The position numbers and the translations under genes are program-made. A stretch of 64,000 nt of DNA, from positions 41,974,001-42,038,000 of the forward strand of contig JBITNC010000001.1 in assembly GCA_050084985.1 (NCBI GenBank), read 5' to 3'. This stretch comes from Nageia nagi. Its lineage: Eukaryota > Plantae > Pinophyta. The notes beneath the pieces are model-generated. The model worked only from the letters and a program-made list of their open reading frames with translations. It was not told the DNA's origin and did no database searches. Shown piece after piece: positions 1-64,000 of the stretch. The stretch's first letter is position 1. Each line of letters begins with the position of its first letter.

Positions 1-510
1 ATAGTTTAGTTTCCCTATGGATTGGTTGTTGTACCATAAGTTGTGGTGGTTTTTTATTTTTGATGCCATGATGTGAGGTGGATTTTTTAAATCCTACCAT
101 GTGTTAGGAAGTGTGTAGTTGATGTGTCCTCTTTTGCTGTTATATACAATTGCATAAGGGATGTGATTTTTTCCCTCCCTTTTATGTTTTTATGATCTAT
201 GATTTTATTAATATAAGGCTTAATCATTCAAAAAAATATATTTCTTATGGGAGGTGGATTGATGAATTGTAAATAAATCTATATTTTATTTATCAAATAA
301 AATGAATAATTTTATTTTTTTATTTTGTTAGAGGCTAACCCTTATGGGGAGTGTAATATTAGAATTAGATTTCATGTATATTGGGTTCTCTTTCAACAAA
401 TTCACCTGAATTCACAAGTCACATTGGACCACATTCATAACACTTAACAACCATTAATTGAATTTACCATCTTCGCATCATATGGAGGAAAAATTGAAGT
501 GAAACCTCAT

Positions 511-593
511 TTTTCATAAAATGAATAATTTTTATAATAAATATCAAATTTTAATTTTAATCTTTATTATAAAAATTACCCACTTTATGAAAA
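511..593. repeat. AT-rich short palindrome (MITE-like hairpin); homologous copy at 22833-22920
   Basis: TTTTCATAAA..TAATTTTTATAATAAA pairs with TTTATTATAAAAATTA..TTTATGAAAA. Confidence 0.6.
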
Positions 594-998
594 GTTAATT
601 TCTATAAATAAAATTCTTACTTTCACCTATTTGTATTAATGATGTTATAATCCTTCAAATAAAGTACACTTTTTTAAAAAATTACATATTTTAAATATTG
701 AAAATTATTATCTCGATTATTTAAAATAAGATTAATACTCTCATTTATTTTTAAGAATATATGAATTTGTTAATAAAAACTAATTATTAGTTTACTAGAA
801 ATCCAAGGCATCTTATTGTTAATACTTGTGTTCAATCTATCATTATCCTCTTATATTTGTGTGGAGAATTGTATGAAAAATATTATATTTATAACATCTA
901 TGATATTTAAATAATATATACTTATATTAACTTATAAATATATACATAAATCTACATCATATATTCTTTTAAGAATTTAATTTTATTTAAAATTATTA

Positions 999-1125
999 TA
1001 TATATATATATCCTAAGCTGCTTTATGCACACACACTCTCAAGTTGGAACCTGAGACCTGACCAACTAGTCGGTGTATAAGTGGTAGGCCCGAGGCCCCA
1101 TCACTATGCCACCCCCACTGGGGCT
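999..1125 (-). mobile_element. Short tRNA-derived SINE-like element with (TA)n tail
   Basis: Absent from the paralogous site (~23430). The minus strand has A-box-like TGGCATAGTGA and B-box-like GGTTCCAACT. Flanked by TATTAT repeats; a related copy lies at 26056-26136. Confidence 0.65.
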
Positions 1126-1407
1126 ATTATCGACATATTTATAAATCAAACTAATATCATCTTCAAGTTTTGCTTTTAATTTGAAAGAAAAATAGTAATA
1201 TCCACATCATAGTGAAATTTACTACTTGTAAATGAATGTACTACAAACTAAATATATTTATAATTAAAATTTATATATTAAACTGATAACATATATCTTT
1301 AAATTTATATATTTCAAATTATTATACTATTTACATATTTATAAATTAAATTAACATCATCTTGAAGTTTTTCTTTTAATTTGAAAGAAAGAAAGAAATT
1401 ATATTAG

Positions 1408-2691
1408 TGTCCTTAGGTGACCAAAAGCAATCAATGGGACTAGAGTGAACAATATAGGATCAGATGCAAGCAAACCCTTACTAGGCTTCCTTTAAAATAA
1501 ATAAAATAAAAAGCCTAATCAAAGCTAGTACAACTATATAAGAGAAGACTCAAACCCTAAGGAATGGGTGGTACAAAATTCATGATATCCAAGAGGTTAT
1601 CTTGAGAGGCCCTCATGGCTCTATCGAAAAGATTAATACTAGAGAAAAAAGAAGTAATCTATTGCACCCTCAGTGTGGTTTGGGTAACCTGAATGCATCT
1701 CTTGATGTGACAAAGAGGTAGTGGCTACTCATCTTGATGCCTCTAATGAGACCCATCTCGGGAAGAGGCTCTAAAAAATATGTGATTTATCAATCCTCCT
1801 TGGGTTGCTATGTACGTACTAAGAGGTGCTTCTAAAGAAGGAAGATATCTTGAAAGTAAAGGGTCAGGCAATGTTTATTTGCATATCACATGAAGGTGGC
1901 TAGTGAATTGTGAGCATCCCAAAAAGGAAATGGTAACAACCTTTGATCTCATAGTAGAACAAGCATTTGAAAACAAAATGCTACTCATTGAACTTGATCT
2001 CCCATTGAAGGAGGTGATAGACTCTGAAGTCCTTGAACAAGTGATGATCTGTCTCTATATGTAGTTGGTAAGAGCAAACTCTAAATTGACCAAGGGCCAA
2101 CCTTAATCCCAAAGGGAGGTGTAGGCCAATGTAACCTAGAGGAGTAATCAATCCCCTATCAATCTGAAAGAAAATGTTATGCATAATGGTCTAACTTGGG
2201 CACCAAAGGCTAAGGAGGGATACCTATGTGGATTAGATGAAGACCCTATAGATCAGCTCTTGGATCGATGGTGAAGGGCCACCTGGGATCCTCGATGACC
2301 CCTCAGAGGGAGGGAAAGACTATCCAACAAAAAACCAAACCGTTGATGCATCACAGTAACCTCAAAAACTAGTAAGGCCTATAACCCTAGGATACCAACT
2401 CCATCAAGGAGGCTAAAGCTTTGGCCAAAAATCAGGATAACATGTGATTTTTCTTTAAACAACTTAGTAAACTCTAGAGGCATTGTAAAAAGTGTATCAT
2501 GGAGGTTACTACCCTAATTTGGAGAGGTTGGCAACTGACCTCTACAAGTATAACATGGTGTGGGATTGATCTCTTACTTTAGATAAAATGAGAGAGGAAA
2601 GAGATTAGAATCCTCTCAATTGTGATCCAATCTGCTACTCCCATTGAACAAACTTTTATTTTAAAAAAATGAAATAATTATCATTAGGACA
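1408..2691. mobile_element. Probable solo LTR (~1.28 kb)
   Basis: Insertion absent from the paralogous copy. Termini TGTCCT...AGGACA with an imperfect TTAG/TTAA flanking duplication; higher GC than flanks; no recognisable ORF. Confidence 0.5.
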
Positions 2692-4835
2692 TTAAAAAAT
2701 TTATTTCAAATTATTCTACTATTTACATATTTATAAATCAAATTATCATCATGGATTTTTTTCTTTTAATTTTAAAGAAAAATACAAATATCCACATCTT
2801 AGGAAAATTTAGTATATGTAAGTAAATATAAAAGCTTTTATGAATATAGATGCATTTTTCATCAAAAAAAACTTGTAATAAAATCAAAATATATTTATAA
2901 TTAATAAAAACTTATAAACATATAAGTAAATCCAATATATATATATATATATATATCTTTCCAAGAATCTAATTTTATACATATTTATAAATCAAATTAC
3001 CATCATCTTGAAGTTTTTCTTATAATTTGAAAGAAATATACCAATATCGATATTTTAGTAAAATCTAGTGCATTTAAATGAATATAATGGAAACTAAATA
3101 TGTAATTGAACAAACTTTTTTTAATAAAACATATAATGAAAATTAAATATGTAATTGAAAAAACTCCCTTTTTTTATAGAACCATCAAATTTCTCCAAAT
3201 CTCAATACTTGCATCAGGTTTATATGTACCACAGCAATTTTGTAGATTCTATATAAAACTAATTATTTACTTGACCTACCCATTCTCTTCAATTCTTCTC
3301 TATCAATTCATAAAATTTAATTATTTTTCTTTTTAATTTTTATATTTTTTAGATTCATAAATATTATTATTAAAATATCCTTTTAAAAAAGTAAAACATT
3401 CAAGTAATCATTTTTTTAATTTTTTTTGGTGTGGAAGTAATCATATTTTAACTATATATGATTAAAAAAGCTTCATCATTTACAACAAATTAAAAATAAA
3501 AGAAATACAGGAAAACAATTATATTTGATGGATTTTAATCGTATATAATTATTAAATGATTTTAAAAACTCGTAATAAAATCATAACAAGTTGCATGCTT
3601 TGTTGGCAATTAACACATGCATGATTCCACACAAAGATTGTACTAATCATTAGAAAAATATTTCTTGAAATAAACTTTACATAACTTAAACTAGTCCTTT
3701 CCTAATCCGACACATTATTTGTAGTAGGCAATGGGCTTCACACTTTCCACTAGCATTCCAATACATTGTATTTCACAATTTCCACAAGCATTCCAATACA
3801 TTGTATGTGAAATTTTAAATTATCTTGTAATGATAGACCTTTCGATAAATGACAGAACACTATAATACAAAGTAGATGGCGAGAGAATGGCTCCACATGC
3901 AAAGTACAAAGACTGAATAGATCCAAAGGCCTACTTCATGATAGCGATACAAACGAATGACCACATTTTAAATGCATTCAGTGTCCACCCCAATAATTCT
4001 CATGGCCTCCTGCATGAGGGGAAAGCACTCTCCAACCTGTGCTTACTCTCTCCATGGTATTGCTCGCCATTGATTGCGCCCACGAAGGCAATAGTATTTT
4101 TATACACTATATTATATAATGATCAAAGAAGAAATAAGTCCAGACGACAAGGCAACCTGATAATTATTAGACGACCGAGTCTAGACAAGAAAGCACCATG
4201 ACACTTCACATACGCCATGAAACTATCTTGCTTTTTCCAAAGGCTTATGATAAACCTTGCGAGAAAATATTGCAAGCATCATAAATCGATCATCTCCTGG
4301 AGAGCTATGAAAGAAACGTAAACTATGTCATGAAAAAGCAGGCTATGCACTTACTGAATGGGACCCTCTTTCAGTCTTGCTATCTTGTTGGCATTAAGCG
4401 GCATGTGAATGATAAGGCTGACATGTCCCCATGCCTCCCTATCTTGGGCCAAGTTCCATGAACCAATTACACAATCATCTTGGACGTAATGAAGCCATTG
4501 CAACGCCATTTGGAAGCATACGTTAGGAAGAATCAGACATCATTATCAACATGGTCCTCCCCACTAAATAATATTGCCACTTGTAGTGGAATCTGCCACC
4601 ACCCTCCTTGTTATAGATATTGTTTGATGGGTTGAGTTGACATACATGCAAATGCACTATCAGAGATAAGTTCAAGATGTCAGCACAATAAGTTAATTGG
4701 CTGCCTATCAGAGATAAAGGATTACTAGATGCCCATACTTTGGGTATCGTTGATATCCTACATCTTCTAAACTTCGATAAAATAAAATATTTTGGTAGAT
4801 AATTGCTAATTGGCGTACGATGGTATACTCTGGCC

Positions 4836-4842
4836 TATAAAA
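4836..4842 (+). promoter_or_regulatory. TATA box of the BAHD gene
   Basis: CCTATAAAAG ~90 bp upstream of the ATG, followed by a CT-rich 5'UTR-like stretch. Confidence 0.7.
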
Positions 4843-4926
4843 GCCTGTTAGCCTTCACGCAAAATTTATCTCGTCTGCTTTGCTTGCTTTGCAGTTGTCA
4901 TTTCTATTTCTATTTCTAGTTTGAAA

Positions 4927-6417
4927 ATGCCGGCTGAAGTTGAGATTGGTAGAATGGTGAGGTTGGATAGGAAAACCACAGTTTTTCCCGCCCTGCCTTC
5001 GATTCCACAACGGTGTAAGCTTAGCTCTTCCGATTTGCAGATGTTGGGCTGCAATTATATTCAGAAGGCGTTGATTTATTCCATGGAGGAGAACATGAGT
5101 TACGATTTTCGGTCGCTGACGGAGATGCTGAAAAAGAGTTTGTCTGAATGCTTGATGCGTTTTTTTCCGCTCGCCGGAAGGCTTGCAATCTCGGCGGAGG
5201 GAGAAGTTTACATCGATTGTAATGATTGTGGAGTCGAGTTTATCGAAGCTTCGGCACCGGCAGTTGGGGTTGAAGAAATCATGGCGCAGAAAATCGGTCC
5301 TGTCGTTCGGGAGCTTTTTGCTTTAGATGGTGCCATCAATATCAACGGTCAATTTCTGCCGTTGGTAGTAATTCAGGTTCGTGTTTGATTCTTATGGATA
5401 TTCATAAAGTTGGTTTTAGAGTTAGCATTATTTCGGCCAAATAATCGCAAACGAGGTCTACTTATCATATGGCGGTTTTTTCCATGCGTTTTAACATGTA
5501 GACTGTAATGGATATTCGTCATGGTTTTTAAGCTTTGTTTCAATTTCCAGGTAACGAAGCTGAGAGATGGAATTGCATTGGGCTGTACAGTAAACCATGC
5601 AACGGTGGACGGAACTTCCCTGTGGCATTTCATAAACACATGGGCACAAATGTGTCATGAACCCGCCACCGCCATCATTGCTGCCCCGCCACTCCACACG
5701 CGCTGTTTTAGCGCAGGATTGCCAATCAAACTCAACCTCCATCACTTAAAATCACCGCTCAGATTTTCTCCTCCGCCCTTCTGCGAAAAAATCTTCCACT
5801 TCACCGCCGATACGATTGCCCGCCTGAAAGCCCGAGCAAACAGATCCCTCAAAGAAAAACCACCCATCTCCTCCTTCCAAGCTCTGTCTTCTCACATATG
5901 GCTGTGCATAACACGCGCCCGGAAACTTCCTACGGCGGAGTTCACCACCTTCAAACTAGCCGTAAACTGCCGTCCCAGACAAATTCCTCCCTTACCCTAT
6001 TCCTACTTTGGAAACGCCATCCAGTTCCCGAGTTCCACCGTTTCGGCCGGCGAGCTTCTAAGTACTGACGTTTCGTACGTTGCGGGGCTTCTGAACAGCA
6101 TCATAAGGGCGCACCAGGATGCCAGTATTAAAGCTGAACTGGAGAAAATACCAACAATTATGCAGCTGGACAAAGGTGCTCCTGCAAATACTGTGATGAT
6201 GGGAAGCTCTCCGAGATTTCCACTGTATGATAATGATTTCGGGTGGGGAAGGCCTATAGGGGTGAGGAGTGGATGGTCTAACAAGTTTGATGGTAAGATG
6301 TCTGCATATCCAGGCTCTGACGGCTCAGGGAGTGTGGATATAGAGATTTGTTTGCTTCCAGAGACGATGAGTGCGTTGGAGGATGATCCACTTTTTCTTT
6401 GTCCATGCTATGATTGA
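4927..6417 (+). CDS. BAHD-family acyl-CoA-dependent acyltransferase (HXXXD-type), 2 exons 4927-5376 and 5551-6417, 438 aa; resembles the At5g01210/At2g39980/At3g50280-like group
   Basis: ATG at 4927. A GT..AG intron (5377-5550, phase 0) joins VVIQ|VTKL in frame. Catalytic HATVD (HXXXD) and DFGWG motifs are present, as are N-terminal FFPLAGRL and C-terminal GSSPRFPLYDNDFGWGRP..VRSG..NKFDGK. Stop TGA at 6415-6417; no disablements. Confidence 0.95.
5377..5550 (+). other. Spliceosomal intron (174 bp) at the conserved BAHD 'Q-intron' position
   Basis: CAG|GTTCGT donor and pyrimidine-rich TTTCCAG|GTA acceptor. It follows the conserved Gln shortly before HXXXD. Confidence 0.9.
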
Positions 6418-6956
6418 GCAGAAAACTCATGCTCTGCCATCAACCATGGATCACACTTGGAAATCCATTGTTTGCTTATAAAATTCTGGGAGGGAAAGCT
6501 TTTGTACCATATTCAATTTTAGAGAGATGTTGCAGCATTGTCTTTTTAGAAACATTTTGTGTAATTAACATGGCATGCCTGAGACCGAATGCAACCTCCA
6601 TGGTAGAACTTGTAGCATATTGAATATGGTGATTCAGAATTTGACGAAGGGTTGTTTTGGTAGATGAATTTTCTTAACGGAGAAGATAAAATAGGAAAAA
6701 AAAAAAAGTTACAATCTTATTTGTACAAATTAAAATAGATAAATAATAATCTTTTAAGAAATTGTCAAATCATATATCAAATAATCAATTAATAATTTGA
6801 GATCTAGTTTACAAGTAAACAATATTTATATAATAATAGTGATATAAATTTGAATTGGATGCTACTAACTTAAAAAAGATGCGTTGAATCTTTCCTTAAA
6901 TAGTTCTCCTAAAACTTTTGGTTTTATGAAGAATCTGAGGATGAAACTCAATGATA

Positions 6957-7144
6957 TCAAACTCCCTCATGCTTGATAAAGAAATATGATGTGAAAGATA
7001 CATGATTAATATTCATCTAAAACCAATATGAAGTGAAATCAAACTCCCACATGCTTGATAAAGAAATATGAAGTGAAAGGTATATGATTAATATTCATCT
7101 AAAACCGATATGAAGTGAAATATATATGATTAATATCCATTTAA
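6957..7144 (+). repeat. Tandem repeat, 82-bp unit (built from ~41-bp subunits), ~2.3 copies
   Basis: TCAAACTCCC.CATGCTTGATAAAGAAATATGA..TGAAA at 6957 and 7039. Confidence 0.85.
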
Positions 7145-8057
7145 TATCTGGATTTAAAAAATCATCTAAGGACCTTAAACATATGATGATGCAACAAATG
7201 AATGAAACTAATTTTTGTATTGTCATCATTGGTTTAAGAAAATCAGTTTGGACCATCCACTTTCTAGTTTCTAAGTAATTGAACAATTTTAGAAGTTATA
7301 TGAGATGTTATGAGGTCTTAAAATATTTGATATAGTAGCAATACTTTAGGTTTAAGTCAACAGTTGAAGTGTTGATGTCTTTGAAGGTTTATCTTGTATG
7401 ATTATCTTTGGAATTCTTTAGATTATCATTTTGTTGAGAGAATTGATTATATTGAAATAAAATGAAACTGATCTTATATAAAAAGACAGTTGAATTTATC
7501 TTGAATATTACGATATTACATATTAGATTCATATTTATCTTTTCATTATTTCCTATTAAATAATTTTACCTTTTTGAATATCCAAATCAAGTATTTAATT
7601 AAACATGAAAAATATATTGAAGTAACTATATTTTTCCCTTTTTAAGAATGTCATGGATAGACCTAAGACCACATTCTCAAATAATATCAGTAAAACATAT
7701 TACCATTATTGATGAACTTTCCTTGAAATAGATATGTGTGAGCTTGGCATGCCTCATTTTCCTGTTTTCTTCTATAATTTTTACTTGGAGGGACATATAA
7801 AGACCTTGATTAAAACAAGAAGATTAAAGCAATATGATATATAAATGAAAAAGTCTCATACAAGAAAGGATAAGTTCAAAAGTTTTTGTACCTATCTTGG
7901 GTGGTGTGGGGCTTATTACCAATCCTTAATAGTGATCAACCACCCTTTATTAGATATTCATAATAAATTGTTAGATATTAATGATGACCATGGTCAACAT
8001 TGAATCAAATTGTAAGTGATCAATATAATGATAATCTATTTAAAGGATTTATAATGA

Positions 8058-8064
<7 letters not shown>

Positions 8065-8100
<36 letters not shown>
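8065..8100. repeat. (TA)n microsatellite
   Basis: About 18 TA units. Confidence 0.95.
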
Positions 8101-8102
<2 letters not shown>

Positions 8103-10079
8103 ATGATATTCCTCCACCTAAGTTCACAGAAATAATAATACCACAATTAAGTGTATGAAAATGATAATGCCCTAATTAAATGAATGAAAAATGATAGTGC
8201 CCTAACTAAGTGTGTGAGAATAATATATATTTATAAATTTGAAATGATAATCAAACCACGCAATATGATTATCATAATAATTTTGATAAAATTTGAGAGA
8301 TAATTAAGAAATTATAAATATACATGATTATTATCTTTTTACATTTTTCATCCTTAAAAGCTCAATTGCAATGTAGAACTTGAGAAGATACATCTAGATT
8401 GAAATTTTAACTTATTGTTTGTTCATACATGTCCTTCAAGAGTTTTTTGAATGCATGACCAATTTTTTGGTGAAATGGGGTTAACGTTTAAACTTTGCCC
8501 TTTTTTGCATGAAAACTACCTTGAAAAAGAATTTTTTTATTATTATTGTGAATTTATAATGGAAAATAAGTTCCTAATATATTACTATTTTATTGATTCC
8601 ATATTGGGAATGATTTATGGAAATGCTCATGGTGGACATTTTTTATTTTCTTTACTACTTAAGTGATTTTTATGATTAAATTCTTATGTTTCCACCACTT
8701 AAATTTGTTAAACAAAAGGAATATTAACATGGTATACATATTAATGATGTATGTGAATTGCAAAAATTTCAATAAAAATAAGATAGAAACTAGATCATAA
8801 TTTATCTAAGCAAAGATACACAAATTATTGTTAATCTAGAATTTTGTTCAAAATGACTTAAGGTTTGGCATGTGGTGTTGTCTTATTACCTTAATACTAA
8901 AATTACTAATTACTTTTTGAGTTGAAATTTTCTTAATGAGATATGATCTGATATTTACATAAAGAATCTCTTTAGATTCATAATATTTAATAACTTAGGA
9001 ATATTATTCTTGTCAATGGTTGCTAACTTGTATGTACTTGGTCCAAACTTCTTTATTACAATGAATGGACCATGTTAATTTAACTCAAATTTTCTTCCAA
9101 TCTTTCATGAGGATCAAATCACCTATTTTGAATCCTTTTGTATTACTTTTCTTACTATATGCCTTCTTGAGTTTATTATATTTAGGAAATTAAGTGCTCC
9201 ATAGAATTTATTCATATTTATCTAGCTTTGTTTTTGGGTGGACAAAATTAGTTTTTGATTATATAAAAGAGTAATTACAATAGAGAAAATCTTGGTGAGT
9301 ATATTAGAAAAACATGAAAGAACATGGATGAAATCCTATAGATAATCAAAGATACAAAATATACAATATCAAGATGAATCTAGCAAATACCCTCACAACA
9401 TGTGAAAAAGCAACATGGAACGAGGGGAAAAATTCACTTCTCTTATTTTCATAACAAACTAATATAGAAAATGAATCCTCTATTAGTGTAGAGACCATCA
9501 TGAATGATAATATATTTTATCATTTATTAGGATCTAGTTAATATTGAAACATGAAGTATACATCTTCCAAATGTAGGGGAATATATCTATTGAGATGGGT
9601 AGGTGATATTTGGCCTTGAAGTTATATGATAAATGGTATCTAAGTAGAAACAATATGGTAGATTTTTTTAATGGATCTTTTAAAGATAGTTTCTATATTT
9701 TAGTTGATCCATATAGTGGTGGGCTTGAAGGGGAGTGAATGTGATTTAGAATAAAACAAATTGATAAGTTTTCAATATTTGATTGTAAAAATGGATATCC
9801 TATTGAGGCAACAAAATATTAGTTTGAGCCTCCAATTTATGAGTTATTTATCATTCAAAATGATTCCAAATAGTATCAATGTTCTTTTCTTTTCTCCTAA
9901 CTATCTGATGGTTATGCTTCAGCCAAAATAACTACATGAGCATGTCAGCTACTATGTTAAAGAGAATTTGAGAGATTAATCTTTTGAATGGTGTATGATA
10001 GATAAATAATAGACATATGGGGTAACCCAACCTAAGGAAAAATATGAAATATATTTTTCCTTATAGATAAGAGTTGTAA

Positions 10080-11510
10080 AAGTTGTGGATTAGTAGTTAA
10101 GAGCTAGATTCATTAAATGTACCACATAATTCATAGTAGAAGGATCCATTCAATCCTCTTAACAATATCTTCTCACCTATTAGTAATTTATCATGTACAA
10201 CTAAATAAAGTAGAAAACATGCTTTAAGCCATGCCTTACAATCTTATACTCTTTCCTATATAAAGGAAGGAAATTTTGGATTGTATCTAATGTTGAGATC
10301 TTTGTACATAGATTTGACCATGTATTCTTTCTTGTATTTGTGATACCATATAATTCTAAGTCCTTATTAGTAAACTTGAATGGGTATCATTTAATTTTCT
10401 TTTGATGTGCATAAATGAAGTTAAATTATTACAAGTCCATTATCCATTTGGCTAGTCTACCTTGTAACTATAGTTTGGATAATAAATACCTCAATGGGTC
10501 CACTTGAGCTACTATGTGAGTGGTATTTGTAATCATGTAATGCATCAAATTTTATGTGGTATAAAATGTGGAATAACAAAACTTCTCAACTGGAGTGTGT
10601 TTTATTTCTACCTTTTGTAAATTTTTGGACAAATAATACAAAACTCTTTCTTTATCTTCCTTATCAAGTTATACCAAAATAGTTCCTATTGCATGACTTG
10701 TAGTTTAAATATATAGATATAAAGGTTTACTATGATCAGTTGGTTACAAAATAGGAGGACTAAGTAGGTTCCTTTTGATATCTTCATGTGCTTTTGGACA
10801 CTCCTTAGTCTAGACATACTTGTTTCCTTTCTTGAGAAAATAGCATAACAATGTTATTTTATCTACCAATTATGCTATAAATATTTTAATTATTTGCATT
10901 TTCTCCTGCAAACTTATGATTTGCTTGATTTTCTTAGGTGAAGGCATATCTATTATGGATTTAACCTTTTGGGATTAATTTGTATACCTCTTCTAGAGAT
11001 AATGTACCCTATCAATTTGCCATTAGACACTCCAAAACAATACTTCTTATGATTTAACTTCAAATTATATTATCTCAATCTCTCAAAGATAATCCTTAAG
11101 TATGCTAAATGATCCTATTTATTTTTTAGATTTTGCAAGAATGTCATCAACATCTACTTCAATATATTTATGAATAATATCATGAAACATAGTTACCATT
11201 GCGTTTTGATATGTATCTCTAAAATGTTTGAGGTCAAAGGGAATGAATACTTAATAGAATCTACCCTAAGGTGTATTGAAGTTTTTTTTTTTATGTTGAC
11301 CCTTTTTATTCATCCTTATTTGATTGTAACTTGAAAAACTATCCATGAAAGATAACAACTCATGGTCTAGAATTAAGTCCATAATGGTATCAATATGTGG
11401 AAAGGAAAATTATTATTAGGATAAGCCTTGTTTAAATATCTCAAATTTGTACAAAAACTAATTTCCCCATTTGATTTTGTAGTAAGAACAATGTTTACCA
11501 ACCAAGGTGA
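10080..11510 (-). mobile_element. Degenerate Ty3/gypsy (non-chromovirus, Tat/Athila-like) pol fragment: RT and RNase H
   Basis: Minus-strand translation gives SPWLVNIV..., FMDSFSSYNQI, IEVDVDDILAK, LLSPPIL, LYYLSK and QGRLAKW, with many stops. Confidence 0.8.
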
Positions 11511-11515
11511 ATAAT

Positions 11516-11892
11516 TAATATTAAAGTTGAACTAGAGAAAACACCAACAATTATGTAACTAGACAAAGTTACTCTTGTGAATACTATGATGATGGAAATA
11601 TCTATGAGATTTACAATGTATGATAATGATTTTTGGGTGCTAAAGGCCAATAGTGGTGAGGAGTATATGGTATAACAAGTTTGATAGTAAGATGTTGACA
11701 TATCTAGGATATGATTGCTTAGGGAGTGTGGATATAAATATTTGTTACTTCTAGAGATGATGAGTCCATTGGAGGATGATCTACTTTTTATTTATTCATG
11801 CTATAATTTATTGAGAAGGGGAATATTACAAACTCATGCTCTACCATCAAATATGAATCACACTTAAAAAATCCATTATTTTCCTTTCAAAA
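11516..11892 (+). pseudogene. Decayed 3' fragment of the BAHD gene (C-terminal ~95 codons plus 3'UTR)
   Basis: Aligns to ~6123-6483 (e.g. TATGATAATGATTT, TAACAAGTTTGAT, AGGGAGTGTGGATATA, TTGGAGGATGAT, AAACTCATGCTCT). Contains stops and frameshifts, and the DFGWG motif is broken. Confidence 0.9.
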
Positions 11893-13269
11893 ATACTTAT
11901 TTGCCCCATAATGAATTTAAACATCATAAGGGTCAACCTCCTATGATGCACCTTGTTCCCATTACTCTTTTGATAGTCCTTAACCTCCTTGTCTAGTTTT
12001 GTGTATAAAAAGGTTAGAATATTCATCTTCGTACATTAAGGTGATTCAAAACCTAAAGTGAAATATCCTTACCCAAATATTGGTGGTGTCTAAAGTAATA
12101 AACTACATGATGACCATGGTCACTTTTGGCCATGACTCTAGAAGAGATGTATGAGCAACCACATCATGTTTCTCACATTATAGCTTAGGGCCTCCCTTGC
12201 AGAATTTGGTAAGATTTATATTAAGGATATGGTTATCTCACCTCAATGTTTCTCCCATCAGTGAAATTCCCATCACTTAAGAAAGGAGATTCTAGTTCAC
12301 TTGGAAGCTTATGCCAAAAAATTTAATTTCCCTCCCTTTCTAGCTCTCCATAAACTATTAGAAGATGTCCTCATTGCAGCCCTTAAATTTCTCTAGGAAG
12401 TTAAGCAACCCCCTAAATATAGAATAGTTCTCATGGTAGAAGAGACATTGAGCTTTCATGGTTCCAAATGAGACTTTGGTATATCTACATCTACCTTCCT
12501 CTTAGGTGCCATGGCCATAAGGATCCAATTATTTTATTACATACATCTAGGATTACTTTTGTATAAATAACCTAGCTCGCTATCACCTTAGGCCCATTAG
12601 CTGCTCGAGAATCCTCATCTTCTTAGGTTGTAATCCATAGAGATTATTACTTAAATAAGATCCACCTCATATGATATGACATACTCCTCCATATGGATGG
12701 ATTTCCACATGTCCCCCCACATATCTTAGCCTTTCACCTCATCACTTTGATTACCAAACTCTGGAGTGAAATATCGATGACATCATGGAATGTCATGTCC
12801 TCTCCATCCTTGGAAAAGATAAAACTCTATTTTTTCCTCCTCATAATCTATTGATGGAACCCTCCCTCTTTTCTTACATGCAAGCTTTTTGGGCACATTT
12901 ACAAATATGAGGGAGCTTGCATATCTACCATAGTTTGTTAGCTAGCCAACAATGACACACCTTACACCTCATTTGCATAGTATTCCTACATCTAAAATAT
13001 AAATTATCAAATAAGGAGCCCCTTCTATGATGAGCCCACCTTTTCCAGCTCACCTCCACATGGCACCTACTTTTTAGCTCAAGCCAACTCAACTATCTAG
13101 TCTAACACTTCTTGACTAATCTCTCCATACATATTTTAAAATTTAAATTTGTTTACCACTCCAAAGTGTGGCTATTGATAGCTTTATTTTTCAGCTTTAT
13201 CTTGATCCTCCTTGGCTTGTAACTCATGTCAGTCTGTGAAATCAAATTCCCATACTTTTCATTCCTACC

Positions 13270-16200
13270 AATTCACTACCTCATTAGCTAAGTGATCCAT
13301 TAAGTGATTAGCTTCTCAATAATCATGGAGTATTTTGATATGATCCACATCATTAATGATACACTAAGACTCCTCTATTATATTGCTAATGTCCCAAATT
13401 GATGGAGAGTTACCCTTTAACAAGTTGATTACATTCACAAAATCACTTATGATGACCCAATTAGTGCAATTACACCTACTTATCATGGAAAGACTAATGA
13501 ATGTCACCCTAATATCCATAAAATAACTCATTTGATACCCTAAAGGTTTAATAAATAACATATTAATCCTCCCCAAATGATCTCTTATCACTGTGTGGCT
13601 CCATCCATACTAGGGTTACCTTTCAAGAAGCCATCAAAATTAATGGCCAACAATCCTATGAAAGGTAATCTCTAATGGAATTCCTTACAAGGGTGTTTCT
13701 CCCTATAATTATTCTCTATTCTAACCCCCAATTAAATAGGGTTGGAGCATCCCTCATGAACCCCACACAACTTTGAACTTAATAATAGAAAGATTCTCTA
13801 GGATAAAGTGTGAGATTCTATGGGTAACCCGACTGGCATCTAAGCAATTTTCCTTAAAAAATTGATGATTATGTTCCTTCCATATTCCCTTCAAAAATGA
13901 GCTAAGATTAACTCCCATAATTTATGCAATCTTATGCTAATAAAAAGGGCTCTCTCATTGAATCAACATTTCCTTAACAGTATGAGGTAGAACCAAATAT
14001 GTCTTAAATTACTAAAAAATATATAGGAACACCTCTTGGATAAACTCATAGTGAATCAATAGATGATGATATATTGATTACTCCTCCCTTTTATACAAAA
14101 TACATATATTTTCCAACTTGAATCCCCTGTTTCTTAGGTTATCTATGGTGAGTATTTTGTTCAAGTTAGTTATCTAGAGAAAAAAGGCTTCTTTATGTAT
14201 GAAGTGTTTGATCAAGACTTTCTTCATCATGTTCCATGGTAAGTTATTGATGTTGTAAACTTGATAACCTAGCCTTAATGAGTACATACCATGCTTCTCT
14301 TTAACCCAAACAAAGGAATCCTCCTTACCATGAGGGAGAAACATAATCTTTCAAAATTTTATTAATCAAAACCAGAGTTCCTTCCTAAGCCACTATGGGA
14401 TTCAATGTTTTCTTAGTGGCTAATAAGCTCTTACAAGTGAAAAAATAGGATTTTAAGATTTTTAAATTGGCTAATATTTGGACACCCAGAAGGGGGGCAT
14501 TCACCTAAAATTATAGGTAGGTATTAATTTAATGTATCTAATCATCAAAAAATCAACATATCATATGTATATAGTATGTATCCACTTACACCTTTTATTT
14601 TAAAGGCTATATTTTTACCAAAATATTGAAATTGATTTTCCTTGATTTCAATAATTATTTTTTGGATCAATCCTTAGGAATAACCCTAGTGGTATTATCG
14701 AGCTCTAATTTCCTCCATGCTTCCTCTCTCATCTATAAAGGTAGCTAGCAACCCATTTCCCATACTTTCCTATTATACTTCTAATAATAGGGATCAAATT
14801 CCTTTATTCCATCAAGGGACCCTCCATGAGCTAGTGATCCATACAAAAATTAATTTGATTACCATCCCTAATGATCCAATATCTATTACTTAAGAGAGAT
14901 TCCTTAGTACTTTGTAAACCATTCTAGAGAGAAGAACCAACTCTAGGATTTTCCTCATCAAGAGAGGAGGAATTCGAGATGTATTTTGAGTTAATGATCT
15001 TCACCCAAGGTTTATCTTCATTTAATACAATTTTCCATCCTAACTTACCTAGGAGAGCTAAGTTCATTTTTCTTAAGGTTCTTGATTCCAATACCCCCCT
15101 AAGCAAAGGGAATATAAACCTACTTTATAACCACTAAAACCATTATTTTCTTCTCCTCCATGCCTATCCATAAGAAATGTCTTTGAATTTTGATTATTTT
15201 CTACTGAACCATCACTCGAATTTTAAAAATAGACATAAAATACATTGGTAAACTCTAGATGACTGAATTGATCAATTGTAGCTTCCCTCCTAGAATGTTA
15301 GGATCCCATATCCTAAAATTTACTTATATTATAATAGTTTATTAATTAGAATATCAACTTATATTAAATGTAAGGGGACCAACATATTTGTAAAGCAAAT
15401 CACTGTTTTGTATTGAGCGATCGATTAGGGTTAGGGTAGGTAGACTATAACTATGTGTGAAAATATAATAGTTATCATCTTGGAAAATATATTATTTGAT
15501 TTGTAAAGAGATAGTACCATTGAAGTGGCTTGTGATTCATTTTGGTTATTCAATAAAGTGATTTTGTTATTAGCTTTCTCAATTTAGATTTGTGTTTCTT
15601 ATGTTGAGATATTGAGAAACATTTTGCTATTGTTTTACTATCATTTTGGTGAGAATCCCATTTAATAACTTATAGGATCCTAACATATGGTATTAGAGCT
15701 TCAATTTTGGCACCTATGGGTTGGTTAAGGATTAAGATTTCTATGTCTCTAACTGAAATAATGCCAAAATTTTGCCAAAACATCAAGGTCTCATAGAGTT
15801 GGAATCTTAGATTTTGCCCATTTTATAGCCAAAACTCTGCCATATTTTTTTTAGAATTTGGGCCAAATTGTTTCCACCATACTCATAAGCTTCATTCATA
15901 CCATGCCATTCCTACATCATGCCCTTCTAACTATCCTCCTATTCACTATTTTGCAACCTCCATACTAGAAGCCACCGCCATTTCTAAAATAATATTTTTT
16001 TCTCCTTATAGAACCCTATCTTTCCTTACCATAAATAGTAACTACTAAAAAGGGTAAAAACTTTTGAGGCCATTATCTTACAAATGGTGAGGAATTAGGG
16101 GATTCTAAAAAAGTCGATCCATTACCTATGGTAACGACTTTTTAGAAAAATAAGTATTAATTTTTTAAAATCATCATTTTGGTACCTATCCCATTGTAAT

Positions 16201-19200
16201 TATTTTTTCCTACTGATCATTTTGATATATAGCACCCATACACTTTTTTAGTTTCCAAAAATTGTAATTTCTAAAAATAGTAGTTCCTAAAATAGTTATA
16301 TGGTTTACGATTGAAGATCCTTGGATATTGATAAATTATCATAGTGAATAAACCATATAATAGACCTAATAGGTGATTCTCACCTCTCCACCACTCTTGA
16401 TGAACTCAAAATATTAATTGAAGTGATAACTACTACTTATGGTCATATGGATTGAAAGGTTCAAGTCCTGGAGCAAGCCATAGCTCATAACACATCCTTG
16501 ATTGCAAGTGGATCAATTTAATCTGAACCATATATTTGCCAAGGATTCCAAAACTTTCATGGACCATAATAAGACTTAATTCTTTCACATACAACAAAAT
16601 TGCACTTTCCAAAATTTGATGGTGATGACCCCACTAGCTGGATAATCAGATCGAGTAATATTTTTCTTTAAATCAAATACCTATTGCACCAAAGGTGAAC
16701 CTTTCCTCTTTTCATCTAGAGCATAAAGCCATACAATGGTACCCATGGTTTGAAAAGGAAAATGGCACCTCATCTTAGGAGGATTTCACCTGTAACCTCC
16801 TTTTCATATTTGGTCTTATTGATTTTGAGGATTTTATTGGTGCCCTTACCAAACTATGCTAAATGACTACAGTGAGAGAATACCAAATTGAATTTGAAAA
16901 GTTTGCTAATCATAGTAAAGGATTAGATGAGGGATTCTTTTTTAGTTATATCATTAGCAAGCTAAAGGAAGAAAATCAAGTGGAAGTCAAAATGTTCAAT
17001 CCCAAAACAAGATAGTAGCAATAGGGTTTGTAAAGTTGGTAGAGGATAAGCTTAATTCATAATGTAAAAATACCAAACAAACCATTTGGAAACCATAAAT
17101 TTTCCAAAGTGATCACAAACCACCACAATCCTTATTGGTTAAAAGAAATTTAACTACTATTGAGATGGAGCATAAAAAAAAGGCTTTGTTATAATTACAT
17201 TGAAAAATTTGAAATGGGACATCATTATACAACTCAAAAATTATATATCATGGATGCGGATTCCCCTGTGGAACCATGAAAAGAGGCTTTTGAGGATGCT
17301 ATGGTAAATATTGAAGAGGAATCAAACCAACCAGCTAAATTTGTTCTTGAAATTTCTTGCAATACCCTCTAAGGGTTTGTATCTCCACAAACCATGAAAG
17401 TTTAGGGATATTTTAGGGATAATTATTGATAATACTGCTTGAATCCAAAAGCACCCATAATTTTATGGATCCTCATATGGGTAAAAGGAACCACTCTTAT
17501 ATCTATTTACATAATAATTCTGAGGTGATTATAGGTAATGGAGGAAAAATTGCTTGCAAAGTATGGTATCACAATATCAAGCTCAGCATGGGTGACTACA
17601 AGATGCAAAGTGACATGTATGTTCTACCATTTGGTAGGTATGATGTGGTCCTTGGTATATAATGGCTGATGAAATTGGGCCCTATTTTTTGGGATTTTCA
17701 TGAGCTATGGATGCAATTCAAAGTTAATGAGAATTAATATACTCTCGAAGAAATTAATATGGGGTGATCACAAATTTTTAGTTAACATTACATGGAGAAA
17801 CTATTGAATAAATGAAGAATGGTGGGATAAGTATTCTCTATTCAGCTAGCCCTGCAAGACTCACCTAAAGTACAAGAATTACAATAAGTACTCACCCATC
17901 ATACTAGAGTATTTGAAGAACCCTATGGGTTTTTGCCCCATCTCCCTCATGACCATGCCATCTAATTAATCCTTAGGAGTCAACCATCCAACATTCAACC
18001 TTACTACTACCCCTATATCTAGAAGGATGAAATAGAAAATCTGGTGGAAGATATGTTAGAAACTAGCATCATTTTCCCAAGTGTGAGTCCTTAATCTCCT
18101 TTAGTTTTGTTGGTTCACAAAAAAGATGGGCCATGGTGAATGTGCATCAACTTTCGAGCTCTAAACAAATCATCAAGGATAAGTTTCCCATTCTAGTCAT
18201 TGATGAACTGTTAGATGAACTCCATGGTGTCAAATATTCCTCCAAGTTAGATCTCTAATTCGGGTACCACTAAATTCAACTTTGCATGGAAGACATCCCT
18301 AAAACTACTTTTCACACACATGAAGGTCATTATGAGTTTTGAGTAATTTCCTTTGATCTTACTAATGCTCCATCCACCTTCTAGAGTATGATGAACTAAG
18401 TATTATGCCCTTATCTTTGAAAAATTATTTTAGTTTTCTTTAATGATATTTTGATCTACAACAAAACTTGGGAGGATCACTTATCTATGTTAGATAAAAC
18501 TTTGTAACTCCTCCATGAGAATCAATTGTATTCCAAGTGCTCTAAATGTTCCTTTGGCTAACAAGAGATCAAATACCTTGGGCACATTAGTTCAAAAGAA
18601 GGTGTCAAGGTGGGCCCATTGAAGATTTTGGATATGCAAACTTGGTCTCTCCCTAAATCCTTGAAAAGCTTATAGGGCTTCCTCATATTGATAGGGTACT
18701 ATCATAAATTTATGAAATATTATGGAAATATTATAGCCCCACTTACAATAATTCTTGAGAAGAATGCCTTCAATTGATTAGTAGCTACAAAACAATTCTT
18801 TCAACAATTGAAGGTTGCCATGTGCTTTACTCTAGTATTGGCCATACTAGATTTCTCTAAGACCTTCATAATTGAGAGTGATGACTTTGGTGTTAGAATT
18901 GGAGCCATGTTGATGCAATAAGGGTGATCCTTGGCTTTCATAAGCAAGGCCCTCTTAGGTAGAAACTTGTCTAAATCCACCTATGAAAAGGAAATGCTTG
19001 CAATAATTGATGTCATTCAGTATTGGATACCCTACCTCATTGATGGCCATTTTATCATCATAATCAACCACCATAGTTTGAAATACTTAATGGAATAATG
19101 CATCTCCATCTTGTAACAACAAAAGTGGATCCCTAAACTCTTGGGGTATGACTATGAGATTGTGTATAGAAAAGGTAGTGAGAATGTAGTTGTTGATGCT

Positions 19201-20945
19201 CTTTCACAAAAATTTGTGGATCCATTAGCACTTCAAGCCCTTTCATTTCTAGTTACTAACTAGATCAACTAGGTTAAACAAGAATAGCTCTAGGATAGTT
19301 TCATACATTCAGTGATTCAATAGCTATAGAAAGTTTCAATGAGTAAATCCCTATTTTCTTGGTATGAGGGAATTTTACAATTCAAAGGTAGTATTGCATT
19401 ACCAATGAACTCTTCATGTTGCAAGTTGATATTTTAAGAGTTGCATGCTACACCAATAGCTATCCATTTTGGATTTTTGAAAGCCTATCAATGGGTGCTT
19501 CGCTCTTTCTATTGGTCAAGTAGGAAATGGGACATAAAAGGTTTGTACCCAAATACGATGTTTATCAGTGATAGAAAGGGGAGACAGTGGGAACCCTAGG
19601 ATTGCTTTTGCCTTTATGAATATCAAAGTGAACTTGGAAAGATATTTCAATGGATTTTATTGAAAGTATTCCAAAATCATATGACAAAGTTATTATCATG
19701 GTAGTAGTGGATTGACTCTCCAAGTATGCGCACTTCTATCCATTAGTACATCCATAAAAGGCCATCAATGTTGCCCAACTCTTTCTTGATAACATTTTCA
19801 AACTCCATGACATGCCTTATACCATTTTTAGTGACCATGATTTGACATTCATGAGCAAATTCTAGAAAAAATGTTTTAAACTCTAGGGCACTACACTCAA
19901 TATGAGCTCTACTTATCACCCCTAAATAAATGGTTAGGCAAAGATTGTTAATAAATGCTTGGAAACATATCTCTATTATTTTGCTTCAACCTAACCAATT
20001 CATTAGGTAAAATAGCCTCCTTTAGCTGAATGGTGGTATAGTAATTCATATAATACTTCTATCAAGATGACTCCCTATGAAGCTCTATATGGCCAACCCC
20101 CACCCATAATCATCTCTTACATTCTGGGTGGCACCAATATCCAAGAAGTAGGCACCACCTTAACGAATCATGGATACATCATTCACATCCTTTGGGAAAA
20201 TCTTCAAGTGGTTTAACATTGAATGAAATAATAAGATGATCAATAATGGGTGGCATGTTAGGATCCCATATCATAACATAGCTTTTAGGAAAAAGCTCTC
20301 TTTAAGAGGGGTGGCATGTTAGGATCCCATATCATAACATTTTCTTAGATTATAATAGTTTATTAATTAGAATATAAGCTTATATTAAATGAAAGGATAC
20401 CAAAATATTTGTAAGGTGAATCACCATTTTGTATTGAGCGATCGATTAGGGTTAGGGTAGGCAGACTACAAATATGTGTGAAAATGGAATAGTTATTATC
20501 TTGTAAAATATATTGTTTGAGTTGTAAGGAGGTATCCCCTTGAAGTGGCCTATGATTCATTTTGGTTATTCAGTGAAGTGATTATGTTATTATCTTGCTC
20601 AATTTAGATTCATGTTTCCTGTGTTGAGATATTGAGATATGTTTTGCTATTGTTTCACTATCATTTTGGTGATAATCCCATTTAAAAACTTGTAGGTTTC
20701 TAACATAGACTTAACAAAGCTCCTTTCCACCCTTGCATCTTCCATTAAAAGCATTCAATGAATAGATCGCATAAGGCCTCTTTCATGTAACCTATAAAGA
20801 TTGGCATTCCTAAGTTGATAGTAGGAATCTCCTCAATATAACATTCAAAGATTCTAGCCACTCTTTGTTGTATCATCAACCTAGTAGTATAAAAGAATAA
20901 CTTACTCTTCTAAAAATTTATCTTTTGACCTGCAGTAACTTATAA
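13270..20945 (-). mobile_element. Degenerate L1-type LINE ORF2 (RT C-terminus, zf-RVT, RNase H-like), split by a Ty3/gypsy insertion at 15296-20705
   Basis: AGQKINF*KS at ~20930; WKGALLSL|GGKLQLINSV reads continuously across the insertion; MNLALLGKLGWK at ~15060; KILTIDNLRNRG at ~14140; INFDG..KGNP...IRDHLG at ~13600. Confidence 0.88.
15296..20705 (+). mobile_element. Ty3/gypsy chromovirus (Reina-like) LTR retrotransposon, degenerate; LTRs 15296-15685 and 20317-20705
   Basis: LTRs run TGTTAGGATCC...GGATCCTAACA. Met-type PBS TGGTATTAGAGC at 15688; PPT AAGAGGGGTGGCA; TSD TAGAA/TAGAC. Contains gag (FPKFDGDDP), protease (..STHNF), RT (FFNDILIY), RH and INT with many stops. Confidence 0.93.
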
Positions 20946-20949
20946 AATA

Positions 20950-22689
20950 AGGAGAGAGGTATGGTATTGTAATATCAAAGAGAGTGGTAATGCTCAAAGG
21001 GCATATAAAGAGTTGTAATGTTGTAATGGTATACCTAATCCATTGTATTCCTCTTGCTAAGAAGAAGAGGGGAATGATTTATATTCATGATGGAGTGATT
21101 ATATTTATGGGTGAGGAGAAACCTATATTAGAATCTTGCAAAGAGATGAAGAGAGAGTATTGTAGCTATTTCTATTAAGCAATTCTTCCTTATTATATTT
21201 TGTAATTTATGGATTACAAGAATTACATTATTAATGCTTCTCTAGGAATGTAGCTTAACAACATGTTGAGTGAACCTCAAAAAATTGTTGTCTTCTCTTT
21301 ACCTGCATGTTTTATTTCTTCTATTCAAATTTTCTTTCACATAATCATATTTATAAATACTAATAATTGGTATTAAAGCTTAATGTTGGGATTTTAGCAA
21401 GTTTAAAGGATTGCAAGAGAAACTAGCTACTTCTCTTATTCTATCCCTTCCCCATCTTGTATACACAACTTGAAATTGGAAAGGGGTTTTCCATTGTATT
21501 GATTATGACTATGGAAGAGCATAGATTAATGAAGTAGTGGGAGCAATGATGATGTAGATCAAGTTAGATCTTGTATAAGGAAGTTTCAAGGAGATGATAT
21601 GGATACCAAAGGTGCACAATGGATCTTCAACATCAAGATATAGGAAATTCCACCAAGGATATTCAAAGATAGAGGTGAATTTTGAAGTTCCCTGTAGTTT
21701 CATATGATTTGCATACCAATGGTGTTGATTGTTTATGCAAGGAAATATTAGAAGGAATGGGATTTGGGAACCCACAAGGTTGGATGGTGCATGGTGTTTT
21801 ATATTCCAGATGAAAAGAGAAGGACAAGGATGCAAGGAAAGACTTAAAGAAGACTTCATGAGGATATGGTTGATCTAGGATGAACAAGAATAGTTCATGG
21901 AGCATCATAAGAAGAAGATAAAGTTGTGTTCCTATCTAAAGCAGTGAATCAATCTCTAAGTGGGATATTGTTGGGTGTGTAAAGCCTTATTCACAACTGA
22001 ATGAAGATGTGATCTCATGGCATAGTAATGAGATGCCTCCAATAATATTGCATAGATCCTATGATGAATAGGTTCATGTTATAGTTGCATGGCGATGGCC
22101 TCTAGTTGGTGCATGTCATTGAGTGAAATATTGGTTGTTACACCTAGAAGAAAGTGACAAATACATGAGGAATCTGCTTGTCATGGTGAGAGTATAATGT
22201 TATATCTAGAAATAATTTTTTTTGAATTTGTTATAACAATAATAATGGATTTATTATTATTATTATTATTATATTATTAAAGGCACAAACCATTTAGACA
22301 ATATTATCGTAAAGTATAATATATATATTGACATGTGCTATGTTGTATCAATGTGTAATTCTTGTATTGGCATAATAGAAGGATTCCCATGAGGCATTCT
22401 CATTGATGTATTCCTCCTACTGAGAAGAAGAGAGGAATGGTATTATAATTTCAAAGAGAATGGTAATATCATAAGGGTATATAGAGAGTTGTAATGTTGG
22501 AATGGTATACTAGATCCATTGTATTCCTCTAGCTGAGAAGAATGGGTCATAATCATAATGGAGTGATTATGTTTATGTGGGAGGAGAAACCCATGTGTGA
22601 GAAGCTTGCAAGGAGATGAAGAGAGGGTGTTGCAACTATTTTTGCTAAGTAGTTCTACTTTCACATAATCATATTTCTAAATCCCAACA
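20950..22689 (+). mobile_element. LTR retrotransposon remnant: partial LTR (20950-21365), Met-type PBS, then a full LTR (21384-22689) with almost no internal region
   Basis: Direct repeat 20950-21365 vs 22430-22689. PBS-like TGGTATTAAAGC at 21368. The second LTR runs TGTTGGGATT...AATCCCAACA. Confidence 0.75.
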
Positions 22690-24985
22690 CATGTCTATTG
22701 GGTTCTCTTGTGTTAAAGTCACCTGGGAGTCACAATCAACCACATCCACACTAATTCAAAATCATTAATTGAATTTAGCATATTCACATCATGTGAAGGG
22801 GAGAGATTGAAGTAAAGCCTTCTTTTTTTATTAAGTGTGTAATTTTTATAATAAAGATCTAAATTTAAATTCTCTTAAAGTGAATTTAAATTTGATCTTT
22901 ATTATAAAAATTACTCACTTTATTTAAAAAAGGAGACCAATTCAAAATATTATCTATATATATGTATAACTAATTTCTACCAATAATACGAATTGATAGA
23001 AACTACTTTACTTAAAATAATTAATATACAAATAAAATCCTTACTTTCACTTATTTTTAATAACGATGTTATAATCCTTCAAATAAAGTACACATTTTTT
23101 ATTAAATTACTTATTTAAATTATTGGAAATTATTATCTCTCTTATATAAAAATAAGATTAATAATCTTGTTTGTTTTCAAGAATATATGAATGTGTTGAT
23201 TAAAAACTAGCCATTATTTTACTAGAAATTGAGGACATCTTATTGCTAACACTTATGTTGAATTTATCATTATCCACTTATAGTTGTGTAGATATGTGTA
23301 TGAAAAATATTACATTTATAATATATATGATATTTAAACAATATATACTTATAATTAATAAAGCCTTATAAACATATAAGTAAACCTACATCATATATCC
23401 TTTCAAGAATTTAATTTTATTTAAAATTATTTTATTATCTACATATTTATAAATCCAATTAATATTATCCTCAAGTTTTTCTTTTAATTTGAAAGAAAAT
23501 AGTAAAAGTAAAATTTAGTACATAATGTAATACAAACTAAATATATTTATAAATAATAAAAACTTATAAAGTAAACCTACACCATATATCTCTAGGAATT
23601 TAATTTTTTTTCAAATTATTTTACTATTTATATATTTATAAATCAAATTACAATCATCTTCAATTTTTTCTTTTAATTTGAAAGAAAGATACTAATATCC
23701 ACATCGTAGTAAAATTTAGTACATGAAAGTGAATGAAAAAGGTTTTATGAATATAAATACATTTTTCATAAAAAAATTGTAATAAAAACTAAATATATTT
23801 ATAATTAATAAAAACTTATAAAGATATAAGTAAAACTACAATATATATTTTCATGAATTTAATTTTATTTGAAATTATTTTATTTTCTAATATTTATAAA
23901 TCAAATTACCATCTTCCTGAAGTTTTTCTTTTAATTTGAAAGAAAAATACTAATATCTACATCTTAGTAAAATTTAGTACATGCAAATGAATATAATGAA
24001 AACTAAATATGTAATTGAAAAAAATCAGTTTTTATTTTTTATTTTGTTTTATAAAACCAAGTGTCTTGAAACCTCAATACTTGCATTGTGCCATTGTAAC
24101 TTTGTGGATTCTGTATAATACTAAAGTTTACTTGAAAGTTTAAACTTACCCATTCTCTTCAACTCCCCTCTCTATCAACTCAAAAAACTTAATTATTTTT
24201 CTTTTTTATTTATATTTTTTAATTCATAAACATTATTATTAAAATATCCATAAAACAATAAAACATTTATCACATTCAAGTTTTCATATTTTAAATATAT
24301 ATGATTAAAAAATCTTCATCAGTTACAACCAATCAAAAAAGAGAAATACAGGATAACAATTATATTTGATGGATTTTAATCATATATAATTATTAAATGA
24401 TTTAAAAAACTCATAATAAAATCATAACAAGTTGCACTCTTTGTTGGCAATTGACACATTCCTGATTCCACACAAAGATTATACTAATCATTACAAAAAC
24501 ATTTCTTGAAATAAACTTTACATAACTTAAAATATCAATCTACAAAGTCCAAGACGACGGAGAAGATTATTCTAAATAATCCCTATCGACACCTGTGCCT
24601 TCCTAATACGACACATTATTTGTAATAGGCAATAGGCTTCACACTTTCCACTAGCATTCCAATACATTGTATTTCACAATTTCCACAAGCGTTCCAATAC
24701 GTTGTATGTGAAATTTTAAATTATCTTGTAATGATAGACCTTTCGATAAATGACAGAACACTATAATACAAAGTAGATGGCGAGAGAATGGCTCCACATG
24801 CAAAGTACAAAGACTGAATAGATCCAAAGGCCTACTTCATGATAGCGATACAAACGAATGACCACATTTTAAATGCATTCAGTGTCTACCCCAATAATTC
24901 TCATGGCCTCCTGCATGTGGGGAAAGCACTCTCCAAGCTGTGCTTACTCTCTCCATTGACTGCGCCCACAAAGGCAATAGTATTT
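22690..24985 (+). repeat. Copy 2 of the direct duplication of the BAHD upstream region; also the left arm of the large inverted repeat
   Basis: Colinear with 373-4099. 24602-24953 differs from 3701-4052 at ~8 positions. Confidence 0.92.
23360..24015 (+). repeat. Degenerate AT-rich tandem subrepeat (~190-260 bp unit, ~3 copies); ~4 copies at 930-3105 and ~2 inverted copies at 26140-26400
   Basis: Recurring ATATTTATAAATC.AATTA..ATC.TC..AGTTTTTCTTTTAATTTGAAAGAAA core. Confidence 0.8.
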
Positions 24986-26055
24986 GTGTGCGCAATCAAT
25001 GGCGAGCAATACCATGGAGAGTGAGCACAGCTGGGAAACTAATTTTCCTGACGTGCAGAAGGCCATGAGAATTATTGGGGAAGAATGCACGTAAAATGTG
25101 GGCGAGTGCAGCTTCATTCGTCATTCCTTTGAATCGCTATAGGATGTAGAGCATCGGGTCTATTCCGTTTTTGTACTTTGCATGTAGACCGACTCTCTCG
25201 CCATCCACTGTATATGAATGTTATAGAATACCATTACTGTCATTATTGAAAGGTCTACATCTAGAAGAGATCTAAACTTTTCACATACAATGTATTGGAA
25301 TGCTAGTGGAAATTGTGAAGCCTATTGCCTACTACAAATACTATTTTGTATTAGGAAAGCACTGTTCTATGGAGAGGATTTACAAAAATCTTCTCCGTCG
25401 ATTGACTTTTGTAGATTGATATTAGAATTTAGGTGAAGTTTGTTTCAATATATGTTTTTCCAATTATTAGTAAAATCTGTGTAGAATGTGGTAGATGCCA
25501 AGAAAGTATGAAACTTATTATTTTATTATAATTTTTATTTTAAAATATTGTTTTTTATTTATATGATTAGATAATTTATCAAATGTAATTGTTATCATGT
25601 ATTTTATCTTCCTAAAATTTTACGGGAACCAAAAAATTACTTGATGAAGGTTTTATAATATATATATTTAAAATAGCTAAGTGGATGTAGATGTTCAATT
25701 TAATGTAGAGATAAGTTTGAATTTTGGGGTTCATGGAATGAAGGGTGTGTTGTACTAGTATTATTGAACATCATCAATGTGGAAGTTTTCAAACATCACC
25801 AATGTGGAAGTTGAACTTGGAACGGTAATTGAGGGTACTCTCCTAATTCTCTTAACAATAGGTGATATTAAAAATTACTTGAATATGATCAAAAAAAAAA
25901 ATTTATAAGTAATTTTAACAATAATGTCTATGAATATTAAAAAAATGTTAAAAAAATTCAATTGTATATTAGATTTTTTTTCATCCATTTAAATGTCCTA
26001 AGTTTTAATTTTAATGATAAATAAAAAAATATCCATATTATGTTAATAGTATTTT

Positions 26056-26136
26056 TGTTGTGGAACACACACAGCCCCACTAGTCAACTTACCACTAGTC
26101 TAAAGCCCCACCATTGCACCACCCCCATTGGAGTTA
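26056..26136 (-). mobile_element. Short or internally deleted SINE-like element, same family as 999-1125
   Basis: 13-bp TSD TTAATAGTATTTT (26043-26055 and 26137-26149). Shares GCCCCA.CA.T..ACCACCCCCA.TGG and ACACACAC motifs with the 999-1125 element. Confidence 0.65.
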
Positions 26137-27164
26137 TTAATAGTATTTTCTCTCCAAATTGTAAGGGTAAAAACAAGAAAGATGATGGTTATTTGAGTTA
26201 TTAATATGTAACAAAAAAAAATATTTTAATGGAATAAAATTATGGATTTATTAATATGTTTTTGTCGTTGTTATTGTTGTTGTTTTTATTTCTATTAGTA
26301 TTAGTACTACTATAACTACTACTAAGATGATGGTAATTTAATTTATAAATATGTAAATAACAAAAGAATTTATAATGGAATAAAATTATGGGTTTATTCA
26401 TATTTTATTAAATTCTTATTATCTATAATGTAAATATATATAGTTTAAATATTATATATGTCATGAATATCATTCATGTTAAGAATATGTAAAAATTAAT
26501 ATATACAATGTAAATATCATGTCTTATGAATATGATATTTTTATATAATTATCCTAAAAAATATGAAAGGATAATGATAAATTCATACAAAACTTTAAAA
26601 ATAAGATACCTTAAATTTCTAGTATAAGAATAATTATTTTCACTAACAAATACATCATACTCTTTGAAAAAATAAGAGTAATATTCTCGTATTAAAAAAT
26701 TAATGCAATTATTTTAAATAATTTAAGTAATCAACTTAATAAAAATCCACATACTTTTAAAAAGAATTAAAACATCATTACTATAAATAAATGAAATAAA
26801 ATAAAATGTTATTAATGTCCATGGTGGACCAAAAGTGACATAAGGAACTAAGCAAAGAGTATATTGAAAACTACAAGTAGGGGGACAAAAGTGTTATGCC
26901 ACAAAGAATAAATATAAGGAATGTAAAACATGTTGCACTAAAATGAGTGACATCCATAATGGGGAATTTCTTTCAAAAACATGAACCAATCTCTCCTAAC
27001 TAGATGAATCACTGTTGAATAAGTTGTTGATTTGTCTCTACCTATCACTTATCTAGAGTCCCAAAGATCTATGGGTATGTTGTTTACTGATTTTGTTAAT
27101 GTTTAGATGATATTTTGCCTATCATTTTCAACCAATATTTATATCCCTCCTCAGTCTATCATAT

Positions 27165-27490
27165 TTTGTGAAGTATATTTTGATAAGTCTATACTGTGAG
27201 GGGTGGGAGATAATTGCATGAGAGCTCATCTATCGACAAAACTAGATTGCTTCTCTGATGTAAAATCCAAAGTAATATTGGTCCTTATAACTGAAGAATG
27301 TGTATATAGAGTGTGATTCATCCTTTAAGAGGTAGTGGAATCTACCTTGAATCTCATAGTAAATTGGACAATGAAAAATAAAGTGATGCAAAGTTTTCTA
27401 CTTCCCTTAGCAAGAAAAATATACATATTCATTTTCCTTCGTTATATGGTTCTCTATCTCAATATGAAGCTAATGGGAGCACATTCAATA
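27165..27490 (+). mobile_element. Possible LINE-type RNase H-like relic within a ~1 kb insertion (26815-27820)
   Basis: Weak motifs VYFDKS, NVYIECDS and YEAN resemble RVT_3-type RNase H. Confidence 0.35.
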
Positions 27491-29199
27491 TTATCTAATG
27501 GAGAATTGTATGGCATGTATCATAGGTTGTTGGAGGTATTTAAAGGCATTACCCAACCATCTCGAATATGAAGAAAGCACTCATGATAGAAGGATAGATT
27601 GGTGGATATAAAGTTAACAAGAGAGATCCAAGTGCAATGGGTGTTATAAAGAGTGATAAATTTTTAAATACCACAAAGCATATTTTCCTTATTATTCAAT
27701 GATGGTAGTTGATGAAATTTAAGGGAATAAGGAGAAATTCAATCAATATGAATGTAAATTCTTCTTAAAAGTATACAAGTGAAGAATATTTTTTATGTAG
27801 AAGTAATATTATTCGATTTTATTTTCATTTCTTTATAGTTATTGTAAATAGTGTATATCAATTCTTATTAGTAGTAGATATTTTGGTTGAACATATAAGA
27901 GCATAATACATATACATTTATAAAGGAAATGAAGAAAACATGATATATTATGCATGCTTTTTCCATCAAACTAAGGCATGACCTCCAATTTTGAGGTTTG
28001 CAAAATATAATTTATGCTCCTAATGAATCATGCCTTGAACATAGAAATAAAATTCCAACTACTTTAGCTAATTATTTCACTTTTTCACATCAACTTCTCG
28101 TTCAAATATAGGAATACTAACTTTTACCTCTACCTTGAAAGGTAAGGAAGAATGGCCTATGCCATCTTGGTTTCTTTTATATTAATATATTTTATGGCTT
28201 GAGCAATATTTACCATATTTATCACTAGATTTATAAATCTTTGTTCATCCTCATAACCCCTTCAAACAATAAAAAATTAAAATTACACATCGTAAATAAA
28301 GTAATTGAAAAATATTATGAGCAATGATAATATTAAAATAAAAATAAATCTAATCTACTATAAATATATCATAAATCCAAAACTTGAACATCCATCCTAC
28401 ACAAATAATATTATCAATATCAAAATGGAACTTGTTCTCACAAACTTAAGAACTAATTCACATGAATTATATAGTGAAAATGGTAGACGAATAATACCTT
28501 TAACACTACATGATAAAAGAATTTAATATTTTTATAACCTAAATGCCATAGAAGATTAGTCTCATTTTCTTCTTATTCTCCCACATTATAATGATATTAG
28601 ACAAACCTATCAATATTAAACCAATATAACCAAAACAAGCTTGGTGGGTTTAAAGGATATTAAAGGATGTCATTCATGTATACATATTTTCAAAAATAAC
28701 TTTTCAAACTTCAATATTTCTTGACAAGGGTGTGGGGATTTAAATTTCAATCTTCACAATAAAAATTACCCACATTATCAATCTATCTCTTATAAGTAAA
28801 AAATATATATATATTCATATACACTTTATTAATACACCTCCCATAAGTACATTATTGTTTGATATATAAATTGTGTGATATTTCTAAACAATTATGTTAT
28901 TAAAAAAATATTTTAATTTATTTAAATTGATTAAAAAATTTTAAATTATTTTTTTATCTTGTATGTAGTATATTTTTGCAATGTATAATTTTTCATTAAT
29001 TTTCTAATATAATTTAAAAGTAATTTTAATTGATAAATATTTATTAAAATAAATATAGAGGAGCTTTATGCATCATTATGCATATCTTTAATATAACTAA
29101 TTAGGAAATAGGGAAAAGAGTATTAGGTACTAAGATGCCATTATAAAAAGATGGGTAGGAAAATTATACAATGTGTGATTTTTATTAATTTATTATTAA

Positions 29200-32100
29200 T
29201 GTTAGTCATGAGATTTATAATATAAACTCAAACAAGTTTCAACATTCAAAGGATGAAGGAATAGAATGGAACTATCATTCATAAAATCAAGACCAAAAAA
29301 TGGAGATGAATATATGAACTATACTAACTAAAATAAGAAGATTACAAATGGTGGCAATACAACCCAAACTATGATACAGTAATGGAGAAAGCAAAAAAAT
29401 CTAAGTTACAACCTAAAAATTGCTCCATACAATACCATACAATGATTAACTAAAAGAATAACTATCCTAAGTCTACCTTAATCCTAATATTCATGAAGAA
29501 TTAGTTATAATAAGAATTCTCATGTTACATAGAAATTGTAATTACAAAAGAATCTATAACTAATGCCTAAAGTATCATTCTTATAAGAACTAAAGTGCTA
29601 GTGCTAATAGAAGCATTGACATTAAATGTTTAATGGACCAGTATCATTGATAATGGTAGGGATGTTAGCAATAGTGTAAGTACTGAAGCTTACACAATAG
29701 ATCTAATAAGATCAAGTCAATCTCTAACATACTTCCACTTGATGCTAAGTGGACTCACAAGTGAGTTTCTTAGCTTCAAAACTTGAGATGTAGTGACTCC
29801 TTTTGTAAATATATATGCTATTTGGTCATGGGTGCTATAATGTCTCATCTCAATCTATATTAAATCTCTACCATGTCATGAATGAAGTGATATTTCAAAT
29901 AAAAGTGCTTTGACATACTATGATGGAATAGATTTTGTGTCAAGTGAATGACACTCAAGTTTTCATAAAATAGTAAAGTAGATCAATGTTTCTTCTCACC
30001 AATTTCCTCCAACACTTTACAGAGACACAATCCTTGAGCACCTTCTAAAGTAAGTGTTATATATTTTGATTTAGTTGAGAAGAGTGCCATTAATACTTTC
30101 TTCTTAGACCTCCTTATGATCATCTCAGATCCTAAAGAAAAATAATTTTATAAGTAGACTTCTAGTCATCCAAGTTACTACCCAAATCAAAATCAATAAA
30201 ACCAAATAGCTCAATAATCTCATATTGAAATAAATGGATCCTATAATAAAGAGTACCCTTCACATACCTTAGAATTATCTTTACAACCTCCATATGTAAC
30301 AGAGATGGGTCATTCATATACCTTGAAATCATTGAGATAACATAAGCAATATCCAACCTAGTATTGATGAAATACATAAGGCTTCTAATAATTCTCCTAA
30401 ATCTTTTAGATTTTCTTTCTCAGTCACATAATCCTTACACAACAATAAATCATAAGCAATAGGTGTAGGGAATGATTTACAACTTTCCTTGTATACTTCT
30501 TTTGTATATCAGTTGCATATTTTATTTGATAAATGAAGATTATGTCATTATTTTGATGAAATTCAATGCCAAGGAAATAGTACATCAACCCCAAATCTTT
30601 CATTTCAAATTCTTGCATCATATTAGCCTTGAATTTATCATTAAAAACATAACTACTACCAATATAAATCAAATTATCCACATACAAACACGTAAGTAGG
30701 ATGTCATTAACTTCTTTTTTTGGATATAAACTTCATCATCTATGTACCCATTCAAAAAAGCACTTTTAACATCCATATGATGTAAAATCCAACATTTATG
30801 AGAAGCCAAGAAGAGAACCATTCTAACAATCTCTTACCTTGATACAAGATCAAGTGTCTCTTCATAATCAATCCCATGTTTTTGAGTGAATTATTTAGCA
30901 ACCAATCTTGCCTTGAATATTTCAATAGTCCCATCACTATTACATTTGGCATTGTAGACCCACTTGGATCCAACACACTTATTTCCTTTGGAAAACTCAC
31001 ATAACTCCCAACTATTATTCCTAACAATGGAATTGATTTAATATTTCATAGATTATATCCACACATCATTAATATAAGCATGTTCATAGCAAGAAGGATC
31101 AAAACTAATAGTAGAAAGAAAATCATAATTTACCATGTCACCTTTGGCTTCACCATCATCTTCATCTCCATACATATGCATGTTCTCAAGTCTTTGAATA
31201 ACTTGATCCATCTATTGAGCATGCCCTCTAGTTATCCTTATTTGGAAATTGGTATCTAGAACTTGAGAAGGTGGGCAGATTTGAAGTGCCTTAGTCCCAT
31301 TTTTTGTTCTTCTTACTTCAAAGAAAATATTACATTAATTTTCATTATAATAAGGACTAGATATACTTTTATTTAGATTTTTTAACACACTTGTTCAAGG
31401 AGGACTTGGTGTAAATATAGAAGTGTTGGTGCTATTACCAGTGTTGGTGCTACTACTAGTGTTGGTGCTAGATCTAGAAGGATCAAACTACCCATAACTC
31501 TACATTCTCGACTACACACTCTGATGCATATTCTTCCCAATGAAAGAACTTGAATAACTCTCCAAACTAGTTCCATCATCAAAATAACCTTTTTAGTACT
31601 ATAGATTCCCCCTTCATCAAAAATGACATCTCTTGACATAATAATCTTCCTAGTTATGGAGTTGTAAATCCTATAGGATTTTATCTTCTCATAAGAACTA
31701 ATAAAAATATAAACCTCACTTTTTGCATCAAGCTTATTTCTTTATTTACCAACTATATGATAAAATGCATTGAACCCTAAGACTTTGAAAGTGGTTCACA
31801 TTTGGCTTCTTGTGATGCCAAGCCTCATAACGATTGAAGTTTTTCAAGCTTATTCTAGGACTTCTATTCAAAATATAAATTATTTTCGTAATAGCATCAA
31901 CCCAATACATATTTTTCAACTATTTAGTTTGCACCATGCTCCTATCCATCTCCATAATAGTCCTATTTTTTCTTTCTACAACTCATTTTTGTTGTGGGGT
32001 GTAGGCAATAGTGAGTTTTCTCTTAATCCCATGATCCCTACAAAATTAGAGGAATTCATTGGATCAAAACTCTTCACCATGGTAAATCCTTAAACATTTA

Positions 32101-32615
32101 ATTTATAATCACATGGATTCTCTTCATAATTCTTGAAATATTTAAAACACTAAAATGCTTCATTATTATGATTAAGGAAAAACACCCAACACATTCAAGA
32201 GTAATCATCAATATAGGTAAGAAAGTAAGAATTCCTACCTAAAATTAAAGTTTGCATAGGCCCACAAGTATTTGAGTGAATCAGTTGTAATGGTTATGAG
32301 ACCCTCCATGCTTCCCCTTTAGGAAAGTTCTTTCTAACATACTTCCTAAGAGCACACCCTTCAATCATAGCTTTAAAGTCCTCTAATTTAGGAAAACCAC
32401 ACACCATCTAATGATATGTTAATAATTTCATACTCCTAAAGTTCAATTTGCCAAATCTGATATGCCACAACCAAGTTTTTGTTTTTAATTTTCACTCTAT
32501 GTGCATCCATATTTGCAAGGTTTCCCCCTTTACCTAAAAAATTTAAGGAAAATAGCCTATTCTTTATCATAGGAACAATAGTGAATAACCTATTCCCATT
32601 ATTCTTGTTATTTAA
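29200..32615 (-). mobile_element. 5'-truncated degenerate Ty1/copia element (GAG-pre-INT, INT, RT, RH) with probable 3' LTR at 29200-29729
   Basis: WLWHIRFG, TPQQ..VVERKNRTIMEM, MYVDNLIY, EFEMKDLGLMYYFLGIE, TRLDIAYVISMISRYM, DQIAYIFTKG. PPT-like AAGTGGAAGTA precedes TGTTAG. Confidence 0.88.
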
Positions 32616-34357
32616 CTTAGCTAATTGGTTATATTATTTTATATTCTAATATAAATATTATTAATTATTATAACAAAATCTTTATTTTCTTAATTAATCA
32701 TCAATCTATTTTCGATATGTTCATGATTTATTTCCTATATATAGATGATAAAAATATTTAATTTTAACATAAAATGATATAAGAAATGAGTAAGAGTTCT
32801 TAATTAATCATTCAATTAGAACATTTATGAAAATTTTCAAATAAGATAGGATAGAATTTCTTTTGCATTAATTTGTAATTAAAGTAGTTTACGATGAGAC
32901 TCTAGCTAGAAAACCTAGATTTAAACCCTACTATTAATATCATAATTGGAGAGGATGAGGAAGAAATTCCACTAGAAAATGTGTTTGAAAGGAAAGGGAA
33001 ATGAAGAAATAATATCATATACAAGTTAAAATCATAAGGGTATGCTATACATGGACAAAGGTAAGATTCCAATTTCATCTCAATTACATGGGAAGTGGAA
33101 GAGAACAAGATACTCTAAATGGAAGGAGTAATTGAGTAAGAAAAATATCAACAAAATACAAACATAAATAAAATAAAGGTTTCCTCCACTATCAAAAATG
33201 ATAGCAACTTCGTAAAGTATGGTATTTCCATCCAAACTAGAGAAGAAAAGGAATTAGAAAGGAAAAGGGAGACAAAAGAGGGTATTCAAGTAATAGAATT
33301 GGGGAAATAATCTTTAGAAGAAAAACATAAAGAAGAATAGGAAGAAAAATAAGAATAAATTAGACTTGAACTAAAGAAAATCAAGCTTTTACCAAAGAAG
33401 AAATTAATTCATCTTCCCAAGCATTCAAAAATACACAATAGAATGTTATCCAAAACTATTCTTTAACAAGGCCATCCAAGTGGCCTATTCGAAGGATTGT
33501 CATTGAATCCCATGAAGGTGAAGACAACAAGGAAGAAAATATATCTTAAGTATTTTAAGAACAACTACATTAAAATATTCATTAGATTTGATGATGGAGA
33601 GGATGTTATGAAGATACACTTTGATATAGGGGTGCCAATTCAATAGAAATAGGATTTCCACTCCAAAACCTATATGAATATTTCATTTCTAATATTGAAA
33701 GTGTGATACATTTCTTTTTGTGAAATAAAATATTGTATATTGTTATGATAGATACCATATTATTTTTTACTTGTAAAAGGGTTGAAGGCCCTTTTAAAAC
33801 TCTCTCTTTTTTTAATAATATATTTACCCAATTAATTAAAACATTTATAAAAAAGGTAAGATTTTATATGATCAATGAGATCTTAACCTCTATTCTTGTC
33901 ATCTTGTTTATCAATATCTTGATCAAGTGTATTGATTTCTTTCTATATTCACCTTACATAATTCATATTAATATTTATAATTTTTTATATAACATATGAC
34001 CTTCAATGGCTTAATAAAAAATCATGAAATTTTTTAGATTATCATATTATTCATGAGATTGTTGCATCATTGTTATATGGTCTCATCAATAATGTTTATG
34101 GAGATATTTAAATATTTTTTGAATTATCATATTCAATTTTATGAATACATATTCATTTTTATATATTCACTTCAAAACTTGAAAATATAACTCAGAATAG
34201 AATCATTCATTCATTATCATATTTTCTAAGGTTAAATTCTTCAGCCACCTAATTTGATCTCTTTTATCTTAAAATTGAAGATATAAATCAAAAAGATTTT
34301 TTTAAAGGTCCATAATTAAGAAAAATAAAATATCATTTAAAAAATATCATATCTCAC

Positions 34358-34590
34358 TTTTTTTTTATTGGCCACTTCCTTTGTAGGGAGAAGAAATCAT
34401 GGAATTAGATTCTCAACCAAGGGGCAACCACATCATCAAAATCCACCTAGGGCATGATCCCGATCTGTCCGCACCTACCATCAACTTGATAGGATTTTTT
34501 GTATGTTTCAATAGGCAATGGGGAGACTTGAACCTAGGTCTCTCATTTATTTAGAGTTTCAACTACCCATCTCCAACTCACCTATCTATC
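34358..34590 (-). mobile_element. tRNA-derived SINE
   Basis: 15-19 bp TSD AATATCATATCTCAC(TTTT), poly(A) tail, A-box TAGGTGAGTTGG and B-box GGTTCAAGTCTCC on the minus strand. Confidence 0.85.
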
Positions 34591-34771
34591 AATATCATAT
34601 CTCACTTTTACTTTACATTTATTTATCATTATTTTATTGTATTGTATTAATTAATTAAATTTTATTACTTAATTAATTATAATTTTCATATTAAAAATTT
34701 TTAAATATAAATTTTAATAACATAGTTCATAGTAAATTTTTTTTAATTGTATATAAAAAAAGAAAAGGAAT

Positions 34772-35012
34772 CCCAAAGGGGATAGTGTAACGGTTTAAGC
34801 TTTGACTCTTCTATAGGAGGTTTAAAGTTTGAATATGTGGGTTTGTTCCAATGTATTATAATTTAGCTATGTTTTAGCTACACCTTAGATAGAATCATAC
34901 TTACCATCCATAGCTTCCAAGTAATGGAGGAGACATTAAAGGTTTACCCTGCTAAGGGATGTGAGGGGGTTCTTGAAACAATTTGCTTTATGATTGAACC
35001 TAAAAACAAATC
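34772..35012 (+). mobile_element. tRNA-derived SINE (different family)
   Basis: TSD AAAAA(G/T)AAAAGGAAT, A-box-like TAGTGTAACGG, degenerate B-box AGTTTGAATAT and an A-rich tail. Confidence 0.7.
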
Positions 35013-35397
35013 AAAAATAAAAGGAATATAGTATTTTGGGGAAAATTTTATTTTCATATTAACTACAATGTTTTATTTTATAAAATTATTTGCAAGTTTA
35101 CTGATCAATAATAAATTAATATTTTATTTCTTTTAACTTACATTATACTGGATTAATGGTGGGATTATGAAGGAAAACCTCTTTAAGAAATAGTTTTATA
35201 TAAAGGATTTATGTTCTTCATTAAGATTTCAATTTTAAATATAAAATAATAAAATTTTAATTATATATAAATAATATATTTCATAATAGTACTTTTTGAA
35301 TTTGTAAAATTCATTCCCAAAAAAATAATTAAATATCCCTTATAAAGATATAATATGTAAAATATTTTATTTAATGTTTTCTCAATAATAAATTATG

Positions 35398-35398
<1 letters not shown>

Positions 35399-35436
<38 letters not shown>
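35399..35436. repeat. (TA)n microsatellite
   Basis: About 19 TA units. Confidence 0.95.
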
Positions 35437-35440
<4 letters not shown>

Positions 35441-35676
35441 CTAAATTGAAATAATCTCCATCTAAAAATTGTCATATCTTTTATTAAAAAAAATATTTAA
35501 AAAGGAATATAATAATATTTATGGGGAAGAGGTGAAGTGTTGATTAGATATTTGTATTTTTTTACATTAATTCATCATAGTTGTATTATTGGATTGTTAA
35601 AAATTGAGATATAATTTTGGAATCAACCTTGAAAGAAGGCCATCCTTATAATGTAAATGTTAAAGGTAAGGAAGAG

Positions 35677-38600
35677 TGTAGACACCTAAAAATGAATTAT
35701 ATTTATTAAATAATTCATTTTAGAGCCTCAATGATGTATTATGTAAAAAGGGGTTAAATAATACCCTAAGTCATGATAAAGCTATGTAATATATCTAGTG
35801 GATCCTTGTGACATATACAAGGGGTCAAAAAGATCAAAGTTATATAAACTTGTATCCTATATAAAGGCATCAATTGATGACCTTAAGTTTCATAGGAAAA
35901 TGAATATGAGGATCCTAGAGAGATTCTAGCAATGATATGATTCTTTCATTTGCTCATCGCTACATTCTTTATTGCATCTATTATATTGCTTATTTTAATC
36001 CATCAATAGTGTACCTAATATAGAATGCCAACGATGTAAATTGAATGAATGTATCCTTATCTTTCGTGTATATTTCTCTTAATGGAATGAATATGTGATC
36101 TAACTAAGAATAAGTGTATTTCTTCTATTCGTTATTACCATATTTTAGATATAAGTGATAATAAGAAACAAGTAGATCAATAGTGCATTAATGAACCTCT
36201 ATAAACAATTATATGCATTATTTTGGGTCTACATTTTGGTGAACCCGACTATTCGATTTATCTTGCCCTACTAGTAAGATCTCATAAAATTTTGTTACAG
36301 GTTTACACTACTAGCATCATGATTCCTATTCCTAGGTCGATAGAAGTGTAGAAATGGAACCAACAGTTTCTTTCCTTGATGCAATACATGAACAAAAATA
36401 TGCTCAAGATGCAGAAAGCATTGAGTGCATTGATCGATATAGGAAGCTCAACATCTAGTCCTACTATTCAAGTTAGGACTTCTAACATCATACAACCATA
36501 AAATTTGGATGAATATGATGGCATTTTCACTTACACCCTTGAAGATGACATCCACAACTTTCCCCTACCACTCGACCACAAGGATCCCAAGTTCAAGATG
36601 TTTAGTTGCAAACAAGATTGCAAACATCTTATTAGCTTTTAGGAGGATTACTTGTTGAAGTTAGGATCAAATGAGATATTGATGGTGAAATTCTTCCTAA
36701 GGAGTTTGATAGGGGATTTTATGCAATGTTTCTATGCTCTACCAGGTAATTTGATTAATTCATTTAAAACCTTAGTCAAAGCATTCATAGGCCAATACAA
36801 GCACAATATCAAGAAGTAAAATAATGTATCCAAATTATGTGCAATTTGAAAAGGAAGGAATGAAATCCTAGAGAAGTATATTCCATGATTCAAAAAGGTA
36901 TGGTAATATATTCAAATAAAATTAAATGAATATGAAATTTATGCTATTTTTCATGAATCTATTATACCTATTCTTAATTTGCATGCTCCTAGTGCTAGAG
37001 ATATTAGTTTTGGAATATTAGTTCAACAATTATTAAAAAAAGAGAAGGCATTATTACATTTAGGTGAGCTTAAGTATGCACCTAATTCCTTTGTTAAATA
37101 AAATCAAAAAATATATGATAAGAAAGATGAAAAATCGATACATATGACAGATAGACCTACCTCTCCTCCAAAAATGCAAAGGTCTCAAACTACAAATGAG
37201 AACTCATATACATTTCTAGTACAACGACTCATTATTTTAAGGGATATAATTAAAAGAACACTTTTACATCCCCTTAAGCTCTCTTCTCAAGATCATAATA
37301 ATCCTATGGGATGCTTTGATGCCTATTGCATTTACCATCAATGAAAAGGACATGCTACAAATTTTTGCAAGATATTAGAGATAGAAATATTGGAGCTTGT
37401 TTAGAAAGGAAGGTATATAATTGATGAAAACCTTGCCAACCAAGGACCTACAATAAATATTTATTCAATGAACAAGGAGTTTTATTGTAACTTAAGAAGA
37501 GGATGCCCATGACATGTTCCAAATCTTCTTTGTACAAATTTGAAAAGCTCAATCAAGAATTGTTAGATGAATGTTCAGATTTATATATCACACCTATGGT
37601 TGATGGATGGGAAGTTAAATGAACAATGGTAGATAATGGATCAGCTATAAATGTATGCTCTAATCATTTTTTGATTCAATTGCAAGAGAAAGGTCTAGAT
37701 ATTCCTCCCTTAGAAGAAGATACTTTTAAGATTAGGGCTTATGATAGCTCATCAAAGAAACCATTAGGAATAGCTACAATCATGATTACTATAGGTTTTA
37801 GGACTATAGAAGCAAAATTTTATATTGTAGAGTCCAAACTTTCATATAACATGATTTTTGGGGGACCTTGGATTCATGATATGGATGCAATCCTTTCAAC
37901 GCTACATGGTAGATTGAAGTTTGAATTCCAAGGTGAAGTACATACAGTCATGGAAGATCCTAACCCATATGCATTATGTAATGTTGTTGCTCTTGAAGAT
38001 TTTGCCATGTTACCATCATGATATGAAATAGAACCCTTGGAATGTCCTACACTAGATACAAATAAAGAAACACAAGTTCAAATCATAGAGACAGGTATGG
38101 GAACCTACAAAATTGACAACACATACCTCTTTATGCCTAACAATTACTTGGGATGGCCTAGGATGTTAGCTGTTGAAGGCTACCAATGGAGTTCTATTCT
38201 ACCACTAGGCTATAAATGGCATGAAAATTATGACCAATATTGCTTTCCCTTGTTTGAAAAGTCAAACCAGACCTCTTCAACAGACATACCTTCATCTTCT
38301 GAATTGGGTAAGATTTTTCCCTCTTCTTTTTTTCATAAGTACATGGTTCAAAACTACAAATATAAAGGGGGGTTTATAAAAATTTGAATAAGGAATGCCT
38401 ACTTTCCTTGATACCTCTAAGACTCAAATGATCAAAATAGGTTTGGGTAATGATGGGCAAGTAAAACAGAAATGGGGTCCCATTAAGTTTATTAAAGAAT
38501 GCGATTTAATAGAATTATCATATGATATTGATGTAGATACATGGATTGATGATTCTATACCTCTTTAATTTGATTATTTTAGTATTGATGATGATATTCT

Positions 38601-41600
38601 TGAATACCTAGGGGCACACTTGAAAATGTCCAAATCTAATGAGAAACGTAAACCAACTTATATACTTAATGAATATGCTATTTTCGTCAAGAGATCAATT
38701 TTCATGAAGTATTGCAGGTTCAACCATTAGATGCAATTGAGGATGAAGAACCAAGCATGAAAGAATTGCCATCCTTGTTATAAAAATATCTTACATTTCC
38801 ATAAGAATAGTTGATACACATCAAAATTGGCACTTCCAATGATGAGAGATTGATACAAATTGGAGCATCCCTACCTCTTCCATAACAAAAAAAGGTACAA
38901 AAACAAGTTTATTGAGCATTCTAAGAATTGTTCTTGGTATTATGATGATATGACAAGATTAGATCCCTCATTTTTTATGCATAATGCACCATTGAAATAG
39001 GGTTTCAAGCCAATCAAATAAAAACTTAGAAAGATGCAGCCTTCCAAGGCCTTACTAGTCAAGAAAGAGATAAAGAAATGTTTGAATGCTGATTTCATAA
39101 GGCCTATTGACTATTCTAATTGGATGGCTAATATTGTCCTTATTTCCAAACCAATTAGTGAAATATGGGTATGTACATATTTTCATGATATCAATAATGC
39201 TTGTCCCAAAGATGATTTTTCATTACCAAATATTGATATGATTATCAATAGTATAGCTAGTCATGATACATTATCATTCATGAATGGATTTTTGAGCTAT
39301 AACCAAATTTTGATTAACCTTGTTGATCAACATAAAATAGTTTTTACTACCCCTTGGGGTAATTTTTGTTGGATATTTATGCCTTTTGGACTTAAAAATA
39401 TAGGAGCTACATATCAAAGAGCAATGGTTACCATGTTTCATGAGCACATTCACAAAATCATGGAGGTATATGTTGATGATATCCTCGTCAAATTCAAGAA
39501 AGGATAAGATCATTTATAAGCACTTGAAGAGGTATTCACCATTTTTTAAAAGTACAAATTAAGACTTAAACTTCAAAAATGTACATTTGGAGTTACTTCT
39601 AGTAAATTATTAGGATTCATGGTTTCTAATAAAGGAATAGAAGTAGATCCTAAAAAAGTAAAATCCATTGTTAGTATGCCTCCATCCAAAATTTTAAAAC
39701 AATTAAGGAGTTTCCAAGGTGAAATAAATTTAGTTAGAAGATTCATTTCAAAACCTAGAGATAAATGTAGGTCATTCACTCATTTGCTCAAAAAGGACAT
39801 CAAATTTGTATGGGATGAAAATTGTCAAAAAGCATTTGAGGATATCAAATAATATTTGCTTAATCCTCCCATCCTAGTCCCCATGGATTTGTCAAAACTT
39901 TTTTACTTATACATATCAGCCACATTATATACACTAAGAACAATGCTTTGTCAAAAATATATAGAAAATAAGGAAAGAGCCATCTATTATTTAAACCAAA
40001 CATTGATTGATTATAAAACTAGATATACCCCTATGGAAAAAATTTGCTATGGTATAATTTCACTATTGAAAAATTAAGGTATTATTTATTATATTGTACT
40101 ACATTTGTTATTAGTCCTGTTAACCCATTGAAATATCTTATGGCTAAATAGAATCTATCAAGTAGACTTGCAAAATGGCTAATGTTGTTACAAGAATTCG
40201 ACATTAATGTTGCAGAAAAAAATTTGTCAAATACCAAGCAATCACAGATTTGATAGCTAATTTCCCACAAGATAGGGAGGCAGTCACTTATGAAGAATTT
40301 AAAAGGAATATCAAGGTGACCCACATTGTTAGCAACCTACATACCTGCTAGAGGGATGCCAATGATGTGAATTTGATGAGATCTCAATCCCTGATTAATA
40401 CATATGTCTCACAGAAGATGATCCCACTATTTGGACCATGTATTTTGATGGTTCAAAATGTTCTCATAGAGTGAAAGCAGGTATTATTTTGGTATCTCCT
40501 ACAAATCAAATAGTCCCTATGGCCTACAAACTTGCTTTTGATTGTACAAATAATATGCCTAAGTATGAGGCACTAATATTAGGATTGGAAGCTATTGTAA
40601 TTTTGAAAATTAAAAATATAGAGATATATGGGGATTCTCAACTTGTTGTAAATCAAGTACAAGATTTCTTTGATACTAAGGATGAAAAGTTAAAACCTTA
40701 TAGACTTGCAATTATTAATTTATTGGATCATTTTGATAGATATACTATTTAGAATATTCCAAGAACTAATAACAGGTAAGCATATGCAATGGTAAGTGTA
40801 GCTTCACTAGTACCAATTGAAATTAAAGATGAAGAGACCATCATTACAATTTGTAAGTTAAGCTCTCATTATTATATGGATCATATGGATGAGATTCCAG
40901 ATTATCTTATCATAAAAGAGAATGATTTTCAAAATTGGTACTTTGATATCTATAATTATTTAAAAAATTAAATAGTTCCTAACAATTTTGATAGAAATGA
41001 AAGAGTGAGATTGAAAAGAACTGCAATAAGATATGTGATCATTGGAGAATTCTTATACAAGAGATCATTTGATGGTGCATTGTTGAGATGCTTAACACAA
41101 GATGAGATAACTACTACCTTAGAACAAGCTCATCATGGTTTATATGGTGGTCACATCCATGCAAAAGCACTACACACTAAAATTTTGAGGATTGGATATT
41201 ATTGGCCTACTATGAAAGAAGATTGTAAAGCCCATGTAAAAACTTGTTTGCAATGCCAAAAACATGCAAATTTAGAGAATTACATTCTATTGTTTCTCCA
41301 TGACAATTTGCTACTTGGGGCATAGATTTGATTGGTATGATTAATCCTCACTCTTAGGAAGGACATAAATTTTTCATTATAGCTACAAAATTCATCACCA
41401 AATGGATCAAAGCTATCCTAATGAAATCAATCACTCAAGATAAAATCATTGCATTCCTTATTGAAACATCATCACAAGGTTTGGTGTACAACAAATATTA
41501 ATCAGGGAAAATGGAACAAATTGCAAAGGTAAAGACATGAAAGGATTTTGTAAAACATTTCATATTATGCAAACCTTTTCTTCCATCTATTACCCTCAAG

Positions 41601-43230
41601 GTAATGGTCAAGCTGAAGCCACATATAAGATAATCAAGAGTATACTTGCCAAAACATGGGTTAGATACAAGAGAGATTAACATAAGCAATCACCATATGC
41701 ACTATGGGCATATAGAAATAGTGTTCATACATCCACTAGGGCAAAACCATTCTCATTAGTATATGGATATGATGCCATTGTCCCACTTGAGTTAGAGATC
41801 CCCTCCCTTAGGATTTTCTTACAAGGTGATATATCTAATGAAGATGCAAGAAAAGCAAGTTTGCAATAGCTTGAATCATTAGATGAGAAAATAATCAGAG
41901 CCATTGAACATCAAAAGGTATACAATGCAAAACTCAAGAGAGCATTTGGAAAGAAAATCAAAGCAAAGGAATTCAAGGTAGGAGATCTAATGTTGAAAGA
42001 AAACATTAACAAAATAGCAACAAATGATGAATCAAAAGGCAAGTTTGAGCCCAATTGGTTGGGCCTATTTATTATAATTAACATAATAGGATTAGGTGCA
42101 TATATATTATAATCCATGGATGGAAAATAAGAACAAAATACTTTCAATTCCATCCATATTAAATGTTTATATGCTTAGAAATGATAACTTCGTGCCCTAC
42201 AAAACATGAAATCCATGAGCAAGGGCACATAAAAAAAATTTCTTTTGAAAACTATAAAGCTACCCATGGCGCTAACAGTATGCACTATAAGTAGGTCATT
42301 AGTGGTGTAAAAAACAAAAGGGGAGGAACATGAAAAATATTATCTCATCTTCTAGACTTTACTCTACATTCTATGCTACACTTCTCAAAGCTCTAAACAA
42401 CATTGTTCTCCTACATGCATTGCTAATTCATGAATGTAACTCAAATGATGATGTGGTAGATTTAGGTTGTAGCATGCTTCATGCATGTGACAAGTTTGAA
42501 TCCCTTACCCCTTTTAATAACATAAACTAGGGGTAATCTCATATTCAACTACAAGGATGATGAATAAGCAAATATTGACCAATAAAAGGTAAAATAATTT
42601 TATGTTTGCAAAATTCAAGGACTTCTACATCACCAATGGTGTGCATGACTATTAGTAAGAAGCCAACAATAAAAAAAAATGATATTCTAATATCTTCATA
42701 TCATAGACATAAAATGTATGATCATTGATGGCCAACGACATAGCTGGTGAGAGTTCGTTTACTTAAAAGTAAACCGATGATATAGCTGTAAGCAAGTTGT
42801 TGACATTGGCTTATCATCAATGGATGATACAACTTACTATGTATCAATATGGTTTTTGCTTTGAACCAATCCAAAGCATAATGTCTTCAAATCATAGACA
42901 TAAAATGTATGATCATCGATGGTCAATGACATGGCTAGTGAGAGTTCACTCACTTAAAATTAAATTGATGATTCAATCATAAGCAAGTTGTTGATATTGA
43001 CTCATCATCGATGGATGATACAACTTACTATGTATCCATATGGTTTTTTCTTTAAACCAATTCAAATCATAATGTCTTCGAATCATAGATGTAAAATGTA
43101 CGATCACCAATGGCCAATGACATGGATAGTAAGATCTCACTCACTTAAAAGATAAATTGATGATGTAGCCATAAGTAGCTTATTGATATTGATTCATCAT
43201 CAATGGATGATGTAACCCACTGTGCATCCA
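35677..43230 (+). mobile_element. Ty3/gypsy Tat-clade retrotransposon, degenerate: 5' LTR 35677-36233, gag-PROT-RT-RH-aRH-INT; no matching 3' LTR found
   Basis: LTR TGTAGAC...GTCTACA; PBS TGGTGAACCCGAC at 36237; gag knuckle YCIYHQ.KGHAT..C; protease VDNGSAINV; RT YVDDILVK; additional RNase H MYFDGS...YEALILGL...GDSQLV; INT zinc finger (AHHG..GGH...CLQCQ) and WLGP C-terminus. Confidence 0.92.
42701..43230 (+). repeat. 191-bp tandem repeat, ~2.8 copies, downstream of Tat pol
   Basis: TCATAGA(C/T).TAAAATGTA.GATCA at 42701, 42892 and 43083. Confidence 0.9.
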
Positions 43231-43875
43231 TCCCATGTTTATGACTAACACTTCATTGTAAATATCTACACCCTAAAGAATAAAAGAAAATACATAAATT
43301 CCCATGCTATCAGCAGCATGCATATTTTTCCCTAATCCATTAGTTGTGTTCATTTCATCACCACTTCATTTCCTTAAAATTAGATCCTCTATATTTAAAG
43401 GCATGGATGTAAGTGCAAATGGTTCCTAAGTATCAAAAATGATGAAACAACCAGATTCATGGTTGAAGCAGTACAAGGGGAAAATACACATCTTCCATAT
43501 CCAACATTGGATATGAAATCATCCAGCTACATTTACATAGCATCATTCTTGTAGAAAGACTCTTAATCATAGTTTTTCCTTGGTTTCACTATTCAAGGAC
43601 CTTTCCTAGGGCATCCAAGATAAAAGAGGGAAAAAAGAGACCCTCATCATCAACAACAATAAGGGATAGTGCTACATTTAATAATTCTTATCAATGATTG
43701 GAAGACCACACATTAATTTGGTATTTTCTTAGTTGAATACCCAATGATTACCTCATTTTTATCTTGATATACCAAGACTAACATCTCCATGAGGTGAATG
43801 ATGATGGTATTCAAAACCTTACTAAAGTTTTTTTTTCCATTTTTTTTTCTATGATCCAATTAATTCCAACATTCT

Positions 43876-44157
43876 AGACCTCCGTGGTAAGTTTGCTCTG
43901 CGTGACAAACTTGTTGTACAATTGTTGTTATAGAGTGTTGATTATTTTATACCTCAGTGGTAATTTTGCTCTGCGTGACAAACTTGTTGTACATTTTATA
44001 CCTCTGTGGTGAGTTTGCTCTACATGAGAAACTTGTTGTACAAATTTTGAGCATATAATTAATATACCTCCGTGGTAAGTTCACTCTGTGTGAGGAACTT
44101 GTTGTACATTCTATACCTCCGTGGTGAGTTTGCTCTGCATGAGAAACTCATTGTACA
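43876..44157 (+). repeat. Five copies of a 45-bp repeat with alternating long and short spacers
   Basis: ATACCTCCGTGGT(A/G)AGTTTGCTCTGC(G/A)TGA(C/G)AAACTTGTTGTACA x5; spacers ~28, 4, 21 and 4 bp. Confidence 0.9.
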
Positions 44158-44299
44158 ATTTTTATGCTCTATTTAAAATCAACACATGTCTATATACAAC
44201 AGGTGACTATGAGTGATGGCTTGGCATCTCTGTGATGGCTTATAGTGCACCATTGATCAGTTATTTATAAGATGGCATTATTTGATTCTCTTATTTGAA

Positions 44300-45230
44300 T
44301 AGATGATGCATCTAACTGATTTTGTTCATGAGTTGCTTGTAGCATGCAGGATCTTCTTCAGAAATGCAGGTTACTCACCTTGTGAAAGCAAGCTCATGGA
44401 GACTCACATGTCAGCTTAAAGTTGATCGACTATGTACAATGAAACCAGTTGTGGTTAATGATTGTATTGTAAACCATTTTTTTTCAAATGGTAATGTAGT
44501 GAGTCTCATACTAGTTCTCAAAAAGATTCTCAAATATGTAAAAGTTCTCATCTCCACTTGTATCTCTATGGAGGAGAACTCTCTCTTACTCTCTCTCTTC
44601 TCTCTTCTACGCTCTATCCCAATATTGCATTAAGGGGGAGTGTTAGAATTTGTAATGAAATATTGTGAATATCTAAACTCCTTGTAAATTCAATTAATCA
44701 CTTAAGGGTATGTAGATACATTAAGAGATTAATAGAATTCTTTAATATGTAGACTTTGACTTTACCAAAGTGGTTAGTTGGTAGGTTGAAGTTTGGTGAT
44801 ACATTTAATGTAACCCTAACCTTACCCTTGGGTTAAAGGAAGGTTAGGGAGGTGCTCTCAAGCTATAAATAGAGGGTCTCTCCTCTTGTAAACATATCTA
44901 AGTCTTGGAGTAAGATTACTCTACTTGGTTGTGTAGGAGAGAGCTAGAGAATAGTTGTAAGAGAGACATAGATTGAGAATAAGAGAACTAGTTGTGGATG
45001 TACTCCCAAGGAGGGAGGAACCACATTATATTGGTGTCATATTGTGTGAATGATGTTCTTATAATTATAGATGTGTTATCTTGAGTGATTGTGTTATCTT
45101 ATGTACACTTGAGTTTCCTAGTCTAAGGTCCTAGAGGATTTGTTTAGATCTAGTTCAAATCCTTCAATCCTTGGTAGAGGGTCCTATTATGTTTGAAATA
45201 CCTTGTTAATTTTTCATTCATTTTCTAACC
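44300..45230 (+). mobile_element. Ty1/copia deletion remnant: RT fragment, PPT and LTR (44641-45230)
   Basis: LKKILKYVK resembles copia RT KRILRYVKG. PPT TAAGGGGGAG is followed by TGTTAGAA; LTR contains TATAAATA and ends in TTCTAAC. Confidence 0.7.
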
Positions 45231-46029
45231 ATGGACCATGGATTTTACTATCTCTAATGATATCTCCTTGAAAGTTCTAGTGTGGGTAGAGCTCCCAAGG
45301 ATTCCTTTACCTTTTTTATCATTTCATCAAACCTTTGTAGACAACTCAAGGAAATTTTTCTACATTTCATAGAATAAGTTACATTGTATCTATCCTCACT
45401 ATCATCTTTATGTAAAAGTGGAACTTCCTACAAATCTCAAGGACCTCATTGACCTCTAAGTCAAGTATATTATGATTCAGTAATAAATTATCTATATTAA
45501 TATGTTAAGAACATGTCATAATTAATAATGACCATATCATAAAATCAAGAACTATATCTTGATGGAAGGAAATTTCAAGCCTTAACTATTATCTCCTACT
45601 AATATTAATTTTAATCTTGCAACCATGAACAAAAGTGTTCAAGAAGAATAGACCTTTTTCACCTATAAAAATAATAAACATGTAAAACTTGTACCTTAAT
45701 AAAGTTAACTAATTATTTCAACCTAGAACTAAATATATAAATAACCATCCTCTTAAATGGATCCTTTAACTCCCTTAATAGTTTATTTGACCCCTTTAGT
45801 TATTGAAATATCATCTCATTTAATATTCTCTTCCAATTCTAATATATTGTGCTCTTTGGTCCTCATGTATAGTCCCTCTAGGTATATATCATACTTGATG
45901 GTATCATTAATTAGCAAATGATATCATACCTCAACTAATGGAGCTTATCAAATTATTTAGGAAATTTATCAGCAAACAGATTTCCCACATGAAAAATATG
46001 AACACTTTGTTAGTAATATAGTCTAGTCT

Positions 46030-47407
46030 CTCATAAACCTCAAGTATTATGTTGATGTATTTTTTTGTATAGACCTTGTTAACCTTAGGGTATAATAAAT
46101 AGGTTCATCATTTTATTTTGAGTCATATTTTTTATCCATGAACTCAAATTATACCTTTTTATCTCTTCCTCTATTGCTCATTATATGGAGTATTTTAAAT
46201 TCTATAAATATCACATCTTGACTATAGACAATCTTCCTTATGTATGGGTTCCAAAGCTTATAGCCTTCTACACCATCTTTATAACTAATAAATATAAATT
46301 TATTATCTTACTTCCTTTCTTATTTGGTAAATACACATAAGAATCATAACCAAAACTTCCTAGATGTTCAAGAGAGGATTGTTTATAAGTTCATATATTA
46401 TGTGGATTTTTATCAACTAACATTAATGTAGGTGACCAATTTACTATGTGACATATAGTATTCACCACTTCTACCTAGAATTATTTTGATAATTTTGTAT
46501 TATTGAGCATGTTCCTTTCATTCTCCATCAATATCCTATTCATTTTTTAGCAACTCCATTCTATTGAGGAGTTTACAGTTTAGTCTTCTAACTTGTGATA
46601 CCATACTACTTTAAAAATTCTTCAAATTTATTTGAACATATCTCTTTATTTTATTTTCTCCAAGAGTCATACACTTTTAATTTTTTAAAAACCTTATATT
46701 TAATTATAAGAAAATATATCCATTTACACCTTGAGAAATAATCTATAAAGAAAATATAGAAAATTTAACATGGTTTTGTTTCCCATATACATAATGTTTG
46801 CAAAAATGAAAACTATAGAGAAGTTAGGAATACCTTCAACCATACCCTTATTGTGCAATATTCACTCATGAGAGATAATTATCTACTTATTAGAAATATA
46901 GTAATATTTATTAGACTCATCTTTAGAAATAATAGACTTAGTGCACACATCAACCATAGTTTTTTCCAATAGATTTATAAAGTTCTAGTTTGAATTTCTC
47001 TAGTAAACACCATTAATCCTTGAACCATATTGCATATATCCTTTAATTAAAAAATATTATACATACCTATATCAATAATTTTATTAATAAAAATTAAATT
47101 TATATCCAAAGTTGGAATATGAAGAATAGTAGGAAGTATTTTAGTCCTATCTTTTAGTAACAATTTGAACCTTTCATATCTAATGATTTTGATTAATGAA
47201 TCATCTCCTAAAACTATATCACCTCTATTATACTTTTCATACTCACATAACCACCCCCTAATAGGATTTATATGGAAATAAGCTCTTAAATTGATTAATA
47301 ATATATCATCATATATATGTGTACTTGAAGATGTCAAGCATTCATCCCCTCCTTTTACAAAATTATTTTCTTATATGGAAGAAGTATTATCATATTTATT
47401 ACTATCA
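46030..47407 (-). mobile_element. Ty1/copia (Tork/Tnt1-like) protease-integrase segment; its gag continues at 52192-52750
   Basis: GGDECLTSSSTH, FHINPIRGWLCEYEKYNRGDIVLGDDS, MNRILME and SYKDGVEGYKLWNP...SQDVIF. Confidence 0.82.
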
Positions 47408-47467
47408 AATAAATTTTTAAGTTATATTAAGGAGGGAAATTTTTCTTAATTGCCTTATGCTTTAACA

Positions 47468-50400
47468 ATTTTGAAATATTTTAGAGGAATCCAAAATGGT
47501 AGCAACTTGATGAAAGAGAACTTTTCTAGAGCCTAGCAATGTTGCATGGTTAAATCATATTCTCGGAGCCTGATAGTACTCTTCTTCGATACATTTTCTT
47601 GCAGTGTGGTGAACTTAGAAATGGATGAATTTTCCTTGAACTAGGTCAATTTGTAATTTTTACAATTATTCCATAACCTAGTAGTATTTATATTTCATGC
47701 ATCCTCCCAAAATGTGGCCAAACTATTACCAATGCATCTTCAAGGAAAGTGATCTGATCAATCAATACAAATCCTACTTTCACGAAACCTGGTGGACTCA
47801 TATCACAACTCATTTTTTCATAGCCCAACCACATTCTTCAAAATCCACTAGAGTCAACGATCATCTCCTATTGGTCAAGATAATTGGTATTCAAAGTTCT
47901 ATTTCCCAATTCCAACAAGATTGTACAAGCATTGTAAATTATTTTAAACAAAGCTTTTGACATTTTTCATTCTTATGTAAACAAGATTTTCTAGCTACAT
48001 CTAGTACTGAAGATAAAATACAATTACCATTAGCATAAATTTGAAGTTAGAGCTATGTTTTCAAGTTGTAGCTTAGATATGTTTAAGGATTTCATAATTA
48101 TGTTAAATTATAGTTATTGTATATAGGTTGTAGTTTGTAGATTTTCTTTAGATTTATGTTACCATTGGTAGATATTTTCAAATATGAAGCTATATTACAA
48201 CTTGATCAATGTAAAATAGGATGTTGGATCTTTCAACATTTATGCTTTATAATGAAATATCTCTTTTTCCAACCTAACTGATTTATGATAGTAATTGTAC
48301 ATTATTTCTTCATGAAGTCCTTGGTTGGCTTAAACGTTACATTGTTTATATGTTTTATTTATCCATGGTATGTAAATGAAATTATTCATGACTATAACCT
48401 CTTATCTCTTGCACTTGAACAATAGATAATAACATCAAAGAGGTGGTTATGAGCTAGGTCCTTCCTCTAGGTTTTGATAGAATTCTTGAAGCTCAAGTTG
48501 GCCCTAAATGCTATCATTTCCTTTTTTTCTCCTATACTTTAAACCTTTTTATCTCTTTGGGTTACTCTATCCTTTTTTCTTTCATTTACAATCCTTTTAT
48601 GATGGATAAGGCACCACCCTAATAAAATTGTAAAAGGAAATTTGGGATTAGATTATCTCCTTTATCTATGATGAGTCTTTTAATAGGTCTACATCTTTGT
48701 CTCTAGGAAGTAAACCTCATGATACTTAGTTCTAAGAGCTAAAATTAATGGGTAATATAATCTTATCTATGAGAGATAGAATCCCATATAGATTGGACCC
48801 TTTTACATGGTAAAAGTGTAATCTCATTGGTTAGATATCTAAAACATGGTTGACCTATATAAAATTGGACTACGAAAGCTCAATATCCTATTCACTTCTC
48901 TATATGTGGGATGCAATCTAAAGAATATTATGAGATATGAATCTTTGGGTTTTTTTAATTTTAAAACCAAGAGACACTAATGATCGGAGTAATGGTGTAA
49001 AGAATATTTATCTCTAATATTCCTGGAATTCCAACTGTCCAATAGATTATAATTATGCATATCAGTTATGGTCATTTAGATTTTTCAAAATGGATCATCA
49101 ATCATCATCCTAGATAAATAAAAGTGAAGGTTGAATCAACTAAAAGTCAATTCATCCAAATAAAGTTGGTTCATGATTATGAACAAATCTGGCACCCCTC
49201 ACCCTTTCACAAGGAAAAGAGCTAGATTGCATTTTTCAAATCAACAATCTATTTTTGGCATGCTCAGTGGGATGATTTCACATAGTATTCATATTTTATG
49301 AGCCTCCATAGCTATTATTGAAATATGATTCATGTTTATTTAAAGATAAATCTGACAACATCAATGCACAATACTAGCTCAATTTGTTTTATCTATTTCA
49401 AGGAAATAAAATAATGACTTGATCAGTTAAAGATTCAAGATCTGAAAGAATAAGAAAGGTTATTTTGAAATGTTAGAATTTTAACAAAACACTAAGTAAA
49501 GATGACTCAGATTCATAAATATCAGTAATATTTTCAAAATAAAAGTTATCATGGACATATAATATTTGGGGGTTAATCAGATTCAAGGTTTTCTTGATAA
49601 AGATTTTGGACCTTATCAATATTGGGGGATGGTTTAATCCTCTCTCTCTCTCTTTGAAGATTAATTACTATCGTCTAATACCAAAATGTCAAAATAGTGA
49701 AGATGGCATTAGAAGGTTCCTATGTTTTAAATTCATCTGTTAAGATTATGTCAATTGTGGAATGCATACTAAAATATCAAATCAAAAGTAGGACTTATGT
49801 GTTTTGCACTTATATTATTCTACATATACATTTTTGAATCTAATTAATAGAGTCACACAAAATGGATGTTCCTACAAAGGTACACCCACCCAACCTCGCC
49901 TAATTTCTAAAGGTATACATTCTATTTTCTAAGGAAATATCTTGATCTTTTCTCATTGCATTAAAAGAGACCTTATAAAGTTAACCTTAGAAATATGAAA
50001 GGTTATCAAACATCAGAAGGGATTGATATGAGTAATTAATCATATTTTGAAAAAATAAGGTATATATGTTTTAGTAACATTAGAAGGTATGCCTCGAATG
50101 ATCATATCTTTTGGATAAGCCTCTAATATTTCACCATTACCTATCAAGTCCTATAATCCCAAGAAGTTATTTACCATTTGTTCACATAAAATTATCTGAT
50201 AACTTAGACTGTTGTACTTACTTGATTATTTTCATGTCTACTTTATAGACACCTAATTGTAATATTCCTTTTCAAAAGAGTTATTTAGGAATTTTAGTTA
50301 TTAGACTAGTGTATTTCAATGATATAGTTTTATTCGATGAATTTTTGAATGAAAACTTAGTTAAAAGATAAATTAAAACATTTTTTGTAGAATTTATTGA

Positions 50401-52191
50401 TTTGTATTCAAATTCATGATTTCAAACAATTATTCACATGTAAAAGGAGATTTCCTAAATAAGTGGGATAAGATGGATAATTCATAAGAGTATAGACAAA
50501 AATAGGTCTAAATCAGTTAGGAATAATTCAGATTTGTTTGATCTACTTTCTTTTTAATATTCATTTTTGAAAGAGTTCATAGATAGATATAAGTGAGGTA
50601 GAATCTTGATGAAAGATATCTTTCTTGGAGCTTGGAAGTGTTGCATGGTTAAATCAACTTCTCGAAGCCTGGTGGTACTCTTCTCCGATGCATTTTCTCA
50701 TAGTGTGGTGAAATTAGAAATGGATGAACGTTTCCAAAATAAATAAAAAATTTAATTACATAAATGATTCCAAAACCCTATAGTCTTCATATTTTATGCA
50801 TTCTCTTGGAATGTAGCCAAATTATTACCAAGGAATCTTCAAGGAAAATGATATGATCAATCAATACACTTCCTACTTTACTGAAACCCAATGGAATCGT
50901 ATCATGAATCATTTTTCTAGAGTTCAATACCATTCATTAAAATCTAGTAGAGTAAATAACCATATCCTATTGGTCAAGATAATCGATAATCTAGTTCTAT
51001 TTTCCAAGTTCAGTAAGATTGTATAAGCATTGTAAATTATTTTAAACAAAGCTTTTGGTATTTTTCCATTCTTTTGTAAACAAGATTTTTCAACTAGGTA
51101 TGGGTTTTAAAGAAAAAATAAAATTGTCATTAGTATAAATTTGGTAAGTTACAACTATGTATTTCAAGTTGTAGCTTATATATGTTGTAGATTTCATAAT
51201 TTTGTTATATTGTAGTTAATTGCATACAAGTTGTAGTTTGTAGATATCTTTAGATTCATATTACAATTAGTAGATATTTTCAAATTTGAAGATATATATA
51301 CAACTCATATAAATATAAAATAAGAGGTTGGATCTTTCAGCATTTGCATATGTATAATGAAATATCTCTTTTTCCAACCCAAACTGAGTATGCTAGTACT
51401 TGTATATTTATTTCTTTGTGAATTCCTTGGTTTGATTAAATGGTTACATTTTTTATATGTTTCTTGTACTTCATGGTATGATGAATTAAATATGCATGAA
51501 TATAGCCTCTACTCTCTTACAATTGAACAATGGATAGTAACATGAAAGGGATGGTTGTGAGTTAGGGATCCTTCCTCCATGTTTTGATAGAATTGTTGAA
51601 AGCCTAGGTTGGCCCTAAGAGATATCATTTTCATTTATTTCTTGCACTTTAAACCTTTTATATTTTTTGGTTAATTTATCCTTTTTTCTTTTATTTTTCA
51701 TTTTTTATGATGGATAAGGCACCACCTTGATAAAACTAGAAAAGGAAATTTGGGATCAGATTATCTCCTCTACTTGTAATGAGTTTTTTAATGGGACTAC
51801 ATCTTTTTCTATGGGAATTAAACCTTAGGATTCTTAGTTCCAAGAACTAAAATGAATGGCTAATATCATCTTATATGTGAGAGACATAATCATATCTAGA
51901 TTGGACCCTTTTACATGGTAAAAGTACAATCTCATTGGTTAGAGACCTAAAAGAAGGTCAACTATATAAAATTAAAGTACCAGAAGCTCAAGATCATATT
52001 TACTTCTCTATCTATGGGATGCATCTAAAGAAGATTATGATATACTGATCTTTGGGATTTTTGAATTTTCAAACCAAGAGCCACTTATGAGCAGAGTAAT
52101 TTTGTAAGTAACATTTTTCTCTAATGTTCTTGAAATATCGACTATTTAACATATCATAATTTTGTAAATAACATTTTTCTCTAATGTTCTT
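47468..52191 (+). repeat. Head-to-tail repeat of an unidentified ~3.1-kb unit (1.5 copies): 47468-49065 repeated at ~50560-52160
   Basis: About 1.55 kb of colinear similarity (~80% by eye), offset ~3100 bp. Shared anchors include GTTGCATGGTTAAATCA and AGATTGGACCCTTTTACATGGTAAAAGT. Confidence 0.9.
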
Positions 52192-52752
52192 TTATAATCT
52201 TAATATCAATACATATTAATTAAAATACCATAGATTTTAACACATTAATATGCTCAATTGTAGAATCTCCATCATTTATCTTAAGGAGATTCAACTTCTT
52301 TCAAAGAAATAATTTATTTGGTAGTGACTCAAATTGGTATAAAGTCCCTAACTTATCACATAACTTCTTCATCCTATTTTCTCTAGATATATTTATCAAA
52401 ATAAAATTTACAAGGTACAACTAAATAATACTCTTTTCCTTTCTTTCCAATTTCTCTCAATATTCCATTATCATACTTGTGGGTTTATTTCCTAACTTAG
52501 TAACCCACTAGTATTTATCCACAAGTAGATTCTCCTTTTTTAGCTTACATAACTCAAAGCTCTTACTATAAAACTTTGTTATCTTAATCCTTGAGTTGTT
52601 TATTAACTTTCTCCATACAAGATTCACCTTCACAAAAATCCTACTTGAGAATAGGTTTATTGTAATCTGGAAACTTTATCTTTTCATAGGTTGAATTAAA
52701 CCTTAGTAACAAAGGAATCCCCTAAAATATAATACCTTGTATTTGATACTAA
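52192..52752 (-). mobile_element. Ty1/copia gag N-terminal part and leader (probably the same element as 46030-47407)
   Basis: LGTLYQFESLPNKLFL*KKLNLLKINDGDSTIEHINVLKSMV matches Tnt1/Tork-type gag (UBN2 region). Degenerate PBS TAGTATCAAA at ~52751. Confidence 0.75.
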
Positions 52753-53939
52753 ATGAAGATATTTGATAAATATATTTGAAAATTTTGATTCAAAATAGAA
52801 TCATATAAGAAAATAAATCAATGACATGCAACCATAATGAGCATAACTATTTATTTTGACAACCTTTAACTAGGGAAAAACCAACAAAAATAGAGCAACT
52901 CCACTCTATATTGATATTATATCATGCTAGAATTATTTCACTAAGGTACTTTACAATACAATATATAAAGATCTTATAGCATCAAATGACCCTCAACTAG
53001 TAACTAATATTAGAATAGAATGGGCATAAAACCATGGGCTAAGACCACCCATACCCATATATATGAATCTATGAATATGTATAAAATTTCAACTTTATAA
53101 GGTTATAAAATTTATTTTATATCTAAATTTTTCATGTTTAATACATTTTTAGAAATCATTTTTTTATCAAAATCCACTTGTAAAATTTCATAAACTTTTG
53201 AACACATTTAGTACCTCACTTTTCACTTTGTTTAAAATTGATATCTTTACTCTATTAACTCTAATGCTCATTGTTAAAGGTACAATACATCCAACATAGC
53301 CTTTACACCTATATTTGATCCTTCTATATACATATATATACTTTGGGGTCCTTTTTCTCCTCTTGAATCCATCCTCTAATGCACTCATTAATTCAAGGGC
53401 TCATCCTCCTCGTCTCCATTTCCTCCTTTTTATCATTGTTAATATCCACATCAACATCACCATATTATATCTCATTGATCCTAACTTTGTATCAATGTAT
53501 ACCATATATTATATTCTATTGTTATCCTTATATCATCTATAGTTGGGACCATAACTACCTCTTATGTCCCATATGCAAGCTCTTTAAATTATGTTATTAG
53601 CCTCACATCCCTAACCTCTTGAGTCTAAATACACACTAGATCTAAAATCCATTATTGTATTCCAAATTACCAAAGAACATGTTAATCTAAAAATACTCAA
53701 AATACCATTTTCTCCTTATAAACATTTACCTCTCTCTCCTAATCTTTCCCAAATCCATTACACCCTTTACCAATACTAGCCTTATGTGATATGGCATCCA
53801 TATCACCTCTCTTGATACTGATCTCTCTAATATATATCTATGATAATAATTATCTCACTCATCACTCATGTACCTCCCTCATGTGTAACCATATCATACA
53901 ATATACTTACTCTTGAAACTCAACATTATAACATATAAT

Positions 53940-54490
53940 AGTCTGCATAGGTGTTCAATTAAAATATGTTGACATGCCCATATCATGATGAGGAGGGATA
54001 CACACAACCATTCCTTTATTATCTGCATCCATACAACTCCTTATAGGTTTGATACAAAAAAGCTATCCCCATACAAGGATTACGCTTAAATTTATCATGT
54101 CCATAATCACTTTGATTAAGTTTCATGGAAACCTATACCTTGATGAGTTTGGTAAAACATAACAAGAGATCAAGTACATAAAAATATTCATCTTCATAGT
54201 AATAAATTATCATTCATATGTAACCTCATATGTAAATCCTCCATTCTAAATTTTTACACATAACCATTTTTCTAAAAATATCCATCTCATAACCTCCTCC
54301 TATATTTACTTCTCATGCACCACCTAATACACTTTTCCTCAAATAGGATACAGTAAATATGATACACATCCTCTATTATGATCATCATCTTTCATGTAGG
54401 TAAATGGAATGTGTTTGTATCCACATTACATATATCTACCAATACCATGATAAATAAACCATCTTCTAAAATACAAATATACCTTTCATT
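53940..54490 (-). pseudogene. Plant mobile domain (PMD, PF10536-type) relic, probably an extra ORF of a Ty3/gypsy element
   Basis: Minus-strand motifs DTNTFHLPT*KMMIIIEDVYHI, AFLYQTYKEL and LLIMIWACQHI correspond to the PMD consensus. Confidence 0.75.
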
Positions 54491-54562
54491 TCCCAAAACC
54501 TAATCATACCCAAGAAATCCCAATCCCCATCAACCATCAATGATATCATCATCTATAAGAAT

Positions 54563-54849
54563 AAACTATATCTATTTCATTATGTTACTTATCACTCACC
54601 CTTTCGTCATCAACATATATTTTCTATCAAACTACTTTATATGCAATATATGCTATCAATTTATCTACTCTCTCATTCATTTCCCACAAATTCCCTTTTC
54701 TAATAGAGCAAACTATATCTATGTCATTATGTTACTCATCATTCATCCTTTCATCATCAATATATATTTTCTATCAAACCACTTTATATGCAATATATGC
54801 TATCAATTTATCTACTCTCTCATTCATTTCCCATAAATTCTCTTTTCTT
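54563..54849 (+). repeat. 147-bp tandem duplication
   Basis: AAACTATATCTAT.TCATTATGTTACT at 54563 and 54710; copies are near-identical. Confidence 0.92.
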
Positions 54850-56092
54850 AAAAAATTATAAATTATATGAACTTCATGCATCCATATAAATTAGTTAAAT
54901 TCCCCTTGAGGAACTATTATACAATTTGAATAATCCTTAAAGGGAAAATTTCATAGCCAAATATGAAAAATTCAAAAACTCTCCAAAAATATCAAAAATA
55001 AACTTCTTTTTTTGCAAATATCAAACAACATCATAAAAATGACTCCACCATTATGAAAAATATTTATTTTTATTTATCAGACTACACTACAAGTTTCATT
55101 TCAACTACCTTAGGGTTAATTTTATCCTTTTTCAAATTCATAAAGGTGGTATAATATAACTAATTCTACTTGCACTCCATCTCACCTCATCATTTCTCAT
55201 TACATGTTCCATCATTGTTTCACTCAAACTCATAAATTTCTCTCCCAAATGTATTTTAGAAAAAAAAATAATAATAAATTGCATGGTGAGATTGAGACAT
55301 CCAAACCCCATTTTTATTCCACTATAATCCCAAAATTCTAAGATGATTTTAAAATTTTCTTGAACTTTAGATATACACAACCTCTTTTAGATCAGCTAGT
55401 CAATTTCATCCTAAAAAATTATTTTCTTCTTTTTATATTTAATTTGACTTCATCAAACCTTATCTTCCTTCTTTTATGCCTCCACATTTTTCTTATGATT
55501 CACAACTATGATTTGTATCAAATGACTCATTATCATTTTCCTTTTTCTTCACCTTCCAACTGATCACTTTGAGGGACAAGATAAGATCCAATAAGTTTGT
55601 ATTGTATGTCCATGGTATTAAACACCAAATTATAGAATAAATTATTTAAATAATCTTGGATAATATTATCAAATATTATACTTTCTATTTAGTAAGACCC
55701 ATTTCAATGTTGTATGATGCCTTAAGTCTACACATAATCAATGTGGTAACTTAAGTGCACAAATCAAATTTACCATTGCAACTTAAGGATATGTACCTTT
55801 GATTATTTAGTTTTTTGAATAAAATCAAACAAATAGATAACTTTATCGAATGCAAAGCTCAAATAAATTCTTCTTTTCTAAATTGGCCTATCCTACTCTA
55901 TTCTTGATACAGTATGATCATGATTCTCTCCCTCAACATCATCATAATATTGCAAATCCCATAATAATAAAAACCCCATCAATTATCACCAAACATCCTT
56001 AATCAAAATTAAAGTTAATAATCACAATCATCGTATCTATCATTTTTGGGTTACAACTAATCTTCACAAATGCAATACAAAAAAGGGGAAAA

Positions 56093-56982
56093 TATAAGCA
56101 CTTGAAAGTTTCATAGTTCTCAATCCATAGCTTTAGCATCAATTCATTCTAATTAATGTTAAACACCCTCATTCTGATATTAGCATTAATTAATTAATTC
56201 TAAATACCCCATTTAGATATATATCCTAAATGATTAACCATTTGTAGCTAGCCCCTCTTTATAGCATTATTTCACCATAGGATCATCCCTTAACATGTCA
56301 AAATTAACTTGATTGACCACCTACATAGATGCACTTGATCAAAGAATACTTGCTTGGATTTATAAGTCACTCATCTAACCCCCACTCTCTATGCTACATA
56401 ACCAATTGTAAAGTGATGCCTAATGCCCAAGGTTAATCATCCAACCAATTATAACATGTGGATGAGTAACTAAACCAATAATATTTTACCATGTTACTCA
56501 ACCAATAACATATATTCCTCCATGTCACAAAACCAATCATAAATTTCTATGTAGCACCACATATAGATCTCAAATTATCCTATAAATAGAACTTCCCCTT
56601 TGTGTGTTAGAGATAATTTTTATGTAAGGTTACATCATCTATATTTGGGCCACAACTAGTAACCCTTATTTATTATGTCCATCACCACTCTGATTAAGAC
56701 AATTATCTTATGTAAAATACCCATTAAGGATCAAATTACAAGTCAAAATCACTTGTTGAGAGGTGATTTCCAACATAGGACAAATTGATACCTTCAAGTT
56801 GCAAAATCTTCTTCTTCTATTTGGCATAAAAAATGTATATTACATACATCTATGTTTTTATTGAAATTACAATTATTTGTGATTTGTTACACTAGGTTGA
56901 TTAGTTTTACTAAGGAAGTTGACTAACCTCATAAGGTCCAGCCTATGGATCATTAGCTAACCCTAAAAGACATGTTTTAACA
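56093..56982 (+). mobile_element. Possible 3' LTR of a Tat-like element
   Basis: PPT-like AAAAGGGGAAAA precedes T(A)TAAGCAC; internal TATAAATAG; ends TTTAACA. Confidence 0.4.
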
Positions 56983-58817
56983 ATTATTTTATTTGAGTGA
57001 TTATAATTTACTCCCAAATGGTGATAACCTTTTAATACCACCATTAAGATATATGTTTGATTAATTTTAATAAAGTGGCATGTTTATTTGTATTCACTTT
57101 CTCAATGATATTAACCTTTCATTTGTCATAGTGTCAACACTAGACCTGATTCATTTAATGAGTTGACTATATCATAAAGTTTATCTTGGAAGTTAAAGTT
57201 TAGAGGTATAACCTTGATGTTGATTTCAACTTTATCGATCATGAGATAACTAGATTCTTACTTACAAAGTTAGCAAATAATCATGAAAAGTTCATTTTCC
57301 TCCAAATACTTCAAAGCTATATTTAAAGGTAGAAAAGGATGTATTGAGTACATACAATCCAATCTCTCTCGTAGACTTCTAATCAAAAATTTGTAAAAAA
57401 ATAAAGATTAAAAATAATCAAAGAACCCTTTTATCTAATAAATAGTCTCCAAAAAGGATAAAATGTAGAATGGAAAATAGTGCATTCTAGCAAAGGAGGG
57501 GAAAAAGAACTACCAAAATAGAAATCTTCCCAAATTAATTAGCTTTCCCATAAAGCATTTTCAATTCAAAACATCTATCATATAATTCAAATCAAAGTCT
57601 AATATTTCCACTATGATAAGAGAGAGAATGTAAGCTTCTCGCATTAATTAACTTTCATGATTACACCTAAATCATTGCTACTTATTCTTAACCAAGATAG
57701 TCATGTTGTGAGTCCATGAATTCGTCTAATTCATGTCTGAAGGGACTAATAAATCAACTATTTTCTTGATAGGAAGATTTTTATTTCTTTTAGGTTGGGA
57801 TCAAATATCCATGTTTGGTATCCTCATCTTTTCATCGTCCTTTATGTCACTATCATTACTTTTTGATCAATAGTTTTGAACATGAATATCACTTACTATT
57901 AACTCCAACTATAAGTTTGAGTATATCACAACTTTTTCAAACATTCATAATTATAAAAAATAAACTATAAATTCTTGAGGTTCAAACATTTTAGCTACCC
58001 TTCTTATTTTGTATTACCAAATAAAATTTCCCTTATCATTCATTGATTTATCTTTTCAAATGACTCCTTGTGATTGTCATTTCTTCCCTTTGACTTCTCA
58101 TCATTTGAGGGGGAGCAATCCTCATCCATTATTATGTCTTATGAATATATTTTTTCATATACCTAACCTAGGGAAAATAAATTCCAACAATATTCCATCA
58201 ATTATCCTTAGCCCTTATCTACTAGGACAAAAGTAGAAATCATCTGTAAATCAATTAATTTGAATATGTTAGTCTCTATCATGGCTACTTAAGCCCACAT
58301 GTTTCCTGATTATTTCTAGGTATTATGAGTGAATAAATATTTATTAAATGCATGTTGTATGTAAGGTTCAAATAAATCCTTTCATCCATAATTGCATTTT
58401 CTAAAGTTATCTCTAAAATATTACAAATCATATCCTCTATCATTATCATCAAGTATTTTTAATAGATTTTGAATTATATGTTATTCCTTGAACAAATGCA
58501 ATTCAAAAAGGATAAAATGTAGATACATGAATTTGTTACATATCATTTTATTCATTAAAATTTATTCCATCTCTAATTATCATGGTCATCTATCACTTAT
58601 CATGTCATTCCCAAGTTATTTTTAGTCCAAATGTATAAATAATAAAAATTGTAATGTGATTTTAGGTTGCATAAGTAATTTTTGGTTGCATATATGATTT
58701 GAAATTGGTGTGCTACTTTAAATCGTGACATATAATTATAAATCATACTTGAGATTTTTTTAAGTATGAAAATCAAGAAAATTGAGATATCGAGTTGGCA
58801 CCAATGAATCTTATCCA

Positions 58818-58843
58818 TGTGTGTGTGTGTGTGTGTGTGTGTG

Positions 58844-58918
<75 letters not shown>

Positions 58919-58919
58919 T
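58818..58919. repeat. Interrupted (GT)n microsatellite
   Basis: About 50 GT units with single-base phase shifts. Confidence 0.97.
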
Positions 58920-60291
58920 ATAAAAACTATCCCAAACATCATAGATGTGTCCAATACCATCCAATCATCTTCCCATCATCCTAGTTACTCTATTCATCAT
59001 CTCCTAACTTCATCAAAATACCTTTACCTTATAACCTTGGCATCTATTCGCTTCATTTGAACATGTAAATCCTATCTGCATGGTGCTCAATTTTTTAAAA
59101 ATTATATCTACCCTCTCCCATTTGGAAGTTGGACAAGATTGAAAAATATTGTTATGTTAGAGATTTTAATGCAAATACACCATCACATCAAGTAAATGAT
59201 TCCTTGCAAGCACATCACCACATTGTCAAATCCATCATAGGTATAATATTTATTGTGTACATGTTTTATCTTTTTAGTATTCGATAATTATTTCAAACCT
59301 TGAATGGTCCAACAAGGCTTTAACCCTTCCAAATGCAAGGTGATAAGGGTATTATATTAATTTCATTTTGTTTATCTTATCATAGGATTTGAAGATCCAA
59401 TAAGCATTATTAAGTCATCACAAAAATCTAAAATGTTAGCCTACATGATTTTTGTTTAATGTATATGTTTCATTTTTTATGGTCACATCATTTTGTATAA
59501 TATTTCTTCCTAGTTTTCTTTTTCTTTAAATGTGCATCAAAAGAAAAAATAATATAATAAAATCTCCTTCCAAGTATTAACAGTTGTGTTTAGAGCCATA
59601 TCATATGATGTTTGAAACTCCCAATCCTAAATGCCCCCTAGGTCTACAGTTTTAATCAAAAGGTAGCTAAGATCAGATGGACAATAAAGCTCAATAAAAT
59701 GTTGTAGTTGACATCACTCTAGAACTTAAAGGCTCTCAAATCTAATGGATCCTGAACTTGCAAACCTCAAAAGAACTCAAGTGCTTATGGATTGTAGATT
59801 CAAGGAATCTTCAACCATTGATATCATCCCAGAATGTAAAAAGGCCCTAATTCTAGCCACTCATAGACCTAAATGCTTTGAGGATGATTGAACGTTGGTG
59901 ACAAGTAACACCTAAATATCTTACTACCTAGAGATCATAGCACCCAAATATGGACAGACACATAGTCCCTAAAGATCTTATGTAGAATATTTAGGAGAGA
60001 ATTCGATAGCCTGGGCATATCTAATGGATACCTAAGGTGATGTCATCTTGTTAACCACATCAAAATCTCTATGTGGAACCTAGATATTCATTGCAATCAG
60101 CCCTTTGCTTAGTCACATCATCTAGATAAGTACCATGCTCATTTAGCATGAATTCAAAGAGTGAATCCCCAAAATTATCGAATCTACAAAAGAACGATTA
60201 GTCAAAGCTGCAAAGGCTAGGTAAGTACTCTAAAAAGGCATGTTTGATCAGAGGTTGATGAAGATATTGAAATTTCCTATAAGATTTGATC

Positions 60292-63200
60292 TGTAATCAT
60301 TGGAAGCTTATAGCATACTTAGATCCTCACTTACATATTCAAACAAAAAAATATTCACCATTATGAGACCTATTAAATTGCATATAAATTCAAAATTACA
60401 CAATGTAAAACTACAAATTAACAATCTCAATCACACAACAAGATCAACATGAGTATTTACCTTGGTTCACCCAATATTGGCTAATCCAGCATGGAATTAG
60501 AGCCTTCTCTTCTCATTATCTATGGATATTACAATATTACATGCATATAGAGAAATACCATGAAAATAATGGCAATACCATCTCCTACAACACTACTGCA
60601 ATCTCTTACAGTAAGAAGAACAACTTTAGAACTAAAAAAAATGGAATGACTCTTGGTCTTCCTTCAAATCTTTACAATCCCAAAATCCTAAAAATCTCTA
60701 AGATAATATTATGAATCAAGAGAGTATAACACCTTTAAAAAAGGCCTAAAAATGTCTCCAATATATCGTTTAATGATCTTGAACTACTTAATTGTCTAAA
60801 TCCCCAATGCCCTTTCAACTTCCACTATTGACTCATCAAAACATATGCTATTAACAACCTAAAAATAGTAGACTTAGGTTGTTAACAACATGGTTTATGT
60901 CAACAATCACCTCCATATTTCAATCTTTAGTTAATATCTAAGCACATATACCTCTGTGATGAGTACTACTCCTGTTGAGATCAACCTGACACGATCCAAT
61001 TTAGATCACACCTCCTAATGAGAAGGCATTTGGTCCCACAAATTCATAGATGAGGATACAACTCCCCAAACCTTGGACTTGTCCATACACTTGGATTTAT
61101 TAGGCATTTTATCCCTTCAATCCAACCAACATAGCTTTATCTCACCTCTTCGTGTAGCATAAACCTTCTTTTGTAATATGGAATCCTCCTTGACTTCATC
61201 CATATTATTAGGATCTAAGTCATCAAGAGATGGAAAAATTTGATATGAACCCCCTTCATCTTTATTCAAAATATATAATTCATAAAATTTCAAATGTTCC
61301 ACATTCATAACTGAATAGATGTACATATGCATCGGTAGATTTAATCTAAAAGCATTCTCACTTACTCCAAATTCTCAAATGGTCCATACCTTATAGGTTT
61401 CAACTTCTTGACTTGTCCTTGGAACCTCTCCTTACTAAGATGCAACCAAACATGGTCTCCCACATGAAACTTATGGTCAACTCTATTTTTTTCATGTCTC
61501 ATCTTGTACTTGGTTTGGCTTGTGTTGAGTTGTTCTTATATTTTCAAATGAATTTGCCTAATATTATCAACAAAACTTTCATCTTGATTTTCTTCTTTCC
61601 TAAATTCTCATTCATCCTTTTGTTGTACAAACACATGTGTTAAATAACCAAAACAAGTCTCCAAAGGACTCTTATTAATGGAAAAATAAATTTCCCTATT
61701 GTATGAATGTTGGATATATTCAAGTTGTTCATTCCAATACTTAGGGTGCTTGCCACAATAATGCCTCAAGAGTTGAACCATTTTCCTATTCACCATCTCA
61801 ATTTTTCCATCCATTTGAGGATGAAATGTAGTACTCCTCTTCAACCTTGTGTCCATCTTTTCCCACAACATATCCAAAACTTGCCCAAAAATCTACTATC
61901 TTTATTTGAAACAATAGAAGTAGGCAAACAAAAATAAACCCAAACATGTGAAAAGAAAAAATTTGTAGCATCTTATCTTGTTATTATCTTCTTGCAAGGA
62001 ATCAAAACACACATCTTGCTAAATCTCTCTACAACAACAACAAATGAACATTCATGATCCTTCTTGTTCATAGGCAATTCTCTCACAAAATCCATGGAAT
62101 ACACTCCCAAGGATGAGTTGTTACTGGTAGTGGTTGATACAAATCCAATTTCCTATTGCTTGGCTTGTTGGTGCAACATAAAGAACACCCCCTTATGTAC
62201 TTGGTAACTTGATCTTGCATCTTTGGCCAATATACATACCTTTGGAAATTGTACAATATCTTTCCAACCCCAAAATATCCTGTAATATTTGAAGTATGTG
62301 CTTTTCTAATTAGTCCAATCCTTTAACCTAAAGGTACACATAATGCATTAAAATGATAAAGAAGTTCATTTTACAAATGAAAATCATCCAAGCCCTCATA
62401 CTTGGACCTAGATTAAGATAACTGCTCATACACCTCTTTGAAGTCAAGATCTTGCACATATGCCTTTGAAAATTACTCAGAAAGAAAAGGAAGAGATTTT
62501 AGCACTAAGAGGGAATTCACTTGCCACTATTTGCATGCAATTAATAGCCTAAAATTAGTGTTGCATGTTGTTGGCAGCATGGAATTTGAAGGTACAGGTA
62601 GTCTAGAAAGCATGTTGGCAACCTTATTATGTGTTTCTTTCTTATATTTAATCATAAGATGAAATTGTTGCAAAAAAACCATCCATCTGTAGTGTCTAGT
62701 TTGTTGCAATTTTGATTGAGTTTGTAGTAATTTAATGGTTGATGATTAGTATGAATGATTGTTTATTTCCCTATTAAGTAATGTTTCCACTTTTTAACAG
62801 CTTGAACCAATACATACATTTCTTTATCATAAGTAAGATAATTCTAAATGACCCTATTAAATTTTTCAAAATGATAGCAAATTGGTTTACCTTCTTGTAA
62901 CAAAATAACCCCTATGGCATAGTCACTTGCATCAATCTCCAATTCGAATGGCTTTGGTTAATCAAGAAGTGCAAGCACAAGTGCACTAACAATCTTTTGC
63001 TTCAAGGTACCAAAAGATATTTATTATTGGTTTCCCCATTGGAAAACTTGCCTCTTACCAGTAACATCATGTAAAGATGAAGCAATATGAGAAAAATTAA
63101 CAATAAACTTTTTCAAATATTGGACAAAACCTAAGAAACTCCTCACTTCAGTTACATTAGTTGGCTTTGGCCAATGTACTATAGCACTTACTTTATTAGG

Positions 63201-63997
63201 ATCTATCTTAAGTTATCCATGACCAATAACAAGGTCCAAATACAACAAACACTCTTTGTTAGACTCACATTTAGATATTTTTAACAACTTCTCCCTATGC
63301 AAAGCTTGAAATACTTGTTTAATATGTACATGTTCTTCCCAATGAGAACTATAAACAAGAATATCATCCAAGTATACAACAACAAAAGAATTAATAAATG
63401 GATGAAGCACATCATTCATCACCTTTATAATTGTGGTCGATGCATTGCATAAACCAAATGGAAAAATAAGATCAACATAATATTTACCTAGTTCACCCAA
63501 TGTGGGTTAATCCAGCATGGAATTGGAGCCTTCTCTTCTCATTGTCTATGGACATTACAATATTACATGCATATAGAGAAATACCATCAAAATAATGGCA
63601 ATACCATCTCCTACAACACAATTGTAATCTCTTACAACAAGAAGAACAACTTCACAACTACAAAAAATCTAGAATGACTCTTGGTCTTCCTTCAAATCTT
63701 TACAATCCCAAAACTCTCTAACATAAGATTATGAATCAAGAGAGTAGCACGCCTTTAAATAGGCTTAAAAACATCTCCAAGATGTTGGTTGATGATCCTG
63801 AACTGCTCAATTTTTCGAACCATCAACTCTCGTTCAACTTACAGCCTAAAAATAGTAAACTTTGGTTGTTAGCAATATGGTTTTTATCACCAATCACCTC
63901 TAGATTTTAGTCATCGATCATTCTCTAAGCATAGATACCTCTGGGATGAGTACTGCTCCTATAGAGATCAACCTAACATAATCCAATTCGGATTAGG
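60292..63997 (-). mobile_element. Ty3/gypsy chromovirus (CRM-like) internal-deletion derivative: partial 5' LTR 63469-63997, RT(part)-RH-INT, 3' LTR ~60292-61010
   Basis: Direct repeat 60441-61008 vs 63469-63995. Motifs [40 protein letters not shown] and RYGPF. PPT-like TAGGAGG precedes TGTGATC. Confidence 0.88.
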
Positions 63998-64000
63998 ATT

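Follow-up and report, generated by a model that had tools for sequence, protein, structure and literature searches.

A palindrome of 3.8 kb in the very AT-rich genome of the gymnosperm Nageia nagi raises the question of whether so long an inverted repeat is a gene for a hairpin RNA, as a preliminary description of this DNA had proposed, or the structural remains of some other event. The comparison covers one 64-kb window, i.e. the whole stretch of DNA analysed (assembly GCA_050084985.1, contig JBITNC010000001.1, positions 41,974,001-42,038,000, forward strand), and positions given below are those of the window. On balance the palindrome is probably an old fold-back (snap-back) copy of DNA lying upstream of an acyltransferase gene. 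Its elements and those of its paralogue are the following, with a strand where one is assigned:

373-4099, forward strand: copy A, the direct paralogue of 22690-24985, ending exactly at the equivalent of the palindrome tip
4927-6414, forward strand: intact BAHD (DCR-like) acyltransferase gene with an intron at ~5389-5520, identified by Pfam, protein identity and tblastn
22690-23029, forward strand: flank common to copies A and B but not C, outside the inverted repeat
23030-24972: left arm (copy B), with inverted homology to 24983-26816 and direct homology to copy A
23526-23992: AT-rich tandem repeat, 1.8 copies of 258 bp, in the left arm only
24287-24951: left inner core, well paired, CpG observed/expected (o/e) ~0.62
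24638-24707: 35-nt tandem duplication, in B and also in A (3737-3806), absent from C, bulging the stem
24973-24982: 10-nt loop or spacer GGCAATAGTA, also in copy A at 4087-4096
24983-26816: right arm (copy C), inverted, the oldest-diverging of the three copies
25017-25675: right inner core, CpG o/e 0.77-0.81; the 11-CpG segment of the right arm is 24985-25210
26817-27400: unrelated DNA abutting the outer end of C, at which homology stops; partly a high-copy repeat

The palindrome is real and its anatomy is directly established. Arms of ~1.9 kb (23030-24972 and 24983-26816) meet, as originally described, at CACAAA-GGCAATAGTA-TTTGTG, with CACAAA at 24967-24972, the loop at 24973-24982 and TTTGTG at 24983-24988. 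A well-aligned inner part was also correctly recognized, but its length is ~660 bp rather than the ~450 bp first given; over 575 gap-free columns of a three-way alignment the inner arms (24287-24951 versus 25017-25675) are 78.4% identical. The outer arms are indeed more eroded, their collinear pieces, which reach to ~23030 and ~26816, being 62.6% identical over 396 columns. In each arm a middle portion of 700-800 nt can hardly be aligned, and the outer ends of the inverted repeat are eroded and can be placed only within about 10 nt. Near the tip the left arm carries a 15-nt deletion.

Divergence of this order bears on the simplest alternative, that the palindrome is an assembly artefact, e.g. 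a chimeric fold-back read. Artefactual arms would be identical; these differ by 22-37% with many indels, and the 22% difference argues that they do not derive from a chimeric read. Moreover, parts of both arms recur with 0-3 differences in contigs from two studies. Although none of the independent low-coverage contigs (from the four low-coverage, contig-only data sets used) is shown crossing the tip, an artefact is almost certainly not the explanation. A 151-nt contig of a third organism that joins 24421 to 25521 does so by AT-rich matches of 34-41 nt with 4-6 mismatches, and was set aside.

The direct paralogue of the left arm, copy A, precedes an intact gene. The BAHD gene starts 828 bp past the end of copy A and has a single intron at ~5389-5520 that contains an in-frame stop; searched exon by exon it matches Pfam PF02458 (E = 6.7e-26 and 2.7e-58), and its product shares 67-70% identity with BAHD/DCR proteins of conifers. 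A search elsewhere for the left flank of copy A gave no match, and the 64-kb window holds no further copies of the palindrome or of the duplicated upstream region. The relationships of the three copies, likewise directly established, are ((A,B),C) in both the core and the outer part. In the core the identities are 95.1% for A-B, 77.6% for A-C and 78.4% for B-C, and the informative sites unite A and B against C in 110 cases, A and C against B in 9, and B and C against A in 14. The corresponding outer identities are 85.4%, 66.9% and 62.6%, with 103, 30 and 13 sites, respectively. Because A and B are so much alike in the core, the arms are not nearest relatives of one another, and a second event (conversion between A and B, or duplication) is therefore needed beside a simple fold-back.

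The junction at the tip is also directly established. Homology between A and B extends through the loop as far as TTT (4099 in A, 24985 in B), the two copies agreeing through ...GCGCCCAC[A/G]AAGGCAATAGTATTT. Past this shared point copy A runs on with TTATACAC... toward the gene, its junction reading ...AAGGCAATAGTATTT followed by TTATAC, and B runs on with GTGTGCGCAATCAATGG, which is, one later mismatch excepted, the reverse complement of the upstream region itself (L). The junction in B thus reads ...AAAGGCAATAGTATTT followed by GTGTGCGC, the latter being the reverse complement of L upstream of AAA. At the spacer edge there is an inverted microhomology of 3 nt (AAA/TTT), for which the reference is the paralogue, copy A, and not the ancestral allele. 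The spacer is short and single-copy, arm homology beginning within 6 nt on either side of the 10-nt loop. Ending of the copy A homology at the tip, together with its continuation into proximal upstream DNA, is on the evidence of the sequence the signature of a fold-back.

Foldback inversions in yeast have loops of <15 nt and stems down to 4 bp (PMC7467729), and human inverted duplications display microhomology of 2-8 bp (PMC3907307). Like these systems, the present locus has a direct and an inverted copy flanking a short spacer (10 nt) that is itself single-copy, with inverted microhomology (AAA/TTT) where spacer and arm meet. Where the inverted segment ends, a second junction leads into unrelated DNA, and an unrearranged paralogue, here copy A, displays the original continuation. 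It differs from them in that the palindrome is ancient and fixed rather than de novo, that the inverted segment is only ~1.8 kb, and that the arms are not closest relatives, so a later exchange or duplication between A and B must be added; the mechanism has, moreover, been worked out in yeast and human and not in plants or gymnosperms.

The break-and-copy mechanism that we infer would start in a tandem array of BAHD/DCR-like acyltransferase genes, L being the distal upstream region of one of the units. Following a double-strand break where L borders on the proximal upstream region, the 3' end ...AAAGGCAATAGTATTT may after resection have folded back, TTT pairing with AAA and leaving the 10-nt loop, and DNA synthesis would then have copied L backwards for ~1.8 kb before switching to unrelated DNA at 26816/26817. 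The gene of the fold-back unit would have been lost; no BAHD relic is found by tblastn beside the palindrome, the sole one being a 3' relic at 11517-11807 on the same strand as the intact gene. Thereafter the arms would have diverged to 22% in the core and ~37% in the outer part without arm-to-arm homogenisation, and the 95% likeness of B and copy A would be of later date, produced by gene conversion between direct repeats or by duplication.

A different order of events would dispense with gene conversion in explaining the tree ((A,B),C), namely that the palindrome came first and that arm B together with 340 bp of its flank (22690-24985 in all) was later duplicated to give copy A. The tip of the hairpin or cruciform would have been cut, and the broken end copied or inserted before the BAHD gene. 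The homology of A and B does reach 340 bp past the outer limit of the inverted repeat and does stop 3 nt beyond the loop, and hairpin tips are nuclease targets. The MRX-Sae2 complex, for example, cuts hairpin structures (PMC7467729). However, the break must coincide precisely with the point at which the arms join, and how the palindrome arose is left unexplained. The identity of A and B is also uneven, 95.1% in the core versus 81-89% by substitutions in the outer parts, a pattern that unequal substitution rates could also produce. Palindrome-first formation, which appears quite unlikely, would in any case alter the order of events and not the nature of the locus.

Foldback transposons, such as Drosophila FB and the plant foldback elements, have long AT-rich inverted arms with sub-repeats and almost no loop, features that the palindrome shares. 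It could accordingly be such a transposon, or the product of two insertions of a mobile element in head-to-head orientation, copy A being a third; the arms are long and AT-rich, one of them has a tandem sub-repeat, and the inner end falls at the same point in each of the three copies. Yet the ends of L do not form an inverted-repeat pair, termini of Helitron, LTR or TIR type are not seen on inspection by eye, and the dispersed copies, terminal motifs and target-site duplications of foldback transposons are not evidenced here, the window containing no other copy. The homology of one arm to copy A crosses the outer (left) end of the inverted repeat, and the open reading frames in the arms have no Pfam match. 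In two runs from two studies the contig depth on the arms is 2-6, like that of unique flanking DNA, versus 18-57 on a neighbouring repeat. A mobile element is thus a very improbable source.

If the fold-back reading is right, the locus is a clean natural fold-back inverted duplication with its unrearranged paralogue surviving 20 kb away, and could be of use for studying the origin and ageing of palindromes in very large plant genomes. Its standout feature is the retention of CpG, the intergenic DNA of this genome having lost almost all CpGs. The background CpG o/e is 0.19 for the whole window, with a median of 0.11 for 600-bp windows, and that of the nearby transposable element relics is 0.07-0.17, as poor as had been reported. 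The segment 24985-25210, previously credited with about 11 CpGs, has exactly 11 (o/e 0.88), and in a scan of the window at least 9 CpGs per 226 bp are reached only by the BAHD gene and by this spot. Base changes between C and A/B over the whole core are balanced, 38 versus 36. The mirror segment of the left arm (24745-24970) has only 4 CpGs (o/e 0.38); the mirror-segment counts, 11 versus 4, are too small for this asymmetry to be taken as a signal.

These direct counts bear on the earlier proposal that the stem has stayed hypomethylated. Across the arms, at 22% divergence, 10 of 18 CpGs are kept versus 62.5% for other dinucleotides, whereas equally diverged repeats in the window have a CpG o/e of 0.15-0.27 and have kept 4 of 12, 0 of 6 and 0 of 5. 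It is credible that the core has long been hypomethylated, since its CpGs are apparently kept like other dinucleotides and equally diverged repeats are depleted. In copy A the CpG-retaining zone runs from ~3300 on into the gene, with o/e 0.55-0.65 over 3300-4650. Retention is common to copy A and the BAHD proximal upstream zone and seems to fit a gene-upstream module better than it does a hairpin gene. The 0.65-kb core would be a slowly evolving, CpG-retaining module of the unmethylated upstream zone of BAHD/DCR-like genes, whose unmethylated state both arms would have inherited and seemingly kept. Three copies of this module still look unmethylated by their CpG content, and two no longer adjoin a gene. 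That a relic lacking its gene has retained CpGs at a divergence of 22% would not be expected of dead DNA in this genome, and may point to some activity that persists.

One such activity would be that of a transcribed endogenous inverted-repeat locus (endoIR, hpRNA or proto-MIRNA), in which a Pol II transcript across the tip forms an imperfect hairpin with a stem of ~0.7 kb, longer with the outer arms, that is cut by Dicer-like enzymes into 21-24-nt siRNAs. Transcribed long inverted repeats are a recognized source of siRNAs and a suspected origin of MIR genes (PMC10827316). The hairpin predicted here is very stable, with a minimum free energy of -604 kcal/mol for 1401 nt and 76-78% of bases paired, the 951-nt core folding with z = -31 on the + strand and -27 on the - strand; a long dsRNA is thus predicted, although with an imperfect stem. 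The perfect Watson-Crick runs between the arms are of 22, 21, 18, 16, 16 and 16 nt, and when G:U pairs are included helices reach 28 bp, three per strand being of at least 21 bp. Six runs of at least 16 nt compare with 0.68 expected (P = 0.00015) under a uniform-column model that counts gap columns as mismatches; with gap columns omitted ~2.5 would be expected by a rough estimate, and the excess of perfect runs is therefore only modest. The perfect blocks are nevertheless somewhat longer than the uniform model predicts, a point against a plain fold-back relic. The unmethylated, gene-like behaviour that the CpGs of the core suggest is also in keeping with a transcribed locus.

Only 9 perfect 21-mers pair between the arms, and nothing points to selection on the pairing or in favour of one strand. 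The preliminary description had taken the stem to be constrained and had looked to a possible G:U bias of one strand; neither idea held up. The folding energies of the core on the two strands (-475.5 versus -478.3 kcal/mol) do not differ appreciably, nor do the wobble-compatible mismatches (26 versus 31). The left arm is 95% like copy A and 78% like its partner arm, contrary to what selection for pairing would keep, and both its 15-nt deletion and its 35-nt tandem duplication disrupt the pairing. Arm B is not slowed relative to A, the sites changed in B versus A numbering 9 versus 14 in the core and 30 versus 13 in the outer part. The hairpin itself is presumably without a selected small-RNA function.

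Matches to known RNAs or proteins are also wanting: Rfam 15 gives none for the whole window at gathering score, nor for the core at E up to 1, the core matching no MIR family described there. Pfam searches of six open reading frames (42-87 aa), of which five lie in the arms and the sixth is a counterpart in copy A, yield chance-level hits only, below the curated cut-offs. A coding exon in the best-conserved frame (..HIL.AF..PNNSHGLLHV.K) was rejected by eye, there being 8 differences in 66 nt, of which 3 are synonymous, and then a 1-nt frameshift. Because the sole match in the window is copy A, the distal upstream copy of the BAHD gene, a target, if there is one, would be DNA or a transcript from upstream of the gene and not the mRNA; the homology lies at least 830 bp upstream of the ATG, and on neither strand does the hairpin core have an 18-mer in common with the BAHD transcript region at 4100-6700. 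Were 24-nt siRNAs to direct methylation, both the hairpin and copy A should have lost CpGs that are in fact retained. The runs on record as RNA are without the stretch, and one possible RNA data set, whose type is guessed and which is of the same sample as a DNA run containing the stretch, is without an arm contig, all of these data being very sparse. A transcribed endogenous inverted repeat is unlikely.

Known systems frame this judgement. The endoIR-siRNA loci, e.g. Arabidopsis IR71 with its ~3-kb dsRNA (PMC10827316), are similar in their kilobase-scale inverted repeat and short loop, and would be so in the long hairpin, which at the present locus is predicted only; the CpG retention seen here argues against self-directed methylation. 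In the 2004 model of young MIRNA genes arising by inverted duplication of their targets, as it is cited in that same article, the resemblance is that of an eroded inverted duplication with a paralogous copy adjoining a protein-coding gene. The differences from the model, so far as it is set out there, are that the duplicated DNA lies outside the transcribed gene, well upstream of the start codon, and that the transcript region has no matching 18-mer.

Inverted repeats that silence related copies include maize Mu killer and Arabidopsis PAI1-PAI4. At the Brassicaceae S-locus, small-RNA precursors that are proto-miRNA-like dominance modifiers act on a partner gene (PMC13128112). With these the palindrome has in common a hairpin-forming locus linked to a gene and sharing non-coding or partial sequence with it, and they serve as the model for the idea of a hairpin-to-promoter pair. 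In those systems, however, small RNAs and silencing have been measured; judging from CpG content, the putative target here, copy A, seems still to be free of methylation. Such a pair forms one branch of a rather doubtful joint reading: the palindrome may be an unmethylated hairpin-RNA unit whose 21-22-nt small RNAs, without triggering methylation, act on the distal upstream DNA of the nearby DCR-like BAHD gene or on a transcript from upstream of that gene, or else the arms may be orphan enhancers, each copy held open by transcription-factor binding. Either branch, if true, would explain how a gene-less relic kept its CpGs despite 22% divergence in a CpG-depleted genome.

An unmethylated and transcribed hairpin would be an unusual, upstream-derived endogenous inverted repeat in a gymnosperm, and one that acted on its own source gene would form with it a natural regulatory pair. 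If instead the locus is silent, a conserved regulatory module of BAHD/DCR-like genes becomes the likelier account of the core, with the palindrome as structural debris.

Both the tip sequence and the alignment of the arms confirm the inverted repeat at the place given in the preliminary description, which as an observation was accurate. The left arm (B, 23030-24972) and the inverted right arm (C, 24983-26816) meet at CACAAA (24967-24972), GGCAATAGTA (24973-24982) and TTTGTG (24983-24988). Local alignment of the left side with the reverse complement of the right yields an inner collinear block, 24287-24951 versus 25675-25017, with 78.4% B-C identity over the 575 gap-free columns of a three-way MAFFT alignment, and outer collinear pieces (62.6% identity, 396 columns) that stretch the arms to ~23030 and ~26816; the 700-800 nt between are barely alignable. 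Perfect Watson-Crick runs from arm to arm measure 22, 21, 18, 16, 16 and 16 nt, and when G:U is allowed the longest uninterrupted helix is 28 bp, with three helices of at least 21 bp on each strand, in agreement with the pairing blocks of 16-27 nt described previously. Six runs of at least 16 nt compare with 0.68 expected (P = 0.00015) under a model that is uniform across columns and scores gap columns as mismatches; since a rough estimate omitting gap columns gives ~2.5 expected runs, conservation is no more than modestly clustered.

A third copy, direct in orientation (A, 373-4099), was found by self-comparison of the window. It matches 22690-24985, i.e. B together with 340 bp of its outer flank, and ends 828 bp upstream of the start codon of a BAHD gene. 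The features needed below are as follows.

Features of the window bearing on the palindrome
4927-6414, + strand: intact DCR-like BAHD acyltransferase gene, one intron at ~5389-5520, the usual BAHD position
11517-11807, + strand: 3' remnant of another BAHD copy, its DNA 82% identical to 6126-6473
Left arm, within the barely alignable middle stretch: 258-bp tandem repeat, 1.8 copies
26947-27400: high-copy repeat, summed contig depth 18-57 (two DNA runs) versus 2-6 on the arms and unique flank
47498-49057 and 50597-52164: control direct repeat, 1.5 kb, 80.7% identical, CpG o/e 0.18-0.19

The two exons of the BAHD gene match Pfam PF02458 (E = 6.7e-26 and 2.7e-58) and its open reading frame shows the HxxxD and DFGWG motifs. 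Its best matches, no more than 67-70% identical, come from conifers: Cryptomeria proteins named BAHD acyltransferase DCR and proteins of Wollemia and Taxus. They point to a gymnosperm genome. No BAHD relic adjoining the palindrome was found in a search of the window. The relic at 11517-11807 is directly adjoined by an inverted pol relic (10631-11520) that is 63-65% identical to the retrotransposon pol ORFs of 37626-39507 (+), which carry a YVDD reverse-transcriptase motif at 39034-39507; relic ORFs of a Copia-like reverse transcriptase (..MYVDNLIY..) lie at 30162-31027 (-). Between A and the palindrome, direct repeats 5 kb apart (15295-15687 and 20316-20707, 87.8% identical) are probably the LTRs of a ~5.4 kb retrotransposon.

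Identities and site patterns (sites at which two copies agree against the third) group A with B in both the core, the inner ~0.65 kb of each copy, and the outer parts. C is thus the outgroup in both regions, and neither arm of the palindrome has the other as its nearest relative.

Relationships among the three copies
Core, 575 columns: identity A-B 95.1%, A-C 77.6%, B-C 78.4%; site patterns AB vs C 110, AC vs B 9, BC vs A 14
Outer, 396 columns: identity A-B 85.4%, A-C 66.9%, B-C 62.6%; site patterns AB vs C 103, AC vs B 30, BC vs A 13

The indels are concordant: a 35-nt tandem duplication is common to A and B and absent from C, while 15 nt near the tip are deleted in B alone and 60 nt in A alone.

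We consider it rather probable, and the likeliest reading, that the palindrome arose long ago by fold-back duplication of L, the distal upstream module of a BAHD gene unit. A and B share the stretch ...GCGCCCAC(A/G)AAGGCAATAGTATTT, ending at 4099 and 24985 respectively. Past this point A runs on as TTATACACTATATT... toward the gene and B as GTGTGCGCAATCAATGG..., which, one later mismatch apart, is L immediately upstream of AAA in reverse complement, a junction that reads as a fold-back would predict. A resected 3' end (...TATTT) would have folded back, its TTT pairing with AAA to leave a 10-nt loop, and would then have been extended along its own strand. The structure groups with the fold-back inverted duplications, a kind already known: in yeast, foldback inversions arise from single-stranded hairpins, one class having loops of <15 nt and stems down to 4 bp, and always need a second rearrangement for stabilisation (PMC7467729), and human inverted duplications display a single-copy spacer with 2-8 bp of inverted microhomology (PMC3907307). 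The homology of C ends at a second junction, ~26816/26817, and contig depth, 2-6 on the arms, is 18-57 from ~26950 on. The high-copy repeat at 26947-27400 begins little beyond this outer end of C. Direct repeats at 20949-21186 and 22425-22656 (1.5 kb apart, 83% identical, all CpGs lost) stop 34 bp short of the left limit of A-B homology and may represent a small LTR-type insertion marking that limit.

A plain fold-back of B is insufficient, because B and C would then be the closest pair. Two histories fit the data. The fold-back may be old, of about the same age as the split of the two BAHD copies (whose 3' ends are 81.8% identical versus 78% for B-C), and A and B may since have become alike through gene conversion between direct repeats, or through a more recent duplication; a conversion tract would stop naturally at the end of A-B homology. 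Alternatively, and less probably, the palindrome may predate A, which would then be a copy of B and its flank that has one of its breakpoints at the hairpin tip. The first history is preferred, since it does not require a coincidence at the junction and since the arrangement in A, where L adjoins the proximal upstream DNA and the gene, is what a unit of a tandem gene array would naturally look like. A and B are not equally alike throughout (95% identity in the core, 81-89% beyond it), for which either conversion or unequal substitution rates could suffice.

The preliminary description took the stem to be constrained as the product of a Pol II-transcribed hairpin-RNA or MIRNA gene, and proposed folding both strands and looking for a G:U bias on one of them. 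Constraint of this kind is not borne out. Among 137 B-C mismatches, 26 are G:U-compatible in a + strand transcript and 31 in a - strand transcript, giving no strand bias, and the predicted folds of 24500-25450 are equal in energy on the two strands (-475.5 kcal/mol, z = -31, for +; -478.3 kcal/mol, z = -27, for -). Changes assigned to lineages with the help of A and C number 9 in B and 14 in A in the core, and 30 and 13 in the outer parts; arm B, which lies in the hairpin, is thus not slower-evolving than A, and its 15-nt deletion and 35-nt duplication add bulges. There is no evidence of selection for pairing. In every pairwise comparison the core does evolve at a half to a third of the rate of the AT-rich outer parts, and because these include A, outside the palindrome, the slowing is a property of the module and not of the hairpin.

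The CpG content of the core fares differently. The ~11 CpGs claimed for 24985-25210 are exactly 11 (o/e 0.88), in a window of overall o/e 0.19 (600-bp windows: median 0.11, 95th percentile 0.55) where only this spot and the BAHD gene, by far the richest CpG stretch (o/e 0.89), reach at least 9 CpGs per 226 bp, and the claimed loss from nearby transposon fossils holds, with retrotransposon relics at 0.07-0.17. So extreme a value is confined to one arm, since no more than 4 CpGs (o/e 0.38) lie in the mirror segment of the left arm; both counts are small. All three cores are enriched (o/e 0.58 in A, 0.62 in B, 0.77 in C). The enriched zone of A continues unbroken into the gene (3300-4650, o/e 0.55-0.65). 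Between B and C, 10 of 18 CpGs are conserved, on a par with the 62.5% for all dinucleotides, and these CpGs are therefore not hypermutable. Repeat pairs of like divergence in the same window, including the control pair, have an o/e of 0.15-0.27 and kept 4 of 12 and 0 of 6 CpGs, and the BAHD remnant at 11517-11807, which illustrates within the window how CpGs decay in dead DNA, has none versus 5 in the live copy. The comparison with equally diverged repeats indirectly supports a hypomethylated core, as had been proposed; under the fold-back reading the core would still be CpG-rich because the upstream module is, or long was, unmethylated. That two copies with no gene beside them have kept their CpGs is the one feature that would repay a look in methylome and small-RNA data.

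A functional hairpin-RNA gene appears unlikely. None of the tests run supports it and several speak against it, among them the lack of any pairing or strand bias and a stem of only 78% identity; CpG retention, too, is at odds with RNA-directed methylation, under which both the hairpin locus and its target A should have decayed. Arm B has 282 perfect 21-mers in common with A and the reverse complement of arm C has 33, but no 18-mer is common to the hairpin and 4100-6700, so that any small RNA could act only on upstream DNA or an upstream transcript. Rfam, and Pfam with the arm ORFs, gave no match. None of the runs recorded as RNA contains the stretch, and the usable sequencing data are four shallow, contig-only sets. 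In one study contigs lie on the left arm (24510-24886, 0-2 differences) and outer right arm (25969-26128) and in another on the right core (25227-25493, 3 differences). A possible RNA data set, from a sample that also gave a DNA match, contributes no contig to the arms, which is a weak negative. A 1096-nt contig (run X2) matches the palindrome only over a 68-nt block, 24885-24952, with C-like variants, so that the best-conserved block (CCCCAATAATTCTCATGGCCT and neighbours) probably has a fourth, diverged copy elsewhere in the genome.

Were it a source of RNA, the palindrome would fall among the endoIR-siRNA loci, long inverted repeats transcribed by Pol II and processed by DCL2/3/4, with IR71 as type case, which are a suspected starting point of MIR genes (PMC10827316). 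It lacks the homology to a target transcript by which a young MIRNA is recognised. Hairpins acting on a linked gene through non-coding homology are found, for example, in the S-locus dominance modifiers (PMC13128112), where small RNAs and silencing were measured. Judged by its copies within the window and by contig depth, the palindrome has little resemblance to a foldback transposon. Outside BAHD-related DNA, the sole further spot of raised CpG in the window is at 35700-36600 (o/e 0.48-0.55), and 53000-57000 has a strongly and persistently negative GC skew (-0.40 to -0.55) with a CpG o/e of 0.07.
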